A stretch of 64,000 nt of DNA, taken from contig CAMYKS010000005.1 in the NCBI GenBank assembly GCA_947259115.1, positions 410 to 64,409 on the forward strand, written 5' to 3'. Below the pieces are notes generated by a model. That model saw nothing but the letters and a program-made list of their open reading frames with translations, had not been told where the DNA came from and ran no database searches. A program made the position numbers and the translations under genes. Source of the stretch: an uncultured Desulfobulbaceae bacterium (GTDB lineage Bacteria > Desulfobacterota > Desulfobulbia > Desulfobulbales > BM004). Of this stretch, positions 1-64,000 are shown one piece after another; positions within the stretch are counted from its first letter, which is position 1; every line of letters begins with the position of its first letter.

Positions 1-1
1 T

Positions 2-829
2 ACCATTACCGTTACTGTCGGTGACGGGACCACAACCACGGCAATAACCTTTGATGTTACCGTTAATGAAAAACAGATAAACCCCAACGAAATTATCGAT
101 GATACACCGGAACCCACTCTTGACAGCGAAACTGATAATCCAAGCGTCGATGATGATTCGGACAATACTCCGGCTGAAGATACAACTGAGCCGGAAGGTG
201 AAGAAGTAGAGCAAATTGCTGAGGAAACTTTTGATTCCAGGGATGAGGGTGATTCCAACGAAGTTGCCGCAGACCAGGAACAAACCGTTACGACCAGCCC
301 GTTGAAGTTGGGGCTGGCCACTTCTTCCATTACCTTCAGTCCCCTTGAAATAGCCAGTCTGAGCCCGGATTTTTTCAATGAAAGAAATGAAGCCCATCGT
401 ACTTTGGTGACTGAAAGGCTTCGCAGTTCTTCCACGGCCCAAAAAATTGCTTCCCAAAATGAAATTAACTGGGGTGTGGACTACAAAATGACCTCAATCC
501 TGCTGCAAACTACGTTTGATGCCATGGAACAGGAGACTGCCAGGGAAATCAAGCTTGAAAAAACTATTATCGGCTCCGCAATTGCCACAACCACGACTCT
601 TTCAGTCGGTTATGTCGTCTGGCTGGTCAGGAGCGGCATGCTCCTCAGCTCCCTGCTTTCTTCCCTGCCGGCCTGGCAGATAGCAGACCCCTTGCCGATC
701 CTTGCGAAGTTGAAGGACGACGAGGATAAGGATGACGAGTCCCTTGAAGAAATTGTCGGCGATGGTGATACAGAACAAGAGGAAGAAAGCATTAATGACA
801 CAAAAAAGGACACGCCGAACCTGTCATGA
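2..829 (+). CDS. C-terminal end of a large surface/adhesin-like protein (5' partial, runs off window start)
   Basis: Frame 2 is open from base 2 and continuous with listed ORF 302..829; the codon at 302 is an internal TTG. Translation begins TITVTVGDGTTTTAITFDVTVNE (end of a beta-rich Ig/cadherin-like repeat). A ~90-aa D/E/T/P-rich linker follows, then a hydrophobic segment IIGSAIATTTTLSVGYVVWLVRSGMLLSSLLSSL and an acidic tail. No family name recognised. Confidence 0.6.
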   Translation, partial: TITVTVGDGTTTTAITFDVTVNEKQINPNEIIDDTPEPTLDSETDNPSVDDDSDNTPAEDTTEPEGEEVEQIAEETFDSRDEGDSNEVAADQEQTVTTSPLKLGLATSSITFSPLEIASLSPDFFNERNEAHRTLVTERLRSSSTAQKIASQNEINWGVDYKMTSILLQTTFDAMEQETAREIKLEKTIIGSAIATTTTLSVGYVVWLVRSGMLLSSLLSSLPAWQIADPLPILAKLKDDEDKDDESLEEIVGDGDTEQEEESINDTKKDTPNLS

Positions 830-902
830 CACTTTGCACCAGCCTTCGGCAAAACAATAATACCTCAATATCCGGTGTCTCCGGACAAGGGCCCTCAAAC
901 GC

Positions 903-3767
903 ATGAGAATATTAAGCACGAAATTTCGCATCGTCATCGGACAGGTTGGATTGGTAACAAGCCTCGTGATGCTGGCGTTCTTTTTCAATATAGTACCCGA
1001 TGAGGCCAGTGCAATTCGCAAAGGTCGGGCGGCTCTGGCCGAGTCCATAGCCATATACAGCACCGAGATGGTGGTAATTGCCGACATTGAACGCATGGAG
1101 GGCGACTTTAATTTACTGGTTGAAAGGAACCCTGACCTGCTTTCACTTGCATTGCGCCGTGCAGATGAATTCTTTCTGGTAAAGACTGAGGGCCATGCTG
1201 ACAACTGGAAACCCATGTCTGGTGAATATTCAATGGCATCCCAGGTAAGGGTGCCCATATGGTCCGGTAACAGCAAGTGGGGCCAGCTGGAACTCCGCTA
1301 CGAACCCATCGTGAAAAAGGGGATCATGGGATATCTGCATTCACCTATGGTACAGTTAGTTGCCTTTTTAGGACTGGGATGTTTTGTGTTTTTTTATTTT
1401 TATCTAGGCAAAATGCTGCGTCACCTTGACCCTTCAAGCGCTATACCTGCCAGGGTAAGGTCGGCACTGGACACCATGGCCGAGGGTCTGCTTATCCTCG
1501 ACCGGAGTGAACAGATTGTGCTCGCCAACACCGCCTTTTCCACCATGCTCGACAAATCACCCGAAGAACTGCTCGGTCACCGCGCAAGCGCCCTGGAATG
1601 GTGTGACCCGGATGGAAGCATACTGGACAAAACCCAGCGCCCATGGATCAAAGCACTGCGGGAGGGATTGACGCAAAAAGACACAATTCTCAAATTGAAA
1701 TTTCCCAATAACTTCTGGAGGACATTCAAGACCAACTGCTCGCCGGTTCTCGGCTCGGCAGGCAAGTATGCGGGGGTCCTGGTCAGTTTTAACGATATCA
1801 CGCAGCTGCAGGAAAAGGAGGTTGAACTTCGCAAGTCGAAAGAGGTTGCAGAACATGCCAACAAGGCAAAAAGCACCTTCCTGGCAAATATGAGCCATGA
1901 CATCAGGACGCCGATGAACGCCATTCTCGGCTTTACCGAACTCCTCATGCGTGGGTATGTGAGAAACGAAAAAGACAGCATGAAGTATCTCGGCACCATC
2001 CACACCAGCGGTAAAAACCTCCTGGATTTGATCAATGACATCCTTGATCTTTCAAAAATCGAATCAGGCCGTCTTGAAGTTGAAAAGACCTGGATAGAGC
2101 CCTACAGCATTATCCAGGAGGTCATCCAGATGCTGTCCGTAAATGCCAGGGAGAAGGGCCTTGCTCTCAACTTTTCAGCAGCAGGTCCGGTGCCGCAGAA
2201 AATTGAAACTGACCCGGGCCGTTTGCGGCAGATTATTTTCAACCTGCTGGGCAATGCCATTAAATTTACCCAACAAGGCTCCATTACCATGATATGCAGT
2301 TACAGGAAAAGCCCTGAATCACTGCTGCAAATTGATATTATAGACACCGGGGTTGGCATTCCACACCACAGGCAGGAAAGCATCTTCAGCCCCTTTGAGC
2401 AGGCGGATTCATCCGTGACCCGCAAGTTCGGTGGAACCGGACTGGGACTTTCGATCAGCCGTGATTTTAGCAAGGCTCTTGGCGGCGACATTACACTGAC
2501 AAGCGTGGCCGGCAAGGGAAGCACCTTCAGCGTGACCCTGGCAACGGGCGACTTGCAGGAAGTGGTGTTCCTGGCACCGGAAGAAGTCTCCCTGCAGGAG
2601 AATATTTTAAGTGATTCTGCAGCAACCCGTTGGAAATTCCCGGAATCCCGTGTCCTTGTCGTGGATGATGGGGCGGAGAACCGTGAACTTGTCAGGCTTC
2701 TCCTTGCGGATGCCGGAGTGCAGGTGGTTGAGGCGGTTAACGGCCTTGAGGGTGTTGAAAAAGCCACTGCTGAACAGTTTGATATCATCCTGATGGACAT
2801 ACAGATGCCGGTGATGGACGGATTTACAGCTACAGCAGAACTGCGGGCTAAAGGGTTCACCCCTCCCATAATTGCATTGACCGCAAATGCCATGAAAGGG
2901 TTTGAAGAGGAATGCCTGGAAGCGGGATTTTCTGGCCTTTTCACCAAGCCCATCGTCATAGACCAGTTTATGGATGGCATGGTGAAACTTCTGGGAGGGG
3001 AGAGGCTGCAGGTTGAGACGACTCAATCCTCCCAGCCGGCCGGCCGGGAAGCTGCCGCCCCGGAAATGGCCGGTGGAGAAACTGCTCCAATAGTGTCAAC
3101 TCTGCCGGCTGATAGCGAGCAATTTCAAAGGATTATTGTTACCTTTTCCAACCGACTTAAAACACAGTTGGATGCCTTTGAACAGGCTGCTGCTGAGAAA
3201 AACTTTGCAGAGGTTGCCGCCCTGGCTCATTGGCTCAAAGGAACCGGGGGCACAATGGGTTTTGATGTTTTCAACGGACCTGCAGCCAGCCTGGAAAAAT
3301 ATGCCAATGAGCAGCGGGCATCCGAGGTGAACCAGGGCATAAAGGAACTGCGGGCTCTGGCCAAGCGCTTGTATATTCCTTCTGCCGGTGCTCCGGAACC
3401 GCCTGCGGCAGGACTCCAGGGCGAGCCCATGGCAGCGCCCGAGAAACCTCCGGCAGAGCAGGAACCTGTTATTTCAAGTCTGGCCTCCAATGATAAATTC
3501 AAACATATCGTACAGAAATTCGTCGACAAGCTCAAAGAGCAGGAGCATAAAATGGACAGGGCGCTGGAAAAAGACGACCTGGAAGAGTTTGCCGGTCTGG
3601 CCTTATGGCTCAAGGGTGAAGCAGGAACGGTCGGTTATGCCGATTTTACCGAGCCTGCTGAAGAGCTTTTTAACGCTGCAAAATCGGGGGTGACTGAACA
3701 GGCCAGGCAGAAGTACAGCCATATAAAAAGAATGATACAGGCTGTTGTACCACCGCCGTCCGGCTAA
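903..3767 (+). CDS. Hybrid sensor histidine kinase (membrane sensor region-PAS-HisKA-HATPase-REC-Hpt-Hpt-like)
   Basis: H-box FLANMSHDIRTPMNAILGF. N/G boxes LLGNAIKFT and DTGVGI...FGGTGLGLSI. Receiver RVLVVDDGAENREL...ILMDIQMPVMDG...ALTANAM. Two C-terminal Hpt-like repeats, LAHWLKGTGGTMGF and LALWLKGEAGTVGY. N-terminal hydrophobic segments are present. Confidence 0.9.
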   Translation: MRILSTKFRIVIGQVGLVTSLVMLAFFFNIVPDEASAIRKGRAALAESIAIYSTEMVVIADIERMEGDFNLLVERNPDLLSLALRRADEFFLVKTEGHADNWKPMSGEYSMASQVRVPIWSGNSKWGQLELRYEPIVKKGIMGYLHSPMVQLVAFLGLGCFVFFYFYLGKMLRHLDPSSAIPARVRSALDTMAEGLLILDRSEQIVLANTAFSTMLDKSPEELLGHRASALEWCDPDGSILDKTQRPWIKALREGLTQKDTILKLKFPNNFWRTFKTNCSPVLGSAGKYAGVLVSFNDITQLQEKEVELRKSKEVAEHANKAKSTFLANMSHDIRTPMNAILGFTELLMRGYVRNEKDSMKYLGTIHTSGKNLLDLINDILDLSKIESGRLEVEKTWIEPYSIIQEVIQMLSVNAREKGLALNFSAAGPVPQKIETDPGRLRQIIFNLLGNAIKFTQQGSITMICSYRKSPESLLQIDIIDTGVGIPHHRQESIFSPFEQADSSVTRKFGGTGLGLSISRDFSKALGGDITLTSVAGKGSTFSVTLATGDLQEVVFLAPEEVSLQENILSDSAATRWKFPESRVLVVDDGAENRELVRLLLADAGVQVVEAVNGLEGVEKATAEQFDIILMDIQMPVMDGFTATAELRAKGFTPPIIALTANAMKGFEEECLEAGFSGLFTKPIVIDQFMDGMVKLLGGERLQVETTQSSQPAGREAAAPEMAGGETAPIVSTLPADSEQFQRIIVTFSNRLKTQLDAFEQAAAEKNFAEVAALAHWLKGTGGTMGFDVFNGPAASLEKYANEQRASEVNQGIKELRALAKRLYIPSAGAPEPPAAGLQGEPMAAPEKPPAEQEPVISSLASNDKFKHIVQKFVDKLKEQEHKMDRALEKDDLEEFAGLALWLKGEAGTVGYADFTEPAEELFNAAKSGVTEQARQKYSHIKRMIQAVVPPPSG

Positions 3768-3997
3768 CACTCCAGAAATACTCAAGTTATTATTTAGCGT
3801 TTATTTCTTTTCATTAAGATGATAAATACCTAGCCAGGATTAAGGCTCAACGGCCAAGCACAAGAATGTGCATTTCACAACAGCAGGAAAAACATATAGT
3901 TTCATACGGCATACTGCTCTTCAGAAAAACCGTTGAAATCTCCTGTGAACAGAATTTTTCCATGGAAACAATATACCCTTTAGGAAACTAAATACAT

Positions 3998-5767
3998 ATG
4001 CAAGAAACAACTCAAGACAAATCCCAGGCAACCCTCGGCAACGTACGTGACCTGCAATATGCAAAAATCATGATAATTGACGATGAGCCCATCACCCTGG
4101 ATATGGTCCAGATTTATCTCGAGGAGGCAGGTTACAGCAATTTCGTCCTGGTCGAAAAATCCACTGAGGCAATGCAGCAGATCGAAGAGAACGGGCCGGA
4201 CATCCTGCTGCTCGACCTTATGATGCCCGAGGTATCCGGGTATGATATTCTGGCGCAAGTGCGCGAGCATCCTAAGCTGCGATACCTGCCTGTCATCGTC
4301 CTTACAGCGGCAACCGATACTGAGAGCAAACTGCGCGCCCTGGATCTCGGCGCCACGGACTTTCTGGCCAAACCTGTGGACCCCAGTGAATTGAGCCTGC
4401 GTGTGCGCAACACCATAGCGGCCAAGGCATATCTTGACCAGCTCGCCTATTACGATTCCGTCACCAGCCTGCCCAACAGAAAAATGTTTATTGAGCTTTT
4501 TGACAATGCCCTGAAAAAGGCCAAACGATTTACTGAAAAACTGGCCCTGCTGAATATCGAGTTGGATCATTTTGACCGTATTAACGACACCATGGGGATC
4601 AGTGCCGGGGATGAAGTGCTGCGCCAGATCACACACCGCATAGAAAATGCAGTCCGGGATGTTGACCTGCTGGGACCCTCCATTATCAAAGATGACACGC
4701 TTATCGACCTGTTCAGGATTGAAGGTCCCGTTTTTTCGCTGCTCCTGTACAGGATAAGTGAGGCGGGCAACGGCGCCAGTGTTTCGAACCGCTTACTGGA
4801 AGATATCCGCAAGCCTGTATCCGTTGCCGGCAACGATGTGTACGTTACGGCAAGCATCGGCATTACAACATATCCTGACGAGGGTAAAAGCACTGAAGAG
4901 CTGCTGCGCCTGGCTTCAAGTGCCAAGGATTTTGCAAAAAACAAGGGCGGCGACACATTCCAGTTTTCCTCCGCTGAAATCAACGCAACCTATGAAAAGC
5001 GGCACAGTATGGAATCCAGGCTCAGAAAGGCTTTAGCCCGGGAGGAACTCGTGCTGTTCTATCAACCGAAGGTGAATGTTGCCCATAACACCATTGATGG
5101 GGTTGAAGCGCTGGTCCGCTGGGACAGCAGCCAGGGACTTGTTTCGCCCTTGGATTTTATACCAATTGCCGAGGAAACCGGGCTCATTATTCCATTCGGT
5201 GAGTGGATTTTAACCGAAGCCTGCAGCCAGTTAAAAAAATGGCACCAGGAAGGTAAAAGCGGCATCACCATGGCCGTTAACTTATCAGCTAAACAGTTTG
5301 CAGACCCGGATTTTTTTACTACGGTGCAACGGATTGTATCCCAAAGCGGCATTGAGCCCCGGTTTTTGAAACTGGAACTGACCGAAAGCCTGTTGCTGGG
5401 CGACATCGAAAGCAAGATCATTATCCTGCAGGACCTGAAGGACATGGGCCTCAAGATTTCCGTTGATGATTTCGGCACCGGTTACTCTTCACTCAGTTAT
5501 CTCAGCAAGCTTCCGGTGGATGAGTTGAAGATCGATAAATCCTTTATCGATAATGTGTCTGATCAAGCGGACAGCCGTGCCATAGTATCCACCATAATAT
5601 ACCTGGCCCGCAACCTGGGGTTGCAGACCGTTGCCGAAGGCATAGAAACTACGGACCAGCTCAATTACCTGAAACAGGAGGGATGTGACCAGTACCAGGG
5701 ATACCTGTTCAGCAAGCCCGTTTCTAGCTCAGATTTCTCTGAACTTTTCGCTTCATTACAAAAATAA
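3998..5767 (+). CDS. Response regulator, REC - degenerate GGDEF - EAL (likely c-di-GMP phosphodiesterase)
   Basis: REC: IMIIDDEP...LLLDLMMPEVSG...VLTA...DFLAKP. GGDEF position reads FRIEGPVFSLLL (EGPVF instead of GGDEF). EAL signature residues are intact: EALVRW, NLSAKQ, ELTES, DDFGTGYSSL, KIDKSF, EGIET, QGYLFSKP. Confidence 0.9.
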   Translation: MQETTQDKSQATLGNVRDLQYAKIMIIDDEPITLDMVQIYLEEAGYSNFVLVEKSTEAMQQIEENGPDILLLDLMMPEVSGYDILAQVREHPKLRYLPVIVLTAATDTESKLRALDLGATDFLAKPVDPSELSLRVRNTIAAKAYLDQLAYYDSVTSLPNRKMFIELFDNALKKAKRFTEKLALLNIELDHFDRINDTMGISAGDEVLRQITHRIENAVRDVDLLGPSIIKDDTLIDLFRIEGPVFSLLLYRISEAGNGASVSNRLLEDIRKPVSVAGNDVYVTASIGITTYPDEGKSTEELLRLASSAKDFAKNKGGDTFQFSSAEINATYEKRHSMESRLRKALAREELVLFYQPKVNVAHNTIDGVEALVRWDSSQGLVSPLDFIPIAEETGLIIPFGEWILTEACSQLKKWHQEGKSGITMAVNLSAKQFADPDFFTTVQRIVSQSGIEPRFLKLELTESLLLGDIESKIIILQDLKDMGLKISVDDFGTGYSSLSYLSKLPVDELKIDKSFIDNVSDQADSRAIVSTIIYLARNLGLQTVAEGIETTDQLNYLKQEGCDQYQGYLFSKPVSSSDFSELFASLQK

Positions 5768-5785
5768 ACGCAGGAGAGAACAGAT

Positions 5786-7531
5786 TTGCAAAACATATCA
5801 GCAGGAAACAAAAACGGTCATGCTGTCTTGGCCCCTGTTATCATGTTGGTCGATGATGAAATCACAACCCTGGAGATGATAGAAGCCTATCTTGAGAATG
5901 CAGGCTACAGCGAATTGGTTCTGGTGAGTGATCCCACAGAGGCTATAGACGTCCTTGAAGAAAGAGACCCGGATATTCTCCTGCTCGACCTTATCATGCC
6001 CAGGGTATCAGGTCTTGATATTTTGGCTGCATTAAGAAAAAAACCGAAATTCAAGCATCTGCCCATCATTATTTTAACTGCTTCCTCAGACCCACAGGAT
6101 AAAATCAAGGCCCTGGACCTGGGCGCTACAGATTTTCTGGCCAAGCCGGTGGACCCGACAGAACTGGCATTGCGCATTCGTAATACTGCAGCTGCCAAGT
6201 CTTACCTGGATTACCTCGCATTTTATGACAGCCTCACCGACCTGCCAAACAAGTCCTTGTTCCTTGACAGTTTTGACTGGGCCCTCAGGAAAGCGAAACG
6301 CTACAATGAGAAATTGGCCGTTTTGAATATCTCTTTGGATGATTTTGATAAAATCAATGCAACGGCTGGAAACGCAGCAGCTGACCAAATCCTGCAGCAG
6401 GTTTCCCTCCGAATTAAACAGGCGGTCAGGGATACAGATGTGCTTGGACCATCCATTAAGGTTAAAGCTTTTAAGCAGATGAATCTTTTCCGCGTGGAGG
6501 GCAGCTCTTTTTCCCTGCTTCTGGATCGTATCCACGGTGCTGAAAATGCAGCAATTGTGGCCAACCGTATCATTATGGCAATAAGAGAGCCTTTCAGTGT
6601 TGATGACAAAAATATTCACGTCAGGGCAAGTATCGGCATTGCAAACTATCCGGAAGACAGTGAAGAGCGGGACACATTGATTCATCTTGTCTGGGGTGCC
6701 AGGGATTATATCAGGAAAAAAGGCGGTGACTGTTTCCAGTTTTCAAATAGGTCCATCAACGACACATATGACAAAGAGCGTAATATTGAAAACATGCTGA
6801 GTGACGCCCTTGAAAGAGATGAGTTTGCGCTCAACTATCAGCCAAAGGTTGATATTGACTCCGGCATAATTACAGGAGTTGAAGCCTTGTTGCGCTGGGA
6901 AAGGGATGGGCGTTTCGTGCCGCCCGAAGACTTTGTTTCGGTTGCGGAACGAACGGGATTGATCATTCCCATCGGGGAGTGGATACTGAAGAAGGCGTTC
7001 CGTCAGCTGGCAGATTGGCACAAAGAGGGCATCATGATAGGTATGAGTGTCAATTTATCTGCCAAGCAACTGCAAAGCAGTGAATTCCATGATATTGTTG
7101 AAGATATAGTAAAGCACAGCAGAGTTGATCCTTTATATTTGACACTGGAAATCACCGAATCTCTCTTAATGGAGGACATTGAGCAGACAACAACGCTTCT
7201 GGAACGTTTCAAGGTCATGGGCCTTAAAGTATCCATCGATGATTTCGGCACCGGCTATTCATCATTGAACTATCTCAATCTTCTCCCTGTTGACGAGCTG
7301 AAGATCGATAGGTCCTTTATTAGCGAAATACCAGATAATGCAAAAAGAAATGCCATCGTCTCCACCATAATTTTTCTTTCAGAAAGTCTGGGTATACAGA
7401 CGGTTGCCGAAGGGGTTGAAAATGACAAGCAACTTCAGTTTCTCAAAAAAAATCGCTGTCATCAATACCAGGGGTATCTTTTCAGCCAACCTCTGACAAA
7501 CACTGAACTGTTAAATCTGATGAATAAATAA
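5786..7531 (+). CDS. Response regulator, REC - degenerate GGDEF - EAL (tandem paralog of 3998..5767)
   Basis: Same architecture as the upstream gene. GGDEF position reads FRVEGSSFSLLL. EAL motifs: EALLRW, NLSAKQ, EITES, DDFGTGYSSL, KIDRSF, EGVEN, QGYLFSQP. The start is a TTG preceded by AGGAGAG about 7 nt upstream, so it is less certain than the end. Confidence 0.85.
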   Translation: MQNISAGNKNGHAVLAPVIMLVDDEITTLEMIEAYLENAGYSELVLVSDPTEAIDVLEERDPDILLLDLIMPRVSGLDILAALRKKPKFKHLPIIILTASSDPQDKIKALDLGATDFLAKPVDPTELALRIRNTAAAKSYLDYLAFYDSLTDLPNKSLFLDSFDWALRKAKRYNEKLAVLNISLDDFDKINATAGNAAADQILQQVSLRIKQAVRDTDVLGPSIKVKAFKQMNLFRVEGSSFSLLLDRIHGAENAAIVANRIIMAIREPFSVDDKNIHVRASIGIANYPEDSEERDTLIHLVWGARDYIRKKGGDCFQFSNRSINDTYDKERNIENMLSDALERDEFALNYQPKVDIDSGIITGVEALLRWERDGRFVPPEDFVSVAERTGLIIPIGEWILKKAFRQLADWHKEGIMIGMSVNLSAKQLQSSEFHDIVEDIVKHSRVDPLYLTLEITESLLMEDIEQTTTLLERFKVMGLKVSIDDFGTGYSSLNYLNLLPVDELKIDRSFISEIPDNAKRNAIVSTIIFLSESLGIQTVAEGVENDKQLQFLKKNRCHQYQGYLFSQPLTNTELLNLMNK

Positions 7532-7588
7532 CCCCCTGCTTCGAAACCGGATTACCGGCTTCTCATGACTGCCGTGCGTTTGCAATAA

Positions 7589-7931
7589 ATCGTGCAAATC
7601 TCCATTGGTCTGCCCGACCTCAACAACACTGCCGAATTTCCCCTTGAACTGTTTCACGTTGATATTGGCTGCTTTGCTTTGCTGGTCGGGCCGCTGCAAA
7701 GCCCTGATAAAGCAGAAGCCCTGGCCAATCTCATTGTCGAAGGAAATAAAAAAACCGCTGCAACTTAGTACCTGGAAAATCACCTTTACGGCAAGTATAG
7801 GAATTACCGTTTACCTCTCCAGCGCTACCGATCACGTAATGTTATGGCGCCAGGCATCAGGCTCTAAGAATCATGTAAAGAAGAATAATGGCGATAATTA
7901 CATTGTATACTCCCCTGAGAGCAGCGTTTAG
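7589..7931 (+). pseudogene. Frameshifted, internally deleted remnant of a GGDEF-type domain (decayed third paralog)
   Basis: One frame gives ...GLPDLNNTAEFPLELFHVDIGCFALLVGPLQSPDKAEALANLIVEGNKKTAAT-stop. Compare LTDLPNK... and LFRVEGSSFSLLL in the neighbours. After a +1 shift near 7765 the next frame gives ITFTASIGITVY...KKNNGDNYIVYSPE-stop (compare VTASIGITTYP...AKNKGGDTFQFSS). No REC or EAL part is present. Confidence 0.5.
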
Positions 7932-7957
7932 ATAATATGGAAGCTGATGGGGATGGT

Positions 7958-10036
7958 TCAATTTTTCTGCATGATCCCAAAATCCTCGAGGATCGTGCCT
8001 TTGGCCCATTTCAGTTTCAACATGGAGATGTTGTAGTTTGATATTGACCTGATATATGTGCGGTAGGCGAAGTAGTAATCATCCTGGGCGTCAAGAAGGG
8101 AATGGATATTTACCTGCCTGATCTCAAAACGGGATTTCTCCCTTGATAAAAGCCTGTGATTGGCTTGCCGCGAATTTCCCGTGGCCTCGATTTCTTTCGC
8201 CGACTGTTCAATTTCAGTGACTGAAGAATTTATCTGGAAGTTGATTTCCTCAGATATCTTGGCCAATGCCGCCTGTGACTGCTTTTCTTCATATACGACT
8301 TTCAGATAATCCGCTTCAGCTTTTCTCCCTCCGATGGGCCAGACAAACTCGAGACCAACCGCCCAGCTGTTATCATCACTGAAATATGTATCTTTAACAT
8401 CATCACTGAAATCTTCCCCCAGTGCATTGAAAGCATACATGGCCCTGGCATCAAGGGTCGGCAGCCTCATGTGCCTGGCAAGTTTCCTGTTTATTTCTGC
8501 TGCACTTACCCTGTTTTGGGCGATGCTATACTCCGGGCGCTTCAAAAGGGCTTCTTGCAGCAAGGCTGCCTTGTCCAATTCAACCTCTTTGCTGGACAAT
8601 CTCTCAGTCGGAATGATGGCAACATCCGCCCCGGCTGCCCCGGAGGCAAAGCCCAACAAGAGCTTTAACTGGTCCATTGCCAGTTTATAATCTGTGTTCG
8701 CTTTGATAAATATTGCTTTACGATCCTGCACGGAGGCAAGGGCCCGGTCGACATCCAGCAGGTCGGCAAGACCGCTTTCCTTGCGAAGGAGAAGTCTCTG
8801 GTAAATATCTTCCGCATCCTGCAGGTACTTGCGGCTGATACTTATCTGCTTGGCATAATAGACCAATCGCCAGTAATAGGTTCCCACTTCCCGCATGACG
8901 TTGGCCATGGTTTTGCGATATTCCATGCCGGAAACATTCAGGTTCAGGTCCGCAAGTTCCATGGCAGATCGATTAGTCGGATCGCCAAATTCCTTCAACA
9001 ATGCCTGCCGTAACTCCAGGGTAAGACGCGAGGTGTATTGTGGGTTAGGTATTACGAGATCACTGCTGCTATCCAGGTGGTCAACATCAAGGACGGAAAG
9101 CGATAATATGCCGCCGGTGGGCAACGGCTGTTTGATACCGGCCCGTGCGCCCCATCTATCTTCCACAAAACTGTCCGATTCCGTATCTCCCTCCCCAAGG
9201 TCAAGCTTGCTCTGTATGGGCCTGTCTGTTCTGGAAATATTACTTTCTGCAAAGAGAGAGGGGTCATAAACCGTGTGGGTTGATTTTTTTTCCTCTTCTG
9301 CAATTGGAGAAAGAAACGCTGCAACCTTGATATCAGGATTCTGATCAACAGCCACCCTGATCGCATCTTCAAGGCTTAATTTTATAGAGTTTCCGCCTGT
9401 TGGCAAAACATACACTTCAGTCATATCATCTTCATAAAGGCTTATACCTGCCTTTTGACCTGATACTTCTGCTGCAGCGGCCTCCTGCTGCTGAGACGCA
9501 GACACCACCTTCTCTGTTGCAACTTCTGCTGCATGCATTTGCTCTGCAGGTGCTGCAGCTTCTGTCTCAGGCCCCGTTTCCCGGCCCGGCTCTGCTGTCT
9601 GCAACATTTCAACGGCTGCATTATTAACTTTGTGGGGATCGGTCCTGACCTGTATAAAGTTGTACCCCCTGACTGCCAGCTTTTCCGTAATGGTTAGCAG
9701 ATCATCCCTGTTGGCTGCCCGTCCGAGACGCAGAGTATAGTAGCCGCTGTCTGTCTTGTAGACAAAAGCGTCCGGCTGCAGATCGCCGGGCAGGGCATCA
9801 TAAGCCCGCAGGGCTGCTGACTCGTAAACGTATGTATTAATCTGCAGGGAATACAGAACCGTCGGCAGTTCCGACCTGTCTGTCACATTGCTCTTTACTT
9901 CAGGCTGCCCGTATACACCGGCAAAACCAATTCCGGAATGGGCCAAAAGAAAAGCGGTCAGCAGGCAGTAAAAGAAAAAACGGGGGAATAACAGAGGTTT
10001 TTGCGACCTGCAGTTGCAGGTATTAATAAATTGCAT
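7958..10036 (-). CDS. TolC-family outer membrane channel with an N-terminal SPOR-like (peptidoglycan-binding) domain
   Basis: N-terminal signal-like hydrophobic region. Residues ~60-135, YSLQINTYVYESAALRAYDALPGDLQPDAFVYKTDSGYYTLRLGRAANRDDLLTITEKLAVRGYNFIQVRTD, fit the SPOR beta-alpha-beta-beta pattern (compare FtsN/DamX SPOR). An Ala/Glu linker follows, then ~470 aa typical of outer membrane efflux proteins (LSLEDAIRVAVDQNPDIKVA..., two coiled repeat halves). Confidence 0.75.
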   Translation of the reverse strand: MQFINTCNCRSQKPLLFPRFFFYCLLTAFLLAHSGIGFAGVYGQPEVKSNVTDRSELPTVLYSLQINTYVYESAALRAYDALPGDLQPDAFVYKTDSGYYTLRLGRAANRDDLLTITEKLAVRGYNFIQVRTDPHKVNNAAVEMLQTAEPGRETGPETEAAAPAEQMHAAEVATEKVVSASQQQEAAAAEVSGQKAGISLYEDDMTEVYVLPTGGNSIKLSLEDAIRVAVDQNPDIKVAAFLSPIAEEEKKSTHTVYDPSLFAESNISRTDRPIQSKLDLGEGDTESDSFVEDRWGARAGIKQPLPTGGILSLSVLDVDHLDSSSDLVIPNPQYTSRLTLELRQALLKEFGDPTNRSAMELADLNLNVSGMEYRKTMANVMREVGTYYWRLVYYAKQISISRKYLQDAEDIYQRLLLRKESGLADLLDVDRALASVQDRKAIFIKANTDYKLAMDQLKLLLGFASGAAGADVAIIPTERLSSKEVELDKAALLQEALLKRPEYSIAQNRVSAAEINRKLARHMRLPTLDARAMYAFNALGEDFSDDVKDTYFSDDNSWAVGLEFVWPIGGRKAEADYLKVVYEEKQSQAALAKISEEINFQINSSVTEIEQSAKEIEATGNSRQANHRLLSREKSRFEIRQVNIHSLLDAQDDYYFAYRTYIRSISNYNISMLKLKWAKGTILEDFGIMQKN

Positions 10037-10077
10037 TTTTGATACCCTACGTTTAGGAATGCCTTAAATTTTCTGTG

Positions 10078-10908
10078 TTACTCTTCTGACTTTTCCACAT
10101 CGGGAAAGGAAACGGTTACCCTCTCGCCGGCCGGCCGCTTGCCGGGGTTTGCTGCTATTACACTGATACGGAGTGTATTTGCTGCGGAATCCGCCACTGA
10201 CGCAATGTGGTCGATCTTTCCCTGCACCTCTTCTCCATCGGCAAATTTTATTACTGCTTGCTGGGTAACGGCCAATGATTTGGCATTGGATACCGGAACG
10301 GCAATATCGATCAGGAGCTCATTGATGTCAACTATGCGGATAACAGGCGCAAGGGCCTGTATGGATTCGCCTTTTTCAATTTTCACCTCTTCGACAATCC
10401 CATTGACAGGGCTCCTGATGTGAAGGTTGTTTAAAGCTGTTTTAAATTCCTTATGCTTCAACTGGTCCTGGGCGTGTTCAAACTCGGCCAGCTTTACCTC
10501 AAGCAGGGCGGTTTCGGCTGCCAGCCTTGCATGGTCAACCTCCCAGTCCGTAACAGCCCCGTTGCGATGGGCTTCCTCCATTTTCAGCAGGTCTTCTCTT
10601 TTCTGCAGGAATTCTGCCTGGCCTATCTTAATAATTGTCGTGTCATTGGCCTTGGCAGTTAACAACTGGTATTGAACCATTTCCACCTGCCCTTCCAAGC
10701 TGGCAAGTAGATCACCTACTGAGACGTGATGCCCTTCACTAACCGTCAATTTATCAACCTTGCCGTGCTGCACAAATGAAAGGCTGATATCCGCGCTGGG
10801 CTTGGTTATGGCTTCAACATCCAGCCCATGGGACAGGTGGGGTATGAAAAGAATGAACAACAGGGGGAGGGAAAAAATGGCAAGGTTTTTAAATGGGGCA
10901 GGCACCAT
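10078..10908 (-). CDS. Membrane-fusion protein / periplasmic adaptor (HlyD/RND-adaptor family)
   Basis: Start moved to the internal Met (MVPAPFKNLAIFSLPLLFILF), which has AAGGAA upstream. Contains a biotinyl/lipoyl-like hairpin (VSEGHHVSVGDLLASLE ... IRSPVNGIVEEVKIEKGESI), a coiled-coil and a beta-barrel. Lies 41 nt upstream of the TolC-like gene. Confidence 0.8.
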   Translation of the reverse strand: MVPAPFKNLAIFSLPLLFILFIPHLSHGLDVEAITKPSADISLSFVQHGKVDKLTVSEGHHVSVGDLLASLEGQVEMVQYQLLTAKANDTTIIKIGQAEFLQKREDLLKMEEAHRNGAVTDWEVDHARLAAETALLEVKLAEFEHAQDQLKHKEFKTALNNLHIRSPVNGIVEEVKIEKGESIQALAPVIRIVDINELLIDIAVPVSNAKSLAVTQQAVIKFADGEEVQGKIDHIASVADSAANTLRISVIAANPGKRPAGERVTVSFPDVEKSEE

Positions 10909-11175
10909 ATTATATTCCTTATTATATTGTTTTAATTGAAAATAGAGGACGATAACACTTTGAATCATTGAATAATTATGAGGATTTTTTCTGATTCCGA
11001 CCAATTTACAGAAATCTGATTTGCAGCCGGAAATTCATGGATCATGCAGCCAGATCAGCACATAAACACATTAAATATATAGTATTTTTGAAATAATTCC
11101 AACCATTAATATATAAATATTTCCTGCATGCTGCACTTTTCTGTCAGAAAAGGATGAATCTGATCAGCAAACGGG

Positions 11176-13167
11176 CTATTCGGATTTGCCTGAAAACGCC
11201 AGAGCGCTCTCCAGGGATTCATCAAGCTGCAGAAGCTCCTTGCGCATGCGGTAGTGTTTCCTTTCCAGGGAGCGCTGGGCCCGGCGCATTAAAAACCTGC
11301 AGAAGAGCAGATGAAGTTCACTGTTTCCACGGGCTGCCAGGCGCAGCAACATTCCGCCAAAGGTCTTTGCGAAAGGTTGCAATATCTCGTCATCCAGGGA
11401 TATATATGCTTCATGCGTGCCGGGATCGCCCTGGCGACCGCAGCGCCCGAAAAGCTGGCGGTCAATGCGCCTGGCGCTGTGCGGTTCCGTGCAAAGCACC
11501 TGCAGCCCACCCATATCTCTCACACCGGGTCCGAGCCTGATGTCCGTTCCCCGGCCGGCCATGTTGGTGGCAACGGTTATCTGTCCTTTGTCCCCTGCCC
11601 GGGCAATAACGGCGGCCTCATCTTTATCCTGCCGGGCATTCAGGACCTTATACTCCAGGCCGTTTTCGCTCAACAGACGGCTGATTTTCTCTGAAACGGT
11701 GACCGTTGGCGTGCCAATAAGCACGGGCCTGCCTTTACGGTTAAGTTCTTTAGCCCGCTGCACAACGGCGGACAATTTATTCTTCTCAGTCCTAAAATAG
11801 CGTTCGGGCAGTCCCCGGCGGATTAACGGCTTATTGGTCGGGATCCGGACAAATTTGAGGCCGTAAACCGTCCATAGTTCCCTAGCCACCTCACGTGCTG
11901 TGCCGGTCATTCCTGCCAGCATCTGATAACGCCTGAAAAAGCGCTGATAGCTTATCCTGGCAAGAGTTTCTTTCTGCGTAGAAATGGCGCAGTTCTCCTT
12001 GCACTCGATAAGCTGATGCAAACCCCTTTCCCATGAGCGGTCTGCCATGCGCCGCCCAGTGTATTCATCGATTATCTCAACCTTGTTGTCTTGCACCAGG
12101 TACTCTTTGTCTCTGTGAAAATGATGCAGAGCGACTAGTGCCATGTTTACCATTGCTTCACGCCGGCGCGAGGAAACCCAGAAGCCGCCGGCCGGGTTTG
12201 CCAGTGAGTCCAGGAAATCGCGACCTGCCTCGGTTAACTCAATGCTTTTGGCAGCCCTGTCGGAGCTGTAATGTTCAATGCTCTTGAGCTGTTTTGCAAA
12301 AGCCAGGGCCTGGACATAGGCCTTTTTTTCAAAGCTGCTGTCGCCTGCTCCGGAAATGATTAACGGGGTCCTGGCCTCATCTATCAGAACGGAGTCGGCC
12401 TCATCGATAATGGCAAAACAGAGCCCTCGCAGGATGAGGTCCTTCAAAGAACCGGCCGGGCCATAAAGTCTCTGCAACGAATAAGCAATGGGCCCGGGTT
12501 TCCGTCTGAGGCGCAGATGATCCTTCAGGTAATCAAAGACAATCTCTTTATTTGTGCAGTACACCACATCCTGCTGATACACTTTCCTCCGTTCAGCAGG
12601 AGACATATCATGGCGGATAACTCCAACACTTATACCCAGGGCTTCATAAATGGGCCCCATCCATGTTGCATCCCGCTCGGCAAGGTAATCGTTGACCGTA
12701 ATTATATGTACAGGTATGCCGGCAAGAGCGGCTGTACTGGCCGGCAATGTTGCGGTCAATGTCTTGCCCTCCCCGGTTTCCATCTCTGCAACCACACCAT
12801 TTAAGAGGGCATAGCCCCCGATGAGCTGCACATCATAATGCCTGGTGCCAAGGGTTCGTTCAGCCTGTTCGCTCACCAGAGCAAAGGCGCGGGCCGTGTT
12901 TGCAAGAGATATTCCTTCCTGCCGGAACTTTCTTCGCAACTCTGCGGCTTCGGTTTCCAATTGTCTCCCTTCGAATCTCCGGAATGCCGGGCTGAACTTA
13001 TTCACTTCTTCGATAATGGCATGAAAGCGCTCAAAGCTGGCGCCATAGCGGCTGAAAAGGTAGCCGGGATAATCATGCAGCAGGCTTTCAAATTGACTGC
13101 GAACCTCCGGGCTCCGCTCCGGATAAAAGCCGTATTTCTTTTCAAATAACATGGAATTACTAGACAT
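11176..13167 (-). CDS. SecA-like ATPase (motor domains retained, C-terminal third absent)
   Basis: Diagnostic SecA motifs: HYDVQLIGGYALLNGVVAEMETGEGKTLTATLPA, VHIITVNDYLAERDATWMGPIYEALGISVG, AIIDEADSVLIDEARTPLIISG, MLAGMTGTA, VATNMAGRGTDIRLG, GGLQVLCTEPHSARRIDRQLFGRCGRQGDPGTHEAYISLDDE. Only ~75 aa follow the last motif. The start is set at ATG 13167, which overlaps the upstream stop (ATGTCTAG); ATG 13152 is an alternative. Confidence 0.85.
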   Translation of the reverse strand: MSSNSMLFEKKYGFYPERSPEVRSQFESLLHDYPGYLFSRYGASFERFHAIIEEVNKFSPAFRRFEGRQLETEAAELRRKFRQEGISLANTARAFALVSEQAERTLGTRHYDVQLIGGYALLNGVVAEMETGEGKTLTATLPASTAALAGIPVHIITVNDYLAERDATWMGPIYEALGISVGVIRHDMSPAERRKVYQQDVVYCTNKEIVFDYLKDHLRLRRKPGPIAYSLQRLYGPAGSLKDLILRGLCFAIIDEADSVLIDEARTPLIISGAGDSSFEKKAYVQALAFAKQLKSIEHYSSDRAAKSIELTEAGRDFLDSLANPAGGFWVSSRRREAMVNMALVALHHFHRDKEYLVQDNKVEIIDEYTGRRMADRSWERGLHQLIECKENCAISTQKETLARISYQRFFRRYQMLAGMTGTAREVARELWTVYGLKFVRIPTNKPLIRRGLPERYFRTEKNKLSAVVQRAKELNRKGRPVLIGTPTVTVSEKISRLLSENGLEYKVLNARQDKDEAAVIARAGDKGQITVATNMAGRGTDIRLGPGVRDMGGLQVLCTEPHSARRIDRQLFGRCGRQGDPGTHEAYISLDDEILQPFAKTFGGMLLRLAARGNSELHLLFCRFLMRRAQRSLERKHYRMRKELLQLDESLESALAFSGKSE

Positions 13168-15307
13168 TAAAACGCTTGAGGAATAGTTGACGAACACTGC
13201 GATACCATTGAAATGCAAGGGGTTCATACCCATGGTCGAAGCGCACGTACACCCGGCTGCCGATATAGAACTTCTCCAATGGTTCGCCCATGGCTAAATC
13301 AAACTGGAAGTACCGTTCGAATGTTTTACTGCCGCTCCTGTCCAGGGGATCAACAGCGATACTGCCGCCGCCGGCAACCCCAAGGGCTGTACTTGGCAGG
13401 TGGTCAACCGCACCGGGAATTTCCCGCTCGACCTTTGCCGTATAGACCACATGCGGTTTCACTGAAAAACGTAATTCGACGCCCTCTGTTTTGCCCCGTA
13501 TCAAATCAATGTTTCTCTGCGGAACTACTACACGTATGATTGTTGCATCCTGTTTAAGGACATATCCCAGCAACTCTCCCTGTTCAATAAACCTGCCTTT
13601 CAGGTCAGCCGCCTGCGGCAGCACAAACATACCCTCTGCGGGACTTGTGATCAGCATCTCAGCAAGCCTTTCTTCGGCGCGGGACAGTCTCTCCCGGATG
13701 CCTATAATCTCTTCCTGCAGGATGGACGCCTGAACTTTATCCGTGGCGTATGCGGCATTATAGCGCAGCTCGTATTCCTTCAGCCGGGACTGGAAAATCT
13801 TTATCTGTGTGGACAGAAAGGGATCCCGGCACTCAATGAGAACTTCATTTTTTGCAACGTTACCATTTGCTTGCGCATGGATTTCTGCAACAATTCCGGC
13901 TGTGTTGGAGCGAACTTGCGCATCCTCGGGTACCCAGACAACCCCCTCGGTACGGGAATGATATGGGAACGGCAGCAGGAAGAGGAGCAGCAGCAGGCAG
14001 GTTATTACCGAGACAATAACCAGAATTATCCTGTTTCTGTTGGCCTGGTGAACAGGTGCGCTCAGCAGGGTCTGTATTTTTTTGTAAAGCGGCAGGATGA
14101 TGAACGAAAACCCTCCCCAAAGAGCCAAGAGTACTCCGAATATATAAAATTTACCGGCCACAAAGAGTATGATGGCCCCATAGATGAAAATCCGGTAGCA
14201 AAAGGAGGTAATTCCGTAAAAGAAGAGCCAGAAACGCTCCCCTGGGGCCATGTTGGGAGTTTCTATCCTGCTGTTCCCAAAGACATATCTGTTAATCAGA
14301 TAGCCGAGATATTGCATGCTGCGCTGGGCCAGGTTCGGGATATTCAGTAAATCGGCAAGAATATAATAGCCGTCATATCTGAGTAAAGGGTTGCCGTTGA
14401 AAAGCAGCGTGGAAACCCCGCCGATAAGAATGATGTTGTAGGCTGCTGCCCGCAGAAGACCGGGCTCCATGGAGAGCCAGATAAACATGGCAAATGACGC
14501 AAGCAGCATTTCAACAGCTATGCCGGCAGCGCCCACCGTTAGCCGCTGACGCCTCCGGGGAAAAACAGCTGATGAAGAGGCATCCACATAGGGAATCGGC
14601 ATAAAAACCAGAAACATGATCCCCATTTCATGCACTTCCCCGCCCCACCTCTTGACAGCATATCCGTGGCTTAATTCATGCAGGCCTTTGACGAAGGGAT
14701 ATATGATCAGCAATATGATAAGGTTGTCTTTAGCAAACACCCTGTCGGCCAGGTTTCTCGTCAGTTCATCCCAGTTGATCCCGGCCTGGACAAGCGCTGT
14801 CCCGATAATAAATACACAGAGCAGCAGGCCCGGCAAGGTATACACATACTTGACGTAACGCACTGTTCTTTCCAGAAACAGGTCGGGGTCAAGCAGAGGC
14901 AAACGGAAATAAAACGGGTTGGAAAATTTTACCTTCCTGGAGCTTTTTTCAGATTTTCGACTGCGCAACAGAAGCTCTCTGGTGTCGGGTTCCACATCGC
15001 ACAACAACACATCAGCCTCATAGAGGCGGCTGAGAAGCTGCACCATTTCCACCTGCGTGGGCGCATCATCGCTATACTCTTGCGAGACTTTCTCCCACAA
15101 CTTCTGGACGCTGTGCCTGCCGTTCATCATGCCGATCACCCTGTAGGCAATGGGGGTGAACCGAAAGACCTTGCCGGTGAGGTGGTCCTGCAGAACATAC
15201 CATAACTCGCCCCGGTATTGATGCCGGTGAATCTGTGCATGTACCTTGATCCGGGGTTTCAGGTGTGCGACTCTATACCATGAGGGACTGAATATCGTGT
15301 CTTGCAT
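13160..15307 (-). CDS. Polytopic membrane protein: M50/site-2-protease core fused to a C-terminal HlyD-type periplasmic adaptor domain
   Basis: HExxH in a TM helix (GLHELSHGYAVKRWGGEVHEMG) and the second S2P motif FNGNPLLRYDGYYILAD. About 8 hydrophobic helices lie between aa 165 and 445. The C-terminal ~270 aa have a lipoyl-like hairpin, coiled-coil and barrel (VRSNTAGIVAEIHAQANGNVAKNEVL...ITSPAEGMFV). The N-terminal ~110 aa are soluble. Confidence 0.8.
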   Translation of the reverse strand: MQDTIFSPSWYRVAHLKPRIKVHAQIHRHQYRGELWYVLQDHLTGKVFRFTPIAYRVIGMMNGRHSVQKLWEKVSQEYSDDAPTQVEMVQLLSRLYEADVLLCDVEPDTRELLLRSRKSEKSSRKVKFSNPFYFRLPLLDPDLFLERTVRYVKYVYTLPGLLLCVFIIGTALVQAGINWDELTRNLADRVFAKDNLIILLIIYPFVKGLHELSHGYAVKRWGGEVHEMGIMFLVFMPIPYVDASSSAVFPRRRQRLTVGAAGIAVEMLLASFAMFIWLSMEPGLLRAAAYNIILIGGVSTLLFNGNPLLRYDGYYILADLLNIPNLAQRSMQYLGYLINRYVFGNSRIETPNMAPGERFWLFFYGITSFCYRIFIYGAIILFVAGKFYIFGVLLALWGGFSFIILPLYKKIQTLLSAPVHQANRNRIILVIVSVITCLLLLLFLLPFPYHSRTEGVVWVPEDAQVRSNTAGIVAEIHAQANGNVAKNEVLIECRDPFLSTQIKIFQSRLKEYELRYNAAYATDKVQASILQEEIIGIRERLSRAEERLAEMLITSPAEGMFVLPQAADLKGRFIEQGELLGYVLKQDATIIRVVVPQRNIDLIRGKTEGVELRFSVKPHVVYTAKVEREIPGAVDHLPSTALGVAGGGSIAVDPLDRSGSKTFERYFQFDLAMGEPLEKFYIGSRVYVRFDHGYEPLAFQWYRSVRQLFLKRFNV

Positions 15308-15314
15308 CTTTGCT

Positions 15315-17183
15315 CTACGATATTTTTACCCAGAAACGGATGCGCATCCAATCAATAAGATCATGCATCCAGATCCAGATCAATTTACGGCGGGCCACAT
15401 GAATCTTTCCGTAGCCCTGCATTCCCGGCCTGAGCTTCTTTGAGTCCTGCAGGATACTGCCCTCCACAAGAAAGAAATTACTGCCCTCCCTGGTGGTTGT
15501 CACAGGTGTTATTTTTTCAACCGTAAAAGCATACGGACTGCCGGGCATGGCATTTAAAACAAGTTCTCCCTTCTGCCCAACTGCAACCTGATCAATGTCC
15601 CCCTCCGCAACTTCGAGCATGACCCTATAAGAGTCAAGCGGGGCAATCTGAAACAGGGTCTGCCCCCGCTCTATGGGAGCGCCGATGGATTGGCTCCAGT
15701 CGCCGCTGATAATTATGCCGTCAAAGGGTACGCTGATTTTGGCCCGGGCGATCTGCTCGTCCAGCAATGACACCTCGGATTCAGCCTGGCTCATCTGTTC
15801 CCGTATTATGTTGGACTCTGCGATCTCGTTCTTTGCCAGGGACTGGTTATATTCCAGGGCCAGCTGTTTTCGCTGGCTCGCCGACTTCAGACGCTTCAGC
15901 AGCAGGTCACGTGTATCCAGGCTGGCCAGAACTTGATCCTTGCTGACGATATCCCCAGCCCGGGCAGGGGCCTCATTGAGGTAACCGTCAAAAGGAGCAA
16001 TGACAGAACGCTGCACAGTGCCTTCCAGAACACTCGTTGCCGAAACCCGGTAATCGCCGCTGGCAACTGCAAAAAAAAGCAGCAGAGCGGCAAGGCAGCA
16101 GAACCCTAACTTCATAGCCGAATTTCCCGGACCGCAAAGCATGCGAAACCGCTCCGAGAGATGAAGCGCTGCTTTCCTGTAAAGGGGCAGATCATTCAAC
16201 TTTTTTGCTTTGAGGGTCGGACCGAGCAGGGCGGCAACCGCTTCACAGAGCAGAACCGTATTATTATCAAACGACTTCTCCGATATCCTTTCAAATGTAA
16301 GGGCCCCATAGCCTTCGTTGTCAACACCAAGAAAGGGGACCGTCAGAATGGACCGGGACCCGTGCATATTCTGCAGGACTCCATGGCAGCGTTGTATTGC
16401 ATCATCCTGTCCAGCAGCAGGGGGATACAGTATTGTTGTGCTCTGGTCAATGCTTTCATCCATGGCTTCCCCGATGGAACCGACCAGGTTCATTTTCCCG
16501 GCAAACTGGGCACTATGGGAAATGGCATCCACTTTGACCTGATTTTTTGCGCTGAATCCGATGCTGACACGTTCACACCCTAGACGGGTGGCAAGCTCGT
16601 TAACTGCAACTATTGCTGCGTCTTTAAACCTCTTCTCCTGGAGCACCGGAGCCATAACATCGAAAACCGTCATTAGGCGCTGTTGCAGCGTGTCGCCGGT
16701 CGCCCCCCCCTCAACACCATTGGTTTTATGTAAAAAAAGGCTCTCAAGCCATGCCGTACCCCACTGAATCTGGCCCATGGACATTTGCAGTTCCCGGTCA
16801 GAGGCTATCCGCAACTGAAAAACCACAACTCCCTGACGTTTTGTGCCGGCAGTGAACGGGCACCCGAGAAAAACAGATTTGCCTACATCTGCGCTGCAGT
16901 TTTTTATACCGGCTTCAAGCGAGGCAAAACATTTACCTTCCGACAGAACACGCAGAACAATTTCATCAAACCCGTCCAAGGGCTGGGGACTTTCCGGCCA
17001 GGAGGCGGCACGGGTGGGCCGGGAACCGGCTTTTGGGTCCAGATACACTGCAGCGCACTGGAGATCATGCATCATACTGCATTGAAGATTCAACCAGTTG
17101 CAGCAGAACTCCTCTTCCTTCCCAGAAGCATGAAGTTTTTGCCACATTGTCTTATTTGCAAATGAAAAATCGGCTGTATTCAT
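15315..17183 (-). CDS. GAF-like cytoplasmic domain(s) - TM - HlyD-family periplasmic adaptor fusion
   Basis: The N-terminal ~340 aa are soluble with GAF-like segments (my recognition, not verified). A single TM follows (LGFCCLAALLLFFAVASG). The HlyD-type adaptor comes next: VIAPFDGYLNEAPARAGDIVSKDQVLASLD, a coiled-coil, ISVPFDGIIISGDW, then a barrel. Its stop lies 7 nt from the start of the M50 fusion gene. Confidence 0.7.
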   Translation of the reverse strand: MNTADFSFANKTMWQKLHASGKEEEFCCNWLNLQCSMMHDLQCAAVYLDPKAGSRPTRAASWPESPQPLDGFDEIVLRVLSEGKCFASLEAGIKNCSADVGKSVFLGCPFTAGTKRQGVVVFQLRIASDRELQMSMGQIQWGTAWLESLFLHKTNGVEGGATGDTLQQRLMTVFDVMAPVLQEKRFKDAAIVAVNELATRLGCERVSIGFSAKNQVKVDAISHSAQFAGKMNLVGSIGEAMDESIDQSTTILYPPAAGQDDAIQRCHGVLQNMHGSRSILTVPFLGVDNEGYGALTFERISEKSFDNNTVLLCEAVAALLGPTLKAKKLNDLPLYRKAALHLSERFRMLCGPGNSAMKLGFCCLAALLLFFAVASGDYRVSATSVLEGTVQRSVIAPFDGYLNEAPARAGDIVSKDQVLASLDTRDLLLKRLKSASQRKQLALEYNQSLAKNEIAESNIIREQMSQAESEVSLLDEQIARAKISVPFDGIIISGDWSQSIGAPIERGQTLFQIAPLDSYRVMLEVAEGDIDQVAVGQKGELVLNAMPGSPYAFTVEKITPVTTTREGSNFFLVEGSILQDSKKLRPGMQGYGKIHVARRKLIWIWMHDLIDWMRIRFWVKIS

Positions 17184-17548
17184 CTTAAAAAAATTTTGCC
17201 CTGTAGGATTTTTCTATGACAGGCATAAGCAGTATTGTTGCAGGCCCAATAATTTTTTACTTCCAGTTCTGTAGATTCTGCTAGCGACACTCCCCTGGAA
17301 TCCATCCCCATATAACTTTTGGGGGAATATCACAAAGTTACAACAAAAAACAGCTTTTTGCTGCAATTCTGCAAAAACACTGCAAATTTTCTTATTTTCC
17401 CGGCACATAATATTGTCTAATCAAGCACTCATCATTAAAGAATATTCTTCATTTTTTCCATATACTCACTCCAACAGACATTTTTTTAATTTTTAATTAC
17501 ACAATTATATCAAATAGATAAATACAATTTATAGAAAAACCCTACAAA

Positions 17549-17564
17549 TGGCACACCCTTTGCT
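17549..17564 (+). promoter_or_regulatory. Sigma-54 (-24/-12) promoter
   Basis: TGGCACACCCTTTGCT matches the TGGCAC-N5-TTGCW consensus at every specified position. It lies 56 nt upstream of the ATG at 17620. Confidence 0.75.
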
Positions 17565-17619
17565 GAATACGCTATGGCAGTAGGGTTTACCTATCCAAAA
17601 CTTATAACTTAAAGAAGAG

Positions 17620-18438
17620 ATGAAAAACATGGATCTAAACAAAAAAACCATAGCAGTCTTGGGCTCATTGCTGATGAGCCTCGTTTTCGTTGTGCATGCC
17701 CACTCTGCAACTGTGCAGCGCTCAAATTTTATTGTGGCAAATCTTTCCTGCACTTCCTGCCTGGCGACTATAGAGACTGAGTTAAAAGGTATACCGGGCA
17801 CCCTGGGTATGGACGCCGACCTTCGCTCCGGCAGAGTAACCGTTGACCACCTGTCCTCTCTGGATTACGAAGAGATCGCTAAAACCATCAGCAATCTGGG
17901 CTATCCTGCCACTGCAGACTGGACTGCAACGGTCCCTGAACAGTCTACAAAGAAATTTGCCCCGCAAAGCCAATACCGCTCCGGTTGCTCCAGCGGAGGC
18001 TGCGGTAATGCAGGCGGCGACGGAGCAGGCCCGACGGCTTGGAAATCTCCCCCTGCCACCGGTACGGTCAACCGGACAACCATGCAGGTCAACAAACTTT
18101 CCTGTACGTCCTGCCTGAACAATATTGCTGCTGAACTGAGTAAACTCTCTGAAACTTATGGCATGAACGGCTATTTAAGCAGGGGAATTGTCCTGGTTGA
18201 CCATGAAGACTCACTGGAGAATAACAGGATCGCTGCAATCATCTCTGACCTCGGATATCCGGCAAGGGTTGTTTCAACCAACGAAATCCCGGCCCAAAAA
18301 GCTTTTACAAAAAACCCGCAGAGAGGTTCAGTAAAACAGCGAGGCAGGGGTTGCGGCTCCAAAGGCCCATGCAATGCAACATCAGCATCATGGCAGAAAT
18401 TATACAATCGTTACTTTACCCAGACAAATGCTAAATAG
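17620..18438 (+). CDS. Secreted protein with two HMA-like (heavy-metal-associated) domains and Cys-rich linkers
   Basis: Signal peptide MKNMDLNKKTIAVLGSLLMSLVFVVHAHSA. Two ~65-aa repeats each carry SCTSC (CxxC) at the HMA metal-loop position (VANLSCTSCLATIETELKGIPG; VNKLSCTSCLNNIAAELSKL), followed by ...GYPA. Linkers CSSGGCGNAGGDG and GRGCGSKGPCNA. Confidence 0.7.
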   Translation: MKNMDLNKKTIAVLGSLLMSLVFVVHAHSATVQRSNFIVANLSCTSCLATIETELKGIPGTLGMDADLRSGRVTVDHLSSLDYEEIAKTISNLGYPATADWTATVPEQSTKKFAPQSQYRSGCSSGGCGNAGGDGAGPTAWKSPPATGTVNRTTMQVNKLSCTSCLNNIAAELSKLSETYGMNGYLSRGIVLVDHEDSLENNRIAAIISDLGYPARVVSTNEIPAQKAFTKNPQRGSVKQRGRGCGSKGPCNATSASWQKLYNRYFTQTNAK

Positions 18439-18472
18439 ATATACAGCTCATAACCGATGGAGGTTTTTTAAG

Positions 18473-18964
18473 ATGGTAACTGTGAGAAAAAATTCATTTA
18501 AAATTACAATTTTTCTATTGTCCCTGGCAGCTTTAATTTTTAGTGGCTGTTCCAGTTCAACGGCCAGTAAAAGTGCTTTAACCGGCGGTCTCATCACACC
18601 GACCAACGGCAAGCTTGAAATCCCGGTTGCCGGTATCAGTGACGGTAAAGCCCATCATTTCCAGGTCAAGTCGGAGGACGGCTCCATGGTCACCTTTTTT
18701 GTACTCAAAAGTGCTGACGGTGTTCTCCGTGCTGCCATTGACGCCTGCGATGTCTGTTACCGCTCGGGTCTCGGATATTACCAGGAAGGGGACAAGATGG
18801 TCTGCAAGAACTGCGGTCAGAAATTTGCCTCCAACAAGATCAATGTCATCAAGGGCGGCTGTAACCCGGCCCCGCTGAACAGGGTTGTTGATGGTGACAC
18901 GTTGGTGATCCAGATGCGGGACATCAACATGAACAGCTGGTACATGAAATACCGCCAGTCTTAA
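18473..18964 (+). CDS. Lipoprotein with DUF2318-like Cys4 domain
   Basis: Start moved to MVTVRKNSFKITIFLLSLAALIFSGCSSS (lipobox FSGC, GGAGG upstream). Contains AAIDACDVCYRSGLGYYQEGDKMVCKNCGQKF...IKGGCNPAPL (CxxC...CxxC), which I recognise as the DUF2318-type pattern. Confidence 0.6.
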   Translation: MVTVRKNSFKITIFLLSLAALIFSGCSSSTASKSALTGGLITPTNGKLEIPVAGISDGKAHHFQVKSEDGSMVTFFVLKSADGVLRAAIDACDVCYRSGLGYYQEGDKMVCKNCGQKFASNKINVIKGGCNPAPLNRVVDGDTLVIQMRDINMNSWYMKYRQS

Positions 18965-19012
18965 TAGGATGCCTGAATAACAGACCGTTATAACGACATA
19001 AGGATCAGACTA

Positions 19013-19441
19013 ATGACCTACAATTTAGATAAATATAGGGATAAACGGGAAAAGGTGCTCGGGGTGAAAAAACGGGGCATCAGCTTCGGCACCATGGCCG
19101 GAATAGTCTCGCTGGTAATTATCCTTGGCTTAGGTGTTGTGGTGGTACCCAAGTCGATTGCCTACTTCAACACCAGGCACCTGGATGATGTCATTTATAA
19201 ACTGCAGAATGCCGAAAGCTGGACGCCGGAAACAATCACCGCCATCCAGCAGCTGGCAGGGGTTAAAAATGTTGAAACGGACAACAACAGCACAAGGATC
19301 ATTATTACCTTTGATAAATCAATAACCAATACCTATGACATTAACGCCTTCTTCAAACAGAGGGACATCCAGATAGTTCTGCTCAACCAGGTCGGTCATG
19401 CCCACAGGCTGCAGATCATGGAAAAAGAATCCAAGTTTTAA
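19013..19441 (+). CDS. Small membrane-anchored protein of unknown function (possible Cys-less HMA-like fold)
   Basis: One N-terminal TM (MAGIVSLVIILGLGVVVV). The C-terminal part, AGVKNVETDNNSTRIIITFDKSITNTYDINAFF, resembles a ferredoxin-like beta-alpha-beta domain without a CxxC. Packed tightly in the operon. Confidence 0.45.
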   Translation: MTYNLDKYRDKREKVLGVKKRGISFGTMAGIVSLVIILGLGVVVVPKSIAYFNTRHLDDVIYKLQNAESWTPETITAIQQLAGVKNVETDNNSTRIIITFDKSITNTYDINAFFKQRDIQIVLLNQVGHAHRLQIMEKESKF

Positions 19442-19451
19442 GGATAACACG

Positions 19452-20609
19452 ATGAAACTGCATAATATCTCATTCAATAACTTAAAGCGCCGCAAGGGCA
19501 AGATGATCTTTCTGGTCCTGGGGCTTTTTATCGGCATTGCCACCATCGTTACCCTGCTGTCGATCACCGAATCCATGAGTCGCGACATTGAAGACCGGCT
19601 TGACCAGTTCGGCGCCAACATTGTCATGGTTCCCAGAAGCGACAACCTGGCCCTCACCTACGGCGGTATCACCATGGGCGGTGTTAATTACCAGACGGTG
19701 GAGTTTTCCGAGGAGCGTATCCCTGAGATCAGGACCATAGAAAATTCCAAGAATCTTGGCCTTGTTGCAGCAAAAGTTCTCGGCGCCGCAAAGATCAAGA
19801 AAAGAGACGTGCTGCTCATGGGGGTTGAGTTTGAAACAGAATTGCAGCTGAAAAACTGGTGGCAGTTTGATGGCACACCACCGGCCGCGCCCCATGACCT
19901 GCTAATCGGCTCCCAGGCCGCGGCCACATTCGATGTGGTTGTCGGCGACAAGCTGGAAATTGGCGGCAGGGATTTTGTCGTTACTTCCATCCTGAAACCG
20001 ACCGGCACCTCGGAAGACGGCATCATCATCGGCGACCTGCATGCCTTCCAGAAGATACTGGGCAAAGAAGGCACGGTTTCGATGGTGGAAGTGCAGGCCT
20101 TCTGCCGAGACTGCCCCATAACGGAGATGGTGCTGCAGATAAGTGAGAAATTCCCTGAAGCAAAGGTGACCGGCCTGCGGCAGGCAATGATGTCGAAAAT
20201 GCAGACAGTTGAAATGTTTAAAACCTTCAGCTACGGTATTGCCATACTGGTAATTTTTATCGGTTCACTGCTGGTTTTTGTCACCATGATGGGATCTGTC
20301 AACGAACGGACCCGGGAGATCGGCATATTCCGCGCCATCGGCTTCCGCCGCGGCCATGTCATGCAGATCATCCTGCTGGAAGCCATGGTTGTGGGACTAA
20401 TAGGCGGTCTCCTCGGATACATAGGCGGTAACGGCATTGCCTGGGCGGCCTTGCCGCTGGTAGTCAAGAACGGTTCTTTTGCTGGATTAAATTATAACCT
20501 GGGAGGAGTGGCACTCCTGCTATCTGTTGCCCTAAGCCTGATTGCAAGCCTCTACCCTGCTCAGAAAGCAAGTAAGCTTGATCCAAGTGAAGCATTAAGG
20601 GCCCTGTAA
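19452..20609 (+). CDS. ABC transporter permease, FtsX/MacB type
   Basis: Start moved to MKLHNISFNNLKRRKGKMIFLVLGLFIGIATIV. Has the typical N-terminal TM, a ~230-aa periplasmic domain and a C-terminal FtsX 3-TM bundle (REIGIFRAIGFRRGHVMQIILLEAMVVGLIGG). Confidence 0.85.
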   Translation: MKLHNISFNNLKRRKGKMIFLVLGLFIGIATIVTLLSITESMSRDIEDRLDQFGANIVMVPRSDNLALTYGGITMGGVNYQTVEFSEERIPEIRTIENSKNLGLVAAKVLGAAKIKKRDVLLMGVEFETELQLKNWWQFDGTPPAAPHDLLIGSQAAATFDVVVGDKLEIGGRDFVVTSILKPTGTSEDGIIIGDLHAFQKILGKEGTVSMVEVQAFCRDCPITEMVLQISEKFPEAKVTGLRQAMMSKMQTVEMFKTFSYGIAILVIFIGSLLVFVTMMGSVNERTREIGIFRAIGFRRGHVMQIILLEAMVVGLIGGLLGYIGGNGIAWAALPLVVKNGSFAGLNYNLGGVALLLSVALSLIASLYPAQKASKLDPSEALRAL

Positions 20610-20640
20610 TGATTTTTATTCAATAAAATAGGATTGCACC

Positions 20641-21354
20641 ATGACAAACATGACCCATAATTCTGCTGTAGAAACAAACGTACAGCACCTTATTGAAATC
20701 CAGAATATCGGCAAGGACTACCAGGAAGGCGAGAGCACGGTTCAGGCCATAAGAGAGATGAGTTTTTTTATAGATGACGGTGAATTTGTCTCCATAATGG
20801 GGCAGTCAGGCTCTGGAAAATCCACCCTGCTTTCCATCCTGGGCGGGCTCAATCATCCGACCCGGGGACGAATACTTCTCGATACACTGGATATATACGA
20901 ACTCTCCAGCGAACAACGGGCTGATTTGAGAAGTGAATATATCGGGGTTATCTTTCAGTCCTTTCAGCTGATACCTTACCTGACTGTATTGGAAAACGTA
21001 AAACTGCCCATGGCGATTACCGGCAAAAAAGCCAAGGTGCAGGACAAGATGGCCCGCGATGTCCTCGACCGCGTTGGCCTGGCTAACAAGGCAGACCGGT
21101 TGCCTGACCAGCTGTCAGGCGGGGAACAGGAAAGGGTTGCCATTGCCAGGGCCATTGTCAATAAACCGCCAATTCTCCTAGCCGATGAGCCCACCGGCAG
21201 TCTGGACAGTAAGACTGCAGACGAAATCATGGCCCTGCTCAAAGAACTCAACAGTGAAGGCCAGACCATTATCATGGTTACCCACAACCCTGAAGCATGT
21301 AAACATACATCGAGAATCATTCAAGTCAGGGATGGTTCCTGTCATACGAATTAA
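20641..21354 (+). CDS. ABC transporter ATP-binding protein (MacB/LolD-like)
   Basis: Walker A GQSGSGKST, Q-loop, signature LSGGEQERVAIARA, Walker B ILLADEPTGSLD, H-loop VTHN. Confidence 0.9.
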   Translation: MTNMTHNSAVETNVQHLIEIQNIGKDYQEGESTVQAIREMSFFIDDGEFVSIMGQSGSGKSTLLSILGGLNHPTRGRILLDTLDIYELSSEQRADLRSEYIGVIFQSFQLIPYLTVLENVKLPMAITGKKAKVQDKMARDVLDRVGLANKADRLPDQLSGGEQERVAIARAIVNKPPILLADEPTGSLDSKTADEIMALLKELNSEGQTIIMVTHNPEACKHTSRIIQVRDGSCHTN

Positions 21355-21500
21355 AGTTATGATCATTCAAATATCTCTGCCCGGTGTGTGCCCTTTTCCC
21401 AACAGCCCTCCCAGGCTGAGGGGGCATCACATTCCCTCCTCTGGAGCCGGACTCCTGTTTTGACCTAGAGATTCGGCGACACACAACGCCCAAGCCCAGA

Positions 21501-21564
21501 GGGCCATTCGCTTGACAGCACGGGCAGAGATTAAATGCTGTTAAGAGGATGGCCCTCATTTTAT
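21501..21564 (+). terminator. Possible nested stem-loop / terminator downstream of the ABC operon
   Basis: GGGCCAT (21501-07) pairs with ATGGCCC (21549-55). An inner stem pairs ACAGCA (21515-20) with TGCTGT (21536-41). TCATTTTAT follows. The loop is long, so assignment as a terminator is weak. Confidence 0.3.
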
Positions 21565-21741
21565 GATACCCCCGCACCATTCCCCGGCACCACAACACCT
21601 CCTCTCCAGACAATACTAGTTTTTAGCTAGTATTGTACTATTATTCTTCTAATTTTAAATTATGGACAATGTAGGGTATTGTAGGCACAACTCCGGCACA
21701 CCTTGAGGTGTCAAGAAGCTCTTTACAAACTGGAGGCTTAT

Positions 21742-22995
21742 ATGGCTATCCCTAAAATTCTTGTTATTGATGATGAACCTGCCCTGCAAAAGGCCATTCA
21801 GAAGATCCTGAAAAATGAAAAGTATGATATTGCCTTTGCCGGCAACGGCATAGAAGGACTTGCACACCTGGAAAAAGAAAAGCCGGACCTGATATTCCTT
21901 GACCTGCGCATGCCGGGTCTTGACGGTTTCGGCTTTCTCGAAAAGATCAAGATTACTCCTGCTGACCCCTTTCATGTTGTAGTCATCACCGGCCATGGTG
22001 ATGACAAGGAAGTGCAGAGAAGCTTTGAACTGGGGGTAAACTTTTTCCTGCGCAAACCTTTGAGTCTCATTGAAGTGCGCTGCCTGACAAAACGTTGTCT
22101 TGAGATGAAGGCCAACGAAAGAGAACTGCGTGAACACCGCAACAGTTTAGAAAAACTTGTGGCTGCAAGAACTCTGGCTCTTGTAAATCAGGTCCGCTTC
22201 CAGCAGAACCTGATCGACTCCATTCCTGTGCCTGTCTATTTCAAGGATAATACCTTACTGTATCTTGGCTGCAACAAGGCTTTTGAGGATTCACTCGGGT
22301 ATGGCAGGGAAGATATTATAGGTAAAAGCGAGTATGCAATCATGAAGCGCAAACAAGCCAGAATCCACCATCACCAGGACATGCGTCTTATGGAAACGGG
22401 AGAAACCACTTCCTATGAAGTTTCTTGCCTCTACCCGGACGGCAGAGAGCATGAACTGCTTGTCTTCAAATCTCTGTTCTTTGATACGAAAGGGGCCATC
22501 GGTGGGCTTATAGGCGCCAACCTGGACATTACCGAACGGAACAGAGCCCAGGCCCGGGCGGAACAGCATGCCGAAGAACTCGAAAACACCAATACTGCTT
22601 TACGGGTTCTTCTGAAGCAGGTCAATGAAAATAAAACAGAGATGGAAAGCAAGGTTCTGGATAATTTTACCAGGCTGGTAAACCCTTATCTTGATCTGCT
22701 GGAAGAAAACCTGGCCAATACGCCCCAGCAGGAATATATCCATGTTATAAAAAAGAACATAAAAAAAATTACCTCTTCATTTTCCCTCAATCTCTCCTCA
22801 AGCTACCTTGGTTTAAGCCCCAGGGAGATACAGGTGGCAGACCTGGTACGCCAGGGAAGAGCGAACAAGGAAGCATCACGCATACTCAATATTTCCATTA
22901 ATGCGGTGGAATTTCACCGGAACAATCTGCGCAAAAAACTGGGTTTGCAGAACAAAAAGGTTAACCTGAGAACCTATCTGCTCTCCATGCAATAA
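21742..22995 (+). CDS. Response regulator REC-PAS-LuxR(HTH)
   Basis: Start moved to MAIPKILVIDDEP (GGAGG 6 nt upstream). REC: FLDLRMPGLDG...VITGHG. PAS-like: NLIDSIPVPVYFKDNTLLYLGCNKAFEDSLGY. C-terminal LSPREIQVADLVRQGRANKEASRILNISINAVEFHRNNLRKKLG. Confidence 0.85.
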   Translation: MAIPKILVIDDEPALQKAIQKILKNEKYDIAFAGNGIEGLAHLEKEKPDLIFLDLRMPGLDGFGFLEKIKITPADPFHVVVITGHGDDKEVQRSFELGVNFFLRKPLSLIEVRCLTKRCLEMKANERELREHRNSLEKLVAARTLALVNQVRFQQNLIDSIPVPVYFKDNTLLYLGCNKAFEDSLGYGREDIIGKSEYAIMKRKQARIHHHQDMRLMETGETTSYEVSCLYPDGREHELLVFKSLFFDTKGAIGGLIGANLDITERNRAQARAEQHAEELENTNTALRVLLKQVNENKTEMESKVLDNFTRLVNPYLDLLEENLANTPQQEYIHVIKKNIKKITSSFSLNLSSSYLGLSPREIQVADLVRQGRANKEASRILNISINAVEFHRNNLRKKLGLQNKKVNLRTYLLSMQ

Positions 22996-23104
22996 CTTTT
23001 TTTAAAACGAATTCTCTTTTACAGTCACTCCCTAACAAATAGTTCACGATCCCTTATTGAGATATATTCGGCTATTGATGCGAACCCTGATTGAATTAAA
23101 AAAA

Positions 23105-23128
23105 GGCAGGGCCGTTTCTGGCCCTGCC
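23105..23128. terminator. Bidirectional rho-independent terminator
   Basis: GGCAGGGCC-gtttct-GGCCCTGCC is a perfect 9-bp stem with an A-run upstream and a T-run downstream. It sits between convergent genes (22995 end on the plus strand, 23156 end on the minus strand). Confidence 0.8.
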
Positions 23129-23155
23129 AATTATATTTTTTATACAAAAAAAAAA

Positions 23156-23935
23156 TTACGCCTGGATTTTCCTTCTTCTTCTTCTAAAAGCTCCGGCAGC
23201 ACCGACCAGACCTGTTCCGAGGAGGAGCATGGAGGCAGGTTCGGGAGTAGGTGTAGGTGCCTCGCAGTCAGAATCACCAGGCAGACATATAGGATCAGGA
23301 TCATAAGGGACACTTATATAGCTGTCGCTGTCGCCTGCGTCCCCAATGCCCCCGATGTGCATACCAAGCCGCAAGTCGCCATCAGCAAGATCGCCCGCGA
23401 GAGCTGCCCAGTCATCATAAAGACCAAATTTTATTCCAAGAATGTCAGCGCCTGTATCAAGGTAATCATGCCTCCGCCCCTGAGAATCTGCAGAAAAAGT
23501 TGCTATTGCCACAAATTCAGGCGAAGCATTTTCTCCGCTGGGAAGGTTTCCGGGATTTGCCCCACCACCGGCATAATTGGTAGAACCGCCGATACTGTTT
23601 ATTGGCGCGGAAGGCCCTATGAGCGGCGCCCCATTTGCCAGGGCATCAAAATAAATTTCATGCACAGCGGCAGCATAGCCACCATCAACATCATTATTAA
23701 AGATAAAAACGACTTCATTGGCTCCAAGGCCTAAGCCGTATGGTTCATGTGCCGCATCCCACACAGTCACGTGAAGCTGAGAGGACAGGTCCTCAACATT
23801 GTTATTCGTCAGTCTTACAAAATCAATGTCAATAGAATTTGCATAGGCTATCCCTGCCAATAACATTCCTGTCAGTACAAGTGCTCCAATTCCACTTACG
23901 CTGAGTTTCAGTACGCGAAAAACCTTTTTGTTCAT
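23156..23935 (-). CDS. PEP-CTERM sorting-domain protein
   Basis: N-terminal signal peptide. The C-terminus PTPEPASMLLLGTGLVGAAGAFRRRRRKIQA has the PEP motif, a TM helix and an Arg cluster. The body was not recognised. Confidence 0.85.
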   Translation of the reverse strand: MNKKVFRVLKLSVSGIGALVLTGMLLAGIAYANSIDIDFVRLTNNNVEDLSSQLHVTVWDAAHEPYGLGLGANEVVFIFNNDVDGGYAAAVHEIYFDALANGAPLIGPSAPINSIGGSTNYAGGGANPGNLPSGENASPEFVAIATFSADSQGRRHDYLDTGADILGIKFGLYDDWAALAGDLADGDLRLGMHIGGIGDAGDSDSYISVPYDPDPICLPGDSDCEAPTPTPEPASMLLLGTGLVGAAGAFRRRRRKIQA

Positions 23936-24006
23936 TTTTTATTCCAATTTTTTAATGTATAAAAACAACTCTTCCATAAATGTATAACGTTGACTGCAAA
24001 CATAAA

Positions 24007-24022
24007 TGCAATGATCATACCA
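24007..24022 (-). promoter_or_regulatory. Sigma-54 promoter of PEP-CTERM gene 1
   Basis: The minus strand reads TGGTATGATCATTGCA (TGG-N9-TTGCA spacing correct). It lies 72-87 nt upstream of the ATG at 23935. Confidence 0.65.
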
Positions 24023-24103
24023 TTTACATAAAAAATATTTTCACTAATTCAATCAATTGTTTATGGTATTATCATGCGATATAGGAGCTCATTGGAAATT
24101 GTT

Positions 24104-24141
24104 TTTTCCGGAAAACTTTTCCGGATTCCTGGAATCCGGAA
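24104..24141. promoter_or_regulatory. Palindromic upstream site (candidate enhancer/activator binding site)
   Basis: TTTTCCGGAAAA (24104-15) is a 12-bp palindrome. TTCCGGATTCCTGGAATCCGGAA (24119-41) is a perfect 23-bp palindrome. The site begins 82 nt beyond the sigma-54 element. The intervening AT-rich DNA contains AATCAATTGTTTA, which fits the IHF pattern WATCAANNNNTTR. Confidence 0.6.
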
Positions 24142-24716
24142 AAATGGGCTAACCTTAAGTCGGTGGCAATTTGCCATGTCGCGCTTATGCATACTACAAA
24201 GGCGTTTTAAGATTCCGGAAAAACGGAAAACGGGAATGGCAATTGATTGCCGGCTGCCCCCACAGTCCGGGAAATGACAAGATATGCAACTTGAAGATGC
24301 GAACCCACTTATTAGTACTGCAGAAAAAAACGCGCACCAGGAGCTAAAAGGCTCAAAATAATAAGTACACCAGGCACATCATTCTGCGGGGTGATGTCAT
24401 AATCCGCAACGATAAAAGCTATGCGATGCGGTCGGAGGCGCTTGAATATTTTACGATTTATAAAACTCAGAACAAATTCAGCAGTTCATATTCAAGGAAG
24501 CGATATGAAACCAAGAAGCAGGCTTTTGCCCTATGATGCATTGACAGGACATATACAGCCTTGAAAAAAATGTTGCATGAATGTCTTTTGATTTCAGGGG
24601 CAGATTAATGACACGGAGAGCTATGATTATCAACACCGTAAACCCCTTACGCATAATGACACTGGAGGAATTATGCTTTCCAGATGAGAGACTGCAAAGA
24701 CTGCTAAACAAAAAAA

Positions 24717-24744
24717 GAGGCAGGGCCTTTTCCGACCCTGCCTC
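24717..24744. terminator. Rho-independent terminator after PEP-CTERM gene 2
   Basis: GAGGCAGGG-ccttttccga-CCCTGCCTC is a 9-bp stem flanked by A7 and T7 runs, 24 nt beyond the stop at 24768. Confidence 0.8.
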
Positions 24745-24767
24745 TTTTTTTGTTTTGTTAAGTAAAA

Positions 24768-25553
24768 TTACGCCCGATTTTTCCTTCTTCTTCTTAAAGC
24801 TCCGGCAGCACCGACCAGACCTGTTCCGAGCAGGAGCATGGTGGCAGGCTCGGGAATAGGATCAATAGGATCTGGGATATCGACTACGGTCACCGGTTCG
24901 CTGTCATAAAGTGTGAGATGTGACAAGTTCTTACCTGAAGGCGTTGTCCAGTCACCGGATGATACAACGAGTGCCTCGTCAAGGCAAGCGACATTAAAAG
25001 GATCTGACGGATCACAGGGGCCCATCATACCTATTAGATCAGCGTCCTCGACTTCCCAAAACAATTTAAAGCCGTTGCCTGCCTTTGCTGCCCAATATTT
25101 TACCCCGGGGTCATGCATAGCAGGATCAAATGTCTCGCCGTCACCCGGTGCTTCACCGGGCGTGGGTGTGTTGTGCCACGTGCCGCTGATATTTAAGTCC
25201 TGTTCCTCCCCAGGTTCGGGGGGAGGACCGTTGACAAGATCCGAGAAAGTAAATTCCGAACCATCGACCGCTCCGAAGTAGCCGTTTATTTCATTGACAC
25301 TCAAGTCTGTGTTAAATTTAATGATTACCGGCGACAGTTCGAGGGTCTGGCCATTATCAGGATCATCCCAAATCTGGCAGGAACCAAACCCCTGCCCGAA
25401 AAATCCAGAACAATCGTTTCCGGCCAAGTCTGCTATCATGATCGGATTTGCCGAAACCGATTGCGCGCTTAGTGCCAGAAACAAAATACTAAACGCGGCA
25501 ACGCCAATTGCCCTACATCTGTTTTTATGATGCATAGTGTTTTTCTTTTTCAT
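24768..25553 (-). CDS. PEP-CTERM sorting-domain protein
   Basis: Signal peptide (AFSILFLALSAQSVSA). C-terminus PIPEPATMLLLGTGLVGAAGALRRRRKNRA. The body is unrelated to gene 1. Confidence 0.85.
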   Translation of the reverse strand: MKKKNTMHHKNRCRAIGVAAFSILFLALSAQSVSANPIMIADLAGNDCSGFFGQGFGSCQIWDDPDNGQTLELSPVIIKFNTDLSVNEINGYFGAVDGSEFTFSDLVNGPPPEPGEEQDLNISGTWHNTPTPGEAPGDGETFDPAMHDPGVKYWAAKAGNGFKLFWEVEDADLIGMMGPCDPSDPFNVACLDEALVVSSGDWTTPSGKNLSHLTLYDSEPVTVVDIPDPIDPIPEPATMLLLGTGLVGAAGALRRRRKNRA

Positions 25554-25635
25554 AATTGGGGCCTCAATGTTAAAATTTCTAAATACACTAAATAGTAATT
25601 ATGTTTTCTTATCTTAAAATCTTTTATTATTTACA

Positions 25636-25651
25636 TGCAAAAATCACACCA
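25636..25651 (-). promoter_or_regulatory. Sigma-54 promoter of PEP-CTERM gene 2
   Basis: The minus strand reads TGGTGTGATTTTTGCA. It lies 83-98 nt upstream of the ATG at 25553. Confidence 0.65.
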
Positions 25652-25732
25652 TTTTCATACACTTTTTGCCCCTTAATGATAACAGGGACTTAAGGTGAGC
25701 CTCTATGCAACATGGGGATTACCAGGGGTGTA

Positions 25733-25771
25733 TTTTCCGGAAAAAAGTTTCCGGATTCCAGGAATCCGGAA
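25733..25771. promoter_or_regulatory. Palindromic upstream site, second copy
   Basis: TTTTCCGGAAAA (25733-44) and TTCCGGATTCCAGGAATCCGGAA (25749-71). As at gene 1, the site begins exactly 82 nt beyond the sigma-54 element. Confidence 0.6.
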
Positions 25772-25950
25772 GAAAAAAGGACAGCCTGCGACCTCTTCTG
25801 CTTGTTAGGAACACATCGCGTTCCAAATAACAATGCTGACTGTGTTAAAACGCAAGGGGGGGCTGCCCGACCCAGGAAAAATTAACACACATAGAGACAA
25901 GATAGATATTATTACACCAGGCCGAAACTATTTTCATGTAACAGTGCCAG

Positions 25951-25977
25951 AAAAAAGGGGGCAATAACCAGGCCCCC
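25951..25977 (-). terminator. Rho-independent terminator of the hemerythrin/DUF438 gene
   Basis: The minus-strand RNA reads GGGGGC-cugguuauu-GCCCCC followed by UUUUUU. Confidence 0.75.
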
Positions 25978-26001
25978 TTCCTGCTTCAAATATGAAAAAA
26001 A

Positions 26002-26961
26002 TCAGTAGAGCAACCTTTTTTCACCTTCAATCTTCTGGATGGCACCGATGGCCTGGGTCACCTCAAGGACCCCCATATATTCCCCGGCTTCACTGTAAAC
26101 GGGGTAATAGCGGATCAGGATCTTGTCATCCCGGAAGTCGATCCAGAATTCAGCATGGTCCATGGAACGGTCCTTGAATCCGGTCACGATCTGCTTCACC
26201 GTATCCACACTTTTTTCCGGGTGGCATTTTTCCACCTTGCGCCCGATAACAGAGCGGGTCCGTGGAAAAAGCTTGGTTTTGTCCAGCTTATTGAAATAGG
26301 CCACCGTGTCTTCCGCATCCACAAAGGTAACCTCAAAGGGCAGGGTCTCCATGATCGCATCGATCTGCTCATAGGACAGGTTGCGGATGAGACGCTTTTT
26401 GGCTTCGCTGTCTTTTTCGACCTCGGCCAGCATCTGGGCGTAGTGCTCTCTGGCTGTATCTCCATATGTCTGCCGGTCCAGGGTCTTAAAATCATGCAGG
26501 AGCGAGGCGTTCTCCTCATCGCTGAAAACCTTGCGGCCCATACCATACAGGACATCATTTTCCTTCCAGATATGCTCGGCCCGAATGGTAAGGTACTCGA
26601 ACCCTTCGGCAGCAAATTTCTGGCGCCCGGCAGCCGTTGCTTCAGCAAGATTTGGCAGCTCAGCCATCATCCTCTGCAGGAGTTTTCTTTCCGCATCATG
26701 CTCCATGAGCATGACACCTATGGGCCCGCCTTCCACGGGCAGCCCCTTTTGCCCCATGAGGGGAAAGAGGAATCTTTCCTCCTTGGTATTATGCATCTTA
26801 TCGCCGAACTCCATGAGAAAATCCAGAGCCCGCTGCATCTGCAAAGGGGCCTTGACAGCCTCGTCAATCTTTTCCAGGTTGCTTTTCAAAACAGCCATGG
26901 CCCGCTCGATCATCTCGTGCTCTGCCACCAGAAAATCATCCCATCTTGTGTAGTTTTCCAT
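26002..26961 (-). CDS. Hemerythrin-like / DUF438 / PAS-like protein
   Basis: Start moved to MENYTRWDDF. Hemerythrin-type His/Glu repeats (HEMIERAM, HNTKEERFLFP, MLMEHDAERKLL, RAEHIWKEND). The following segment, LPFEVTFVDAEDTVAYFNK...RSVIGRKVEKCHPEKSVDTV, I recognise as DUF438 plus a PAS-like end. Confidence 0.65.
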   Translation of the reverse strand: MENYTRWDDFLVAEHEMIERAMAVLKSNLEKIDEAVKAPLQMQRALDFLMEFGDKMHNTKEERFLFPLMGQKGLPVEGGPIGVMLMEHDAERKLLQRMMAELPNLAEATAAGRQKFAAEGFEYLTIRAEHIWKENDVLYGMGRKVFSDEENASLLHDFKTLDRQTYGDTAREHYAQMLAEVEKDSEAKKRLIRNLSYEQIDAIMETLPFEVTFVDAEDTVAYFNKLDKTKLFPRTRSVIGRKVEKCHPEKSVDTVKQIVTGFKDRSMDHAEFWIDFRDDKILIRYYPVYSEAGEYMGVLEVTQAIGAIQKIEGEKRLLY

Positions 26962-27187
26962 TATGCGCCTCCCGCAGGTTAAAATCTCATATAAAAAATA
27001 GAGCCACCCGGAATACACAGGTGCAGGTAATTACCTCAAAATAGCTTATAGCTACTTGTAAAAATTACATCCACTGGTATAGTTCCGGATGGATGCCGGC
27101 AAAGCCATTGGCCGGCCTTGCATTTTCTTTTATTATACAGGCCGCAGGCTACACAAATCCTTGACCTGGGTCAACCCGGCATACAAT

Positions 27188-27376
27188 TCATTCTTCTTCA
27201 TAGATGCAGGAAACTGGGCAGCTGTCAATGGCCTCCTCAATCAGGTCTTGCGGCCCGTCATCCGGCATGATGACCTTTGCCTTTTCTATATCGGCATTGA
27301 GTTTGAACACTTCAGGACAGATCTCTTCACAGGTTCCGCACCCGATACACTCATCCTCGTCAATACGTACAGACAT
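27188..27376 (-). CDS. Small ferredoxin (single [3Fe/4Fe-4S] type)
   Basis: MSVRIDEDECIGCGTCEEICPEVF...DSCPVSCIYEEE; GGGAGG lies upstream of the internal Met. Confidence 0.8.
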   Translation of the reverse strand: MSVRIDEDECIGCGTCEEICPEVFKLNADIEKAKVIMPDDGPQDLIEEAIDSCPVSCIYEEE

Positions 27377-27442
27377 AAACAAACCTCCCAATAAAATTAT
27401 TTATGTATGAATAAAAAAATATTCAAAACTTCATAAACCATT

Positions 27443-28411
27443 TCATGCCGAGAGAAAATAATAAAATATGGTGACCAGAATAATTGAGCCTGTACGGAAC
27501 GCCTGGTTATAGATTATCAGTTCTGCGGCCAGTTTGGGTTGAAAGACACCGGCATAAAAAGGGAACTGATGCCGCACGGCACGCATGGGAGACGACAGGA
27601 CATTGCCCACCATCAGGGCCAGAACAACCTGCCGGGCCTCCAGGCTGCCATTATCAAGCAAAGCGCCTGCAGCTGCAAGCCCGGCGCTAATTTCCGCCGT
27701 AAGCTGCAGGGCCACAACCCCCAGGCTTTCCGGATGCAGCCAGGCAAGAAGTCTTACATGACGGGCCAGCCATGTTTCCAAAAGATTGAACATGCCGAAA
27801 CGATTTAAGACGAAAACCGCAGTATAGATGGGGACGGTGATCACGAGTATGCGCCTGATCCTTTTGCGGAATCGCAACCAGGCCTTACCAAGGGCCTGCC
27901 CCAGAGAGTCGACCCTGTTTTCCTCAAGCCTGCAGCTGACACAATGCTCTTTATGGGCGGGAAGTACTACCCGGCCGACAAACAGAATACAGACCGTGCG
28001 CAGGAATGCGGCAAAAAGGGTCAGCCCCACGTAAATAAAGGCCACACCCTTTATCAGTGGCACTGCAAGAAAAAACATGGTTGGCAGATGCAGGAAATAG
28101 GTGGGCAGGCTGTTAAACAGGTTTGAGAAAATGAGTTCCTGCTTTGTAATTTCCTCCTGTTCATAGGCCTCGGAAAGCATGGTATTTGCCGTTACAGCTG
28201 AAAAAAAAGCCATGGAAAAACTGGCGCCGGTTATATCCGACAAATGGGCTATACGAACCAGCGGCGATGCCAGACGGGCCACACCATGGGTCCAGTTCAG
28301 GGACTCGATCAGGTTGCCGATCATCAGGCCGAGGGAGATAAAAAACACCAGCCTCAGGAGGGGCCAACCCAAGCCCTGCCACAGCATTATGAATAGTTCA
28401 GGCTGTTCCAT
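27443..28411 (-). CDS. Polytopic membrane protein, nucleoside-recognition (Gate) domain-like
   Basis: About 8 hydrophobic helices. The pattern resembles the Gate/FeoB-C-type duplicated membrane domain. Assignment is by resemblance only. Confidence 0.5.
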   Translation of the reverse strand: MEQPELFIMLWQGLGWPLLRLVFFISLGLMIGNLIESLNWTHGVARLASPLVRIAHLSDITGASFSMAFFSAVTANTMLSEAYEQEEITKQELIFSNLFNSLPTYFLHLPTMFFLAVPLIKGVAFIYVGLTLFAAFLRTVCILFVGRVVLPAHKEHCVSCRLEENRVDSLGQALGKAWLRFRKRIRRILVITVPIYTAVFVLNRFGMFNLLETWLARHVRLLAWLHPESLGVVALQLTAEISAGLAAAGALLDNGSLEARQVVLALMVGNVLSSPMRAVRHQFPFYAGVFQPKLAAELIIYNQAFRTGSIILVTIFYYFLSA

Positions 28412-28867
28412 TTTAATGCATCATGATAATCCATTGGACACAAAAGAATGCGCCCGGAGAGTTGCCTAGTTATCTTTCAACTGATACAACAGAGTAATCC
28501 CAAATTAGATGAAAATATATTATTTTTTCTCCCTGGCCGCAAAATAACAGTATGCCTTAATTGCTTGCCTTTATGGCACAACCCAACAAATGACATTACA
28601 TTGAAATAAATTGTCGGCCCCTTAATAAGTCCTGGACCAACAGGCACTATACACTTAATTAGCTGATATCATTAGGTCAGTTGCAGAGCGTGAGACTTTT
28701 CAAGGCAGCTGCAAAAGTTGCACAGAAATAAAGAACCTTGAATTCCCTGCCTCTTTTATGATAGCCTCTTGCACTTTTAAGACCGGGATATTCTTAAATT
28801 CACTGCAACTGAAAACAGAAAACAAAGAATACAGGTTACTTTTTTTCCTTGAAATGAGCATATTATA

Positions 28868-31141
28868 ATGTCGAAATCTCTTATTATAGTTGAATCGCCC
28901 GCTAAGGCGAGAACCCTGAAAAAATACCTGGGCAAGGATTATGATGTCAGGGCCTCGGTAGGTCATATACGGGATCTGCCGGTGAGCAAGCTGGGCGTTG
29001 ATGTAAAGAAGAAATTCTCCCCCCAGTATGTCACAATCAAAGGCAAAAGCAAAATCATCACCGACCTGAAAAAGGCTGCTGCCAAAGCTGATGAGATCTA
29101 TCTGGCGCCTGACCCTGATCGTGAAGGAGAAGCCATTGCCTGGCACATTGCCCATGTATTAAAATCTGCTGATAAACCGATCCATAGAGCCCTGTTCCAT
29201 GAGCTGACCCAGAAAGCCATACGCTCGGCAATTGATAACGCCACCAGCATCGACCAGAATAAGTTCCAGGCCCAGCAGGCCCGCCGCATTCTGGACAGGC
29301 TGGTGGGCTACCAGATATCACCGCTCCTTTGGGAAAAAGTACGAAGAGGCCTTTCTGCCGGCAGGGTACAGTCGGTTGCTGTCAGAATGATATGTGACCG
29401 CGAAAGTGCAATCGACAGCTTCACGCCTGTGGAATACTGGACCATCAGTGTCAAGCTTGAAGGCAAAAACCCCCCGGTATTCATTGCCAAGCTTGATAAG
29501 ATTTCCGGGCGCAAGGCCAAAGTGGATAATGGGGAACAGGCAGCGGCAATTGTCTCAACCCTGAAGAAAGCTGAACATACCGTCAGTGCAGTTGACAAGA
29601 AAGAACGCAAACGCCACGCAAGCCCGCCCTTTATTACCAGCACCCTGCAGCAGGATGCCAATAGAAAGTTGCGTTTCCCGGCCAAAAGGACAATGGGGCT
29701 GGCCCAGAAGCTTTATGAAGGGATCGAGTTGGGAGATAAAGGGCCTGTGGGTTTGATCACCTATATGCGTACCGATTCGACGCGTATCAACAATGAGGCT
29801 CTGACTGAAGTACGCGAGTTTATTAAAAAGGATTACGGGCCGGACCTTCTGCCTCCAAAACCGGTCTTCTATAAAAGCTCCAAGGCATCGCAGGATGCCC
29901 ATGAGGCCATCCGTCCCACCGATGTCACCCTGACACCTGAAAAGGTCGCTCCCTATCTTGACAAGGGGTTGCTGAACCTTTACACCCTGATCTGGAAACG
30001 CTTTGTTGCATCCCAGATGTGCCCTGCCATCTATGATCAAACCACCATCAGCATCAAAGCTGACAAATACCTGCTCAAGGCCCAGGGCGCCATTCTGCGC
30101 TTCAAGGGTTTCATGGCCCTCTATGTTGAATCCAGTGAAGAGAACGGTGATGGCAACGGCAAAGCGGAGGATACAGGTAAGGACAGCGCCATCATTGCAG
30201 ATGTGGCAACCGGAGAAACAGTTAAAGCCCTGAATGTTGACTCAAAACAGAACTTTACCAAACCACCGCCGCGCTATACGGAAGCGACCCTTGTCAAGGC
30301 CCTTGAAGAAAACGGGGTAGGCCGCCCCAGCACCTATGCCGCGATCATCTCCACCATCCAGGATAAGGAATACGTCATGCAGCAGCAGAGAAAATTTGCG
30401 CCGACTGACCTGGGAAAACTGGTCAATGAACTGCTGGTGGCCCATTTCCCTGATATACTGGATATAGAGTTCACCGCATCCATGGAAGAAAATCTGGACA
30501 AGGTTGAAGAGGGATCGAGCAATTGGGTCAACTTATTGCAGGCCTTTTACGACCCTTTTGAGAAAACCCTGTCTGCTGCCAAGCAGGAAATGAAATCTGT
30601 AAAAAAACAGGGCATTCCCACAGGAATTCCATGCAAGCTCTGCGACGGCAGCCTGGTAATCAAGTGGGGCAAAACCGGGGAATTTCTGGCCTGTGAAAAT
30701 TACCCCACCTGCAAGTATACCCAGAACTTCAAAAAAGACGAGAACGGCACAATCATACCCATAGAAAAAGAAGAGCCTGTTGACTCTGGAGAAAAATGTG
30801 AAAAATGCGGCAAGCCCATGGTTTACAAGCAAGGTCGCTTTGGCAGGTTCCTCGCCTGTTCAGGCTATCCGGAATGCAAGCATATCCGGGCCCAGACCAC
30901 CGGCGTTCTATGTCCTGAAGAAAACTGCACGGGTGAACTTGTACAGAAAGTATCCAAAAAAGGAAAAGTTTTCTTCAGCTGCAACATGTTTCCTAAATGC
31001 AAGTTTGCAACCTGGGACCGGCCTGTGCCCCAAAAATGTCCAAGCTGTGATAAGCCGTTTCTCCTTGAAAAAACGACAAAAAAGGGTACTCTTTTGCAAT
31101 GCATTGATAAAGAATGCGGCTATTCAGAGCCTTTGGCATAA
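28868..31141 (+). CDS. topA: DNA topoisomerase I
   Basis: Toprim start MSKSLIIVESPAKARTLKKYLG...VGHIRDLP. Active-site region ITYMRTDS. Several C-terminal Cys4 zinc ribbons (CKLCDGSL...C..C, CEKCGKPM..., CPEENCTG..., CPSCDKPF...). Confidence 0.97.
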   Translation: MSKSLIIVESPAKARTLKKYLGKDYDVRASVGHIRDLPVSKLGVDVKKKFSPQYVTIKGKSKIITDLKKAAAKADEIYLAPDPDREGEAIAWHIAHVLKSADKPIHRALFHELTQKAIRSAIDNATSIDQNKFQAQQARRILDRLVGYQISPLLWEKVRRGLSAGRVQSVAVRMICDRESAIDSFTPVEYWTISVKLEGKNPPVFIAKLDKISGRKAKVDNGEQAAAIVSTLKKAEHTVSAVDKKERKRHASPPFITSTLQQDANRKLRFPAKRTMGLAQKLYEGIELGDKGPVGLITYMRTDSTRINNEALTEVREFIKKDYGPDLLPPKPVFYKSSKASQDAHEAIRPTDVTLTPEKVAPYLDKGLLNLYTLIWKRFVASQMCPAIYDQTTISIKADKYLLKAQGAILRFKGFMALYVESSEENGDGNGKAEDTGKDSAIIADVATGETVKALNVDSKQNFTKPPPRYTEATLVKALEENGVGRPSTYAAIISTIQDKEYVMQQQRKFAPTDLGKLVNELLVAHFPDILDIEFTASMEENLDKVEEGSSNWVNLLQAFYDPFEKTLSAAKQEMKSVKKQGIPTGIPCKLCDGSLVIKWGKTGEFLACENYPTCKYTQNFKKDENGTIIPIEKEEPVDSGEKCEKCGKPMVYKQGRFGRFLACSGYPECKHIRAQTTGVLCPEENCTGELVQKVSKKGKVFFSCNMFPKCKFATWDRPVPQKCPSCDKPFLLEKTTKKGTLLQCIDKECGYSEPLA

Positions 31142-31207
31142 GCATATCACATGAGAAGAGTATTTGTTTCCACTCACCCTAACATAATCCTATACCAACG
31201 ATAAACC

Positions 31208-31582
31208 ATGCAGCAGGTAAAGAAAAAACACCGCAAAAAAAGCAGCAGGGAACTTGCCGAATTTTGTGCCCGGACAGCGTTAGCTAAAAAAGCTGAAGAC
31301 CCTGTCATTCTGGATGTCAGGAATATCTGCTCCTTCACGGATTTTTTCGTTATCATCAGCGGCAGGTCTACCCGTCATGTTCAAGGCCTTGCCGAGACAA
31401 TCGAAGCAGAGCTGCGGAGTAAGAGGCTGTCCACCACCGGTGCTGAGGGTCTTAGGGAAGGAACCTGGGTGCTGCTTGATTACAGCGATGTCGTGGTCCA
31501 CATCTTTTACTCCGAGACGAGAAAGTTTTTTGATATAGAGGGACTTTGGCATGATGCGCCCCGAATTTCCCTGGATGATTAA
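31208..31582 (+). CDS. rsfS: Ribosome silencing factor RsfS (iojap family)
   Basis: EDPVILDVRNICSFTDFFVIISGRSTRHVQG...WVLLDYSDVVVHIF...R.FFDIEGLW. Confidence 0.9.
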   Translation: MQQVKKKHRKKSSRELAEFCARTALAKKAEDPVILDVRNICSFTDFFVIISGRSTRHVQGLAETIEAELRSKRLSTTGAEGLREGTWVLLDYSDVVVHIFYSETRKFFDIEGLWHDAPRISLDD

Positions 31583-31596
31583 CCCATTGATCTGAA

Positions 31597-33147
31597 ATGA
31601 ATACCCCACCCCCCATATTACTGGCTATCCTTGACGGCTGGGGCGTAGGACCTCTGACCGAGGCCAATGCCATACATGTAGCCAGGACCCCGAATATGGA
31701 CCGCTGGCAGAAGAGTTATCCCTATACGACTTTAGTGGCCCATAACGGTGCAGTCGGACTGCCTGAAGGCCAGATGGGCAATTCCGAAGTGGGGCATCTT
31801 AACATCGGTGCAGGCCGCACAGTCTACCAGGACTTCACCCGTATCAATTACGCCATTGAAACTGGCAAGTTCTTTGATAATGATGTTCTCAGGAATACCT
31901 TTGCCAAGGCGGTGAAAAAAAATTCCGCCCTGCATCTCATGGGCCTCATCTCCGACGGCGGGGTCCATAGTCATATGAAACACCTATTTGCGCTGCTCAA
32001 AATGGCTGCCAGCCATGGTCTGACAGAAGTCTATATCCATGCCTTCATGGATGGCAGGGATACACCCCCCACCAGCGGTCTGGACTATATAAGCCAGTTG
32101 CAGCAGGAGCTGGCCGCAAACGGCACAGGCTGCCTGGCCACCATCTCAGGCCGCTACTATGCCATGGATCGTGATAAGCGCTGGGATAGAGTAAAAATTG
32201 CCTGGCGGGCCCTTGTTGACGGCCAGGGTGTTCCGGGACGCGACCCGGTGCAGGCTGTACATGACGCTTATCACCGGGGCGAGACCGATGAATTCATAAA
32301 ACCTGTTGTCCTGCTTGATGAAACCGGGGCTCCCGTTGCAACGGTCAGGGACAATGATGTTGTCCTGATGTTTAATTTCAGGGCCGACCGGGTCCGTGAA
32401 CTGACCCGCATATTTACAGATAAAGACTGGAATGAGTTCAGCCTAACCCACAGGCCTGCTCTGGCAGATTACGTTACCTTTACCCAGTACCACAAGCAGT
32501 TCACCCTGCCCGTTGTTTTTCCTCCTGTCACCATGGACCATATTCTGGCAGAGGAGATCAGCTCTGCCGGCCTCAAGCAACTCCGCATCGCGGAGACCGA
32601 AAAGTATGCCCATGTCACCTATTTTTTTAACGGCGGCCGGGAAGAACCTTTCCCCCTTGAGGACCGGGCCCTGATTCCCTCGCCCAAAGAGGTGGCGACC
32701 TACGACCTGAAACCGGAGATGAGCGCCTACCTGGTTACCGAGGAACTCTTGAGTCGCATGGACAGTGACTCATATTCTCTCATTGTTCTTAATTTTGCCA
32801 ACGGCGATATGGTTGGCCACAGCGGCATAATGAAGGCTGCGGTCCAGGCCTGTGAGGTTGTTGATTCCTGCCTGGGGAAAATAGTGGAAAAATTCACGGA
32901 CCGGGGCGGCATTGTTCTTATCACCGCAGACCACGGCAAAGTCGAGACCATGTGTGATTTGCTATCCCATTGCCCAATTACGGCCCATTCTTCCAATCCG
33001 GTGCCTTTTATCCTGATCAGCGAACAACACAAAGGCGCAAAATTACGCCAGGACGGTTCGCTGCGGGATATCGCCCCCACCATTCTCAGTCTGCAGAATC
33101 TGCCCGTACCGGAAGAGATGACGGGCAAAAGCCTGCTGCTGCCATAA
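31597..33147 (+). CDS. gpmI: 2,3-bisphosphoglycerate-independent phosphoglycerate mutase
   Basis: LLAILDGWG...GNSEVGHLNIGAGR...SDGGVHSH...TADHG; length 516 aa. Confidence 0.95.
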   Translation: MNTPPPILLAILDGWGVGPLTEANAIHVARTPNMDRWQKSYPYTTLVAHNGAVGLPEGQMGNSEVGHLNIGAGRTVYQDFTRINYAIETGKFFDNDVLRNTFAKAVKKNSALHLMGLISDGGVHSHMKHLFALLKMAASHGLTEVYIHAFMDGRDTPPTSGLDYISQLQQELAANGTGCLATISGRYYAMDRDKRWDRVKIAWRALVDGQGVPGRDPVQAVHDAYHRGETDEFIKPVVLLDETGAPVATVRDNDVVLMFNFRADRVRELTRIFTDKDWNEFSLTHRPALADYVTFTQYHKQFTLPVVFPPVTMDHILAEEISSAGLKQLRIAETEKYAHVTYFFNGGREEPFPLEDRALIPSPKEVATYDLKPEMSAYLVTEELLSRMDSDSYSLIVLNFANGDMVGHSGIMKAAVQACEVVDSCLGKIVEKFTDRGGIVLITADHGKVETMCDLLSHCPITAHSSNPVPFILISEQHKGAKLRQDGSLRDIAPTILSLQNLPVPEEMTGKSLLLP

Positions 33148-33340
33148 TCTATATTTTTCACCCTTTTTCAGCGTTTTACCGGACTGGTTATGAATTATCC
33201 GGGTTTAGAGCAACATTCATCGCTGCCTTAAGGGTTGCTTTTTACAGACAGATTCTGCTAAACAGAAACCGGTAGCAGTATTTCATACAGTACAGAACGC
33301 TTTTCTATACAGATTACTTTCACAGTATACCAAGAAAATC

Positions 33341-34738
33341 ATGCATTATATTAGCACCCGGGGTGGAATTTCCCCGATACCATTTAAGGAAGCAGTTATG
33401 ATGGGCCTGGCCAGGGACGGAGGTCTTCTGCTGCCGGAAATTCTGCCGCAGGTTGCCCCGGAAACTCTCAGCCGCTGGCACTCATGTTCCTTTCAGGAGC
33501 TGGCCTCGGAAATCTTCCGGCTCTTTATTACCGACATTGGAGCTGAACAACTCGATGAACTCATTACCAGGTCATACTCCACCTTCACTCACCCTGAAAT
33601 TACACCGGTGGTGAAAAAGGGTGAAATGTTTATCCTGGAGCTCTTCCATGGTCCCACCCTGGCCTTCAAGGATGTGGCTTTACAGTTTCTCGGCAATGTC
33701 TTTGAGTGTATTCTTGAAGAGACCGGCAGCAGGATGAACATAATCGGCGCCACTTCCGGTGATACCGGTTCAGCAGCGATTTATGGAGTACGCGGCAAAG
33801 AACGCATCAATATTTTTATCCTGCACCCCCATAAACGGGTGAGCCCCATCCAGGAACTCCAGATGACAACGGTCACTGACCCCAATGTCTTCAACCTTGC
33901 GATCAGGGGCACCTTTGACGACGGCCAGGCCATTGTCAAAGCCATTTTTAATGACATCCCCTTCAAAGACAAATATTCTCTGGGGGCGGTCAATTCCATC
34001 AACTGGGCCCGCATTCTGGCCCAGGTCGTCTACTATATATTTGCCTGGTGCACAATAAAGCAAAAAACCGGAAAGGAGTCCCTCGACTTTTCCGTGCCCA
34101 CGGGAAATTTCGGGGATATTTTTGCCGGCTATATTGCCAAGAATCTTCTGCCCCAGGGGGCAATTCGCAGGCTCATCCTGGCAACCAATGAAAATAATCT
34201 CCTGACCCGCTTCGTCACCCGCGGGGATTACTCCGTTTCCGAGGTTGTTGCCACCAGTAGTCCTTCCATGGATATCCAGGTGGCAAGTAATTTTGAGCGT
34301 TATCTTTATTATCTCTACGGTTGTGACCCAGTGAGGACCAGAGAGGATTTTGGGCTTTTTTCAAAAAGCGGCAAACTTCATTTTGATGCGGATCTCCTGG
34401 ACAAAGTTCAACAGGACTTTGCCTCAAAAAGTGTCACAGAGGCTGAAACCCTGGACACCATCAGGACGTTTTACAAGGACCATAATTATCTTCTCGATCC
34501 CCATACTGCGGTCGGAGTTAACGCTGCCCAGGCACGCACTTCCAATGATATCCCGGTTGTCTGTCTTGCCACTGCCCATCCGGCCAAGTTCGGGGCCGCG
34601 GTTACAAGGGCCATTGGTAAAGCACCGATACTGCCGCCGGGGCTGGATGGACTGGAAGACAAGGAAAGCAGGTGTGAAGTGTTGGATCCCGATGTCAGGG
34701 TGGTGCAGGAGTATATCGCCCGCCATGCACTTTTATAG
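33341..34738 (+). CDS. thrC: Threonine synthase
   Basis: MHYISTRGG..., FHGPTLAFKDVALQ (PLP lysine), ATSGDTGSAA; length 465 aa. Confidence 0.93.
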   Translation: MHYISTRGGISPIPFKEAVMMGLARDGGLLLPEILPQVAPETLSRWHSCSFQELASEIFRLFITDIGAEQLDELITRSYSTFTHPEITPVVKKGEMFILELFHGPTLAFKDVALQFLGNVFECILEETGSRMNIIGATSGDTGSAAIYGVRGKERINIFILHPHKRVSPIQELQMTTVTDPNVFNLAIRGTFDDGQAIVKAIFNDIPFKDKYSLGAVNSINWARILAQVVYYIFAWCTIKQKTGKESLDFSVPTGNFGDIFAGYIAKNLLPQGAIRRLILATNENNLLTRFVTRGDYSVSEVVATSSPSMDIQVASNFERYLYYLYGCDPVRTREDFGLFSKSGKLHFDADLLDKVQQDFASKSVTEAETLDTIRTFYKDHNYLLDPHTAVGVNAAQARTSNDIPVVCLATAHPAKFGAAVTRAIGKAPILPPGLDGLEDKESRCEVLDPDVRVVQEYIARHALL

Positions 34739-34786
34739 AAAACATGGCTGCAGATAAAATTCTTAGCCTGCTGTGGATGGGTAAAA

Positions 34787-35620
34787 ATGAGAGAGATGCC
34801 GGACTATAAAGCAAAGGTCGAAGATGCCGTCAGCTTCCTGAAGGGCAGAATCAAGAGGCCTCCTGCAGTGGTTATCATTCTTGGCACCGGCCTCGGTTCC
34901 CTTATTGACTCCATGGAAGTTGATGTACAGCTGCCCTACCAGGATATCCCACACTTTCCCCAATCCACTGTGCCAGGCCACCACGGCAATCTTGTTTTCG
35001 GCACCTTAAGCGGCCGGGATGTAGCAGTACTGCAGGGTCGTTTTCATTACTATGAGGGGTATTCAACCAGGGAACTCACTTTGCCGCTCAGGGTTTTATC
35101 CTTGCTGGGAGCGGATATCCTTGTGCTCACAAATGCCGCCGGTGGACTCAACCCCGATTACACTCCCGGTACCATCATGGTAATCCGTGATCATCTCAAC
35201 TTCATTGGTGAAAACCCGCTTCGAGGTGCCAATATTGAAGAATGGGGCCCGCGCTTTCCGGACCTCTCCGAACCCTATGACAGAGCGCTCATGGGTGCAG
35301 CAATGGGAAGTGCTGAAAAAATACATTTAACCAATGTTACTTCAGGGGTTTATGTGGCCATACCGGGTCCCAGCCTGGAAACTCCGGCTGAAACCAGGTT
35401 TCTCCGTTCAGCCGGCGCCGATGCCGTCGGCATGTCATCCGTACCTGAGGTCATTGTGGCCAAACATGCCGGCATGAGAGTCCTTGCCCTTTCAGCTATA
35501 GCCAATGTCAACGACCCGGATAACTTTGTCCCCATCATGCTGGATGATATTATCAGGGCTGCCGGTGAAATAGAGCCGCTTTTACAGGAGCTGGTAAGGG
35601 AAACCTTATTAATTATTTAG
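34787..35620 (+). CDS. punA: Purine nucleoside phosphorylase (PNP/PunA family)
   Basis: VIILGTGLGSL, VPGHHGNLVFGTLSGRDVAVLQGRFHYYEGY, TNAAGGLN, GVYVAIPGPSLETPAE, GADAVGMSSVPE. Confidence 0.85.
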   Translation: MREMPDYKAKVEDAVSFLKGRIKRPPAVVIILGTGLGSLIDSMEVDVQLPYQDIPHFPQSTVPGHHGNLVFGTLSGRDVAVLQGRFHYYEGYSTRELTLPLRVLSLLGADILVLTNAAGGLNPDYTPGTIMVIRDHLNFIGENPLRGANIEEWGPRFPDLSEPYDRALMGAAMGSAEKIHLTNVTSGVYVAIPGPSLETPAETRFLRSAGADAVGMSSVPEVIVAKHAGMRVLALSAIANVNDPDNFVPIMLDDIIRAAGEIEPLLQELVRETLLII

Positions 35621-35636
35621 TTGCAATGGAGTTATT

Positions 35637-36968
35637 ATGAACCAGACAGGACACACTGCTGATCTTCTGGTCACCGGCAGACATCTTTACACTCAGGATG
35701 AGAGTAAAACCATTATCACCGATGGTGGTGTTGCCATCCTGCAGGACACCATTGTCGAAACCGGCTCTGCCTCTGATCTGGCAGCCAAATATCCTGCCGC
35801 CGAGCGGCTTGCTACTGAACACGGGTTGATCCTGCCCGGCCTGATAAACACTCATACCCATGCAGCCATGGCCTGTTTCCGCGGCCTGGCCGACGACCTT
35901 CCCCTTATGCAATGGCTGCAAGAGTATATCTTCCCGGTTGAGGCAAAGCTGACCGGTGATATGGTCTACCAGGCCACTCTTCTTTCCCTGGCTGAAATGA
36001 TAAAATCCGGCACAACCAGTTTCTGCGACATGTATCTCTTTGCCAAGGATGTGGCCCGTGCCACTGAAGAATCAGGGATGCGGGCCTGGATTGGGGAAGT
36101 CCTCTATGATTTCCCTTCGCCGAATTACGGTGGAATAGCAGCCGGATTCGAGTATGTGGAAGAGCTTTTTGGTATGTATTCCGGGCATCCCCTCATCAAT
36201 ATCACTGTAGATCCCCATGCTGTTTATACCTGCTCCCCTGACCTATTGCAGAACCTGAAAAAAAAGGCTGACAAACACGATGCCCTTTACATAATCCACC
36301 TGTCAGAAAACGATGAAGAGGTAAAGGGGACTAAGGAACGGTATGGAGCAAGCCCGGTTATGCATCTTGAAAACCTGGGACTCCTGGATAGCAGGGTTGT
36401 GGCAGACCACTGCGTCATGCTGACCGAGGAGGAAATTGCACTCCTGGCACAAAGAGGAGTTACGGTGGCCCATTGTCCGGAGAGCAACATGAAGCTCGCC
36501 TCGGGCATAGCGCCGGTGCCTCGGATGCTTGCAGCAGGTATTTCCGTGGGACTCGGCACCGACGGCAGCGCCAGCAACAACAATGTGGACTTGTTCGGGG
36601 AAATGAATTCAGCCGCCAAACTGCATAAAGTGATGAGCTTGGACCCTACGACCATGCCTGCTGAAACCGTGCTTGCAATGGCAACAATCGGTGGCGCCAC
36701 CACCCTTGGCGCTGAGAATGCAATCGGCAGCTTGGAGCCGGGCAAAAAGGCCGATCTCATTGTCCTAAATATGAACCAGCCCCACCTGACACCACTTTAT
36801 AATATACCTTCCCATATGGTATACGCTGCTCGGGGAGCGGATGTGATCCACTCAGTCATCAACGGTCGCTTGGTCATGAAAAACCGAATCCTGACAACCC
36901 TTGATGAGAAAGAAATACTCTCTGAAGTAGAGGCATTGGGTGAGAAAATCAAAAACATGAGAGGATAA
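35637..36968 (+). CDS. mtaD: Amidohydrolase, 5'-methylthioadenosine/S-adenosylhomocysteine deaminase-like
   Basis: PGLINTHTHAAM...RGLADD, IHLSEN, VADHCV, LGTDGSASNN. The metal-ligand pattern matches the MtaD/SsnA group. Confidence 0.8.
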   Translation: MNQTGHTADLLVTGRHLYTQDESKTIITDGGVAILQDTIVETGSASDLAAKYPAAERLATEHGLILPGLINTHTHAAMACFRGLADDLPLMQWLQEYIFPVEAKLTGDMVYQATLLSLAEMIKSGTTSFCDMYLFAKDVARATEESGMRAWIGEVLYDFPSPNYGGIAAGFEYVEELFGMYSGHPLINITVDPHAVYTCSPDLLQNLKKKADKHDALYIIHLSENDEEVKGTKERYGASPVMHLENLGLLDSRVVADHCVMLTEEEIALLAQRGVTVAHCPESNMKLASGIAPVPRMLAAGISVGLGTDGSASNNNVDLFGEMNSAAKLHKVMSLDPTTMPAETVLAMATIGGATTLGAENAIGSLEPGKKADLIVLNMNQPHLTPLYNIPSHMVYAARGADVIHSVINGRLVMKNRILTTLDEKEILSEVEALGEKIKNMRG

Positions 36969-37101
36969 ATACATTTGCAAGCGGTTATTTTTGAGGTAAG
37001 CTATATTATTAATTTGAACAGCAGCGATGAAGTTTGAGTGTTACAGATACTCTCTCGCCACTCCTGCGCTGAACTTTTTTATCAATTTATGAGGTGCCTC
37101 C

Positions 37102-37278
37102 ATGTTCGGACTTGGCATGCCTGAACTAGTCATTATCCTGGTAATTATTGTTATAATCTTTGGCGCCGGAAAGCTCCCTGAAATCGGCAGCGGGATAGGC
37201 AAAGGCATCAAGAATTTCAAAAATGCCACCAAGGACGAGGATAAAGAAAAGATTGAAAAGAAGGAAGAGGACGAATAG
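37102..37278 (+). CDS. tatA: Twin-arginine translocase subunit TatA/E (58 aa, below the ORF-track cutoff)
   Basis: Translated by hand: [58 protein letters not shown]; GAGGTG lies upstream. Confidence 0.85.
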
Positions 37279-37338
37279 TCCTGGAAAATTAATTTTCAGA
37301 GCTATAGTTTTTTTATATTTAATAGCAAGGAGTCACAT

Positions 37339-37590
37339 ATGTTTGGCCTAGGAACACCTGAACTTATCGTAATTCTCGGCATTGCCTTTCTGGTATTCGG
37401 CGGCAAAAAACTTCCTGAGATCGGTGCCGGACTTGGAAAAGGCATCAGCTCATTCAAAAAAGGCATAAAAGACGTTGAGGATGCCGGCAAAAACCTGGTA
37501 GAGGACAATGTACCCGGCGTTAAAGAGGTAAACAGCCTCAAAGAAGAGGTGGACAAGGCCAAGGACATCGGCAGTGTCTTAAAATCTTAA
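37339..37590 (+). CDS. tatA: Twin-arginine translocase subunit TatA/E, second copy
   Basis: MFGLGTPELIVILGIAFLVFGGKKLPEIGAGLGKGISSFKKGIKD... Confidence 0.85.
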   Translation: MFGLGTPELIVILGIAFLVFGGKKLPEIGAGLGKGISSFKKGIKDVEDAGKNLVEDNVPGVKEVNSLKEEVDKAKDIGSVLKS

Positions 37591-37725
37591 AAAACATTGT
37601 CCTTCTGCTTTCATGCTGTGTTGTCTGACTTCTCAAAATGCACATGTACGTTCAAGTACATTGCACTTTTGCAAAACCCTCCGCCTGGCCTGAAACCAAA
37701 ATAATCAGTTTTTTTTTATAATTTA

Positions 37726-39027
37726 CTACAGTACCCGTTTATCAATAACCCGCTGTCCTTTACCCTCGAAGCGTTCGAGGTTTTTTTCCTCCACCAGTTT
37801 CACATCCACTGAGATTCCGAGCTCTGATGCCAGCCGTTTCTTTATGGTATCCACCAGCTTGCGCTGTTTCTTCATCTCGTCAAAGAAAATTGATTCCATG
37901 ACCTCCACGAGCACGGTGGCCTTATCCTGGTGATTCTCGCGTTCGATCTCGATACGGTAATGGGGTTCGGTCCCCTCAATTTCAAAAAGCACATTCTCTA
38001 TCTGGGTGGGGAAGACATTCACCCCTTTGATTATGAGCATATCATCGGTGCGCCCCAGGATCCTGGTCATACGGTAATTTGTCCTGCCGCAGGCACAGGG
38101 TTCGGTTATAAGCCTTGTCAGGTCGCGCGTCCTGTAGCGAATGACCGGAAAGGCCTCCTTGGTCAGGGTGGTAATAACCAGCTCCCCGACCTCTCCGGGT
38201 TGGACCGGCTCCAGTGTGTTGGGATTGATCACTTCAGCAAGGAAATGATCTTCGTTTATGTGCAGCCCTTTGCACTCCAAGCATTCTCCGGCAACACCCG
38301 GCCCCATCACCTCGCTCAAACCATAGTTGTCAGTAGCCTGAATATTGAGTTTATTATTGATCTCTGTGCGCATGGCCTCAGACCAGGGTTCAGCCCCGAA
38401 CAGTCCCCATTTCAAAGAAAGGCCGTTTACATTAATTCCCATGTCCAGCATGGTGTCGGCAATCATCAGGGCATAACTGGGGGTGCAGACCAGAGCCGTG
38501 GTTTTAAAATCCTGCATAATCTGGATCTGGCGCTTGGTGTTGCCGCTTGAAATAGGAATAACCGAGGCCCCTAAACGTTCTGCGCCGTAGTGGAGCCCAA
38601 AGCCACCGGTGAAAAGACCATAACCAAAGGCAATCTGGATGACATCATCTTTGCTTACCCCTGCTGCCGTAAGAATACGGGCAACCAGATCAGACCAGTT
38701 TTTGACATCATTCCGGGTATAGCCCACAACCGTTGCCATCCCCGTTGTTCCTGAGGATGAATGTATCCTGACAATATCACGCAGCGGCACTGCAAAAAGC
38801 CCGTATGGATAATTCCGGCGCAGGTCATCCTTAACGGTGAAAGGCAGGCTGCTTAATTCTTGCAGCGACCTGAATCCGTCAGGATCAAGGTTAATCTCCT
38901 TAAACCTGTTCCTGTAGAACGGCACATGGGTGGCCACGCGGTAAATGGTTGACTGCAGCCTCTCAAGCTGCAATTGCTCCAGATCTTCCCTTGCCATGCA
39001 CTCCCTGTCTTCTTCCCAGTACTTCAT
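37726..39027 (-). CDS. paaK: Phenylacetate-CoA ligase family (aryl/acyl-CoA ligase, PaaK-like)
   Basis: [50 protein letters not shown]...C.CGRT; 433 aa. Confidence 0.85.
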
Positions 39028-39095
39028 GATTTATCTCCTACAATTCTTTAAAAGCCGCCTGCCGTTTTACCGTTTTTGCAAGGTCTAGTGACCTG

Positions 39096-39204
39096 AAGTG
39101 CCTAAAGTGAGCTAAAGTTTAAAGTGACTAAAATTTTGAACCAGCCATATTGAATAATCGTCTTATCAACTTTAGGCACTTGCAACTTCTAACTTTAGTC
39201 ACTT
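39096..39204. repeat. Intercistronic inverted-repeat element built from AAGTGNCTAAAGT units
   Basis: AAGTGCCTAAAGT (39096-108) and AAGTGACTAAAAT (39122-134) face ACTTTAGGCACTT (39169-181, an exact complement of the first) and ACTTTAGTCACTT (39192-204). Related AAAGT(G/T) units lie between them. Confidence 0.6.
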
Positions 39205-39208
39205 CTTC

Positions 39209-39928
39209 TTAATCGGTTTCGCGGCCCAAATAGGCCCGCTGCACATCCCGGTTCTGCAGGAGGTCTTGAGCAGCTCCCTGCAGGATTATCTTACCTGTTT
39301 CCAAAACATAACCACGATCAGCTATACCAAGAGCCGCTTTAGCATTCTGCTCAACCAGCAGCACAGTGTTTCCCTCGTCCCGGAGCCTTAAGATTACCTT
39401 GAAAATATTTTTTACAATAAGCGGCGCCAGTCCGGTTGATGGTTCATCCATCATGATAAGTGAAGGTTTGGCCATCAGGGCCCGGCCCATGGCCAGCATC
39501 TGCTGTTCACCGCCTGATAGCGTACCGGCCAACTGCCTGTCCCGTTCTTTTAATACCGGGAACAGTTCATAGACCCTTGCAATTTCTGCATCAATGCCCC
39601 CCATGGTCTTTTTAGCCAGGACATAGCCGCCTAAAATCAGATTCTCCTCCACCGTCATAGTAGAAAAAACCTGCCTGCCTTCCGGAACAAGTGAGCAGCC
39701 TGATGCAACAATCTTTTCCGGTGCAATCCTGCCCAGATTATTGTCTTTAAAAAGAATCTCGCCGGAAGAGACTTTGACAAGACCGTTAATGGTGTGCAGC
39801 AGTGTGGTTTTACCGGCTCCGTTTGCCCCGATGATGGTGACAATCTCTCCAGGGTCCACATGCATGGAAATGCGTTTCAGCACCCGCAGTTTACCATAAC
39901 CGGCTTCAAGGTTTCTTACTTTCAGCAT
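39209..39928 (-). CDS. livF: Branched-chain amino acid ABC transporter ATP-binding protein (LivF-like)
   Basis: [38 protein letters not shown] end motif. Confidence 0.9.
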   Translation of the reverse strand: MLKVRNLEAGYGKLRVLKRISMHVDPGEIVTIIGANGAGKTTLLHTINGLVKVSSGEILFKDNNLGRIAPEKIVASGCSLVPEGRQVFSTMTVEENLILGGYVLAKKTMGGIDAEIARVYELFPVLKERDRQLAGTLSGGEQQMLAMGRALMAKPSLIMMDEPSTGLAPLIVKNIFKVILRLRDEGNTVLLVEQNAKAALGIADRGYVLETGKIILQGAAQDLLQNRDVQRAYLGRETD

Positions 39929-40104
39929 GGTGTTTATCTAGTTATTATTTAAAAAAGAATTTTGAATAAAGAACAAGGAATTCCGAAGTTTGAAGTTTTT
40001 GAATTTAATTCTGCAGTTCGACATTCGTTATTCGATATTCTGCTGTTCTCTTTTCCAATATTCTCTCTCTTTATTCTTCACTCTAAAATCTAAATTCTAA
40101 AACA

Positions 40105-40869
40105 CTAAACATCCTCATACCCTAGGTAGATGCGGATTACTTCCTCATTCTGCTGAATATTATGGGGCAGGTCTTCAGCAATCTTCTCTCCAAAGCTTAA
40201 AACTACGATCTCATCGGAGATATCCATGACCAGGGACATGTCATGCTCTACAAGCAGGATAGTTATGCCGCTTTCCCGGATTTTTGATATAAGGCGCCCG
40301 ATTTCAGCCGTTTCATAAATATTCAGGCCGGCTGCCGGTTCATCAAGCAGAAGCAGGGTCGGTTCTGTGGCAAGAGCCCGGGCAAACTCCACTCCGCGCT
40401 GCTGGCCGAATGCAAGGTTGCTGACCTCAATGTCCGCACAATCGGCCACCCCGAGAAGATCAAGATACTCCATGGATCTATCTTTAATCTGCTTCTCCTC
40501 AGGCCATGTCCAGGGAAGATTCAGCATTCCGGCCATGAACCCGGCTTTGCTTCTGATGTGTCTTCCGAGCATGACATTTTCCAGGGCGGTCATGCCATGA
40601 AAAAGTTTTATGTTCTGATAGGTTCTTGAAATCCCGAGCCTGGCAATCTGGTAAGGCTTGCGTCCGTTTATCTTCGTACTGTTAAAATTAACTGTTCCGG
40701 AGTTTGCGGGCAGATTTCCGGCAATCAGATTAAACAGCGTTGTCTTGCCGGCGCCGTTCGGTCCAATAACTGCCTTAATCATGCCCTGCTCCACACTGAA
40801 GCTGACATTGTTCACAGCATGCAGGCCACCGAAATGCCGATTCAGGTTATCTATTTCAAGAAGAGCCAC
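40105..40869 (-). CDS. livG: Branched-chain amino acid ABC transporter ATP-binding protein (LivG-like)
   Basis: [49 protein letters not shown]. Confidence 0.9.
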
Positions 40870-40953
40870 CTGCTATTATTCCTTGTCCGCTTTTTTAAAA
40901 TCATGCGACATTCCTGCATATTGCATATTATTCCGTTCCATAAAGCATCCTGC

Positions 40954-42048
40954 TCATTCTGTTGTATTTTCACCGGGCTTCGCTGCCAGGAGAGAGAATA
41001 ACGATTTTAGCCGCTGCCAGGGGTTGATATTCAAAATCCCCTCCGGGGCAAAAAGCATGATAACAATCAGAATAACCCCAAAAACAGCATCATCATAAGA
41101 GCCGAACACACCCCGCAGAGAGAGAAAGTTCAGTACTATTCCCATGATAAGCGCCCCCCAGAGATTGGCCATGCCGCCCACTGCAACAATGGCGACATAG
41201 CGAACCGACTTCATGACCCCTGCCTCAGAAGGTCCGATGCCGCCATTATAATGGGTGACAAGCACTCCGGCAAGGGCCGCGAATACAGCACTTAATACAA
41301 ATATATACAGCTTGTAGCGGGCCGTATTGACCCCCATGGCATTGGCAGCCTCCTCCGCACCGTGAATGGAGCGCAGAGCCCTGCCCACCCTGGAATGTAT
41401 GAGGTTGAGCAGCAGGATAATGCCCATGATAACTACCATCCAGGCTATATAATAATTTAACACCCGGGCTCCAAAACTGCCGCTTACTTCAAGGCCTGGC
41501 AGCAGCTTGAAACTGGGAACCCCGGAGATGCCGTCAGCCTCTCCGAAGTATGCGCTGGCAAGGGCAATACGAAAAATAATTATACCGAAACCCAGGGTTG
41601 CCATGGCAAGATAATGGCCTTTCAATTTCAATACAGGCCCGCCTATCGCCAAGGCAATGATGCCGGCGGTGAACACCGCAACAATACACGCCGCCCATGG
41701 CTCAACGGTCAGAAGGTCGCCACCGTAAAGATCCTTGCTGGCAACCAGCAGGCCGATTTTATGCAAAAATGCTACCAGCCCATGACTCTTAATTGGTAGC
41801 AGGCTATGGGTTGTCAGGGCCCCGGCCAGGTAGCCGCCAATGGCAAAAAAACCTGCATGCCCCAGTGATATCTGGCCGCCATAGCCCATGAGTACGCATA
41901 AACCGATGACCACAACCGAGTAATAAGCTGACATGGTCAACTGGGTCAGATAATAGCTCGTTTCCGTAAAATGGGTGATAAGCTGAACAGCTACCACCAG
42001 GGCCAGCAGAAAAAGAACCGGGATGTATCTTTTCCACAGATCCATCAA
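40954..42048 (-). CDS. livM: Branched-chain amino acid ABC transporter permease (LivM-like)
   Basis: Polytopic; [19 protein letters not shown] is typical of LivM. Overlaps livH by 4 nt. Confidence 0.85.
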
Positions 42049-42950
42049 AATTCCTTCAGGCCTGCTGCCTCACTGCTGCCGAACAGGCCGTGCGGCCTGA
42101 CAAACAGTATAAGGAGCAAAATGGAGGTGGCAATGGCGTCCTGAAATGCCAGGGGCAGTACAGAGACGGAAAAGGCTTCAATTATACCGAGCAGCAGACC
42201 GGCTGCAACTGCGGCCAGGCTGTTGCCCAAACCGCCCAGGATCGCAACGGTAAAGCCCTTGATTGCCAGGTTCGGTCCCATTTCATAGTCGGAATAGGTA
42301 ATGGGAGACATGACACAGCCCGCCACCGCCCCTATGCCTGCCGAGAGCACAAAGGACAGGGTAACCATGTTTTTCGCATTAATACCGCACAGTGTCGCTG
42401 CTCTCCTGTTAGCGGCACAGGCCCGCATCTCACGGCCCAGGGAGGTGAACTTGAAGAAAAGGCTCAGGCCTGCAACCATGAGGGAGCAGACACCGATGAC
42501 CCAAAGAACCTGGGGAGATATCTTCGCCCCCAGGATGGTGACCGATGTCACCTCGTTGCCGATGAAATAGGGCAGGGCCCGTACACTTTCACCCCAGGTA
42601 TGCAGTGCCGCTTCACGGGCCAGGATTGATATTCCGATGGTGATGATGATCATGCGCAGCACCGACGGACTCTCCAGCCAGCGGATAAAGACCATCTCTA
42701 TCAGCGCCCCGATTACCATGGTGATGAGTACGGCCACCGCAATCGCAAGAGGCATAGGCATAAAAGCGGTCATGGTTATGGCGGTCATGCCGCCAAGCAT
42801 GACAAACTCACCCTGGGCAAAATTAATGATACCCGTGGTGTTGTATATGATGTTAAAGCCGATGGCCACTATGGCATAGATAATGCCATAGGTGATGCCG
42901 GCAAACAGGTACTGTATGAAAAGTTCAGGAGTCATGCGCAGGTACTGCAT
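42045..42950 (-). CDS. livH: Branched-chain amino acid ABC transporter permease (LivH-like)
   Basis: IINFAQGEFVMLGG, LAIKGFTVAILGGLGN. Confidence 0.85.
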   Translation of the reverse strand: MQYLRMTPELFIQYLFAGITYGIIYAIVAIGFNIIYNTTGIINFAQGEFVMLGGMTAITMTAFMPMPLAIAVAVLITMVIGALIEMVFIRWLESPSVLRMIIITIGISILAREAALHTWGESVRALPYFIGNEVTSVTILGAKISPQVLWVIGVCSLMVAGLSLFFKFTSLGREMRACAANRRAATLCGINAKNMVTLSFVLSAGIGAVAGCVMSPITYSDYEMGPNLAIKGFTVAILGGLGNSLAAVAAGLLLGIIEAFSVSVLPLAFQDAIATSILLLILFVRPHGLFGSSEAAGLKEF

Positions 42951-42959
42951 ACAGGAAAA

Positions 42960-42989
42960 GGGGCGGAGATACGATATGTTCTCCGCCCC
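42960..42989 (-). terminator. Intercistronic hairpin / attenuator after the binding-protein gene
   Basis: GGGGCGGAGA (42960-69) pairs with TCTCCGCCCC (42980-89), a perfect 10-bp stem. On the minus-strand RNA it is followed by UUUUCCUGU. It lies between livK-like and livH. Confidence 0.65.
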
Positions 42990-43019
42990 TGCTGCTAGTT
43001 GATCAATAACTACTTTGAA

Positions 43020-44186
43020 TTACTTATGATAAATGGCAAACTTGCCGTCTTTTACCGTCAGCATCTCAAAGGAATTTATATCCAGGCCGTTATGATCTTG
43101 CGGTGAGAAATTGAAAACCCCGGCAGTACCGGCAACACCCTGCAGGTTTTCAATGGCATCCCGTACTTTCTCTTTATCAAGGCCGACCTTTTCAATGGCT
43201 GCAACAAGAATGGTGAGAGCATCATAGGCGTGGCCGCCGAAGGTGGAAACCTTATCCTCCGGATATTTTGTCTCATAGTCAATGAGATACCGAACCAGCA
43301 GCTGCTTCTGAGGATTATCCTCGGGCAGGCTGTTGGCGATGAGCAGACGACCGGCCGGGAAAATAATACCTTCTGCAGCGGCACCACCCACTTCAACATA
43401 TTTGATATTGCCGAAGCCGTGGCTCTGGAACAGGGGCACATCCCAACCTGCCTGCCTCATGTTCTTGGCCAGGATACCCTGAGCCGGAACAATCGACCAG
43501 TTAACCACGGCCTGGATGTCCTTGTTGGCCATGAGCTTTGCAACTACAGCCGAGAGGTCTGTGGCCTTTTTGTCATATACTTCTGAGGCCAGGATATCAA
43601 TACCGAATTCGGGAGCAATTTTTTCAAGCTGCCCCTTGCCTGCATTACCGAAACCGGTATTCCCTGTCAGGACTGCTATTTTACTGATACCCAGGTCTTT
43701 CATTGTACCGTAGATCTTCTGTACTGCATGGCTGTCCTTCTGCGGTGTCTTAAATACATATTTTGCCACTGGGTTGACGATCACCTCAGCAGCGGCGCAG
43801 GAAAGAAGGATCATTTTTGCTTCTTCGACGATATTTTTGATCTTCATGGTTTCGCCGCTGGTGGAAGGGCCGATGATTGCAAAAACCTTTTCTTCCTCAA
43901 TGAGCTGCTTGGTGAAAGAAATGGCCTTTTCCGGATTGGCCCCGGAATCCTTGATGATCAAATCTATTTTGTTGCCGTTGATGCCGCCTTTAGCATTGAT
44001 GGCTTCAACCATCATCTCCAGGGTCCTGGCCTCCGGGCCGCCCAGGAAAGAAGCGCCACCGGTAACAGCCAGAATGGCCCCCACCTTGATATTCTCTGCC
44101 TTGGCAGCTGACACTGGTGAAAAACCAGCCACCAGGCAAAACGAAATTACTACTGTTACTACTGAACTCAAAACTCGCTTCATCAC
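43020..44186 (-). CDS. ABC transporter periplasmic substrate-binding protein (Leu/Ile/Val-binding family)
   Basis: Signal peptide, then IKVGAILAVTGGASFLGGPEARTLEMMVEAINAKGGINGNKIDLIIKDSG, typical of the LivK/Peripla_BP_6 family. Confidence 0.85.
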   Translation of the reverse strand: MMKRVLSSVVTVVISFCLVAGFSPVSAAKAENIKVGAILAVTGGASFLGGPEARTLEMMVEAINAKGGINGNKIDLIIKDSGANPEKAISFTKQLIEEEKVFAIIGPSTSGETMKIKNIVEEAKMILLSCAAAEVIVNPVAKYVFKTPQKDSHAVQKIYGTMKDLGISKIAVLTGNTGFGNAGKGQLEKIAPEFGIDILASEVYDKKATDLSAVVAKLMANKDIQAVVNWSIVPAQGILAKNMRQAGWDVPLFQSHGFGNIKYVEVGGAAAEGIIFPAGRLLIANSLPEDNPQKQLLVRYLIDYETKYPEDKVSTFGGHAYDALTILVAAIEKVGLDKEKVRDAIENLQGVAGTAGVFNFSPQDHNGLDINSFEMLTVKDGKFAIYHK

Positions 44187-44264
44187 GTTTCAACCTCCTT
44201 ATTGGATTTAGCTTACAGGATTATTGTCCTTTCATAGAAAACAACACTCCCCCCTGTAAATAGC

Positions 44265-44696
44265 TTATATTGAACGAACTTCCTCACCGGTCAAAATCTT
44301 TATACCAGCATTCTGCAGAATTGTAATGGCCATATCAGGATCATCAAAGCGGAAAATGAGTACCGCATTCTCGCTGCTCTTTTCAACAAAGGCATACATG
44401 TATTCCACGTTTATCCCTGCCTCATGCAGTACAGCCAGCACCCTGCCGAGTCCGCCAGGCTTATCTGCCACCTCAACAGCAACCACATCTGTCTTGCCGA
44501 CCGTAAATCCCTCTTCCTTTAATACCCGTGTTGCCTTATCAGTGTCATCCACAATCAAACGCAGAATACCAAAATCAGCGGTATCTGCCACAGAAAGGGC
44601 CCGGATATTGATATTGTTGTCACTTAAGGCCTTGGTAATTGCAGCCAGACGTCCGGACTTATTCTCTAAAAATACGGCAATTTGATCAACTTTCAT
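44265..44696 (-). CDS. Tandem ACT-domain protein
   Basis: Two ~65-aa ACT repeats ([32 protein letters not shown]; [33 protein letters not shown]). Confidence 0.8.
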
Positions 44697-44784
44697 ATCC
44701 CACCTCTCGCTGGACTCGGATCAAAGGTTGGCAACACTGTTCTACCTGAAAATGGACAATTGCAAAACAGTATTGTTTTAAATA

Positions 44785-46086
44785 CTAAATTTTACGGTTG
44801 TCAATCACCCGTTTTGCCTTGCCTTCACTTCTCTGGATCGTCTTCGGTTCTACCAGGGTGATCTTGCAGGAGGAACCGATCAGGTCTTTTATCTCCACCT
44901 GGATGCGTTTACTTAATTTCTCCAGGTTCTTCACTTCATCGGAGAAAAGCTGCTCACTCACCTCAACCTGGACTTCCATGGTGTCCATGGAGCCTTCCCG
45001 GTTGACGATGATCTGGTAATGCGGCTCAACCCCCTCAATACCCATGAGCACATGCTCTACCTGGGTGGGGAAGACGTTGACGCCGCGGATAATCAGCATG
45101 TCGTCGGTGCGGCCGGTAATTTTTTCCATGCGCATAAATGTCCTGCCGCATATACAGGGTTCGGCAATAAGCCTGGTGATATCCTTAGTCCGGTAACGGA
45201 TAAGTGGGAAGGCCTGCTTGGTCAGGGTGGTGAACACAAGCTCGCCCTTCTCGCCCAGGGGCAGCACTTGGCCGCTATCCGGGTCAATGATCTCCGGCAT
45301 AAAGTGGTCCTCGAAAATATGCATGCCATGCTGCGCTTCAATACATTCCATGGAAACACCCGGCCCGATAATTTCACTCAGGCCGTAAATGTCAATGGCC
45401 TTCAAACCCAGCTTTTTTTCCACCTCTTCCCGCATGTTCTCGCTCCATGGTTCCGCCCCGAAAATACCGACCCGGAGGGAAAGCTTGGAGGAATCCACAC
45501 CCATGTCTTCCATGGTCTCAGCAATATTCAAGGCATAGGACGGGGTGGCCAGCAGGACATTGGAGCCGAAATCCTGCATGATCATAATCTGCCTCTTGGT
45601 CTGGCCGCCGGAGATCGGCACCACCGTGGCGCCCAGCTTCTCGGCTCCGTAGTGAGCCCCGAGACCGCCGGTGAAGAGGCCGTAGCCATAGGCATTATGC
45701 ACCACATCGCCCCGGTGTACACCGCCACAGGCCAGTGCCCGGGCCATGACCTCGGCCCATGTCTCAATATCCCTTTTGGTGTAACCGACCACCGTTGGTT
45801 TGCCCGTGGTCCCTGATGAGGCATGCACCCGGACAACCTGATCCAGGGGCAGGGTGAAAAGTCCGAAGGGATAATTGTCCCGCAAAAAATCCTTGGTGGT
45901 AAAAGGCAGCTTCTGCAGATCTGCCAGAGATCTAATATGCTCCGGCTTTATGCCAGCTTCATCCATTTTATCACGGTAAGGCTTTACCCGGTAATAACTG
46001 CGCTGCACCAGGTCTTTCAGCCTTTTGAGCTGCAGGATTTCCAGCTCCTCACGTGGCAGTGTTTCAAACTCTTCGTTCCAAATCAT
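44785..46086 (-). CDS. paaK: Phenylacetate-CoA ligase family (PaaK-like), second copy
   Basis: [50 protein letters not shown]...C.CGRT; 433 aa. Confidence 0.85.
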
Positions 46087-46096
46087 CCCTGTCTCC

Positions 46097-46687
46097 TCAG
46101 CCGGTTTGCGCTGCTATCTTTCTGCCTTCCTGAAAGGCCTTGATATTGACATCCCGGAACCGTTCAGGAATCCGTTCATGCATAACATCCACATATACCT
46201 GCTCGTCAACGGGCAGATAGGTGGAAAGTACGCCGACCATGACAATATTGACCGCCCGCACTTCACCGACATTACTGGCAATTTCAAAGGCGTCAAGCTC
46301 TTTGACATGGATATTCCGGCTGGTCAGTTCGGCAAGCACATTTTCCGGGTAGCCCATCTTACCCGTGGCAACGGCCGGCGGATAAATTTTATGGGTGTTT
46401 ACTATAACCTTGGTGTCATTATGCATAAATGGCAGGTAACGCACTGCTTCCATCATTTCAAAGGAAACTACTATATCCGCTTCACCCGCACTGATCAACG
46501 GCGAGTAAACCTCTGTGCCATAGCGCAGATTTGCAGTTACCGAACCGCCGCGTTGGGCCATGCCGTGCACCTCGCTCTTCCGGACCTCCTTGCCTGCAGC
46601 CAGCAAGCTGTAGGCCGTCACCTCGCTGGCCAGCAGAATGCCCTGGCCGCCGACGCCGCAAAAGAGAATATTTCCCTGTTCACCCAT
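46097..46687 (-). CDS. iorB: Indolepyruvate:ferredoxin oxidoreductase subunit beta
   Basis: [16 protein letters not shown]...[10 protein letters not shown]. The start overlaps the iorA stop (TAATG). Confidence 0.85.
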
Positions 46688-48495
46688 TACCTGCCCTCCT
46701 CTTTACCTATGGCGTCAAACTTGCAAAGTTCAGCACATTGTCCGCAGCCGTTGCACAACTCGACACTGATCTCTGAGTAACCTTTTTGTTTTTCCTTGAA
46801 ACCCAGCTTGGCTCCTTCCTCCTGAGTTACCGGCACCCAGTGGATGGCCGGACAACCCAGGCCGAGGCAGGCCTTGCAGCCGGTACAGTTTTCGATCGCT
46901 GTCCGATACGGCACTTTTTCCCGCTTCTTTTCAGAAGGTATCAGGACACAGGGTGCCCGGCTGATCACCACCGAGGGCTCTTCGCGGTTAATTTCCTCTT
47001 TCAGAACCTTTTTGGTTGCATCTATCTCATGGGGATTAACCGTAACCACATTTTTCACACCTATGGCCCTGCAGAGTTCTTCAAAGTTGAGCATCTGTGC
47101 GGGTTCGCCCTTGATAGTGGTGCCCGAGGCAGGATTGGGTTGCTGGCCGGTCATGGCCGTAATGCGGTTATCAACAATAATAACAGTGGAATAGCTGTTA
47201 TTATATACAATATTAATCAAGCCCGTGATGCCCGAGTGGACGAAGGTTGAGTCGCCGATAACCGCGACCTCTTTACCCATGCCCTCTTCGCCCAGGGCCT
47301 TGGCCATACCGTGCACTCCCGAGACCCCGGCGCCCATGCAGACACATGAATCCATGGAGGATAAAGGCGGCAGAAACCCCAGGGTATAGCAGCCAATATC
47401 ACCGGCAACAAAGACCTTTTGTTTTGACAGCGCGTAAAAAAGGCCACGGTGCGGACATCCGGGGCACATATTCGGTGGCCGGGGCGGCAATGCAACCGGG
47501 GCAAATTTGGCTGAATCTTCACCGGTGATTGCTTTTTTGATAATACCCGGGTTCAATTCGCCTTCGGCAGGTATTAGGTCCTTGCCGTGGCACCTGATAC
47601 CCATGGCCTTGATATGCAGCTCAAGGAAGGGATCAAGCTCCTCCACAATAAAAAGTTCATCCACCTGTTCGGCAAAACTTCTGATCATCTTCTCCGGCAG
47701 AGGCCATACCATGCCCAGTTTCAAAACCGAGGCATCGGGAAAGGCCTCCTTGACATACATATAGGAAATGCCGCTGGTAATAAACCCCCTAGTACCGTCT
47801 CCCCATTCGATCCGGTTTTCCGGAAAACTCTCGGCAAAGTCTTTGAGTCGCTGCATGCGTTCCGTAACAAACTTGCGCCTGTTTCTGGCATTGGCCGGCA
47901 GCATGACAAACTTGGCAGCATCCTTGACTATTTCCGCCTTCACGGACGAACCTGTTTTTTCGCCGGGCGCCACCTGTCCCTTGACATGGGCAATGCGGGT
48001 CGTTGTCCGCACTATGACCGGGGTGTCATATCCTTCGCTTATCCAAAAGGCTGTCTTCAGAAACTCCTTGGCCTCTTCCGGGTCGCAGGGTTCCAGCATG
48101 GGCAGCTTGGCTGCAAAGGCATAGTTGCGGTTGTCCTGCTCGTTCTGGGAGCTGTGCATCTCGGGGTCGTCGGCATTGATAATGACCAGGCCACCCCGGA
48201 TGCCGGTGTAAGAAGAAGTGAAAAGCGGATCGGCCGCCACGTTCATGCCCACATGTTTCATGGTGGCCAGGGCTCTGACCCCTACAAAAGAAGCGCCCAG
48301 GGCGACTTCCAATCCCACTTTTTCATTGGGGGCCCACTCCGTATACACTCCTTCATATTTTGAGAGATTTTCCATAATCTCGGTGGAGGGCGTTCCCGGG
48401 TAGCCTGAGGCAACTTTGACCCCAGCCTCATAGGCTCCAAGGGCCAGGGCTTCATTGCCGGAAAGCCAGAGTTTATCAGTAGATTTTGCTGTCAC
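46687..48495 (-). CDS. iorA: Indolepyruvate:ferredoxin oxidoreductase subunit alpha
   Basis: LSGNEALALGAYEAGVKVASGYPGTPS, TPP region GDSTFVHSG, two ferredoxin motifs CTGCKACLGLGCP and CNGCGQCAELC. The start is set at GTG 48495 because AGGAGG lies 7 nt upstream; the listed ORF extends to 48552. Confidence 0.88.
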   Translation of the reverse strand: MTAKSTDKLWLSGNEALALGAYEAGVKVASGYPGTPSTEIMENLSKYEGVYTEWAPNEKVGLEVALGASFVGVRALATMKHVGMNVAADPLFTSSYTGIRGGLVIINADDPEMHSSQNEQDNRNYAFAAKLPMLEPCDPEEAKEFLKTAFWISEGYDTPVIVRTTTRIAHVKGQVAPGEKTGSSVKAEIVKDAAKFVMLPANARNRRKFVTERMQRLKDFAESFPENRIEWGDGTRGFITSGISYMYVKEAFPDASVLKLGMVWPLPEKMIRSFAEQVDELFIVEELDPFLELHIKAMGIRCHGKDLIPAEGELNPGIIKKAITGEDSAKFAPVALPPRPPNMCPGCPHRGLFYALSKQKVFVAGDIGCYTLGFLPPLSSMDSCVCMGAGVSGVHGMAKALGEEGMGKEVAVIGDSTFVHSGITGLINIVYNNSYSTVIIVDNRITAMTGQQPNPASGTTIKGEPAQMLNFEELCRAIGVKNVVTVNPHEIDATKKVLKEEINREEPSVVISRAPCVLIPSEKKREKVPYRTAIENCTGCKACLGLGCPAIHWVPVTQEEGAKLGFKEKQKGYSEISVELCNGCGQCAELCKFDAIGKEEGR

Positions 48496-48712
48496 GTTTA
48501 ACCTCCTGTGAGTCATAAAAAAGATGAAACCATACTCTGATCTCATCACCATTTCTTAATAGATAGGATTAACTAGGTGAAAATACCCAAAGCACTTGGA
48601 ATGGGCAAGTGTTTTTTATCTATTTATAAGGACGAACTGAGGCTTTCCTGATCGGACGCATGAACAAAATTCGGTTGAAGTTTGTCAGGCAGTGGATTAA
48701 TTATGTCACATC

Positions 48713-48788
48713 GGGCGATTAACTCAGTGGTAAGAGTGCCACCTTCACACGGTGGAAGTCACAGGTTCGAATCCCGTATCGCCCACCA
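48713..48788 (+). tRNA. tRNA-Val (anticodon CAC)
   Basis: GGGCGAT acceptor pairs with ATCGCCC, followed by A-CCA. D-arm AACTCAGTGGTAAGAG. Anticodon stem CCACC/GGTGG with loop TTCACAC. T-arm CAGGTTCGAATCCCG. Length 76 nt with encoded CCA. Confidence 0.9.
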
Positions 48789-48800
48789 GAAGCTAAAGAA

Positions 48801-48831
48801 AAGGGTTGCGCTTTGGGTCGCAACCCTTTTT
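48801..48831 (+). terminator. Rho-independent terminator after the tRNA
   Basis: AAGGGTTGCG-ctttgggt-CGCAACCCTT followed by TTT. Confidence 0.75.
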
Positions 48832-48857
48832 ACAGAACTATCCTGCCAGGAAAAACC

Positions 48858-49535
48858 ATGTGCGGCCGTTTCGCTCTGAAAGCTCCTCCCCGGTCCATTC
48901 AGGAACACTTTCACATTCCTGAAACTGTTGTCCTTTCTCCCAGATACAATATAGCTCCTTCACAGGAGGTCGCTGTTGTCAGGCACCTGCAGGGGAATAA
49001 TTCACGCCAACTGGATATGTTGCGCTGGGGACTTATCCCCGACTGGGCAAAAGACATGAAGATCGGTTACAAAATGATCAATGGACGGGCTGAAACCCTG
49101 GCACAGAAACCCTCTTTTCGGGTAGCCTTCAAAAAAAGACGCTGCTTGATTGCGGCCGACGGCTTTTACGAGTGGCAGCATAAAGGCAAAGCGAGACAAC
49201 CCTTTTTTGTGCAGTTGAAAACAGGGGTTGTTTTCGGTTTTGCCGGGCTCTGGGAGTCCTGGCGCAGCCCGGATGGAAGCACGGTGGAATCATGCACTAT
49301 TATCACCACCTCACCCAACAAACTCTTACGGGAGATTCACGACCGTATGCCTGTCATCATTCCTCCCGAACATTATGAAACCTGGCTGCAGAGCACCACC
49401 CGGGAGCAGACTTTGCAGGAGCTTCTCGCACCCTATCCTGCAGAAAAAATGGAGACATACCGGGTCAGTTCAGAAGTAAACAACCCGAAGAATGATACGC
49501 CGGAATGTATAGAGCCAACTCAATTTATGATCTAA
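48858..49535 (+). CDS. SOS-response-associated peptidase (SRAP/YedK family, abasic-site processing)
   Basis: Start moved to MCGRFAL (the catalytic Cys2 hallmark). RYNIAPSQ, MLRWGLIPDW, NGRAETL, ADGFYEW, RMPVII. Confidence 0.85.
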   Translation: MCGRFALKAPPRSIQEHFHIPETVVLSPRYNIAPSQEVAVVRHLQGNNSRQLDMLRWGLIPDWAKDMKIGYKMINGRAETLAQKPSFRVAFKKRRCLIAADGFYEWQHKGKARQPFFVQLKTGVVFGFAGLWESWRSPDGSTVESCTIITTSPNKLLREIHDRMPVIIPPEHYETWLQSTTREQTLQELLAPYPAEKMETYRVSSEVNNPKNDTPECIEPTQFMI

Positions 49536-49861
49536 AGGTTTTGTATCTGATTTGGGCTTCCGTGAAGTTGCATCTTAGGCGCAGCATTTGAATACTTTTT
49601 ATTAAACTCAAGATAATGTGCAGCGTAATATTTCAATGAAATATAGCGTAACATGCCGTAGAATTCAAAAAAGTTTGAAGCTCCCCGCAGCAAACTGCGG
49701 GTAAGCTTCTTGCGTAAGGAACAATACTTTATCAAATTCGCTCGCTAAACTACGGCAAGCCGCAATAAATACGCTCGCTGATCGTGTTCAACCAGCAAGG
49801 AAAAGAAGCAACACGGCATGTAATCATACATGGATAAAAATACTAAATATCCTTTTAGAAC

Positions 49862-50707
49862 ATGAAAGACGACGCCTGCATATGTTTTCTGCAATGGGCC
49901 CTGCCGCTCCTGCACATGCGCTGGCCCGGCTTCCGCAAGGTGCGCGGCCAGGTGTGCAAACGTCTGGCCCGCAGGCTTGAAGAACTGCAGCTCGCCAACC
50001 TGAAAGACTACCGCTCCCACCTGCTGGACAATCCCTTGGAATGGCATATCCTTGACTCCATGTGCCGTATTACCATCTCCAGATTTTATCGTGACAGGGG
50101 GGTCTATAACAATCTGCAATCACAGATTTTCCCCGAACTCATTGACAATGCGAAGCTCAGAGGAGACAAAAACCTTTCCTGCTGGTGCATCGGCGGAGCC
50201 TCCGGCGAAGAGCCTTACTCCGTCAGTTTGTTATGGGAACTTTCGGGACTGGAAAGGAAGGGCATTGATTTAAAAATCCTGGCCACGGAAGTTGATCAAG
50301 CTATGATCAACCGGGCCAGGGTCGGCTGCTATCCAGCGAGCTCCATCCGTGAACTTCCCGCTCTCATGATGGGTCGGGCATTTTCACTACAGGGTGGCCG
50401 CCTCTGTTTAAAAGAAAAATACAAGGAGCGGGTACATTTCCTGCAGCAGGATATCAGGAACGAACAGCCCGCTGCAACCTTTGATCTCATCCTCTGCCGC
50501 AACCTGGTGTTCACCTATTTTTCCGAGGAGCTGCAGGAAGAAATCGGACAGGAAATCATCGAGCGTTTAACACCGGGGGGCTTCCTGGTCCTCGGCACTC
50601 ACGAAAGGTTTCCAAAAACATTGAAGGACCTAACTCAATGTCTGCAGGGACAGTCAATTATAAAAAAAGAAGGTGGTAAAATTTCGAGGGATAAGCAAAC
50701 AAGGTAG
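49862..50707 (+). CDS. CheR-type SAM-dependent methyltransferase
   Basis: ISRFYRD, CWCIGGASGEEPYSVSLLW, ILATEVDQAMINRARVGCY, FDLILCRNLVFTYF, LTPGGFLVLG. Confidence 0.75.
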   Translation: MKDDACICFLQWALPLLHMRWPGFRKVRGQVCKRLARRLEELQLANLKDYRSHLLDNPLEWHILDSMCRITISRFYRDRGVYNNLQSQIFPELIDNAKLRGDKNLSCWCIGGASGEEPYSVSLLWELSGLERKGIDLKILATEVDQAMINRARVGCYPASSIRELPALMMGRAFSLQGGRLCLKEKYKERVHFLQQDIRNEQPAATFDLILCRNLVFTYFSEELQEEIGQEIIERLTPGGFLVLGTHERFPKTLKDLTQCLQGQSIIKKEGGKISRDKQTR

Positions 50708-50876
50708 CCCTGGAACAAATCAATCAAAAGTGTCAATGATAAAGATTTGCTCCCCTTGCAGGGCATCTTTCTTAAGATGGGCATTGCCGAAGAAAGGGGA
50801 TGCGATAACGGCGGGTGATACGTCAATTTTCAGACAGGGGAGAAAAACTTCGGTAGCTGATTGCTCTGGGGATGAA

Positions 50877-51251
50877 CTATTGAGGTTTAAAGGGTATATA
50901 CGATTGTACCTTGTTGAGGAACTCAGAGTCACTACTGGATTTCATTATGTATCCATCTGCACCGCACTCATTAACCAGTTCCCGTAGTTCATTTCTATCT
51001 TTTACAGAATATAAAACGATCTTGGTTGCTAGATTACTCTCCCGTACTATTTTTGCGATACTATTTCCCGTCAGACCCGGCATTGAGACATCAAGCAGCA
51101 CACAATCAGGTTTAACTCTCATGATTTCCGATGTGGTACCCAAAGGCCTGGACCTTGTAATAACTTCATACCCTGCTTCTTCGAGTTTAATCCTTGTAAC
51201 GTCCAGGGTAATTGCGCAGTCATCGACCACCATAATTATGGGTTTTTTCAT
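50877..51251 (-). CDS. Single-domain response regulator (receiver only)
   Basis: Start moved to MKKPIIMVVDD (GGGGA upstream). VLLDVSMPGLTG, VLYS, GADGYIMK. Confidence 0.85.
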   Translation of the reverse strand: MKKPIIMVVDDCAITLDVTRIKLEEAGYEVITRSRPLGTTSEIMRVKPDCVLLDVSMPGLTGNSIAKIVRESNLATKIVLYSVKDRNELRELVNECGADGYIMKSSSDSEFLNKVQSYIPFKPQ

Positions 51252-51576
51252 GTTGTCCCCTTCTGTTGAAACCAACTCATAAAAGTTAGGCGCGTACACA
51301 TACAATCAACCAAACCACAAAGACACTTTAAAATATTCCGCAGATATATCAACTAAATAGAAGATTTGACATGGATAGAAGGTACTCCTTTTTATCTCCG
51401 ACGTTGATAAACGGGCGGTCATCTCACCGCACTCCGATTCATGTCACAAATAAAACCGAAAATAAGGTATAAAGATGGCGCCCATGTTGGATGTTAAGCG
51501 ATTGCTGATCTTATGGCAACTAATCCTGCCATTAAATTTAAGTTGACATTGACATATTTTTTACCAATATGGGCCA

Positions 51577-53022
51577 ATGTCAAAAGCAGCCCCTCAAACA
51601 CTTCCCACGACCCGGAACTGGCTCATTTTTTTCATGGTTGCCATCGGCATCTTCATGGCAACCCTGGACGGTTCCATAGTTAATATAGCCCTGCCTTCCA
51701 TCATGGCTGATTTCGGGGTTCCCCTTGCAGTCATCCAGTGGGTTGTCATGGTATACCTTTTAACCGTTACCTCATTGTTATTATCCTTTGGCAGACTGAG
51801 TGACATTAAAGGCCGACGCATCGTCTACAGTTCAGGCCTCCTCCTCTTTTCCCTGGGCTCACTTTTCTGCGCCCTGGCACCTTCCGCCCATTGGCTCATC
51901 GCGTCCCGTTTTTTCCAGGGGCTTGGTGCTGCAATGACCATGGCCTGTACTCCGGCCCTCATCGTTGACACCTTTCCAGAGGCCGAACGCGGCAGGGCCA
52001 TAGGTATGATGGGTTCAGTCGTGGCCATAGGCCTGACCGCAGGCCCTGCCCTGGGTGGCATCTTGACCCATTACTTTTCCTGGCGCGCCATTTTCTACAT
52101 TAATATCCCAATCGGCTTCCTTACCGCTGCCGGAGTTTTTTTTCTCCTCAAGGGCTCCAAGGCGGATATTACCAGGCCGGAGGAAACCTTTGACTGGCCC
52201 GGAGCAGTTATTCTGGCCGTGCTCTTGGGCACTCTGCTCATGGCCATCACCCATGCCTATGACTGGGGCTATTTTTCCGTTCCCACCATTTCTTTACTGA
52301 CCATTGCAATGATGGCTGCAGTCTCTCTTCTTTATGTTGAAACCAGAGTCCGGCACCCAATACTTTCACGTTCCCTATTTGCGATCAGACTCTTTTCCAT
52401 GCCCATCCTGGCAGCGGTCATCCTCTTTGTCTGTCTCTTTACCCTTGTTTTCCTCATGCCGTTTTATCTGATTCATCCGGGCGGTTACCCGGTCAATGTC
52501 GTGGGCGGTATCATGGCCTGCATTTTTGTTGCTCTCTTTGTTGTTTCTCCGTTTTCAGGGGCACTTTTTGACCGAATCGGTTCACGTTTTCTCTGCACTC
52601 TGGCCATGGGTCTTGTTGCCTGCTCACTTTTCTCCCTTGCCACCATCCCTGCCAAGGCCTCCATTTTCTCCATAATCTGGCGTCTTTCCCTGGCCGGCAT
52701 CGGCACCGCTGTTTTCCTGCCGCCCAACAGCGCTGCGGCTTTCAGCGCCGTGGCACCAAAAAACCGCGGTGTGGCTTCTGCAACTGTCGCTGCCGCCCGC
52801 AACCTTGGAATGGTCCTGGGAGTTGCCATAGGCGGCGCAATCTTTAACAGTGTTTTTTTCAAGTTAAGCAACGGCTTAAGTTTGCAGGAGTACCAACCGC
52901 CCCTGGAAGGAATCTTCATGGACAGCTTTCATTATGTCATGCTGGGAGGAGGCATTATCGCTGTCCTTGGCATGGTCATTGCCTATCTGCGCGGCCCGGA
53001 GAAGACAAACAGCGGGCGCTGA
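51577..53022 (+). CDS. MFS transporter, DHA2 (EmrB/QacA, 14-TMS) type
   Basis: LDGSIVNIALPSI, GRLSDIKGRR; ~14 hydrophobic segments; 481 aa. Confidence 0.85.
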   Translation: MSKAAPQTLPTTRNWLIFFMVAIGIFMATLDGSIVNIALPSIMADFGVPLAVIQWVVMVYLLTVTSLLLSFGRLSDIKGRRIVYSSGLLLFSLGSLFCALAPSAHWLIASRFFQGLGAAMTMACTPALIVDTFPEAERGRAIGMMGSVVAIGLTAGPALGGILTHYFSWRAIFYINIPIGFLTAAGVFFLLKGSKADITRPEETFDWPGAVILAVLLGTLLMAITHAYDWGYFSVPTISLLTIAMMAAVSLLYVETRVRHPILSRSLFAIRLFSMPILAAVILFVCLFTLVFLMPFYLIHPGGYPVNVVGGIMACIFVALFVVSPFSGALFDRIGSRFLCTLAMGLVACSLFSLATIPAKASIFSIIWRLSLAGIGTAVFLPPNSAAAFSAVAPKNRGVASATVAAARNLGMVLGVAIGGAIFNSVFFKLSNGLSLQEYQPPLEGIFMDSFHYVMLGGGIIAVLGMVIAYLRGPEKTNSGR

Positions 53023-53218
53023 AATTAGAGACTGAAGCAACTATGAAAATATGCATCCTGCCCTTCGGTCCGATCTGGGCCAACATATATTCTTTCTGCA
53101 TTACTGTCCCAAATAGCCGTTGCCCGTTTTTTTGCAGTTGCATACTCATCATCGATACGGGTAAGTAATAGCTGACTGTAAAATATCTTCAGGGTTCGGG
53201 GAACGAGGGAGAAACTTT

Positions 53219-54766
53219 ATGATACTAGAGAATCATACGGGGCGGATTGGATTTCAACTTACACCAGTCGTTATTTTCATATTATTTCTGCTTGTTCCGC
53301 AACAGGTCATGGCTGTTGCTGATGCTGATGTCCGGGCCATAAAAGCGGCAAGACAGGGCATGATAGCGGTTGTTTCCTATATGCCTTCAAGGGCTGATAT
53401 TTTTCCTCCGGTTAAAACAAAAGAAAAGAGAATTTTAAGCCGGGCCCAGCGGCAGACAGCCCTGCTTACCTGGAAGAGGTTCATGGACCAGGTACTGGCC
53501 CTGGACCTGTTTGCCGGGAACTATGCGCAAGAATATGAAAACACAGAAGGTGAAACCAAAAAACAGGCCTTTGATCTTTTCTATGGTGCTTTTGTGGCCC
53601 AGTATCTCTATGCCATGGATTTTATCAGCCTGGCAGAGAACAACCCGGCCCTGCATATCGTCTTTAATGAACCTGTGCCGGAAATCGGCCTGCCGGAGAA
53701 CACCTACGCGGATTTGAAATTCCGCTTTCTGAATGTTATGCGCGGCGCTGAATTTGCGCGGCTGCATCTCATATACGCCTACTACAGCGGGGACAGGCAA
53801 CCACTGCTTGCAGAAGAAATTGGTGCAGACAGCCAGGCCATCTGGAAGGCGGGCCAGGGCAGAGGCCCGCAAATGACCCTGGAAAATGCCATGCAGATCG
53901 TGCAGGATACAGGCTTTACCGCCTGGTTCCCCCTGCAGAAGCAGGTATCTGAAATGATGGGTGATACCAAGGTGTGGCGGCCTGGAAAAACGCTGATAAG
54001 CAAAAAACAGATCAGTGATATGATAAAAAGTCTGGAGCCTGGAGATGTGCTCCTGGAAAGACGGGAATGGTATCTTTCAAATATCGGCATGCCGGGTTTC
54101 TGGCCCCATGTTGCTCTGTATATCGGCACGCCGGCACAGAGAAAAGAGTACTTTGACACGGCTGAAGTGAAGCAATGGCTGCAGGGACTGGGACATGAAA
54201 ACGCCAGTCTTGAGGAGTACCTGCAGGCCGTCTACCCTGAAGCCTACCGGCTCTCAGAAGCAAAACAGAACGACGCTGGACAGGTAAGGGTCATAGAAGC
54301 AAAAGGCGAAGGGGTTATCTTCACTTCCCTGGAATATTCCGCCGGGGCCGATTCAGTTGCCGCTATACGACCCAGGCTTTCTAAAGTTGCCAAGGCAAGG
54401 GCCATAATCAGGGCCTTTCATTACAGCGGCAGACCCTATGATTTTAACTTTGACTTTCTCACCGATGCGGAGCTTGTCTGTACGGAGCTTGTCTATAAGG
54501 CCTATGAGAGCTCAAAAGATATCAAAGGGCTGCACCTGCCTGTTGCTACAATAGTGGGGCGTGAGGTGACACCGGCAAATTATTTCGCCAAGCTCTTTGA
54601 CGAGGAATTCACCACCCATAGCAGGCAGTTTGATTTTGTCCTTTTTTATGATGCCGATGAAAGGGAGCAGAAAGCCTTTGCTGCAGACGCCGATGCTTTC
54701 CGGCAAAGCTGGAAAAGGCCCAAGTGGCACATTCTGGTTAAAGACACTGAAGATGGAGGCAACTGA
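53219..54766 (+). CDS. Secreted protein with C-terminal permuted-papain (YiiX/NlpC-P60 superfamily) hydrolase-like domain
   Basis: Signal-like N-terminus (VVIFILFLLVPQQVMAVA). C-terminal LEPGDVLLERREWYLSNIGMPGFWPHVALYIG ... YDFNFDFLTDAELVCTELVYKAY gives His-then-Cys order, as in permuted NlpC/P60/YiiX. The N-terminal ~250 aa were not recognised. Confidence 0.5.
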   Translation: MILENHTGRIGFQLTPVVIFILFLLVPQQVMAVADADVRAIKAARQGMIAVVSYMPSRADIFPPVKTKEKRILSRAQRQTALLTWKRFMDQVLALDLFAGNYAQEYENTEGETKKQAFDLFYGAFVAQYLYAMDFISLAENNPALHIVFNEPVPEIGLPENTYADLKFRFLNVMRGAEFARLHLIYAYYSGDRQPLLAEEIGADSQAIWKAGQGRGPQMTLENAMQIVQDTGFTAWFPLQKQVSEMMGDTKVWRPGKTLISKKQISDMIKSLEPGDVLLERREWYLSNIGMPGFWPHVALYIGTPAQRKEYFDTAEVKQWLQGLGHENASLEEYLQAVYPEAYRLSEAKQNDAGQVRVIEAKGEGVIFTSLEYSAGADSVAAIRPRLSKVAKARAIIRAFHYSGRPYDFNFDFLTDAELVCTELVYKAYESSKDIKGLHLPVATIVGREVTPANYFAKLFDEEFTTHSRQFDFVLFYDADEREQKAFAADADAFRQSWKRPKWHILVKDTEDGGN

Positions 54767-54774
54767 GACAGGTT

Positions 54775-55854
54775 ATGGCAATGATAGTTTACGGCGTATC
54801 AGGTGAAGGCTCAGGCCATTCATCACGGGCCAGGGAGATAATTCGCCATCTGCAGGATAAGGGTCATAGGGTGAAGGTGGTTACCTATGACCGGGGTGTG
54901 AAAAATCTGCAGAATGATTTTGATGTTTTCGAAACCGAGGGTTTGCATATCAACAGTTCGGACAACAAGGTGTCCGTGGTAAGAACCTTTACCGACAATA
55001 TCCGCAAATTGCCCCGGGGGCATAAAAAGTTGCGGGCCCTGCGATATGACATATTCAAGAAACTGCAGCCGGAATGCGTCATCACAGACTTTGAGCCCTT
55101 GACCGCCTATCTGGCAAATCACTATGATATTCCCCTTATTACCGTAGACAACCAGCATCGCATGCGTTATATGCAATACCCTTGCCCTCCAAAACTGCAG
55201 AAGGACCGGCTGCTGACGGAAAATATTATCCGGGCCATGGTGCCGAAACCTGATGTTTCTCTGATCACGACTTTTTACTTCGGGCCCGTTAAAAATAAAC
55301 GGACCTTCTGTTTCCCGCCTATTTTGCGGAGCGAAGTTTTGTCTCTGGAGCCGAAAAAAAATGCACATATCCTGGTTTATCTCACAGGGGGCTTTGAAAC
55401 CTTTATCGACAAGCTTGAGGATTTCAAGCGGGAGCAGTTCATTGTATACGGGCATAATAAAGTGGAGAGCAAAGTTAACCTTGTCTTTAAACCTCCAAGC
55501 CGGGAAGGTTTTCTGCAGGACCTGGCGGGCTGCAAGGCTGTAATTGCTACTGCCGGGTTTACGCTTATGACAGAAGCCCTGCATCTGCGAAAGCCCTACC
55601 TGGCCTTGCCCATGCGGGGACAGTTTGAACAGGAATTGAACGGTTACCTCCTGGCCCGGCTTGGCTATGGGGCCAGCGTAAGAAAGGTCAGCAACATGGC
55701 GCTGAGCAGCTTTCTCTACCATCTGCAGGACTTTGGGAAAGCACTGCAGAGTTACCCTGCCACAGACAACAGTGGGATTACGGAAAAGCTTGACACGCTA
55801 CTGGCTGATAATTGTGCTTTGCTAAAGGATTACCACCGCAGGCGTTCTGCATAA
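54775..55854 (+). CDS. Glycosyltransferase, GT-B fold (GT28/MJ1255-like)
   Basis: MAMIVYGVSGEGSGHSSRAREIIRHLQDKGH is the MurG/MGT-like N-terminal G-rich loop. The C-terminal half ATAGFTLMTEALHLRKPYLALP..QFEQ..N is a nucleotide-sugar binding pattern. Confidence 0.65.
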   Translation: MAMIVYGVSGEGSGHSSRAREIIRHLQDKGHRVKVVTYDRGVKNLQNDFDVFETEGLHINSSDNKVSVVRTFTDNIRKLPRGHKKLRALRYDIFKKLQPECVITDFEPLTAYLANHYDIPLITVDNQHRMRYMQYPCPPKLQKDRLLTENIIRAMVPKPDVSLITTFYFGPVKNKRTFCFPPILRSEVLSLEPKKNAHILVYLTGGFETFIDKLEDFKREQFIVYGHNKVESKVNLVFKPPSREGFLQDLAGCKAVIATAGFTLMTEALHLRKPYLALPMRGQFEQELNGYLLARLGYGASVRKVSNMALSSFLYHLQDFGKALQSYPATDNSGITEKLDTLLADNCALLKDYHRRRSA

Positions 55855-55862
55855 AAGCGGCT

Positions 55863-57776
55863 TCACAGCAGGGGTGTGAGAAAATCACCAAACGTTTTGA
55901 ATATCATGGCGCCGAATATTTTATCGCTGCGTTCGGCGGAAACCTCGGGAAAACTGCCGACGCTTCTGTAGTTATTATAAAAATCTGCATGCTGGGGTGG
56001 GACGGGATCGCGGCCCTCAAGCAATTCAAAGGCACTGGCATAGCGTATGGGCCAGGGATCGATGGGCATGATACGTGAGATTCGGACCAGGGTTGCATTA
56101 ACTTCGTCCAGACTGAGCGGGATTTTGCGTTTTGCTATAACCCAGGAATTCCGGGGTTCCATGTCTTTGGCAATTGCAGCTTGAAGCCGGGAGGCAAAAT
56201 GGCTGTCGCGGATCACAATGCCAACTTCGGTATTCAGATTTTCGCTGCGGGGATCCAGGTTGTAAGAACCGATAAAGGCAACTTCACCATCGAGCACCAT
56301 GGATTTTGAATGCAGGCAGAAGTAAGGTTTTCCTTTGCTCTCCTCCTTTTTCATACTGCTGCTCTTTATCTCACTGGTATCGTTCGTATCGCTTATGCCG
56401 ACCGGATCCATATATCCATCCCAGATGGTCTGCCGCGGTTGGTATTTTTCTCTTTCAGAGGGAGTCAGTTCCCGGCTGAGCAACTTTGCATAGGTAGGCA
56501 TAAAGAGCTCCATGTCATCGGGATGGGGTTTGACTTCATAGAGCAGAAAGCCCAGCTCGGCGAGGTAAAGCTGTTTTTGTTTAAATGAAGCGGCATAGGT
56601 AAACCAGCTGTCAGTGGCAGCCAGACTGTTGGTTACGACCCGGATATCAAGTTTTGGCCGTTCTGCGAGCAATTTTTTAAAAAGTTTTACCGCCGGATCG
56701 CTGAGGACCAGGTAAGGGGTCTGAATGATAACCTGTTCTTTTGCCTTTCCGACCAGTTCAGCAAGTTCGAGGGTGATGCGGCCGGCCCCTTTGAAGCGCC
56801 CAAACCATTTTTTATTGTTTTTACCGGGTGCATCATCAATAAATACGGCATGGTCCACTTCCTGAAGATTGTCGGTGAAGTGCTGCTTCAGATAATCATA
56901 CTCTGAAGCCCTTGCTTCAATATCCGTAAAAAGTTCATGCAGCCGGAAGCCCCGGCGACTCGACCAGATTCTGAAATCCCCCTGTTGCCGGCTCTTCCTG
57001 ACATCGAACAGGTCCTGCAATAAATAGGCATGCCGGTATTTCCAGTATTTATTGAAACTGGCCGACATCTCATTAACCACCGGCCCCATAATAAGAATAT
57101 CCCTGTCCTTGTAATTGAGCCCTCTGGCCTGGTCAAAATAGGCATTTTCATAATTTCTGCCGCCGGTAATGCCGATGATATTATCAATAAGAAAAACCTT
57201 GTTATGCATACGCTGATTGAGCTGATTAAAGCCTGTGACAAGGGAATACAGTTTTTCCATCAGGGTCGGCTTAATTTTTTTCTTCAGGAGGGCGGGACCT
57301 ATTGGGTTATAAATTTTAATTTGCAGGTTCGGGTGCACGGAAGCCAGAAAGGTTGATAATTCAAGGTTTTTCTCCGATGCCACATGGTCGATAAGCACCT
57401 GCACCTTTACACCGCGTTTAGCAGCCTGGATCAATTCATACATCATGAGCCGTCCCACCTCATCATTGGACCAGATAAGGGTCTGGATTGAAATGGATCT
57501 TCGTGCTGCCCTGATCAGATGAATTCGTGCCAAAAGAGCCTCGGAACCAATATCAAGCATAAAGACATGATTTTTAGAATCCGAAAGTTGAAGAGAGTCA
57601 GCCCGCTCGATAAATGGCGAGCGGACTGCGTTATGGAATTCCGTCTCAGAGCCTGGGTCAGGGTCATCCGGGATAGTTGAATCAATACAGAAAGATGGAG
57701 AGGCATGGCCCGCCAGAAAAGCAAACAGGAAGATGAGCTGAAAGCAATACTTTGGTATAGGGAACGTTTTATTCAT
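55863..57776 (-). CDS. Phospholipase D / transphosphatidylase family protein (two HKD motifs), secreted
   Basis: Signal-like N-terminus. HKD1 MHNKVFLIDNIIGITGGRN. HKD2 LHSKSMVLDGEVAFIGSYNLDPRS. Its ATG overlaps the stop of the upstream EBP gene (ATGA). Confidence 0.85.
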   Translation of the reverse strand: MNKTFPIPKYCFQLIFLFAFLAGHASPSFCIDSTIPDDPDPGSETEFHNAVRSPFIERADSLQLSDSKNHVFMLDIGSEALLARIHLIRAARRSISIQTLIWSNDEVGRLMMYELIQAAKRGVKVQVLIDHVASEKNLELSTFLASVHPNLQIKIYNPIGPALLKKKIKPTLMEKLYSLVTGFNQLNQRMHNKVFLIDNIIGITGGRNYENAYFDQARGLNYKDRDILIMGPVVNEMSASFNKYWKYRHAYLLQDLFDVRKSRQQGDFRIWSSRRGFRLHELFTDIEARASEYDYLKQHFTDNLQEVDHAVFIDDAPGKNNKKWFGRFKGAGRITLELAELVGKAKEQVIIQTPYLVLSDPAVKLFKKLLAERPKLDIRVVTNSLAATDSWFTYAASFKQKQLYLAELGFLLYEVKPHPDDMELFMPTYAKLLSRELTPSEREKYQPRQTIWDGYMDPVGISDTNDTSEIKSSSMKKEESKGKPYFCLHSKSMVLDGEVAFIGSYNLDPRSENLNTEVGIVIRDSHFASRLQAAIAKDMEPRNSWVIAKRKIPLSLDEVNATLVRISRIMPIDPWPIRYASAFELLEGRDPVPPQHADFYNNYRSVGSFPEVSAERSDKIFGAMIFKTFGDFLTPLL

Positions 57777-59254
57777 ACCGGTTTCTCCAGCCAGTATTCT
57801 ATATGTTTTTTGACAGTGCGCCGGTCGAGGCTGATTTGCCTGGCAACAGATTCATATGACCCCAATCGGTCATAAAGGAGTTTACAGTAGCAGGCCAGCA
57901 ACTCCTGGGCACTCATGGAACCGCTGTTGATGGCTTCCTGGAGCAGGTCACCGGTGTGGGGAGATGCTGTGACTGTGATTTCATAACTCCCCTTGAGCAG
58001 CAGGCGCCTGACACACTGTTCCAGCTCACGGACATTGCCGCTCCACTGGTAGTCCGATGGCAGATATTTTTTAATTTTTAAGGCGATATCGGCCGCAAGT
58101 TCTGGTGAAGAATAGCCTATAATGCGCCTTATTGTATGCTCCAGCAGGTCTGTCATCTCATCTGGGTCTTCCTGTAATCGCTGACGCAGCGGCGGAATGG
58201 AGATTATGTCCGAACAAAGCCGATAGTAAAAGTCATAACGGAATCGGCCCTCTGTGAGGAGTGCATCGAGGGTCCGGTTGGCGGCTCCAATGACCCGTCC
58301 TTTAAATCGCTGTTTTTCATGACTGCCGACAGCGGAATAGCTTCTTTCCTGCAGGACCTGGAGCAGTTTGACCTGAATGGGAAGGGAGACTTCTCCTATT
58401 TCATCAAGAAAGATAGCTCCATGGGGGCTACACCTGGAAAAAATACCCCTGTGGGCTTCAATTGCTCCGGTAAAGGCACCTTTTCTATGCCCGAAAAGTT
58501 CAGATTCAATAAGCTGTTCAGAGTAATGTGAGAGGGTAATCGAGATGAAAGCCCTGGTAAAACTCTCGGTAAAAATTCCTTTACGTTCATTAAAGGGAAT
58601 ATATCCGGACCTGCCTATGGCTGCTGCCGCCGTTCCCTTGCCAGTGCCTGTTTCACCGAGGAGAAGCGTGGAAAAATCCTCCATGCGGTTCCAAAGATGT
58701 TGCGTGTAGAGTCTGATGTCATTGGTGATTACGTTGCTCCACAGGCTTTGACGCAGGGCTCTCATGCTCCGGCTGCGGCCAACTAAGCCTTTTCTTATGA
58801 AATAATAGGCCCGCCGCATTTGATAAAACAGGGCAAAATACCTGACAGCCTCCTGGGATGAAAAACCGCTGCCGGTAAGCAGTGCCAGGGCTTCCTTCGC
58901 AAAACCAACGCTTACGGGAGAGTCTTCCTTTGCAATTTGTTCCTTTATTAATCCATCAAAAGCATCGGAGAAAAGGTGAAAAGCATGATAGAGATATGCA
59001 TTTTCAACCAGATAACGGTCATTGCCGGAAAAACGGGTAATGTCATTTCTGCCTGACTCCTTGAGCTGCTGCAAGCGGCTGGTGACTATTTGTTTTGATC
59101 GCTTGTGGAGTTCATAGGCTGATAGTTTTGAGGACAAGCCACATATCTCAAATTCAACCCGTTTGCGTTCGTTACTAAAGGGGTTGACCAGGATCGCCCT
59201 GGTAACAAGATGAAAAAAATCACGCTCTGAAGCTGCAAGGGAAAATTTAGCCAT
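57773..59254 (-). CDS. Sigma-54-dependent transcriptional activator (bEBP) with a non-receiver N-terminal domain
   Basis: Start moved to MAKFSLAASERDFF. AAA+ core LLGETGTGKGTAA, ESELFGHRKGAFTGA (GAFTGA), GAIFLDEIGE, WSGNVRELE. C-terminal HTH SYESVARQISLDRRTVKKHI. The N-terminal ~190 aa have no REC Asp pocket that I can see. Confidence 0.85.
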   Translation of the reverse strand: MAKFSLAASERDFFHLVTRAILVNPFSNERKRVEFEICGLSSKLSAYELHKRSKQIVTSRLQQLKESGRNDITRFSGNDRYLVENAYLYHAFHLFSDAFDGLIKEQIAKEDSPVSVGFAKEALALLTGSGFSSQEAVRYFALFYQMRRAYYFIRKGLVGRSRSMRALRQSLWSNVITNDIRLYTQHLWNRMEDFSTLLLGETGTGKGTAAAAIGRSGYIPFNERKGIFTESFTRAFISITLSHYSEQLIESELFGHRKGAFTGAIEAHRGIFSRCSPHGAIFLDEIGEVSLPIQVKLLQVLQERSYSAVGSHEKQRFKGRVIGAANRTLDALLTEGRFRYDFYYRLCSDIISIPPLRQRLQEDPDEMTDLLEHTIRRIIGYSSPELAADIALKIKKYLPSDYQWSGNVRELEQCVRRLLLKGSYEITVTASPHTGDLLQEAINSGSMSAQELLACYCKLLYDRLGSYESVARQISLDRRTVKKHIEYWLEKPV

Positions 59255-59398
59255 AGTACATATTATGTACAATGCATAGACATAAAATAGCAAGCGGCCA
59301 AAAAAATTAATTTGGGGTGCTTTTCACCCGGGGACTCAGTTCCTAAGGTAAAATATAACAAACATCAGCAAGCCGGCTACTCCTCAGAGAGGATGTGG

Positions 59399-60046
59399 TT
59401 AGTTCTTAATGGGTAGCATTCCAATGACAGCTCCGACCAATGCTCCTCCCAGGTGCGCCATGGGAACCGGGATAAAAAGGTCTGCAGAAGGGACAAACAA
59501 GGTCTGGGCGGTTTTGAGCTCAAAAACTGATTTGCCAATAAAAAAAAGGCCAAGCAGCAGATAGGGGCTTTTGTGCACTAAGCTTTTCCCGGTTGCATTC
59601 CTGCGGTAGAGCAATATCAACAGCAGCATGAACAACCCGGAGTCAATACCTGAGAGGCCCCGGTAATATATCATTTCCGGCAGCAGAGCAAAAACAAGCA
59701 GTGAAATAACCAGGGAACCGGTTGCGAAACAAGCCAGCAACCGACGCCTGCTGAACCATTCTATTGTTCCTGCCAAGACAAGAAACACCAGGATGTCCCA
59801 GAAAAAATGTGCCGCAGACCAATGTGTTAAGTGCCCCGTTACAGTCCGCCATACCTCACCTTGTTGGAGGGCCTCCCTGTCAAATTGAAACCAGGACGTC
59901 ATTTGCGGTGATATGGAGACAGCCAGGGCTATCAACCCGAAGACTAGAGTAATAAATGGGAAATTACGTTGGCCCTGGAATAAACTGTCCTGCTTTTCCA
60001 TGGGACTTTTATGGCCTGAAGGAGTTATTTGGAATGCGCGCTGCAT
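59399..60046 (-). CDS. Rhomboid-family intramembrane serine protease, rhombosortase-like
   Basis: GEVWRTVTGHLTHWSAAHFFWDILVFLVLAG. Catalytic-Ser helix YRGLSGIDSGLF (GxSG). Catalytic-His helix AHLGGALVGAVIG. About 6 TM helices and ~200 aa. It sits next to a GlyGly-CTERM-like protein. The start may be the internal Met at 60001. Confidence 0.7.
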   Translation of the reverse strand: MQRAFQITPSGHKSPMEKQDSLFQGQRNFPFITLVFGLIALAVSISPQMTSWFQFDREALQQGEVWRTVTGHLTHWSAAHFFWDILVFLVLAGTIEWFSRRRLLACFATGSLVISLLVFALLPEMIYYRGLSGIDSGLFMLLLILLYRRNATGKSLVHKSPYLLLGLFFIGKSVFELKTAQTLFVPSADLFIPVPMAHLGGALVGAVIGMLPIKN

Positions 60047-60096
60047 GGCTATTTTCTCCTGTCTTTGATTTACCCTGTGCGGCTGAATGCCCGAAA

Positions 60097-60118
60097 GCGG
60101 CCGGAATGACCCGGCCGC
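60097..60118 (-). terminator. GC-rich hairpin between the VIT-vWA gene and the rhombosortase gene (attenuator?)
   Basis: GCGGCCGG-aatgac-CCGGCCGC is a perfect 8-bp stem. The minus-strand RNA continues UUUCGGGCAUUC. Confidence 0.5.
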
Positions 60119-60143
60119 CTCCGGGGGATGAGTTCAAAACCGG

Positions 60144-62273
60144 TTATTTTTTTCTGTTGCGGGTTACCAGTAGAGAACCTGCAAGGGCTAAGGCAATAAG
60201 TGCTGTGCCAGGGTCTAAGGCCCCACCGCCACCAAAGCCCGGCAGGTTAACGCTGCGCCGAGAATTATTTGCAGGGTTGGCAGGTGTGGGTCGGTTGCCT
60301 GCATTTTTTGGTGCCTGCCGGCTTCCTGCCTGCTGGTTTGGCTGAGTAGCTGAGGCAAGCTGTAACTGCTGCTGCCCTTTTTCCACCGGACCAAGGTCAA
60401 CCATTGCCTGATTACGGATATTTTCAAGCATTTCCTGCCGCTGGTTCTGGGCCCTGCGGTCCCGCTTCATTCGATCAGCGTTGCGCTGCTCAATTTTCCA
60501 ACGCTTGTATTCCTGATTATTTTCCAGGACGAGAAACGAGGTGTATTCACTGGCAATTGAGTATGTCTCACCAAGTTGAATGATTTCTGCAACAGCACCC
60601 TTTGAGCCGGTCATGTCTATTTGTTCCTGCAGCTTCTGCAGCCGCTGCCAGGCCCACATGCGTTCTATTTCAGGGTTGCTTGCATCAATGGCCGGGAAAT
60701 CCAGACTGGCCGTAGTTTTAAAGGGGCGGCCGTTAACTTTTCCATTCATGAGTATGGTAGCCTGTCCGCTTTTTGTATAACGGCCATAAAGCCTGACCGG
60801 GACACCGTGATAGAGGTTTGGCAGTTTTTCCGGCACCAGGTCATAGACTTTCACACCGTCCACTGAGATGGCCAGGTCCACAGCAACCGGGTGCATAAGC
60901 TTGCGCCGGAAGGCTTTGGCCTGACGTTTAAAATCATCACCCTGTGAGATAAAGGCAGCCAGGCCGCCGGCATCCTCTGCTATCTGCTTCAGCAGGGGGC
61001 GGTTAACCTCGTTGCCCACACCAATGCAAAATACCCGGACATTTGCGGGCCTTGAACCGATCAGGCTGATAAGCTGTTGACGTTCTGCCTGCTCGGTCAT
61101 GCCGTCACTTAAAATAACTGCATTCAAAGTTCTGTCAGGATTGCCATATTTATAGGCTGTTGTCAGGGCTGGTCTGAGGTGGGTGCCGCCGCGGGCCTCC
61201 TGGGAAGTAAGATAATTTGCAGCCTGCTCAAGATTAACCGAGTCGGCATTTTGCAAGGTATTGAACAGGGTGTTGACCTGCCTGTTGAAGGTAATGATCT
61301 CGAATCGATCTTCCGGGCTCAAGGCCTTAACAAAGGCGTCAACCGAACTTGTGGAGGTTTCAAGCTTTGCCTCGTTCTGCATGGAGCCGGACACATCGAG
61401 AATAAAAACATAATCCGAACCGGTCTGCACTTTTTCCAGTTCATCTCCTGCGGTGAGTGTGAGACTGAAGTAACCGTCCTCCCCCCGCTCTTTGGAGGTG
61501 ATAAGGTCAAGGCCGGTCTGGGGTCTTGAAACCTGAAAGGCAAGAACAAGATCACGGCCCAGATCCCCGTCCCTGTTCTCCAGGCTCGCTTCGTAGTAGT
61601 TATCTGAATGCTTTACAACCAGGAAGTCCTGTTTATGGCTCGGACTTTCCAAGGCAACTATGGGAATGGCTGATTTAATGTCAAGGGATGCTGCAAATCT
61701 GCCCTGAACCTTGGAATCTATGCTGGGCCTGGTTGCAGTGGCAAGGGGATAGACAAATGTTGTCCAGTCGTTGTCAAAGTCAAGTTCCTGGTAGTAGGCA
61801 ATCTGCACGCGCTGTTCAGCTCCTGCGGCAATGGGGAAGATCCTCATCTCAAAAGTTTTGTAATCGGTCTGTTCAAGCAGTCCTGGATCGCGTCTTCTTT
61901 GTTTGTAGCTGTTATAAATTTCCCGGGCCCTTTCCTTTTCCAGGACTTCGCCGATCATTTCCTGACCATTGATCCACATGCTGAAGTTTGAGACTGAGGC
62001 TCCTTTTGGTACGGGAAAAGTATAAAGCGCCTCGACCTGTCTGTTCTCGGTATTTCGGAATACCTGGGTAACTTCTGTGACCGCTACCCCATTATTGATG
62101 GTGACGCTGACATCATGCTCAATGATTTCCAGCACCCCTCCAAAGCCCCCTTCTGCTATGAGGAGTCCGGCTGCCTTTGCTTTCGGCACTGGCGCAAGTG
62201 ACATAATTAAAAATAACGTAATAAATCCAAGGATTGCTAAACATCTGTTTCGGTCAAATATTCGGGTTTTCAT
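60144..62273 (-). CDS. VIT + von Willebrand factor A domain protein with GlyGly-CTERM-like sorting tail
   Basis: Signal peptide. VIT region (VSVTINNGVAVTEVTQVFRNTENRQVEALYTFPVPKGASVSNFSMWINGQ). vWA MIDAS YVFILDVSGSM. C-terminus PGFGGGGALDPGTALIALALAGSLLVTRNRKK has a Gly run, a TM helix and a basic cluster. Confidence 0.8.
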   Translation of the reverse strand: MKTRIFDRNRCLAILGFITLFLIMSLAPVPKAKAAGLLIAEGGFGGVLEIIEHDVSVTINNGVAVTEVTQVFRNTENRQVEALYTFPVPKGASVSNFSMWINGQEMIGEVLEKERAREIYNSYKQRRRDPGLLEQTDYKTFEMRIFPIAAGAEQRVQIAYYQELDFDNDWTTFVYPLATATRPSIDSKVQGRFAASLDIKSAIPIVALESPSHKQDFLVVKHSDNYYEASLENRDGDLGRDLVLAFQVSRPQTGLDLITSKERGEDGYFSLTLTAGDELEKVQTGSDYVFILDVSGSMQNEAKLETSTSSVDAFVKALSPEDRFEIITFNRQVNTLFNTLQNADSVNLEQAANYLTSQEARGGTHLRPALTTAYKYGNPDRTLNAVILSDGMTEQAERQQLISLIGSRPANVRVFCIGVGNEVNRPLLKQIAEDAGGLAAFISQGDDFKRQAKAFRRKLMHPVAVDLAISVDGVKVYDLVPEKLPNLYHGVPVRLYGRYTKSGQATILMNGKVNGRPFKTTASLDFPAIDASNPEIERMWAWQRLQKLQEQIDMTGSKGAVAEIIQLGETYSIASEYTSFLVLENNQEYKRWKIEQRNADRMKRDRRAQNQRQEMLENIRNQAMVDLGPVEKGQQQLQLASATQPNQQAGSRQAPKNAGNRPTPANPANNSRRSVNLPGFGGGGALDPGTALIALALAGSLLVTRNRKK

Positions 62274-62336
62274 AGTTAATCCCTCCTAGAGGTTTGTTTT
62301 CTTGCTTTCGGTTTATGTTGATCTCGCTGAAGCTAT

Positions 62337-62352
62337 AGCGAAACCTGTGCCA
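62337..62352 (-). promoter_or_regulatory. Sigma-54 promoter of the VIT-vWA/rhombosortase operon
   Basis: The minus strand reads TGGCACAGGTTTCGCT (TGGCAC-N5-TCGC, one mismatch in the -12 element). It lies 64-79 nt upstream of the ATG at 62273. Confidence 0.6.
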
Positions 62353-62627
62353 AAAACACAAAAACATACAAATACTTGATTTTAATATAAAAAATAAAAA
62401 AACTTCCCTGGAGCTGTTTTCATTTATATTGGCCTGACATACACATAATGAACAGTATGCATACAAAATATGCTTATCATGCCCGCCCGGTTATGAAAAA
62501 AATGAACAATGCGCTTGATTTTATCGTTGCAGGAAATGAAGTGGCAATGGCTGTCCATTTGATGTATATGGAATTTTCGGCGAAAGTCATTACTTGGAGG
62601 AATGCAGCTCAATTATTCAAGAACCAT

Positions 62628-64000
62628 ATGAAAGAAACACCTCACGAACATTCAATGATCAATATTCTGCATAAAAAAGGCCGGGGGTTTCTGCTGGGCC
62701 TGGCAATCATTGCCATCGGTTCACTTGTCGGCGTTGGGTGGTATAACGTCTATAAACCTTTGCCCGCTGGAATTTCCTTTGCGGGCCGGGTATGGCCTGT
62801 AAAGGAAATCTCCTTCTACCGGGACCTGACGTGGGTTGATGCTGAAGGAGTGCGTCAATCCCAGCAGGAGATTTTTGACAAGGTTCTCAAAATGATTGAT
62901 GGAGCCAGGCAAGTTATTGTGCTTGACATGTTTCTTTTCAACGATTTTATGGGCAGGGACCAAGCACCTTACAGGAGGCTTGCCCGGGAAATTACAGATG
63001 CCCTTGTGGCCCGTAAAAAAAAATATCCCGAAATGCTGATAGTGGTAATCACAGACCCGGTAAACACGGTCTATGGAGGCATGGAAAACCCCTATTTTGA
63101 AAGGATGGCAGCTGAAAACATCCAGGTGATTTTTACAAAACTTGAGCGTTTGCGCGATAGTAATCCTGCCTATTCTGCTTTTTGGCGTCTCTTTGTTAAG
63201 CCTTTTGGTAACAACCCCAGTTCACTGGTACCAAATCCGTTTGGAAGCGGCCGTGTTTCCCTGCGCAGTTATCTGGCAATGTTTAATTTCAAGGCCAATC
63301 ATCGCAAACTCATAATTTGTGATGCTGAAGACAGCTACGCAGCCCTTGTAACCTCTGCAAACCCCCATGACGGAAGCAGTGCCCACGGCAATGTGGCCTT
63401 TTACTTTAAAGGCCCCCCGGTGCAAGACCTCCTGGAGAGCGAAAAGGCGGTACTTGATTTTTCAAAGGGAGCCGCTTTACCTTCTTTTGTTCCAGAAATA
63501 ATGGAAAGCAGTGATAGCGAAACCACTGTGCAGGTATTAAGCGAAAGCAAAATTAAGGACGTTCTGCTAACTGCCATAGAACAGGCAGGAGCAGGAGACA
63601 GGCTGGCAATGGTGGCATTCTACATGGCAGACAGGGAAATTGTCAGTGCCCTGAAGAAGGCCCACAGCCGCGGTGCAGCAGTCCGGGTTCTTCTTGACCC
63701 AAACAAGGATGCTTTTGGCAGGGAGAAAAACGGCATCCCCAACAGGCAAGTGGCTGCCGAACTGGTGAAGAATGGCATTTCTGTCAGGTGGAGTAATACC
63801 CATGGTGAGCAATTACATACCAAAATGCTTCTGGGGGAATATAAACTGGGCAAAAACATTGTTATTGCGGGATCGGCAAATTTTACCAGAAGAAACTTGG
63901 ATAATCTGAACCTGGAAACAGATATTGCGGTACACGGCTCTAAGGACATACCTTTGTTTGTGGATGTTAGAGAGTATATCGATTTGTTGTGGCACAACAG
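62628..64000 (+). CDS. Phospholipase D-like (HKD) membrane-anchored protein, 3' partial (runs off window end; absent from the ORF track)
   Basis: Translated by hand: MKETPHEHSMINILHKKGRGFLLGLAIIAIGSLVGVGWY (TM) ... ANHRKLIICDAEDSYAALVTSANPHDGSSAHGN (HKD1) ... LHTKMLLGEYKLGKNIVIAGSANFTRRN (HKD2-like). The frame is open to base 64000. The start is uncertain: in-frame ATGs also occur at 62493 and 62655. Confidence 0.75.
   Translation, partial: MKETPHEHSMINILHKKGRGFLLGLAIIAIGSLVGVGWYNVYKPLPAGISFAGRVWPVKEISFYRDLTWVDAEGVRQSQQEIFDKVLKMIDGARQVIVLDMFLFNDFMGRDQAPYRRLAREITDALVARKKKYPEMLIVVITDPVNTVYGGMENPYFERMAAENIQVIFTKLERLRDSNPAYSAFWRLFVKPFGNNPSSLVPNPFGSGRVSLRSYLAMFNFKANHRKLIICDAEDSYAALVTSANPHDGSSAHGNVAFYFKGPPVQDLLESEKAVLDFSKGAALPSFVPEIMESSDSETTVQVLSESKIKDVLLTAIEQAGAGDRLAMVAFYMADREIVSALKKAHSRGAAVRVLLDPNKDAFGREKNGIPNRQVAAELVKNGISVRWSNTHGEQLHTKMLLGEYKLGKNIVIAGSANFTRRNLDNLNLETDIAVHGSKDIPLFVDVREYIDLLWHN

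Follow-up and report, generated by a model that had tools for sequence, protein, structure and literature searches.

The closest described relative of the gene cluster analyzed here is a locus without an ABC transporter, reported from comparative genomics by Kamneva, Poudel and Ward (2015, PLoS One 10:e0129066; PMC4452313) and exemplified by META1p2402-2399 of Methylobacterium extorquens AM1. In their proposal, the SecA-like protein is the ATPase and the M50 protein the membrane component or pore. The same study placed the SecA-like clade beside actinobacterial SecA2 and found that, in complete genomes, this protein accompanies canonical SecA as an additional copy. The module genes of M. extorquens, except for the GAF gene, are barely expressed in exponential phase (PMC4452313), which counts against a role as a secretion machine. 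No experimental work on any module member was found in the literature. Our cluster is a member of this 'secondary SecA_DEAD / type-I-secretion-related' module, and the novelty implied by an earlier, sequence-only reading of the same DNA was overstated, since the module and essentially the same hypothesis had been published in 2015.

The cluster lies in a 64-kb window, the whole stretch of DNA that was analyzed. ORFs and junction sequences bear out the arrangement originally described, namely five tightly packed, co-directional genes on the minus strand between positions 7958 and 17183 (Table 1). The flanks of the window are rich in c-di-GMP enzymes.

Table 1. Features of the cluster and its borders (window coordinates)
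Feature	Coordinates	Strand	Evidence
GAF-TM-adaptor, 622 aa	15315..17183	-	Pfam GAF, HlyD_3, HlyD_D23; one hydrophobic segment
PqqD/RRE-like + M50 core + periplasmic adaptor (M50 fusion), 715 aa	13160..15307	-	Pfam; motifs; AF2
SecA-like ATPase, 663 aa	11176..13167	-	SecA_DEAD, SecA_PP_bind, P-loop_SecA
AT-rich spacer separating the triad from the MFP/OEP pair, 267 nt	10909..11175	-	GC 0.307
Stand-alone MFP, 276 aa, N-terminal signal/anchor	10078..10908	-	HlyD_D23, HlyD_3, RND_mfp
OEP/TolC family outer-membrane factor, 692 aa	7958..10036	-	OEP 4e-34, two repeats
Divergent AT-rich intergenic region, 436 nt, presumed promoter region	17184..17619	.	GC 0.333

A spacer of 7 nt separates the stop codon of the GAF-TM-adaptor gene (TAG, 15315-15317) from the ATG of the M50 fusion at 15307, while ATGTCTAG holds both the M50-fusion stop and the overlapping SecA-like start. 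This last start is at 13167 and not at 13233, in agreement with homologues called at 663 aa. The gap between the triad and the MFP/OEP pair, previously estimated at about 270 nt and AT-rich, indeed has a GC content of 30.7% versus 50.5% across the cluster; no terminator-like site was found in it and its promoter-like match is at chance level only. Hydropathy analysis predicts one transmembrane segment in the GAF protein, approximately seven in the M50 fusion and none in the SecA-like protein, whereas the MFP and the OEP each have an N-terminal signal or anchor segment. Profile searches recovered the GAF, HlyD, M50, SecA, MFP and OEP domains named from the sequence, including the three adaptor-type domains (HlyD-type matches in the GAF protein, the M50 fusion and the MFP), but the SPOR domain (PF05036) at the OEP N-terminus is sub-threshold (18.8 bits, cutoff 21, E 0.002). 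ORF and domain calls detected no ABC, RND or MFS gene inside the five-gene cluster, as had been stated; a MacB-type ABC is encoded on the opposite strand at a distance of 2.2 kb.

To judge conservation, we surveyed the neighborhoods of 80 homologous loci, with the triad order scored in 66 and 69 informative loci. The GAF-adaptor gene immediately precedes that of the M50 fusion in 64 of 66, and the order is kept in 67 of 69 on the downstream side. The core triad is found in at least eight phyla, its carriers including Desulfobacterota, Gamma- and Betaproteobacteria, Rhodospirillaceae, Nitrospirota and Planctomycetota, together with Omnitrophota, Bacteroidota, Acidobacteriota and Deferribacteres, which extend the range beyond the phyla of Kamneva et al. 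Only 4/80 loci have an ABC ATPase anywhere in their flanks, and in none of them is it adjacent. Neither loss of the unit in related genomes nor a recurrent ABC partner, two of the three observations named beforehand as speaking against a dedicated system, was seen. The five-gene envelope-spanning cluster with a SecA copy in the place of an ABC pump is confirmed as real and widely conserved. Its probable role, in our view, is the trans-envelope secretion of giant proteins by a type-I-like, ABC-independent machine.

The idea of a type-I-like conduit, initially proposed from gene composition, which holds, is strengthened because giant RTX-type genes adjoin homologous clusters. Half of the fully flanked loci have such a gene just upstream of the module: a same-strand ORF of at least 1300 aa is found upstream in 19/38 of these loci versus 0/34 downstream. 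One called neighbor of 6659 aa carries HemolysinCabind, and the largest comprises 18,499 aa. In related loci, the giant gene is often followed by a DUF3467 gene; among metagenome loci anchored on DUF3467, every one that has a complete 10-kb flank shows an upstream ORF running through all of it (at least 3286 aa). The giant proteins of related loci contain RTX, Calx-beta, Laminin_G, PKD and RHS domains and have conserved C-terminal Trp motifs in common. Judging from these loci, the likely cargo class is giant calcium-binding surface proteins of the RTX/Calx-beta/PKD/RHS type with C-terminal Trp motifs. The upstream giant genes, the DUF3467 link and the shared C-terminal motifs are new relative to the 2015 paper. 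No giant gene adjoins the module in the window locus, its close relatives or the other half of the fully flanked loci, and this speaks against the secretion reading. The cluster itself was correctly described as having no substrate gene, and searches of the whole 64-kb window for cargo also returned none (tail HMM best E 0.37; no tblastn match to DUF3467 or giant-protein queries).

The SecA-like proteins form a coherent family of ~660 aa (661-687 aa), in which all ATPase motifs are kept and nearly all of the best 150 representatives at 50% identity align end to end. The window protein matches SecA_DEAD (1e-106), SecA_PP_bind (1e-25) and P-loop_SecA (1e-52) in Pfam and is built of NBD1, the preprotein cross-linking domain, NBD2 and the first part of the scaffold helix, aligning to residues 18-607 of B. 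subtilis SecA. The wing domain, two-helix finger and C-terminal tail are missing: nothing in the protein corresponds to the C-terminal ~180 residues of SecA, and of the 200 positions of the SecA_SW profile it matches only 11-37. Scores are below every NCBIfam SecA cutoff, both for the housekeeping models NF009538 (633.8, cutoff 814) and TIGR00963 (627.4, cutoff 800) and for the accessory SecA2 models TIGR03714, TIGR04221, TIGR04397 and NF012136, so none of the models assigns it to SecA2. Since it misses these cutoffs and ends at the equivalent of residue ~607, without wing, finger or full-length scaffold, the protein is not the housekeeping SecA either. No second SecA was found within the window; at one homologous locus (L070), the SecA-like gene and canonical secA share a contig, which, like the complete genomes of the 2015 study, indirectly suggests that it is an additional copy here as well.

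A two-step route, with the SecA-like protein as a SecA2-type helper to SecYEG and the adaptor/M50/OEP proteins then moving a periplasmic intermediate outward or processing it, is rather unlikely. SecA2 paralogues devoted to special cargo are well known, and the position of the clade beside actinobacterial SecA2 mentioned above is consistent with such a function. The N-termini of the giant cargo sequences were not recovered, which leaves room for this route, and an LEPRxLLSA-type N-terminal motif opens three large proteins in related loci. However, the SecA-like protein has none of the parts (two-helix finger, wing domain, C-tail) with which canonical SecA works at SecY, its translation is coupled to that of the M50 fusion, and secY2/asp families are absent from the neighborhoods surveyed. 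Furthermore, RTX proteins are classically exported unfolded and in one step by type I systems. The two-helix finger of canonical SecA is thought to push polypeptides, and its loss also counts against threading of polypeptides by the SecA-like protein.

The MFP (HlyD_D23 9e-17, HlyD_3 2e-15, Biotin_lipoyl_2) also matches RND_mfp at 1e-29, above the cutoff of that model. The OEP has an N-terminal extension of ~200 aa holding the weak SPOR-like segment at residues ~61-128, and has a 693-aa orthologue in a syntenic, 78%-identical relative (L086). Whether this pair belongs with the triad bears on a second alternative, which we regard as unlikely: the MFP and OEP (7958-10908) would be components of an ordinary efflux pump, such as that of the MacB-type FtsX permease and ABC ATPase at 19398-21354, and the triad would be a separate unit. 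The AT-rich gap fits such a division, as does the fact that the MacB-type genes, located within a divergent metal-related operon, come without an MFP of their own. The pump is also syntenic near the module in L086, which counts against the ABC-independent reading. By contrast, a homologous MFP follows the SecA-like gene in 45/80 loci and OEP genes accompany the module in 20/80, in distant phyla, whereas an FtsX homologue was found in 0/80 and any ABC ATPase only in the four loci noted above. In two loci (L007 and L051), MFP and OEP accompany the triad even though a gene on the opposite strand is inserted.

The two inner-membrane proteins of the proposed secretion machine both carry adaptors. 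The GAF-TM-adaptor (GAF 2e-5, HlyD_3 3e-17, HlyD_D23 9e-13) is predicted to have a cytoplasmic N-region with the GAF domain, a transmembrane helix at ~356-374 and a periplasmic HlyD-type adaptor. The M50 fusion matches PqqD, Peptidase_M50 and HlyD_3 in Pfam; of these, the PqqD domain had been omitted from the sequence-only reading, and Peptidase_M50 scores 25.0, slightly below the 27.2 cutoff. Both HExxH (H210/E211/H214) and N304-N306-P307...D312-G313, of the NPxxxxDG type, are invariant in 37 homologues. With HExxH in a transmembrane helix and a downstream NxxPxxxxDG zinc-ligand motif, the protein belongs to Peptidase family M50. Its AF2 model (pLDDT 80) has a beta3-alpha3 N-domain of RRE-like fold, a transmembrane core and an alpha-hairpin adaptor, with MexA/MacA/AcrA as the best Foldseek matches (E ~1e-10). 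The RRE-like N-domain, the invariant M50 motifs and the MexA/MacA-like adaptor, together with the loss of wing domain, two-helix finger and C-tail in the SecA-like protein, are what this analysis adds to the 2015 description.

Similarity of the fusion to the daptide protease (NCBIfam daptide_HExxH, NF041824, 6.5e-45) and YydH/LiaK (NF058609) families, its PqqD/RRE domain and the RRE-like fold of the model could point to a RiPP-like pathway, in which it would cut the leader of a small peptide exported via the adaptors and TolC, with the SecA-like protein as unfoldase or energizer; the lack of a cargo gene in the window would be compatible with this. We find this improbable: the scores (153.9 and 31.3) are far under the cutoffs of 300 and 225, no precursor-peptide or modification-enzyme family recurs in the 80 loci, and the neighbors that do recur are giant RTX-type proteins and DUF3467. 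The fusion is therefore rejected as a daptide- or YydH-type RiPP metalloprotease. It is very improbable that the GAF sensor and M50 protease merely cut a membrane-anchored substrate without any translocon, such as a C-terminal tether of giant adhesins in a sortase- or LapG-like manner, because, even though M50 enzymes are typically signaling or processing proteases and the invariant catalytic site, the GAF domain, the c-di-GMP enzymes of the flanks and the conserved cargo tails would suit this function, it leaves three adaptor domains, a dedicated OEP and a SecA-type ATPase whose preprotein clamp is intact unexplained.

Secretion by the assembled cluster is supported by the domain calls, topology, invariant M50 motifs, AF2 model and triad synteny, together with the MFP/OEP co-occurrence, the rarity of ABC ATPases, the upstream giant genes and the independent 2015 description, and from these we infer the following mechanism. 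The SecA-like protein, having kept the motor core and polypeptide clamp (NBD1, PPXD, NBD2) and lost the SecY-engaging parts, would dock at the cytoplasmic face of an inner-membrane complex of the GAF-TM-adaptor and the RRE-M50-adaptor, and thread unfolded polypeptide through it at the expense of ATP. The RRE-like domain would bind the cargo signal, the M50 site, which is catalytically intact, may cut the cargo or set it free, and the GAF domain would gate the machine. The two membrane-anchored adaptor domains and the free MFP would form a periplasmic tunnel docked to the OEP/TolC trimer. The fact that none of the cluster proteins is a known inner-membrane protein-conducting channel counts against this reading. 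More tentatively, the cluster could represent a distinct type of secretion system, in which a SecA paralogue provides the power for one-step export via a hetero-oligomeric adaptor/M50 complex and TolC. The RRE-like domain would select cargo of 3,000 to >18,000 aa by reading its conserved C-terminal Trp motifs, and M50 would process it. If true, this would explain concretely how the very largest bacterial proteins leave the cell.

Among known systems, the locus of Kamneva et al. is the most similar, sharing four core genes in the same order (GAF/HlyD, Peptidase_M50/HlyD, SecA_DEAD without wing/scaffold, HlyD/Biotin_lipoyl MFP) and sometimes an adjacent OEP. That paper reports no RRE/PqqD domain, DUF3467, cargo genes or cargo motifs, and the window locus differs in the SPOR-like extension of its OEP and in having no adjacent cargo. 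With classical type I systems (HlyB-HlyD-TolC; LapBCE for giant RTX adhesins), the cluster shares the MFP and TolC-family outer-membrane factor, a periplasmic adaptor with an alpha-hairpin and, in related loci, RTX-repeat giant neighbors with conserved C-terminal regions. It is not a classical type I system, as the dedicated ABC transporter of the HlyB type is missing and the ATPase is a SecA paralogue; moreover, it has two different membrane-anchored adaptors in addition to a free one, and an M50 protease bearing an RRE-like domain is joined to one of them. Accessory SecA2 proteins (mycobacterial; SecA2-SecY2 of Gram-positives) are likewise diverged copies beside the housekeeping SecA, and the SecA-like protein is plausibly also dedicated to special, very large cargo. 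Unlike it, they retain scaffold and two-helix finger and work at SecY/SecY2; the SecA-like protein breaks off ~55 residues after the scaffold region begins and is coupled to adaptor proteins and TolC. RiPP RRE-M50 proteases have the same PqqD/RRE-like peptide-binding domain before an HExxH intramembrane protease, but the M50 fusion carries a periplasmic adaptor and has no RiPP precursor or tailoring genes nearby; peptidase-containing ABC exporters (PCATs), where the signal is recognized and cut at the exporter, are a functional analogue. Finally, SecA_DEAD/PPXD domains are embedded in giant proteins of Omnitrophota and Actinobacteria (West-Roberts et al. 2023, preprint, doi 10.1101/2023.11.21.568195). 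There too, SecA-like modules without scaffold/wing are associated with giant proteins, whose export they are suspected of aiding, but they are part of the giant itself, whereas here the SecA-like ATPase is a protein of its own (663 aa), encoded in one operon with the adaptors.

The module in the window (GAF-adaptor, M50 fusion, SecA-like protein, MFP and OEP) is a real, well-conserved, further example of a type described computationally in 2015. An ORF check recovers all five minus-strand genes where the sequence-only reading had placed them. A spacer of 7 nt lies between the end of the GAF-adaptor gene and the M50-fusion ATG, ATGTCTAG holds both the stop of the M50 fusion and the start of the SecA-like gene, and the triad formed by these three genes is separated from the MFP and OEP genes by a 267-nt gap of 30.7% GC. 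The SecA-like start at 13167 agrees with 663-aa gene calls in homologues. Pfam and NCBIfam bear out the domains assigned earlier except SPOR, which stays below threshold (18.8 bits versus a cutoff of 21), and also identify an N-terminal PqqD/RRE-type domain in the M50 fusion. By hydropathy, the GAF protein has a cytoplasmic GAF region, one TM segment and a periplasmic adaptor, and the M50 fusion a cytoplasmic RRE, about seven TM segments and a periplasmic adaptor; the SecA-like protein is soluble, and the MFP and OEP have N-terminal signal or anchor segments. The OEP carries an N-terminal extension of ~200 aa, which is retained in the 693-aa orthologue of L086, a 78%-identical relative of the window locus, and is missing from the OEPs of other loci, with tblastn matches beginning at residue ~197-220.

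Conservation was assessed in 80 genome loci carrying the M50 fusion, which span Desulfobacterota, Gamma- and Betaproteobacteria, Rhodospirillaceae, Nitrospirota, Omnitrophota, Planctomycetota, Bacteroidota, Acidobacteriota and Deferribacteres. The GAF-adaptor lies directly upstream of the fusion in 64 of 66 informative loci, and the SecA-like gene directly downstream in 67 of 69. The MFP family follows the triad in 45 of the 80 loci and the OEP family accompanies the module in 20. Any ABC ATPase within the 10-kb flanks is found in only 4/80 loci, never adjacent, which rules out a constantly adjoining ABC partner; FtsX homologues are found in 0/80. Conservation as a unit and the rarity of an ABC partner, two of the three points on which the sequence-only reading could have failed, thus favour a dedicated system. 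SapC-family genes, otherwise known from type-I S-layer secretion operons, adjoin the module in four loci.

Of 8,000 scored database candidates, more than 7,700 are homologues of the M50 fusion, mostly of exactly 714-716 aa. In 37 homologues, neither HExxH nor the NxxPxxxxDG zinc-ligand motif varies. The AlphaFold model of the fusion (pLDDT 80) has four regions. First comes an N-terminal domain of a beta-sheet and three helices, as is typical of RRE/PqqD, followed by a helical membrane core that includes an S2P-type beta-hairpin. A last TM helix then leads to a C-terminal adaptor with an alpha-hairpin of ~27+26 residues, whose top structural matches are MexA, MacA and AcrA (E ~1e-10). That the module is a processing or release protease complex is less well supported than export. 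Two M50-adaptor fusion genes (loci L011 and L012) are encoded in CP070682.1 (MAG bin676, 2.16 Mb); the genes around them give poor matches or none to the GAF and SecA-like queries, and the pair may represent a divergent variant of the module.

The SecA-like protein aligns to residues 18-607 of B. subtilis SecA; of the wing/scaffold profile, it matches no more than the first ~27 positions. Thus, NBD1, the preprotein cross-linking domain and NBD2 are present, and wing domain, two-helix finger and C-terminal tail are absent. Its conserved ATPase motifs comprise Walker A, the DEAD box, TGTA and the NBD2 motifs. Its scores fall short of the cutoff in every SecA and SecA2 model, which together with the lost domains is the ground for rejecting a housekeeping SecA. 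In one homologous locus (L070), a canonical secA lies 6 kb from the module, and its first 539 residues outscore the whole SecA-like protein on the SecA model. On the third of the points named above, a canonical secA elsewhere in the genome of the window, L070, the lost domains and the sub-cutoff scores bear only indirectly. Among the 150 top-scoring 50%-identity clusters from a scan of 1.84 billion representatives, almost all are 640-690 aa long and aligned up to the very C-terminus. Judged from these matches, the protein is a member of a coherent short-SecA family and not a truncated gene. Three family-specific features, listed in the table, are candidate docking sites for membrane partners. 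A SecA2-like two-step route is possible, if less well supported than a one-step trans-envelope conduit.

Features of the module, its surroundings and related loci (positions count within the window unless a locus is named)
Feature	Location	Strand	Remarks
GAF-adaptor gene	15315-17183	-	triad
M50-fusion gene	13160-15307	-	triad
SecA-like gene	11176-13167	-	triad
MFP gene	10078-10908	-	
OEP gene	7958-10036	-	
SecA-like N-terminal motif	residues 14-17 (11176-13167)	-	conserved F-Y-P-E; sequence comparison
SecA-like NBD1 insertion	residues 221-239 (11176-13167)	-	19 residues, not in canonical SecA; sequence comparison
SecA-like C-terminal end	residues 656-663 (11176-13167)	-	conserved A-F-S-G…E; sequence comparison
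OEP N-terminal extension	residues 1-220 (9368-10036)	-	weak SPOR-like segment, then Ala/Glu-rich linker
Divergent operon	17620-21354	+	HMA-domain protein, FtrD-like protein, small membrane protein, MacB-type FtsX permease, ABC ATPase
Hybrid histidine kinase	903-3767	+	with Hpt
Response-regulator-GGDEF-EAL genes	3998-5767 and 5786-7531	+	two tandem paralogues
108-aa ORF	7605-7931	+	between EAL and OEP genes
Second DUF3467 domain	L096 701-3817	+	inside 433-aa protein, then radical-SAM protein
LExLExRxLLSA N-terminus	L050 579-2957	+	
LExLExRxLLSA N-terminus	L060 2086-7188	-	
LExLExRxLLSA N-terminus	L071 16182-18296	+	
LExLExRxLLSA N-terminus	protein P0193		
SapC-family genes	L006 16729-17472; L030; L048 15170-16030; L079 170-1183		
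HExxHxxGxxH domain	L004, L007, L024, L026, L048, L051, L052; proteins P0121-P0146		
Tail class (a)			S/P-W-L-x-D/E-F-L/V-x-x-G ... I-x-V-x-I-acidic
Tail class (b)			extreme C-terminal DDEW[LM][IV]x[ILV]
Tail class (c)			AGLxGWG ... RRFLRW
Tail class (d)			... FDFLE[IL]DD
Loci with tails, all classes	L003, L004, L007, L024, L026, L046, L052, L061, L065, L077, L083, L084, L088-L163		

The module is linked to giant RTX-type genes that share conserved tails. In half of the loci with a full upstream flank (19/38), an ORF of ≥1300 aa on the strand of the module ends just before it; ORFs of this size are found in 0/34 downstream flanks. The upstream ORFs usually extend past the 10-kb flank, so that sizes refer to the visible part, and all run off the flank or are broken by Ns or frameshifts, leaving the N-termini, where a Sec signal peptide would lie, out of view. 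One gene call, in a Geopsychrobacteraceae MAG, is of 6,659 aa and has HemolysinCabind repeats; a second, from a different genome, is of 18,499 aa. RTX, Calx-beta, Laminin_G, PKD and RHS repeats are present in the visible parts, and many giants have a matrixin/metzincin-like HExxHxxGxxH domain ~60-120 residues from the C-terminus, which may be a self-processing or effector domain. The C-termini fall into four conserved classes, and an HMM of class (a) recovered one further upstream protein from outside its training set. These Trp/Phe-acidic motifs could be sorting signals. A RiPP-type peptide exporter is less well supported than an exporter of these giants. A protein search with one cargo C-terminal region returned only fragments of <700 aa. 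In large proteins with a visible N-terminus, a basic stretch precedes L-E-x-L-E-x-R-x-L-L-S-A. In the cargo-bearing clade nearest the window (L003, L004, L007, L022, L028, L051), a gene for a putative DUF4344 metallopeptidase (~339 aa, with a signal peptide) lies between the SecA-like and MFP genes on the opposite strand; it is not present in the window.

In 20 loci, a DUF3467 gene of ~105 aa separates the giant gene from the GAF gene. In a DUF3467-anchored search of metagenomes, the GAF gene is next to DUF3467 in 37/42 loci, and 10 of the 12 long loci contain the whole triad. Wherever a full 10-kb upstream flank is available (7/7), the ORF there occupies its whole length (at least 3,286 aa). 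No alternative engine was found in the triad-less DUF3467 loci L096 and L158.

In the window, tblastn detects neither DUF3467 nor giants, no ORF exceeds 954 aa, the tail HMM matches no cargo tail, and a LEPRxLLSA regex is negative. L086 is syntenic with the window and likewise has no DUF3467, giant ORF or tail. It is flanked by the same kinase/GGDEF-EAL set, plus one more RR-GGDEF gene upstream of its GAF gene; from this gene content, adhesin secretion may be linked to c-di-GMP. The 108-aa ORF resembles by eye the C-terminal part of GGDEF (…ASIGITVY…) and may be a gene remnant. The divergent operon includes neither an MFP nor an OMF gene; L086 shares it in synteny, and the other 80 loci lack it. 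A reading in which the MFP/OEP pair is separate from the triad and serves this neighbouring MacB-type pump is less well supported than a single five-gene module.

The sequence-only reading had pictured a type-I-like conduit in which a SecA-type motor feeds an unfolded polypeptide to the M50-containing membrane complex and out through TolC. This agrees with the published hypothesis and is strengthened by the cargo association; composition, topology, intact catalytic sites, adaptor fold, synteny, absence of an ABC engine and linkage to tail-sharing giants are observed, and the mechanism is what we infer. In the conduit model, the SecA-like motor would thread an unfolded giant through a hetero-oligomer of the two membrane-anchored adaptors, with the free MFP helping to bridge to the OEP. 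The RRE domain would read the cargo signal, the M50 site would cut or release the cargo, and the GAF domain would regulate the module. The model has gaps: none of the cluster proteins is a recognised protein-conducting channel, the SecA-like protein has no two-helix finger, and the window has no adjacent cargo gene.

If the model is true, a large and taxonomically wide range of Gram-negative bacteria owns a trans-envelope exporter with a remodelled SecA engine, not an ABC, RND or MFS one. This would widen the design space of tripartite systems, put the SecA motor to a second evolutionary use and provide a testable export route for giant RTX-type proteins, a question also raised in recent giant-gene surveys. 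The interest of the module rests on its being widespread and tied to a concrete, testable cargo class.

The earlier reading had assumed more novelty than the module has. Kamneva, Poudel & Ward (PLoS One 2015, PMC4452313) already described 'secondary SecA_DEAD domain proteins' without the wing/scaffold domain, in a conserved locus with GAF, Peptidase_M50, HlyD/Biotin_lipoyl proteins and sometimes OEP. They pointed out the absence of an ABC transporter, proposed the SecA-like protein as ATPase and the M50 protein as membrane pore, inferred horizontal transfer for the locus and called its biological role completely unknown. RTX proteins, cargo, PqqD and DUF3467 are not mentioned in that paper. 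In the searched literature, the term 'secondary SecA_DEAD' occurs only there and in one other paper by the same first author, and neither an experimental study of the module nor a cargo link for it was found. The cargo association and tail motifs found here make the module published in 2015 directly testable. A related theme is found in a 2023 preprint (West-Roberts et al., doi 10.1101/2023.11.21.568195), where SecA_DEAD/PPXD without scaffold/wing is embedded inside giant Omnitrophota and actinobacterial proteins. An export role is suspected there for the embedded SecA domains. Their architecture differs from that of the module.

Follow-up and report, generated by a model that had tools for sequence, protein, structure and literature searches.

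Gene organization of the locus

The stretch of DNA analyzed here (the window, 64 kb of a Desulfobulbaceae genome) contains an operon of five minus-strand genes that runs from 17183 to 7958 and encodes, in this order, a GAF-adaptor, an M50-adaptor, a short SecA, a small periplasmic adaptor and a TolC-like protein. The short SecA (11176..13167, minus strand) has 663 aa, to which translation, Pfam, AlphaFold2 and Foldseek assign NBD1, the preprotein cross-linking domain (PPXD), NBD2 and one scaffold helix. The ORF containing it is longer (11176..13233, minus strand, 685 codons), and the gene starts at the ATG at 13167, i.e. Met23 of this frame. We regard this start, which the earlier note had also chosen, as the right one because nearly all homologs have a length of 663 aa and an alignment beginning at this Met, and because the ATG lies inside a conserved 8-nt overlap, ATGTCTAG (13160..13167, minus strand), in which the start codon of the short SecA falls within the last codons and the stop of the M50-adaptor gene. 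In the form ATG/GTG-TCT-GA/AG, the overlap is kept at 61 out of 80 related loci, in other genomes and many phyla. Judged by this arrangement, the two genes are translationally coupled, as had been proposed from the window itself.

The GAF-adaptor (15315..17183, minus strand, 622 aa), recognized by Pfam GAF, HlyD_3 and HlyD_D23 and by transmembrane prediction, consists of ~355 cytoplasmic residues with a GAF domain, a transmembrane helix (356-374) and a periplasmic adaptor domain; its gene is located directly upstream of the M50 gene at 79 of 83 loci. On the other side of the short SecA follows the small periplasmic adaptor (10078..10908, minus strand, 276 aa, ATG at 10908 with an AAGGA ribosome-binding site), which has an N-terminal signal or anchor, matches NCBIfam RND_mfp (102.9 bits, over the cut-off of 94.9) as well as Pfam HlyD_D23 and HlyD_3, and is present in 58 loci. 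The operon ends with a TolC-family outer-membrane protein (7958..10036, minus strand, 692 aa) that carries a long N-terminal extension and two OEP repeats (Pfam, 4e-34); its NCBIfam match to type_I_sec_TolC (86.6 bits) is below the cut-off.

No ABC transporter gene is part of the operon, and no ABC family is conserved across the cassette loci. The cassette has no secY gene, and the 64-kb window has no other SecA gene. Between 7000 and 19000, no riboswitch or other known RNA was matched in Rfam at E <= 1, and scans for promoters and terminators gave counts equal to the shuffle background. A MacB-type ABC pair (19398-21354) lies on the strand opposite to the operon and is common only to the close relative L088. 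Enzymes of c-di-GMP flank the cassette.

Motor domains of the short SecA

The short SecA is matched by the Pfam families SecA_DEAD (1e-106), P-loop_SecA (1e-52) and SecA_PP_bind (PF01043, 1e-25). The last of these is a full-length match of 90 bits, which places the PPXD at 12004..12327 and confirms the preprotein-crosslinking-like insert of the earlier note. Residue conservation was assessed in an alignment of 54 family members. The Walker A motif GEGKT (12760..12774) has invariant G132, E133, G134, K135 and T136; the Walker B motif (12394..12405), which reads DEAD in the short SecA and DEVD in E. coli SecA, has invariant D255, E256 and D258. These are followed by MTGTA (11896-11910) and by the NBD2 motifs with the arginine-finger region (11419..11568), i.e. 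TNMAGRGTDI (11539-11568) and RIDRQLFGRCGRQGDPG (11419-11469), where R539, G540, T541, D542, R567-Q571, R575 and R578 do not vary. All of these features are on the minus strand and their coordinates were checked. The view that every nucleotide-binding motif is intact thus holds: each was located, and most of the quoted residues are invariant across the 54 members.

Two features set the short SecA apart from canonical SecA. The first is a family-specific N-terminal motif, GFYPER (residues 13-18; 13114..13131, minus strand), in which P16 never varies and Y15 and E17 reach a conservation of at least 90% (54 sequences); it lies upstream of the region that can be aligned with canonical SecA, the alignment with E. 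coli SecA beginning at residue 39. The second is an insert of 19 residues in NBD1 (residues 219-237; 12457..12513, minus strand) directly before the DEAD motif, which is evident from gaps in the pairwise and PDB alignments and is absent in the SecAs of E. coli and B. subtilis; its pLDDT is low (56-59), and at P224 and G225 conservation is 90% or higher. The AlphaFold2 model as a whole has a pLDDT of 82.5, and its top Foldseek match is B. subtilis SecA (1tf5, E = 8e-55). No transmembrane or hydrophobic segment is predicted in the short SecA, which is therefore predicted to be soluble. Because the SecA-type DEAD motor and the PPXD are intact, the polypeptide clamp between PPXD and NBD2 can form.

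A fixed C-terminal end point

For SecA_SW (PF07516), the Pfam family that covers the wing domain and the two-helix finger, there is no match in the short SecA. Only 69 residues follow the YISLDDE motif, versus 309 after the equivalent YLSMED of E. coli SecA; the shortness that the earlier note had pointed out is real, and its figures of ~75 and ~300 are replaced by these. The last structural element is the long helix of the scaffold domain (HSD; residues 617-658; 11194..11319, minus strand), as assigned by DSSP on the AlphaFold2 model and by alignment with E. coli SecA 601-650+. A conserved tail, LAFSGKSE (11179..11202, minus strand), in which A657, F658, G660 and E663 are invariant among the 54 sequences, leads directly to the stop codon (11176-11178). 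Alignments of the short SecA stop at ~604-607 of B. subtilis SecA and at ~650-665 of E. coli SecA, the end of the short SecA corresponding to ~663-665 of the latter. C. difficile SecA2, whose HSD helix comprises K578-N625, its wing domain 626-705 and its two-helix finger 706-781 (PMC7503281), is aligned only to ~610-620, within this helix; thus, nothing in the short SecA corresponds to wing domain, two-helix finger or C-terminal tail. As far as alignments and the predicted structure indicate, the short SecA is a protein that retains NBD1, PPXD, NBD2 and the first long scaffold helix only. Structural comparison (AlphaFold2 and Foldseek), with a SecA fold and a single helix after NBD2, and the alignments that end in the scaffold helix both agree with the original suggestion that this helix is all that remains and that wing domain, finger and Zn-binding tail are missing.

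The end point is a family trait. All 71 uncut genome homologs terminate at most one residue from the same point, with LAF[SAT]GxxE; ~145 of 150 representatives of 50%-identity clusters share the truncation point, and more than 120 close homologs have ~663 aa. A protein ~240 residues shorter than E. coli SecA might be taken for a truncated pseudogene of the housekeeping secA. This explanation is ruled out by the common end and C-terminal motif of the 71 homologs, which come from many phyla; the number of close homologs of this length and the invariance of all catalytic motifs also speak against it, and a downstream remnant of SecA was not found. The spacer that precedes the next adaptor gene (10909-11175, 266 nt) is AT-rich and non-coding, so that the absence of frameshifted remnants noted earlier is upheld. 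We give the pseudogene practically no chance.

The M50-adaptor as partner candidate

The M50-adaptor (13160..15307, minus strand, 715 aa; Pfam PqqD, Peptidase_M50 and HlyD_3) starts with a cytoplasmic PqqD-like peptide-binding domain, continues with a multi-pass core resembling M50 or site-2 proteases, and ends with a periplasmic adaptor that includes an alpha-hairpin; transmembrane segments are predicted. Its Peptidase_M50 match (25.0 bits) is under the gathering cut-off of 27.2, and the core is therefore considered a divergent relative. The catalytic motifs HExxH (H210, E211, H214) and NxxPxxxxDG (N304..P307..D312 G313) are invariant in 35 sequences. Both are located in predicted helices of the AlphaFold2 model (pLDDT 81), whose C-terminal part matches MexA, MacA and AcrA.

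The invariant catalytic residues, together with the fusion of a PqqD-like recognition domain to the protease, would also suit a short SecA that acts as an unfoldase and feeds the M50 active site. The outcome would be ATP-dependent intramembrane proteolysis for maturation or signalling, and translocation would be driven otherwise, e.g. by the proton-motive force. The short SecA has lost every element for insertion into SecY, and both GAF domain and c-di-GMP neighbourhood are in keeping with a regulatory device. However, an operon with three adaptors and a TolC-family protein speaks for export, as does the link of the cassette to giant proteins of extracellular type (see below), and we consider this explanation unlikely.

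Distribution and phylogeny

Genes in the order GAF-adaptor, M50-adaptor, short SecA, adaptor are found again at ~80 loci, which belong to Proteobacteria, Desulfobacterota, Nitrospirota, Acidobacteriota, Omnitrophota, Myxococcota and Rokubacteria. In one scan, the short SecA paralog was found in at least 550 species; the cultured carriers of the cassette include several rhizobia, roseobacters and methylotrophs. Examples of cultured carriers are Mesorhizobium ciceri R30 (plasmid, LRP29_RS31435-31460), Methylobacterium extorquens AM1 (META1p2399-2402), Marinobacterium mangrovicola DSM 27697 and Bradyrhizobium sp. DOA9. In public annotation, these genes appear as 'DEAD/DEAH box helicase', 'prepilin peptidase' or 'hypothetical protein'. 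The closest named homolog of the short SecA, at 77% identity, belongs to a Desulfobulbales MAG.

A neighbour-joining tree of 148 sequences, with only 3 canonical SecAs and some C-termini misplaced by MAFFT, gives no clean split between short and canonical forms, and the median identities in this crude set are 0.42 (short to short) and 0.41 (short to canonical). A separate clade of secondary SecA_DEAD proteins is supported by a published maximum-likelihood tree (PMC4452313). The shared end point and the terminal motifs likewise argue for a common origin of the short SecAs.

Giant proteins encoded beside the cassette

Of 52 upstream flanks of the cassette, 27 contain ORFs of at least 1300 aa, as do 9 of 52 downstream flanks; large flank ORFs carry RTX, PKD, dockerin and LamG domains. 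Annotated plasmids encode proteins of 10,518, 10,603 and 12,918 aa directly upstream of the cassette. The N-termini of all three plasmid-encoded giants that were run against NCBIfam carry LEPR-XLL (NF012209), and a strict regular expression for this motif matched the start of 8 further large cassette-adjacent ORFs in the fetched loci. The adjacent giants with LEPR-XLL have no obvious Sec signal peptide. In relatives, giant and cassette are often accompanied by a gene for DUF3467 or for the SapC family, the latter found at 12 cassette loci. The SapC family takes its name from a gene of the type I secretion operon of the Campylobacter S-layer. A profile search of PDB sequences gave no meaningful match for DUF3467 as a SecB-like chaperone.

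That the cassette lies beside giants of up to ~12,900 aa with N-terminal LEPR-XLL in relatives is a new observation of this study; a link between the LEPR-XLL domain of NCBIfam and the cassette was not found in the searchable literature. Probably, to judge by gene neighbourhood, the short-SecA cassette family exports giant surface proteins.

Within the 64-kb window, no cargo was matched by tblastn with the giants of relatives or by regular expressions for RTX repeats and LEPR-XLL, and tblastn yielded no match for DUF3467 or SapC. No giant or LEPR-XLL gene adjoins the cassette of the close relative L088 either. These results would be expected if the cassette of this Desulfobulbaceae genome exported a small leader-bearing peptide similar to RiPPs and not a giant protein. 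The M50-adaptor has a PqqD-type domain, and its best NCBIfam matches are intramembrane proteases of RiPP maturation. However, the scores are far under the cut-offs (daptide_HExxH 153.9 vs 300; YydH/LiaK 31.3 vs 225), neither a RiPP-modifying enzyme nor a plausible precursor ORF adjoins the operon, and giant proteins are the association seen family-wide. A peptide cargo thus appears quite improbable to us, slightly more so than the unfoldase described above.

Relation to known systems

The short-SecA family, its locus, and the idea of an ATPase and a membrane role are not new. In a computer analysis, Kamneva, Poudel and Ward (PLoS One 2015, PMC4452313) described secondary SecA_DEAD proteins at a locus similar to type I secretion. 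These agree with the short SecA in their domains (SecA_DEAD and PP_bind, SecA_SW lost), and the neighbouring genes (GAF/HlyD, Peptidase_M50/HlyD, HlyD, OEP) match the operon of the window, whose short SecA is a further member of this family, probably from Desulfobulbales. The authors assigned the role of ATPase to SecA and of membrane component to M50; few genomes were sampled (Planctomycetes, Verrucomicrobia, Proteobacteria, Nitrospirae as well as Chlorobi), and no cargo was named. The PqqD-like domain, DUF3467, SapC, the LEPR-XLL giants, the fixed C-terminus and the 8-nt overlap are not mentioned there. A literature search for experimental follow-up of the family returned only this paper and a preprint on SecA-like domains in giant proteins, and turned up no experimental work.

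Canonical SecA from E. coli and B. subtilis shares with the short SecA the fold, the ATPase motifs and 40-42% identity over NBD1, PPXD, NBD2 and the first scaffold helix. The short SecA differs by the loss of the wing domain, the two-helix finger (IRA1) and the SEC-C tail, ~240 residues altogether, and by the gain of the NBD1 insert, the N-terminal GFYPER and the C-terminal LAFSGxxE. It scores below the cut-offs of the NCBIfam models for SecA (PRK12904, 633.6 vs 814; TIGR00963, 627.1 vs 800) and for SecA2 (TIGR03714, 495 vs 930; TIGR04221, 448 vs 725; TIGR04397, 560 vs 1085; NF012136, 418 vs 1100). SecA2 of Gram-positive bacteria and mycobacteria is also a second, specialized SecA paralog for a dedicated set of cargo, yet its gene context differs. 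In SecA2 proteins, which work with SecY or SecY2, both the two-helix finger and the scaffold bundle are retained.

By analogy, the short SecA could be an accessory ATPase that moves cargo or components to the periplasm through the housekeeping SecYEG, leaving a second step to the adaptors and the TolC-family protein. Its identity of ~40% to canonical SecAs across the retained regions fits this explanation, the surfaces that touch SecY in SecA-SecY structures include PPXD and long scaffold helix, and the wing domain is likewise reduced in mycobacterial SecA2 (PMC7503281). Yet the short SecA lacks the SecY-inserting two-helix finger and the entire wing domain, every SecA2 model is far from its cut-off, its tight coupling to the M50 gene is conserved, and the adjacent giants bear LEPR-XLL in place of an obvious Sec signal peptide. 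We hold a SecYEG-dependent role to be improbable, to about the same degree as the unfoldase.

A close structural parallel is SecA-N68, described in PMC5603524 as a laboratory truncation of E. coli SecA that contains motor and PPXD, the helical domains at the C-terminus having been deleted. Its domain set (PDB 5k9t) nearly equals that of the short SecA (Foldseek TM-score 0.75 on the target); unlike SecA-N68, the short SecA is natural, evolutionarily conserved, and has kept the long scaffold helix. The ATPase activity of N68 is reportedly deregulated and elevated because IRA1 is missing, a result attributed to Karamanou et al. 1999. If so, a natural short SecA would need a regulating partner.

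SecA-like domains are also found inside giant proteins of Omnitrophota and Actinobacteria (West-Roberts et al., bioRxiv 10.1101/2023.11.21.568195). They share the DEAD and preprotein-binding domains without scaffold and wing, and a role in giant-protein export has been proposed for them; however, they are highly divergent and fused into the giant, whereas the short SecA stands alone as a protein of 663 aa whose gene belongs to a separate cassette. Type I secretion and peptidase-containing ABC exporters (HlyBD-TolC) likewise combine adaptor and TolC-family duct, follow the same logic of protease, ATPase and adaptor, and resemble the cassette in the giant RTX-repeat proteins that are the neighbouring likely cargo in its relatives. 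In contrast to these systems, the cassette contains no ABC transporter: the ATPase is derived from SecA, and the membrane component is a protease of the M50 type. Moreover, the candidate signal (LEPR-XLL) is N-terminal, while that of type I secretion is C-terminal.

A proposed model of SecA-driven secretion

With some reserve, we favour a model in which a type-I-like secretion apparatus without an ABC transporter reaches across the whole envelope and the short SecA, on the cytoplasmic side, is its ATPase motor. The short SecA would dock on the cytoplasmic face of an assembly of M50-adaptor and GAF-adaptor and not on SecY, possibly by way of the scaffold helix, which is exposed, and of the GFYPER and LAFSGxxE termini specific to the family. 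Its clamp would grip the unfolded cargo chain, and cycles of ATP would push the chain into the inner-membrane assembly, from where it would cross periplasm and outer membrane through the adaptor ring and the TolC-like duct. An N-terminal leader may be recognized by the PqqD-like domain and cut by the M50 site; in the LEPR-XLL giants, the cut is predicted to fall just after LEPRxLLSA. The most likely cargo in relatives is the giant repeat protein encoded next to the cassette, with LEPR-XLL at its N-terminus; in the Desulfobulbaceae genome, the cargo gene would be located outside the window. Regulation of secretion is suggested by the GAF domain and by the c-di-GMP enzymes on the flanks.

We propose this motor because the ATPase motifs are invariant, the fold is that of SecA, and the truncation point, the cassette order and the overlap are conserved; because the M50 motifs are invariant as well, the C-terminal part of that protein has an adaptor fold, and no ABC transporter is conserved; and because giants with RTX or LEPR-XLL adjoin the cassette in relatives, along with the SapC-family genes. 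Also in favour of the model, Kamneva et al. (PMC4452313) had independently proposed the roles of ATPase and membrane component. We infer both the contact between short SecA and M50 fusion and the lack of SecYEG coupling from gene context. The order seen at ~80 loci and the overlap at 61 out of 80 support the earlier idea of a partner other than SecYEG, namely the M50 fusion.

Several points count against this export motor. It is the two-helix finger that canonical SecA inserts into the SecY channel; with this element lost, there is no evident means by which the short SecA would transmit force. M50 proteases are not known as protein-conducting channels. We also counted against the model that the 64-kb window has no LEPR-XLL, RTX, DUF3467 or SapC gene and that the quick neighbour-joining tree, with its 3 canonical SecAs, does not separate short from canonical forms. 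Kamneva et al. (PMC4452313) had independently proposed the roles of ATPase and membrane component.

In a wider version, which we doubt slightly more than we believe, the cassette would represent a distinct class of double-membrane secretion system, with a SecA-derived motor replacing the ABC transporter. The LEPR-XLL leader of giants of ~10,000 aa or more would be bound by the PqqD-like domain and cut by M50, the chain would be threaded N-terminus first via M50-adaptor, GAF-adaptor and adaptor ring to the TolC-like duct, and DUF3467 or SapC would serve as cargo chaperones.

The usual view of SecA is that of a motor dedicated to the SecYEG channel. Here, a widespread SecA paralog has shed all SecY-inserting elements and is linked by gene order to a TolC duct and to a fusion of protease and adaptor. 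If the export-motor model is true, the motor of SecA has found a further use in a second route of export that works in one step, and this would suggest how proteins of ~10,000 aa or more that bear the unexplained LEPR-XLL motif may be exported.

Gene and domain structure of the short SecA

The short SecA paralog occupies 13167..11176 (-) of an ORF (11176..13233, -) whose translation is a SecA homolog. The start at 13167 proposed in the earlier note is correct, because the homologs (more than 120 in the database, 53-82% identity) are nearly all 663 aa long, because their alignment begins at this Met, and because its ATG lies within an 8-nt overlap, ATGTCTAG, with the stop codon of the upstream gene. 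In the public gene call (P0001, 658 aa) the protein begins at its second Met, 13152 (-); counted from the conserved ATG of the overlap, 13167 (-), it has the 663 aa typical of the family. All ATPase motifs quoted in that note are present at checked coordinates, and their residues are mostly invariant in a 54-sequence family alignment. The stretch after YISLDDE is indeed short, with 69 residues (about 75 had been estimated) compared to 309 after the equivalent point of E. coli SecA. Specific to the family are an N-terminal GFYPER motif, a 19-residue insert ahead of the DEAD motif, and the invariant C-terminal tail LAFSGxxE.

In Pfam, the protein matches SecA_DEAD, SecA_PP_bind and P-loop_SecA, with no match to SecA_SW; it scores well under the cut-off for every NCBIfam SecA and SecA2 model. 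Its alignments cover residues 15-604 of B. subtilis SecA (PDB sequences), 17-610 of C. difficile SecA2 and, pairwise, 12-650 of E. coli SecA (42% identity); in a multiple alignment, E. coli residue 665 is the end point of 116 out of 145 short forms. In C. difficile SecA2, the long scaffold helix (K578-N625) is followed by the wing domain (626-705) and the two-helix finger (706-781) (PMC7503281). Given these domain limits and the early alignment ends, the suspected loss of the C-terminal translocation parts holds: the protein retains NBD1, PPXD, NBD2 and almost all of the first scaffold helix, and nothing beyond it. The AlphaFold2 model (pLDDT 82.5, pTM 0.77) has one helix, residues 617-658, as its last element and is matched best by crystal structures of SecA, the laboratory truncation SecA-N68 among them. 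No hydrophobic segment was found in the short SecA. It is an intact motor with a PPXD, predicted to be soluble and truncated after the scaffold helix.

The fixed end point across homologs refutes the reading as a truncated pseudogene. In all 71 uncut homologs, drawn from 80 loci on one-genome-per-species contigs, the C-terminus lies at most one residue from that of the window protein and carries LAF[SAT]GxxE. Of the best 150 matches among 1.84 billion cluster representatives, about 145 stand for separate clusters at 50% identity and have lengths of 645-690 aa; canonical SecAs with SecA_SW emerge only near 500 bits. In a few genomes the gene is fragmented, N-run-interrupted or shortened (loci L022 11988-14096, L055 12152-13726, L070 12123-13580); these may be decaying copies or assembly problems. 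A neighbour-joining tree of 148 sequences, only three of them canonical, does not separate short from canonical SecAs.

Operon organization and conservation

The cassette consists of genes for a GAF-adaptor (17183..15315, -), a PqqD-like/M50/adaptor fusion (15307..13160, -), the short SecA, a small adaptor (10908..10078, -) and a TolC-family protein (10036..7958, -). Essentially all 80 loci, and six metagenomic ones, have the genes in the order GAF-adaptor, M50-adaptor, short SecA, adaptor; they come from Alpha-, Beta- and Gammaproteobacteria, Desulfobacterota, Nitrospirota, Acidobacteriota, Omnitrophota, Myxococcota, Rokubacteria and Methylomirabilia; one scan confirmed the short SecA in at least 550 species. 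The 8-nt M50/SecA overlap is retained in 61 of the 80 loci, and across the loci compared the cassette has no conserved ABC transporter family. In the fusion, the HExxH and NxxPxxxxDG motifs are invariant. Its model (pLDDT 81) comprises a small N-terminal alpha/beta domain, where Pfam matches PqqD (residues 37-100), a multi-helix membrane core, and a C-terminal part for which Foldseek returns the MexA, MacA and AcrA adaptors with their alpha-hairpin.

About 230 residues extend the TolC-family protein at its N-terminus and match SPOR (peptidoglycan-binding) weakly at 9653-9856 (-), scoring 19 bits where the cut-off is 21 (E = 0.002), which is unusual in a duct protein of the outer membrane; a close relative, L088, encodes the same form (693 aa). 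Rhizobial and roseobacter megaplasmids also carry the cassette (NZ_CP088148.1, NZ_CP049813.1, NZ_CP085155.1, NZ_AP022333.1), which fits horizontal spread. In these four records the short SecA is named 'DEAD/DEAH box helicase', 'prepilin peptidase' or 'hypothetical protein', and the M50 fusion 'hypothetical protein', 'PqqD family peptide modification chaperone' or 'site-2 protease family protein'.

The family was published in 2015: Kamneva, Poudel and Ward (PLoS One, PMC4452313) described 'secondary SecA_DEAD domain proteins' without SecA_SW, whose conserved locus also encodes Peptidase_M50/HlyD, GAF/HlyD, HlyD and, in some cases, OEP proteins. In their proposal, a type-I-like system has the SecA-like protein as ATPase and the M50 protein as membrane component; they named no cargo and mentioned neither PqqD and DUF3467 nor giant proteins. 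The short SecA of the window is a further member of this family, which the finding rediscovers. We found no experimental follow-up in the literature. A 2023 preprint reports scaffold-less SecA-like domains inside giant Omnitrophota proteins, a related but different arrangement.

Proposed mechanism

The short SecA is translationally coupled to an M50-adaptor fusion whose catalytic motifs are intact, in an operon that also encodes two further adaptors and a member of the TolC family. From sequence, predicted structure and gene context, on which all functional statements about the cassette are based, we infer, in line with the earlier note, that its membrane partner is the M50 fusion and not SecYEG. 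A rival reading is a SecYEG-dependent, SecA2-like role. According to our model, the short SecA would dock not on SecY but on the M50-adaptor and GAF-adaptor, at their cytoplasmic domains; its PPXD-NBD2 clamp would hold unfolded cargo and pass it into the inner-membrane assembly. A leader would be recognized by the PqqD-like domain and cleaved at the M50 site, and the adaptor ring and TolC-like duct would complete a one-step export. The M50 site also figures in a second rival, in which the short SecA acts as an unfoldase for ATP-dependent intramembrane proteolysis. The IRA1/two-helix-finger region reportedly restrains the ATPase of canonical SecA (Karamanou 1999); if so, the short SecA would need a regulating partner.

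Genomic neighborhood and candidate cargo

On one side, and on the opposite strand, the cassette is flanked by genes for two REC-GGDEF-EAL proteins and for a hybrid histidine kinase that includes an Hpt domain (903-7531, +). L088, 77% identical, has the same neighborhood plus a REC-GGDEF gene upstream of the operon (L088 4116-5687), in the position taken in the window by just a spacer of 436 nt (17184-17619). The c-di-GMP neighborhood and the GAF domain hint at regulated secretion. On the other flank, an HMA/FtrD-like/MacB-type ABC cluster at 17620-21354 (+), opposite in strand to the cassette, is conserved with L088 but not with the cassette elsewhere. One of its products is secreted; it matches Pfam HMA (heavy-metal-associated) once and has, by eye, another, similar CxxC segment. 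The others are two membrane proteins, one an FtrD-like Fe-S protein and one of 142 aa, and a MacB-type ABC permease with an ATPase. No Rfam family matched in or around the operon, and promoter and terminator scans gave counts at background.

ORFs of at least 1300 aa occur in 27 of the 52 10-kb flanks upstream of the cassette and in 9 of the 52 downstream of it; domains found in these large ORFs are RTX, PKD, dockerin and LamG. Annotated plasmids have a giant gene immediately before the cassette, whose product measures 10,518 aa in Mesorhizobium ciceri R30, 10,603 aa in Pontibrevibacter and 12,918 aa in Pseudosulfitobacter; complete giant genes range from 10,518 to 12,918 aa. Two of the three are annotated 'LEPR-XLL domain-containing protein', and all three N-termini match NCBIfam NF012209, with a basic stretch followed by (L/M)EPRxLLSAD. 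By strict regex, the motif opens the adjacent large ORF in eight further loci (L006, L022, L024, L025, L052, L054, L065, L077). Giant genes adjoin the cassette at L090 1-14540, L091 1-15692 and L092 1-14753, with N-termini in L093, L094 and L095.

In about 30 of the 80 loci, the GAF-adaptor gene is immediately preceded by a conserved DUF3467 gene of about 100-120 aa (e.g. L001 5602-5910, L003 5564-5905, L004 4439-4777, L090 14599-14904). Its product may serve as a chaperone for the cargo; by sequence profile it is linked neither to SecB nor to any solved structure. Twelve loci have a SapC-family gene (L005 14589-15332, L048 12218-13072, L054 12185-12982, L092 18911-19732 and eight more); in five of them it separates the M50-adaptor and short SecA genes, breaking the usual overlap. 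Within the 64-kb window, LEPR-XLL giant, DUF3467 and SapC genes are all absent, and a rival proposal for this genome is export of a small RiPP-like peptide. For the cassette in general, the LEPR-XLL giant proteins are likely the cargo and the motif their leader signal. In the searchable literature we found neither LEPR-XLL nor DUF3467 linked to the cassette; the link to the giant proteins provides a concrete, testable cargo hypothesis for it.

Follow-up and report, generated by a model that had tools for sequence, protein, structure and literature searches.

An RRE, site-2-protease and adaptor fusion as the predicted core of a TolC-dependent exporter for LEPR-XLL giant proteins

The gene analyzed in this study lies in a 64,000-nucleotide stretch of DNA (the window) from an uncultured Desulfobulbaceae bacterium. 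Judging from sequence, its product probably, on balance, forms the core of a TolC-dependent exporter for giant proteins with the LEPR-XLL leader, in which an RRE-like domain would dock the leader, an M50 protease would cut it, and a SecA-like ATPase would drive export. Direct computation established the three domains of the protein, its intact catalytic site, its N-in/C-out topology, the conservation of the operon, and the link with LEPR-XLL giants. The functional links in the exporter model are those of guilt by association, and we infer from them the binding of LEPR-XLL by the RRE, its cleavage by the M50 core, the motor role of the SecA-like protein, and the stoichiometry. The features are listed in Table 1.

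Table 1. The target gene, its domains and motifs, and the partner genes (positions in the window).
Feature	Coordinates	Strand	Basis
Target gene (RRE/PqqD-like + M50 + HlyD-type adaptor)	13160..15307	minus	ATG start, 715-aa ORF
Cytoplasmic RRE/PqqD-like winged-helix domain, residues ~20-105	14993..15250	minus	PF05402, Foldseek
M50/S2P transmembrane core, residues 141-445	13973..14887	minus	PF02163, NF041824, DSSP, hydropathy, Foldseek
HELSH zinc-binding/catalytic motif, residues 210-214 (H210, E211, H214)	14666..14680	minus	translation
NGNPLLRYDG, residues 304-313, third zinc ligand D312	14369..14398	minus	translation
Periplasmic membrane-fusion (HlyD/MexA-like) domain, residues 446-715	13163..13972	minus	PF13437, Foldseek
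GAF-adaptor, upstream partner, 622 aa	15315..17183	minus	Pfam GAF, HlyD_3, HlyD_D23
Truncated SecA-like ATPase	11176..13233	minus	Pfam SecA_DEAD 1e-106, SecA_PP_bind, P-loop_SecA
Small third adaptor, RND_mfp/HlyD type	10078..11004	minus	TIGR01730, Pfam
TolC-family outer-membrane factor, 692 aa	7958..10036	minus	PF02321 OEP, TIGR01844

The 715-residue chain consists of a PqqD/RRE-like domain, a site-2-protease (M50) core, and a C-terminal HlyD/MexA-type adaptor. This three-part fusion, proposed in the initial annotation, is confirmed by Pfam, NCBIfam, an alignment of 58 homologs, and an AlphaFold2 model (pLDDT 82), in which a beta3-alpha3 fold is followed by the TM bundle, a lipoyl domain, a 50-residue alpha-hairpin, and a beta-barrel. 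The strand is corrected here to minus. The two-domain (RRE and S2P) NCBIfam model daptide_HExxH, NF041824, covers residues 22-394 as one block (E=6.5e-45), with a score of 153.9 against the model cutoff of 300. When 58 full-length homologs were scanned one by one (E<=1e-3), PqqD was matched in 52, M50 in 50, and HlyD_3 in 22. The family, nearly constant in length, comprises about 4,500 clusters (50% identity) at E<=1e-30. With more than 7,700 homologs, and with catalytic residues that never vary among the 58 aligned, the fusion is far above chance. NCBI labels homologs "PqqD family peptide modification chaperone".

The N-terminal domain, of which residues 37-102 had been quoted as PqqD/RRE-like on visual impression, indeed has this identity by both profile and predicted fold. 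The PqqD match (PF05402, residues 37-100) scores 23.1 bits, just below the gathering score of 23.4. The predicted strands (residues 26-31, 34-40, and 47-50) and helices (52-59, 67-81, and 85-97) match the leader-bound lasso-peptide B1 RREs 6jx3, 5v1u, and 5v1v in Foldseek with prob 1.00 and target-normalized TM scores (TMt) of 0.72-0.75. Eight residues, W36, Y37, R49, F50, P52, W71, Q85, and L95, are invariant in the alignment, some of them on strand beta3 and helix alpha3.

The transmembrane core has the M. jannaschii S2P (MjS2P, 3b4r_B) as its top Foldseek match (prob 0.99), and residues 207-346 match Peptidase_M50 (PF02163) with 25.0 bits, just below the gathering score of 27.2. The claim of an intact active site based on the HELSH and NGNPLLRYDG motifs holds, as H210, E211, H214, and D312 are invariant in 58/58 homologs, that is, the active-site residues are not degenerate in orthologs; N304, N306, P307, L308, R310, and G313 of the NxxPxxxxDG region are invariant as well. 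Instead of the approximately eight TM helices suggested previously, the AlphaFold2 model and hydropathy give seven (about 152-177, 193-215, 252-279, 284-304, 357-386, 388-416, and 424-445; boundaries from DSSP of the models and hydropathy), with a beta-hairpin at residues 225-243, the HExxH at the cytoplasmic end of TM2, and D312 just past TM4. Seven helices imply the N-in/C-out topology, and therefore a periplasmic adaptor domain. The 270 C-terminal residues, described earlier as having the layout of membrane-fusion proteins, do have this fold, with a lipoyl domain, an alpha-hairpin (496-549), and a beta-barrel; Foldseek matches them to MexA, MacA, and AcrA with E about 1e-11 (2.5e-11 for MexA 1vf7) and also to EmrA, and HlyD_3 (PF13437) covers residues 570-628 with 25.3 bits, above the gathering score of 22.2.

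The gene order of the locus is GAF-adaptor, target, SecA paralog, small adaptor, and, in this genome, TolC; these four obligate partners had been overlooked in the initial annotation. The operon is kept across Alpha-, Beta-, and Gammaproteobacteria, Desulfobacterota, and Myxococcota, and also in Nitrospirota, Rokubacteria, Flavobacteriales, and Omnitrophota. The GAF-adaptor begins with a cytoplasmic region of approximately 350 residues that includes the GAF domain; a single TM helix (356-374) joins this region to a HlyD adaptor in the periplasm. Its gene ends 7 nt ahead of the target start and lies directly upstream of the target in every one of the 73 related loci that leave space for it. Downstream of the target, 74 of the 80 genome loci carry the SecA-like gene, which is followed by a small-adaptor homolog in most loci. 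The small adaptor (TIGR01730, 102.9 bits, cutoff 94.9) has an N-terminus that is a signal or an anchor and probably starts at M33 (nt 10908). The TolC protein contains two OEP repeats (PF02321, 4.2e-34); it has a signal peptide and is extended at its N-terminus by about 230 residues that show a weak SPOR-like match. A TolC gene also adjoins the locus in L001, L082, L084, L086, and a Methylosinus plasmid. Among other neighbors, SapC recurs in 16 of the 83 loci scanned (15 of 80 genome loci plus L002/L003), and c-di-GMP genes neighbor the target in the window.

The SecA paralog likely starts at the ATG at 13167, giving 663 residues and matching its homologs; this start overlaps the target stop by 8 nt (ATGTCTAG), and the same overlap is seen elsewhere. 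Like SecA and SecA2, the protein contains NBD1, the preprotein cross-linking domain (PPXD), and NBD2 with intact Walker/DEAD motifs, followed by the start of the scaffold helix, but the wing domain, the two-helix finger (IRA1), and the C-terminal tail are missing, so that the alignment spans only residues 18-607 of the B. subtilis SecA. Unlike SecA genes, it is always coupled to the gene of the M50-adaptor fusion and unlinked to secY. Similarly truncated SecA modules were described inside giant proteins of Omnitrophota (West-Roberts et al., 10.1101/2023.11.21.568195), a parallel to the SecA-like gene in a different arrangement.

Database names such as "efflux RND transporter periplasmic adaptor" and "site-2 protease family protein" would make the target part of a generic tripartite efflux pump or a signaling protein of regulated intramembrane proteolysis, and adaptor and TolC genes are indeed common to drug and metal pumps. 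This is very improbable: no ABC, RND, or MFS pump gene is conserved in the related loci, an anti-sigma/sigma pair is absent from the locus, and neither the RRE domain nor a SecA paralog with a preprotein clamp has a role in small-molecule efflux. More than one kind of membrane-fusion protein per TolC-dependent assembly is known from two-adaptor tripartite pumps, e.g., TriABC-OpmH. In the system considered here, by comparison, an RND pump is absent and the adaptors number three, of which one includes a protease and another a GAF domain.

In many related loci, candidate substrates are encoded next to the operon. In 28 of 48 genome loci, an ORF of 1,500 codons or more lies on the same strand and ends less than 3.5 kb upstream; a giant gene is present on either side in 29 of the 39 related loci with both flanks, and missing from the other ten. 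A gene of 8,148-12,918 codons lies directly upstream in all five annotated RefSeq plasmid loci, and two of these plasmid giants are already annotated as "LEPR-XLL domain-containing protein". The LEPR-XLL motif (NCBIfam NF012209) was found at the start of 15 of 16 giants with a visible N-terminus, namely 11/11 from genome loci, four of which also exceed the NF012209 cutoff, and 4/5 from plasmids; it is absent at the annotated start of the Alisedimentitalea plasmid giant. The LEPR-XLL giants range from 2,000 to more than 12,000 residues, and their leader is a short basic N-terminus followed by phi-E-x-L-E-P-R-x-L-L-S-A-D. The C-termini of the giants are not conserved. RTX repeats are present in many neighboring giants, and in some giants DUF4347 comes after the leader. 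No giant or LEPR-XLL gene was found within the window or in the closest syntenic relative (L084, 78% identity), and thus, if the model holds, the substrate gene is elsewhere in the genome.

The closest parallel to the proposed logic is daptide MpaP, which has the same N-terminal unit, an RRE followed by the HExxH M50 core, and for which a like division of labor has been proposed, with a conserved leader motif being recognized by the RRE and removed by the membrane protease. The leaders are also similar, as ELExMEAP of the daptides (10.1101/2023.03.08.531785) resembles phi-E-x-L-E-P-R of the giants. Given this homology, the more distant one to the YydH/LiaK epipeptide peptidases (NF058609), an RRE fold typical of RiPP pathways, and the chaperone label given to homologs by NCBI, the fusion could instead serve in maturation and export of a RiPP or bacteriocin. 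In this reading, the leader of a small ribosomal peptide would be bound by the RRE and, as happens in daptides and epipeptides, cut away by the M50 core, and the product would leave through the adaptor and TolC. We consider this improbable. The score against the daptide model is half the family cutoff, far under it; the search for small ORFs or RiPP-like precursors suggested by the initial annotation revealed no tailoring enzymes in 80 loci and no conserved small ORFs other than the DUF3467 family; and the 430-nt upstream region here holds no plausible precursor. The MpaA/B/C/D/M genes are absent near the target, which, in contrast to MpaP, has the additional 270-residue periplasmic adaptor, Gram-negative hosts, a SecA paralog, adaptors, and TolC as partners, and likely substrates of thousands of residues. 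The strong and specific association is that with giant genes.

Type I secretion systems (HlyBD-TolC, LapBCE), which export giant RTX adhesins and bacteriocins, share with this system a tripartite architecture across the envelope, with a TolC duct and adaptors of the HlyD type, and the neighboring giants, like the giant RTX adhesins of these systems, are repeat-rich and often bear RTX. A leader peptidase built into an exporter is found in the peptidase-containing ABC transporters working with HlyD, where it is of the C39 family rather than M50. In the system described here, the ABC transporter is absent and the candidate motor is the SecA paralog; the candidate signal, LEPR-XLL, is N-terminal, whereas that of type I systems is C-terminal; and the adaptors are of three kinds, two of which carry a fused cytoplasmic or membrane module.

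RTX repeats are a hallmark of classical type I substrates with a C-terminal signal, and hence the actual translocation could be the work of an ABC exporter whose genes lie elsewhere. The giants would then leave C-terminus first, the fusion would hold the LEPR-XLL segment at the inner-membrane or duct end of the TolC-adaptor assembly, and the M50 cut would release the adhesin, a role like that of LapG/LapD for LapA. DUF4347 could serve as a retention plug, the GAF domain and the c-di-GMP genes in the window would fit regulated release, and the variants without a motor described below agree with this scheme. Such tethering and release seems unlikely. A TolC and three adaptors come with the locus itself, joined in this subfamily by an ATPase that translocates polypeptides; the conserved neighbors include no ABC exporter; and E. 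coli IncF plasmids hold only the giant, TolC, adaptors, and the fusion.

For the exporter model, we suggest that the cytoplasmic RRE-like domain captures the N-terminal LEPR-XLL leader. The truncated SecA paralog, translationally coupled to the target and retaining the polypeptide clamp but not the parts engaging SecY, would thread the unfolded chain from N to C using ATP. The chain may cross the inner membrane through an assembly of M50 TM bundles and adaptor TM anchors, and then pass to the TolC duct through a sleeve formed by the periplasmic domains of the GAF-adaptor, the fusion, and the small adaptor. The M50 active site at the cytoplasmic face could clip the leader and free the mature protein, thus acting as a built-in signal peptidase. 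Export would be a one-step process dedicated to giant surface proteins, with the target as the inner-membrane core. A sister system found in E. coli IncF, Kosakonia, Burkholderia, and Eleftheria retains the RRE-M50-adaptor fusion, the adaptors, and TolC without an adjacent ATPase, and it adjoins large proteins with the variant leader LE[PSA]Rxx[FY]D[GA][AS]; therefore, a motor role of SecA would not be universal.

The sequence of leader binding, cleavage within the membrane, and hand-off to a duct, first proposed in the initial annotation, is thus supported as the best predicted model after two changes: the leader is likely the LEPR-XLL motif of giant surface proteins and not that of a small RiPP precursor, and the SecA-like ATPase, the GAF-adaptor, the third adaptor, and TolC are added as partners. 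Neither a paper nor a curated model on such a system was found. The conserved partners and the frequent giant neighbors suggest that the largest bacterial proteins are exported by a machine that has apparently not been described before.

The gene examined here is the second of five minus-strand genes in an operon and encodes a 715-aa fusion of an RRE, an M50 core and an adaptor domain (see the table). Both motifs on which the initial annotation had based a site-2 protease (S2P) are present, HELSH at residues 210-214 and NGNPLLRYDG at residues 304-313, and both flank transmembrane helices predicted by hydropathy and an AlphaFold2 model. The Pfam scores of the protein alone are marginal for Peptidase_M50 (PF02163, residues 207-346, 25.0 bits, gathering score 27.2) and PqqD (PF05402, residues 37-100, 23.1 bits against 23.4), and the family was therefore tested as a whole; HlyD_3 (PF13437, residues 570-628) passes its gathering score of 22.2 with 25.3 bits. 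Homologs number more than 7,700, and the best 120 are all full length (700-732 aa). An exhaustive HMMER scan of 1.84 billion cluster representatives gave 12,500 matches at E<=1e-3, of which 4,500 reach E<=1e-30; lengths in the top 150 are again about 715 aa. When 58 homologs were searched singly (E<=1e-3), PqqD was matched in 52 (best 1.3e-8), M50 in 50 and HlyD_3 in 22, and all 58 aligned sequences share H210, E211, H214, N304, N306, P307, D312 and G313 without exception, leaving the M50 active site intact. Neither outcome that would have refuted the initial proposal, an N-terminus without PqqD/RRE matches or a degenerate M50 active site, was thus observed. The predicted protease core carries HExxH in a transmembrane helix and, downstream, NxxPxxxxDG with the putative third zinc ligand. 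In RefSeq, the protein goes under the names 'PqqD family protein', 'peptidase M50', 'site-2 protease family protein', 'biotin/lipoyl-binding protein' and 'hypothetical protein'.

Features of the operon, its surroundings and related loci. Positions are nucleotides of the window, except where residues of the fusion protein or a related locus from another genome or plasmid (L numbers) are named.
Feature	Position	Strand	Remarks
RRE-M50-adaptor fusion	13160-15307	minus	ATG start, 715 aa
RRE/PqqD topology	fusion residues 26-97	minus	three-stranded sheet, then three helices (AlphaFold2)
Membrane bundle	fusion residues 141-445	minus	helical; β-hairpin after HExxH helix (AlphaFold2)
Adaptor domain	fusion residues 446-715	minus	lipoyl domain, 50-residue α-hairpin (496-549), β-barrel (AlphaFold2)
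GAF-adaptor	17183-15315	minus	622 aa; cytoplasmic GAF-containing region, one TM helix, HlyD adaptor
SecA paralog	13233/13167-11176	minus	NBD1, preprotein cross-linking domain (PPXD), NBD2; intact ATPase motifs
Small RND_mfp/HlyD adaptor	11004-10078	minus	operon gene four
TolC-family protein	10036-7958	minus	unusual N-terminal extension
HMA-domain protein, FtrD-like protein, small membrane protein, MacB-type FtsX permease, ABC ATPase	17620-21354	plus	divergent cluster
Hybrid histidine kinase (PAS-HisKA-HATPase-REC-Hpt), two REC-GGDEF-EAL proteins	903-7531	plus	converge on TolC gene
VIT-VWA protein; sigma-54 activator; PLD-family protein	60144-62273; 57773-59293; 55863-57776	minus	consecutive
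DUF3467 protein	L046 7583-7918; L001 7706-8032		and 23 other loci
SapC-family gene	L054 12185-12982; L088 22260-23081		and 14 other loci
DUF4344 gene	L001 14141-15151; L086 14142-15164	minus
Sister system	L099 (NZ_CP104683.1, 96967-116712); L096; L103; L104		L096 Kosakonia; L103 Burkholderia anthina; L104 Eleftheria terrae

The full protein was modelled on the 58-sequence alignment (mean pLDDT 82), and residues 1-445 were modelled on their own (pLDDT 79). The N-terminal domain, whose likeness to an RRE had been noted by eye, is modelled as a winged helix with strands 26-31, 34-40 and 47-50 and helices 52-59, 67-81 and 85-97 (DSSP of the models). A single-sequence phmmer search of PDB found no match to this domain, and a fold search was thus needed. 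Foldseek hits 2-7 of residues 1-445 are the leader-bound lasso-peptide B1 RREs 6jx3, 5v1u and 5v1v (prob 1.00, TM 0.72-0.75 relative to the target, rmsd ~3 Å), and the RRE of the sactipeptide enzyme CteB (5why) takes ranks 11-13. Invariant residues, R49 and F50 (β3) and Q85 and L95 (α3) among them, sit in the groove-forming elements. The top hit is the Methanocaldococcus site-2 protease MjS2P (3b4r_B, prob 0.99, E=0.05, TMt 0.43). Hydropathy and the model together give the membrane core seven transmembrane helices, in place of the about eight first estimated. The membrane-fusion layout seen in the C-terminal part is recovered as well: MexA, MacA, AcrA and EmrA lead the whole-chain Foldseek search of PDB (top matches E about 1e-11, ~270 columns), MexA with E=2.5e-11 over 268 columns. 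The adaptor domain is preceded by a transmembrane helix (424-445) that places it outside the cytoplasm in the model and by hydropathy. The modelled topology is N-in/C-out: the zinc-ligand motifs sit where TM2 and TM4 meet the cytoplasm, and the adaptor is periplasmic.

Among named families, the closest relation is to MpaP, the daptide RRE-S2P leader peptidase, whose model NF041824 matches residues 22-394 as a single block (E=6.5e-45). At 153.9 bits it stays below the model's cutoff of 300, hence the protein is a relative rather than a member of that family. The daptide peptidase accompanies precursors with the leader motif ELExMEAP (10.1101/2023.03.08.531785). The aminotransferase, methyltransferase, decarboxylase and Thr-terminated precursors of the daptide context were found neither in the window nor in the 80 loci described below, and clustering of neighbour ORFs in 83 loci (these 80 and L001-L003) turned up neither an ABC exporter nor a RiPP tailoring enzyme nor, DUF3467 excepted, a conserved small ORF. 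Nothing convincing was found either among small precursor ORFs (>=20 aa) in the upstream region 17184-17620. We consider it quite improbable that the operon exports a small RiPP peptide, for all the kinship of its fusion protein with daptide maturation.

The operon recurs widely. A scan with one genome per species gave at least 599 loci, the best 80 of which were analysed; they belong to Alpha-, Beta- and Gammaproteobacteria, Desulfobacterota, Myxococcota, Nitrospirota, Rokubacteria and Flavobacteriales, and Omnitrophota homologs were found by the protein search. Within these best 80, the GAF-adaptor gene lies directly upstream of the fusion gene in all 73 loci with room for it, a truncated SecA gene follows directly downstream in 74 of 80, and the small adaptor usually comes next. 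In the window, the SecA paralog probably starts at ATG 13167, overlapping the stop of the fusion gene by 8 nt (ATGTCTAG), and the same arrangement was found in other genomes. Since its alignment to B. subtilis SecA is restricted to residues 18-607, with the scaffold present at its start only, it differs from canonical SecA in having no wing, IRA1/two-helix finger or C-tail. These are parts that canonical SecA uses on SecY. Assignment to canonical SecA or SecA2 was rejected, the score lying below every NCBIfam SecA/SecA2 cutoff (633.6 against 814, PRK12904). RefSeq calls the paralog 'prepilin peptidase' in two loci (L087 22222-24138, NZ_AP022333.1; L088 23074-25098, NZ_CP085155.1) and 'DEAD/DEAH box helicase' elsewhere; these are annotation errors, because Pfam detects SecA_DEAD, SecA_PP_bind and P-loop_SecA in those proteins. 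NCBIfam release 20 contains no dedicated model for any of the five operon proteins.

Besides a signal peptide, the TolC-family protein carries an N-terminal extension of ~230 aa, unusual for TolC proteins, with a weak SPOR-like (peptidoglycan-binding) match followed by an Ala/Glu/Gln-rich linker before the OEP repeats. Two Desulfobacterota-like loci have an opposite-strand DUF4344 gene ('putative metallopeptidase') in the interval that separates the SecA paralog from the small adaptor. A scan for operon promoters and terminators returned counts equal to the shuffled expectation and was uninformative.

Three kinds of additional neighbours recur: giant ORFs (of RTX, LamG/PKD, cadherin and DUF4347 types), DUF3467 and SapC. 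Of the 48 loci whose upstream sequence spans at least 7.5 kb, 28 have an ORF of >=1,500 aa on the same strand that ends less than 3.5 kb upstream, a giant occurs on either side in 29 of the 39 loci with both flanks, and in all five annotated RefSeq plasmid loci a gene for 8,148-12,918 aa is directly upstream. All 11 giants that start inside genome loci begin with a short basic stretch followed by φ-E-x-L-E-P-R-x-L-L-S-A-D. Four representative giants scored against NF012209 ('LEPR-8K', the LEPR-XLL domain) all exceed its cutoff (22-28 bits against 17). Two of the upstream plasmid giants are already called 'LEPR-XLL domain-containing protein', and the motif was confirmed in Methylosinus and Mesorhizobium; it is absent from the annotated start of the Alisedimentitalea plasmid giant. 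No conserved C-terminal signal was found on the neighbouring giants. The daptide motif ELExMEAP seems to resemble ExLEPR, and LEPR-XLL, of which KIIFDTLEPRVLLNADV is an example peptide, is a candidate ligand motif for the β3/α3 groove of the RRE.

In 25 of the 83 loci, the gene next upstream of the GAF-adaptor encodes DUF3467 (~110 aa); SapC (PF07277) is encoded inside or beside the operon in 16 of 83. DUF3467 might be a dedicated chaperone. No structural relative of it in PDB was found by sequence or profile. A likeness to SecB is no more than a lead: hhalign to an approximate E. coli SecB sequence was not significant, and there is a weak resemblance between its short PYAAKRL segment and FPYAREC, where a SecB helix starts. 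LEPRxLL giants of Chlorobium chlorochromatii likewise have a sapC gene beside them; the 2026 preprint on the Chlorochromatium symbiosis describes these giants as having no known transport signal and proposes a sapC/tolC/hlyD route for them (10.64898/2026.03.19.712371).

A more distant sister system, without SecA and GAF, was found in E. coli IncF plasmids (18 plasmid records), Kosakonia, Burkholderia anthina, Eleftheria terrae and Azospirillum. It retains the full RRE-M50-adaptor fusion, two adaptors and TolC; hhalign scores the Kosakonia fusion protein at E=8e-44 over 640 columns, N-domain included. Its neighbours are Ig-like, DUF4347 or VCBS proteins of 2,347-4,457 aa starting with LE[PSA]Rxx[FY]D[GA][AS]. 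The system often adjoins genes annotated as 'tail fiber protein'. As a comparison of the LEPR-XLL and LE[PSA]Rxx[FY]D[GA][AS] starts indicates, the core of the putative leader is common to both systems, and its tail varies with the system type (13 versus 5 examples). Across genome and sister-system loci, the GAF region was found only together with the SecA paralog, and we therefore suspect that it is a docking or regulatory platform for this protein.

Taking the gene neighbourhoods and motifs together, we lean towards an exporter of LEPR-XLL giants that depends on TolC and has the fusion protein as its hub in the inner membrane. In this view, the RRE would dock the leader, the SecA paralog would thread the chain, the adaptor domains of three proteins would bridge to TolC, and the M50 site would remove the leader as a built-in signal peptidase. 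As in a type I secretion system (T1SS), HlyD-type adaptors and a TolC-type outer-membrane factor are encoded together. Membership in T1SS was nevertheless rejected, because no ABC exporter is conserved nearby and the C-termini of the giants carry no conserved signal. An N-terminal signal would make it possible for export to begin while a chain of more than 10,000 residues is still being synthesised, which a C-terminal T1SS signal does not allow. A tether-and-release role alongside a classical T1SS is made plausible by the RTX repeats of many giants and by the SecA-less forms that have no motor; we regard this role as unlikely. A generic efflux or signalling function appears more improbable still. 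Returning to the exporter of giants, we suggest tentatively that the operon is a distinct, widespread and unnamed secretion system, in which LEPR-XLL giants, as the largest bacterial proteins, would be recognised by their N-terminal leader, a SecY-independent SecA paralog would move the chain N-terminus first, possibly during translation, into an adaptor/TolC duct, and the M50 site would release it. Such a system would combine the logic of Sec, T1SS and RiPP pathways within a single machine, and the chance that it merits the name of a secretion system in its own right is substantial, though below even.

Profile searches of all six frames of the 64 kb found no LEPR-XLL, DUF4347, DUF3467 or SapC in the window, where the longest ORF is 954 aa and the remaining large ORFs are housekeeping or unrelated; for this reason no substrate gene was assigned to the window's copy. 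It may lie elsewhere on the 214-kb contig or beyond. The closest syntenic relative (L084, 78% identity) likewise has none of the four families and no giant ORF; a relative with 58% identity has a 5,879-aa gene and DUF3467 upstream. The divergent cluster 17620-21354 has no adaptor of its own, and is probably unrelated to the exporter, since it is syntenic in L084 but absent from other loci; its MacB-type ABC genes (19398-21354) are conserved in this closest relative only. The synteny of the two-component and GGDEF-EAL signalling genes is also repeated in L084, and c-di-GMP control linked to the GAF-adaptor is possible. The row of VIT-VWA, sigma-54 activator and PLD-family genes is unrelated.

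No description of the operon was found by full-text searching of the openly accessible literature. The nearest papers are the daptide study (10.1101/2023.03.08.531785), the 2026 preprint on the Chlorochromatium giants and the work of West-Roberts et al. (10.1101/2023.11.21.568195), in which truncated SecA modules form part of giant proteins. The proposed LEPR-XLL exporter bears on how bacterial proteins of 8,000-36,000 residues leave the cell, and is directly testable in the E. coli plasmid variant and in such cultured carriers as Pseudosulfitobacter sp. DSM 107133, Mesorhizobium ciceri R30, Methylosinus sp. C49 and Neptuniibacter caesariensis MED92. If LEPR-XLL is indeed a leader read by the fusion protein, a function would be found for hundreds of genes now 'hypothetical' or mis-named, for instance as 'PqqD family chaperone', 'prepilin peptidase' or 'RND adaptor'. 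The RRE, so far regarded as typical of pathways for small-peptide natural products, would then have a part in protein secretion too, and SecA would have a second, SecY-independent career.
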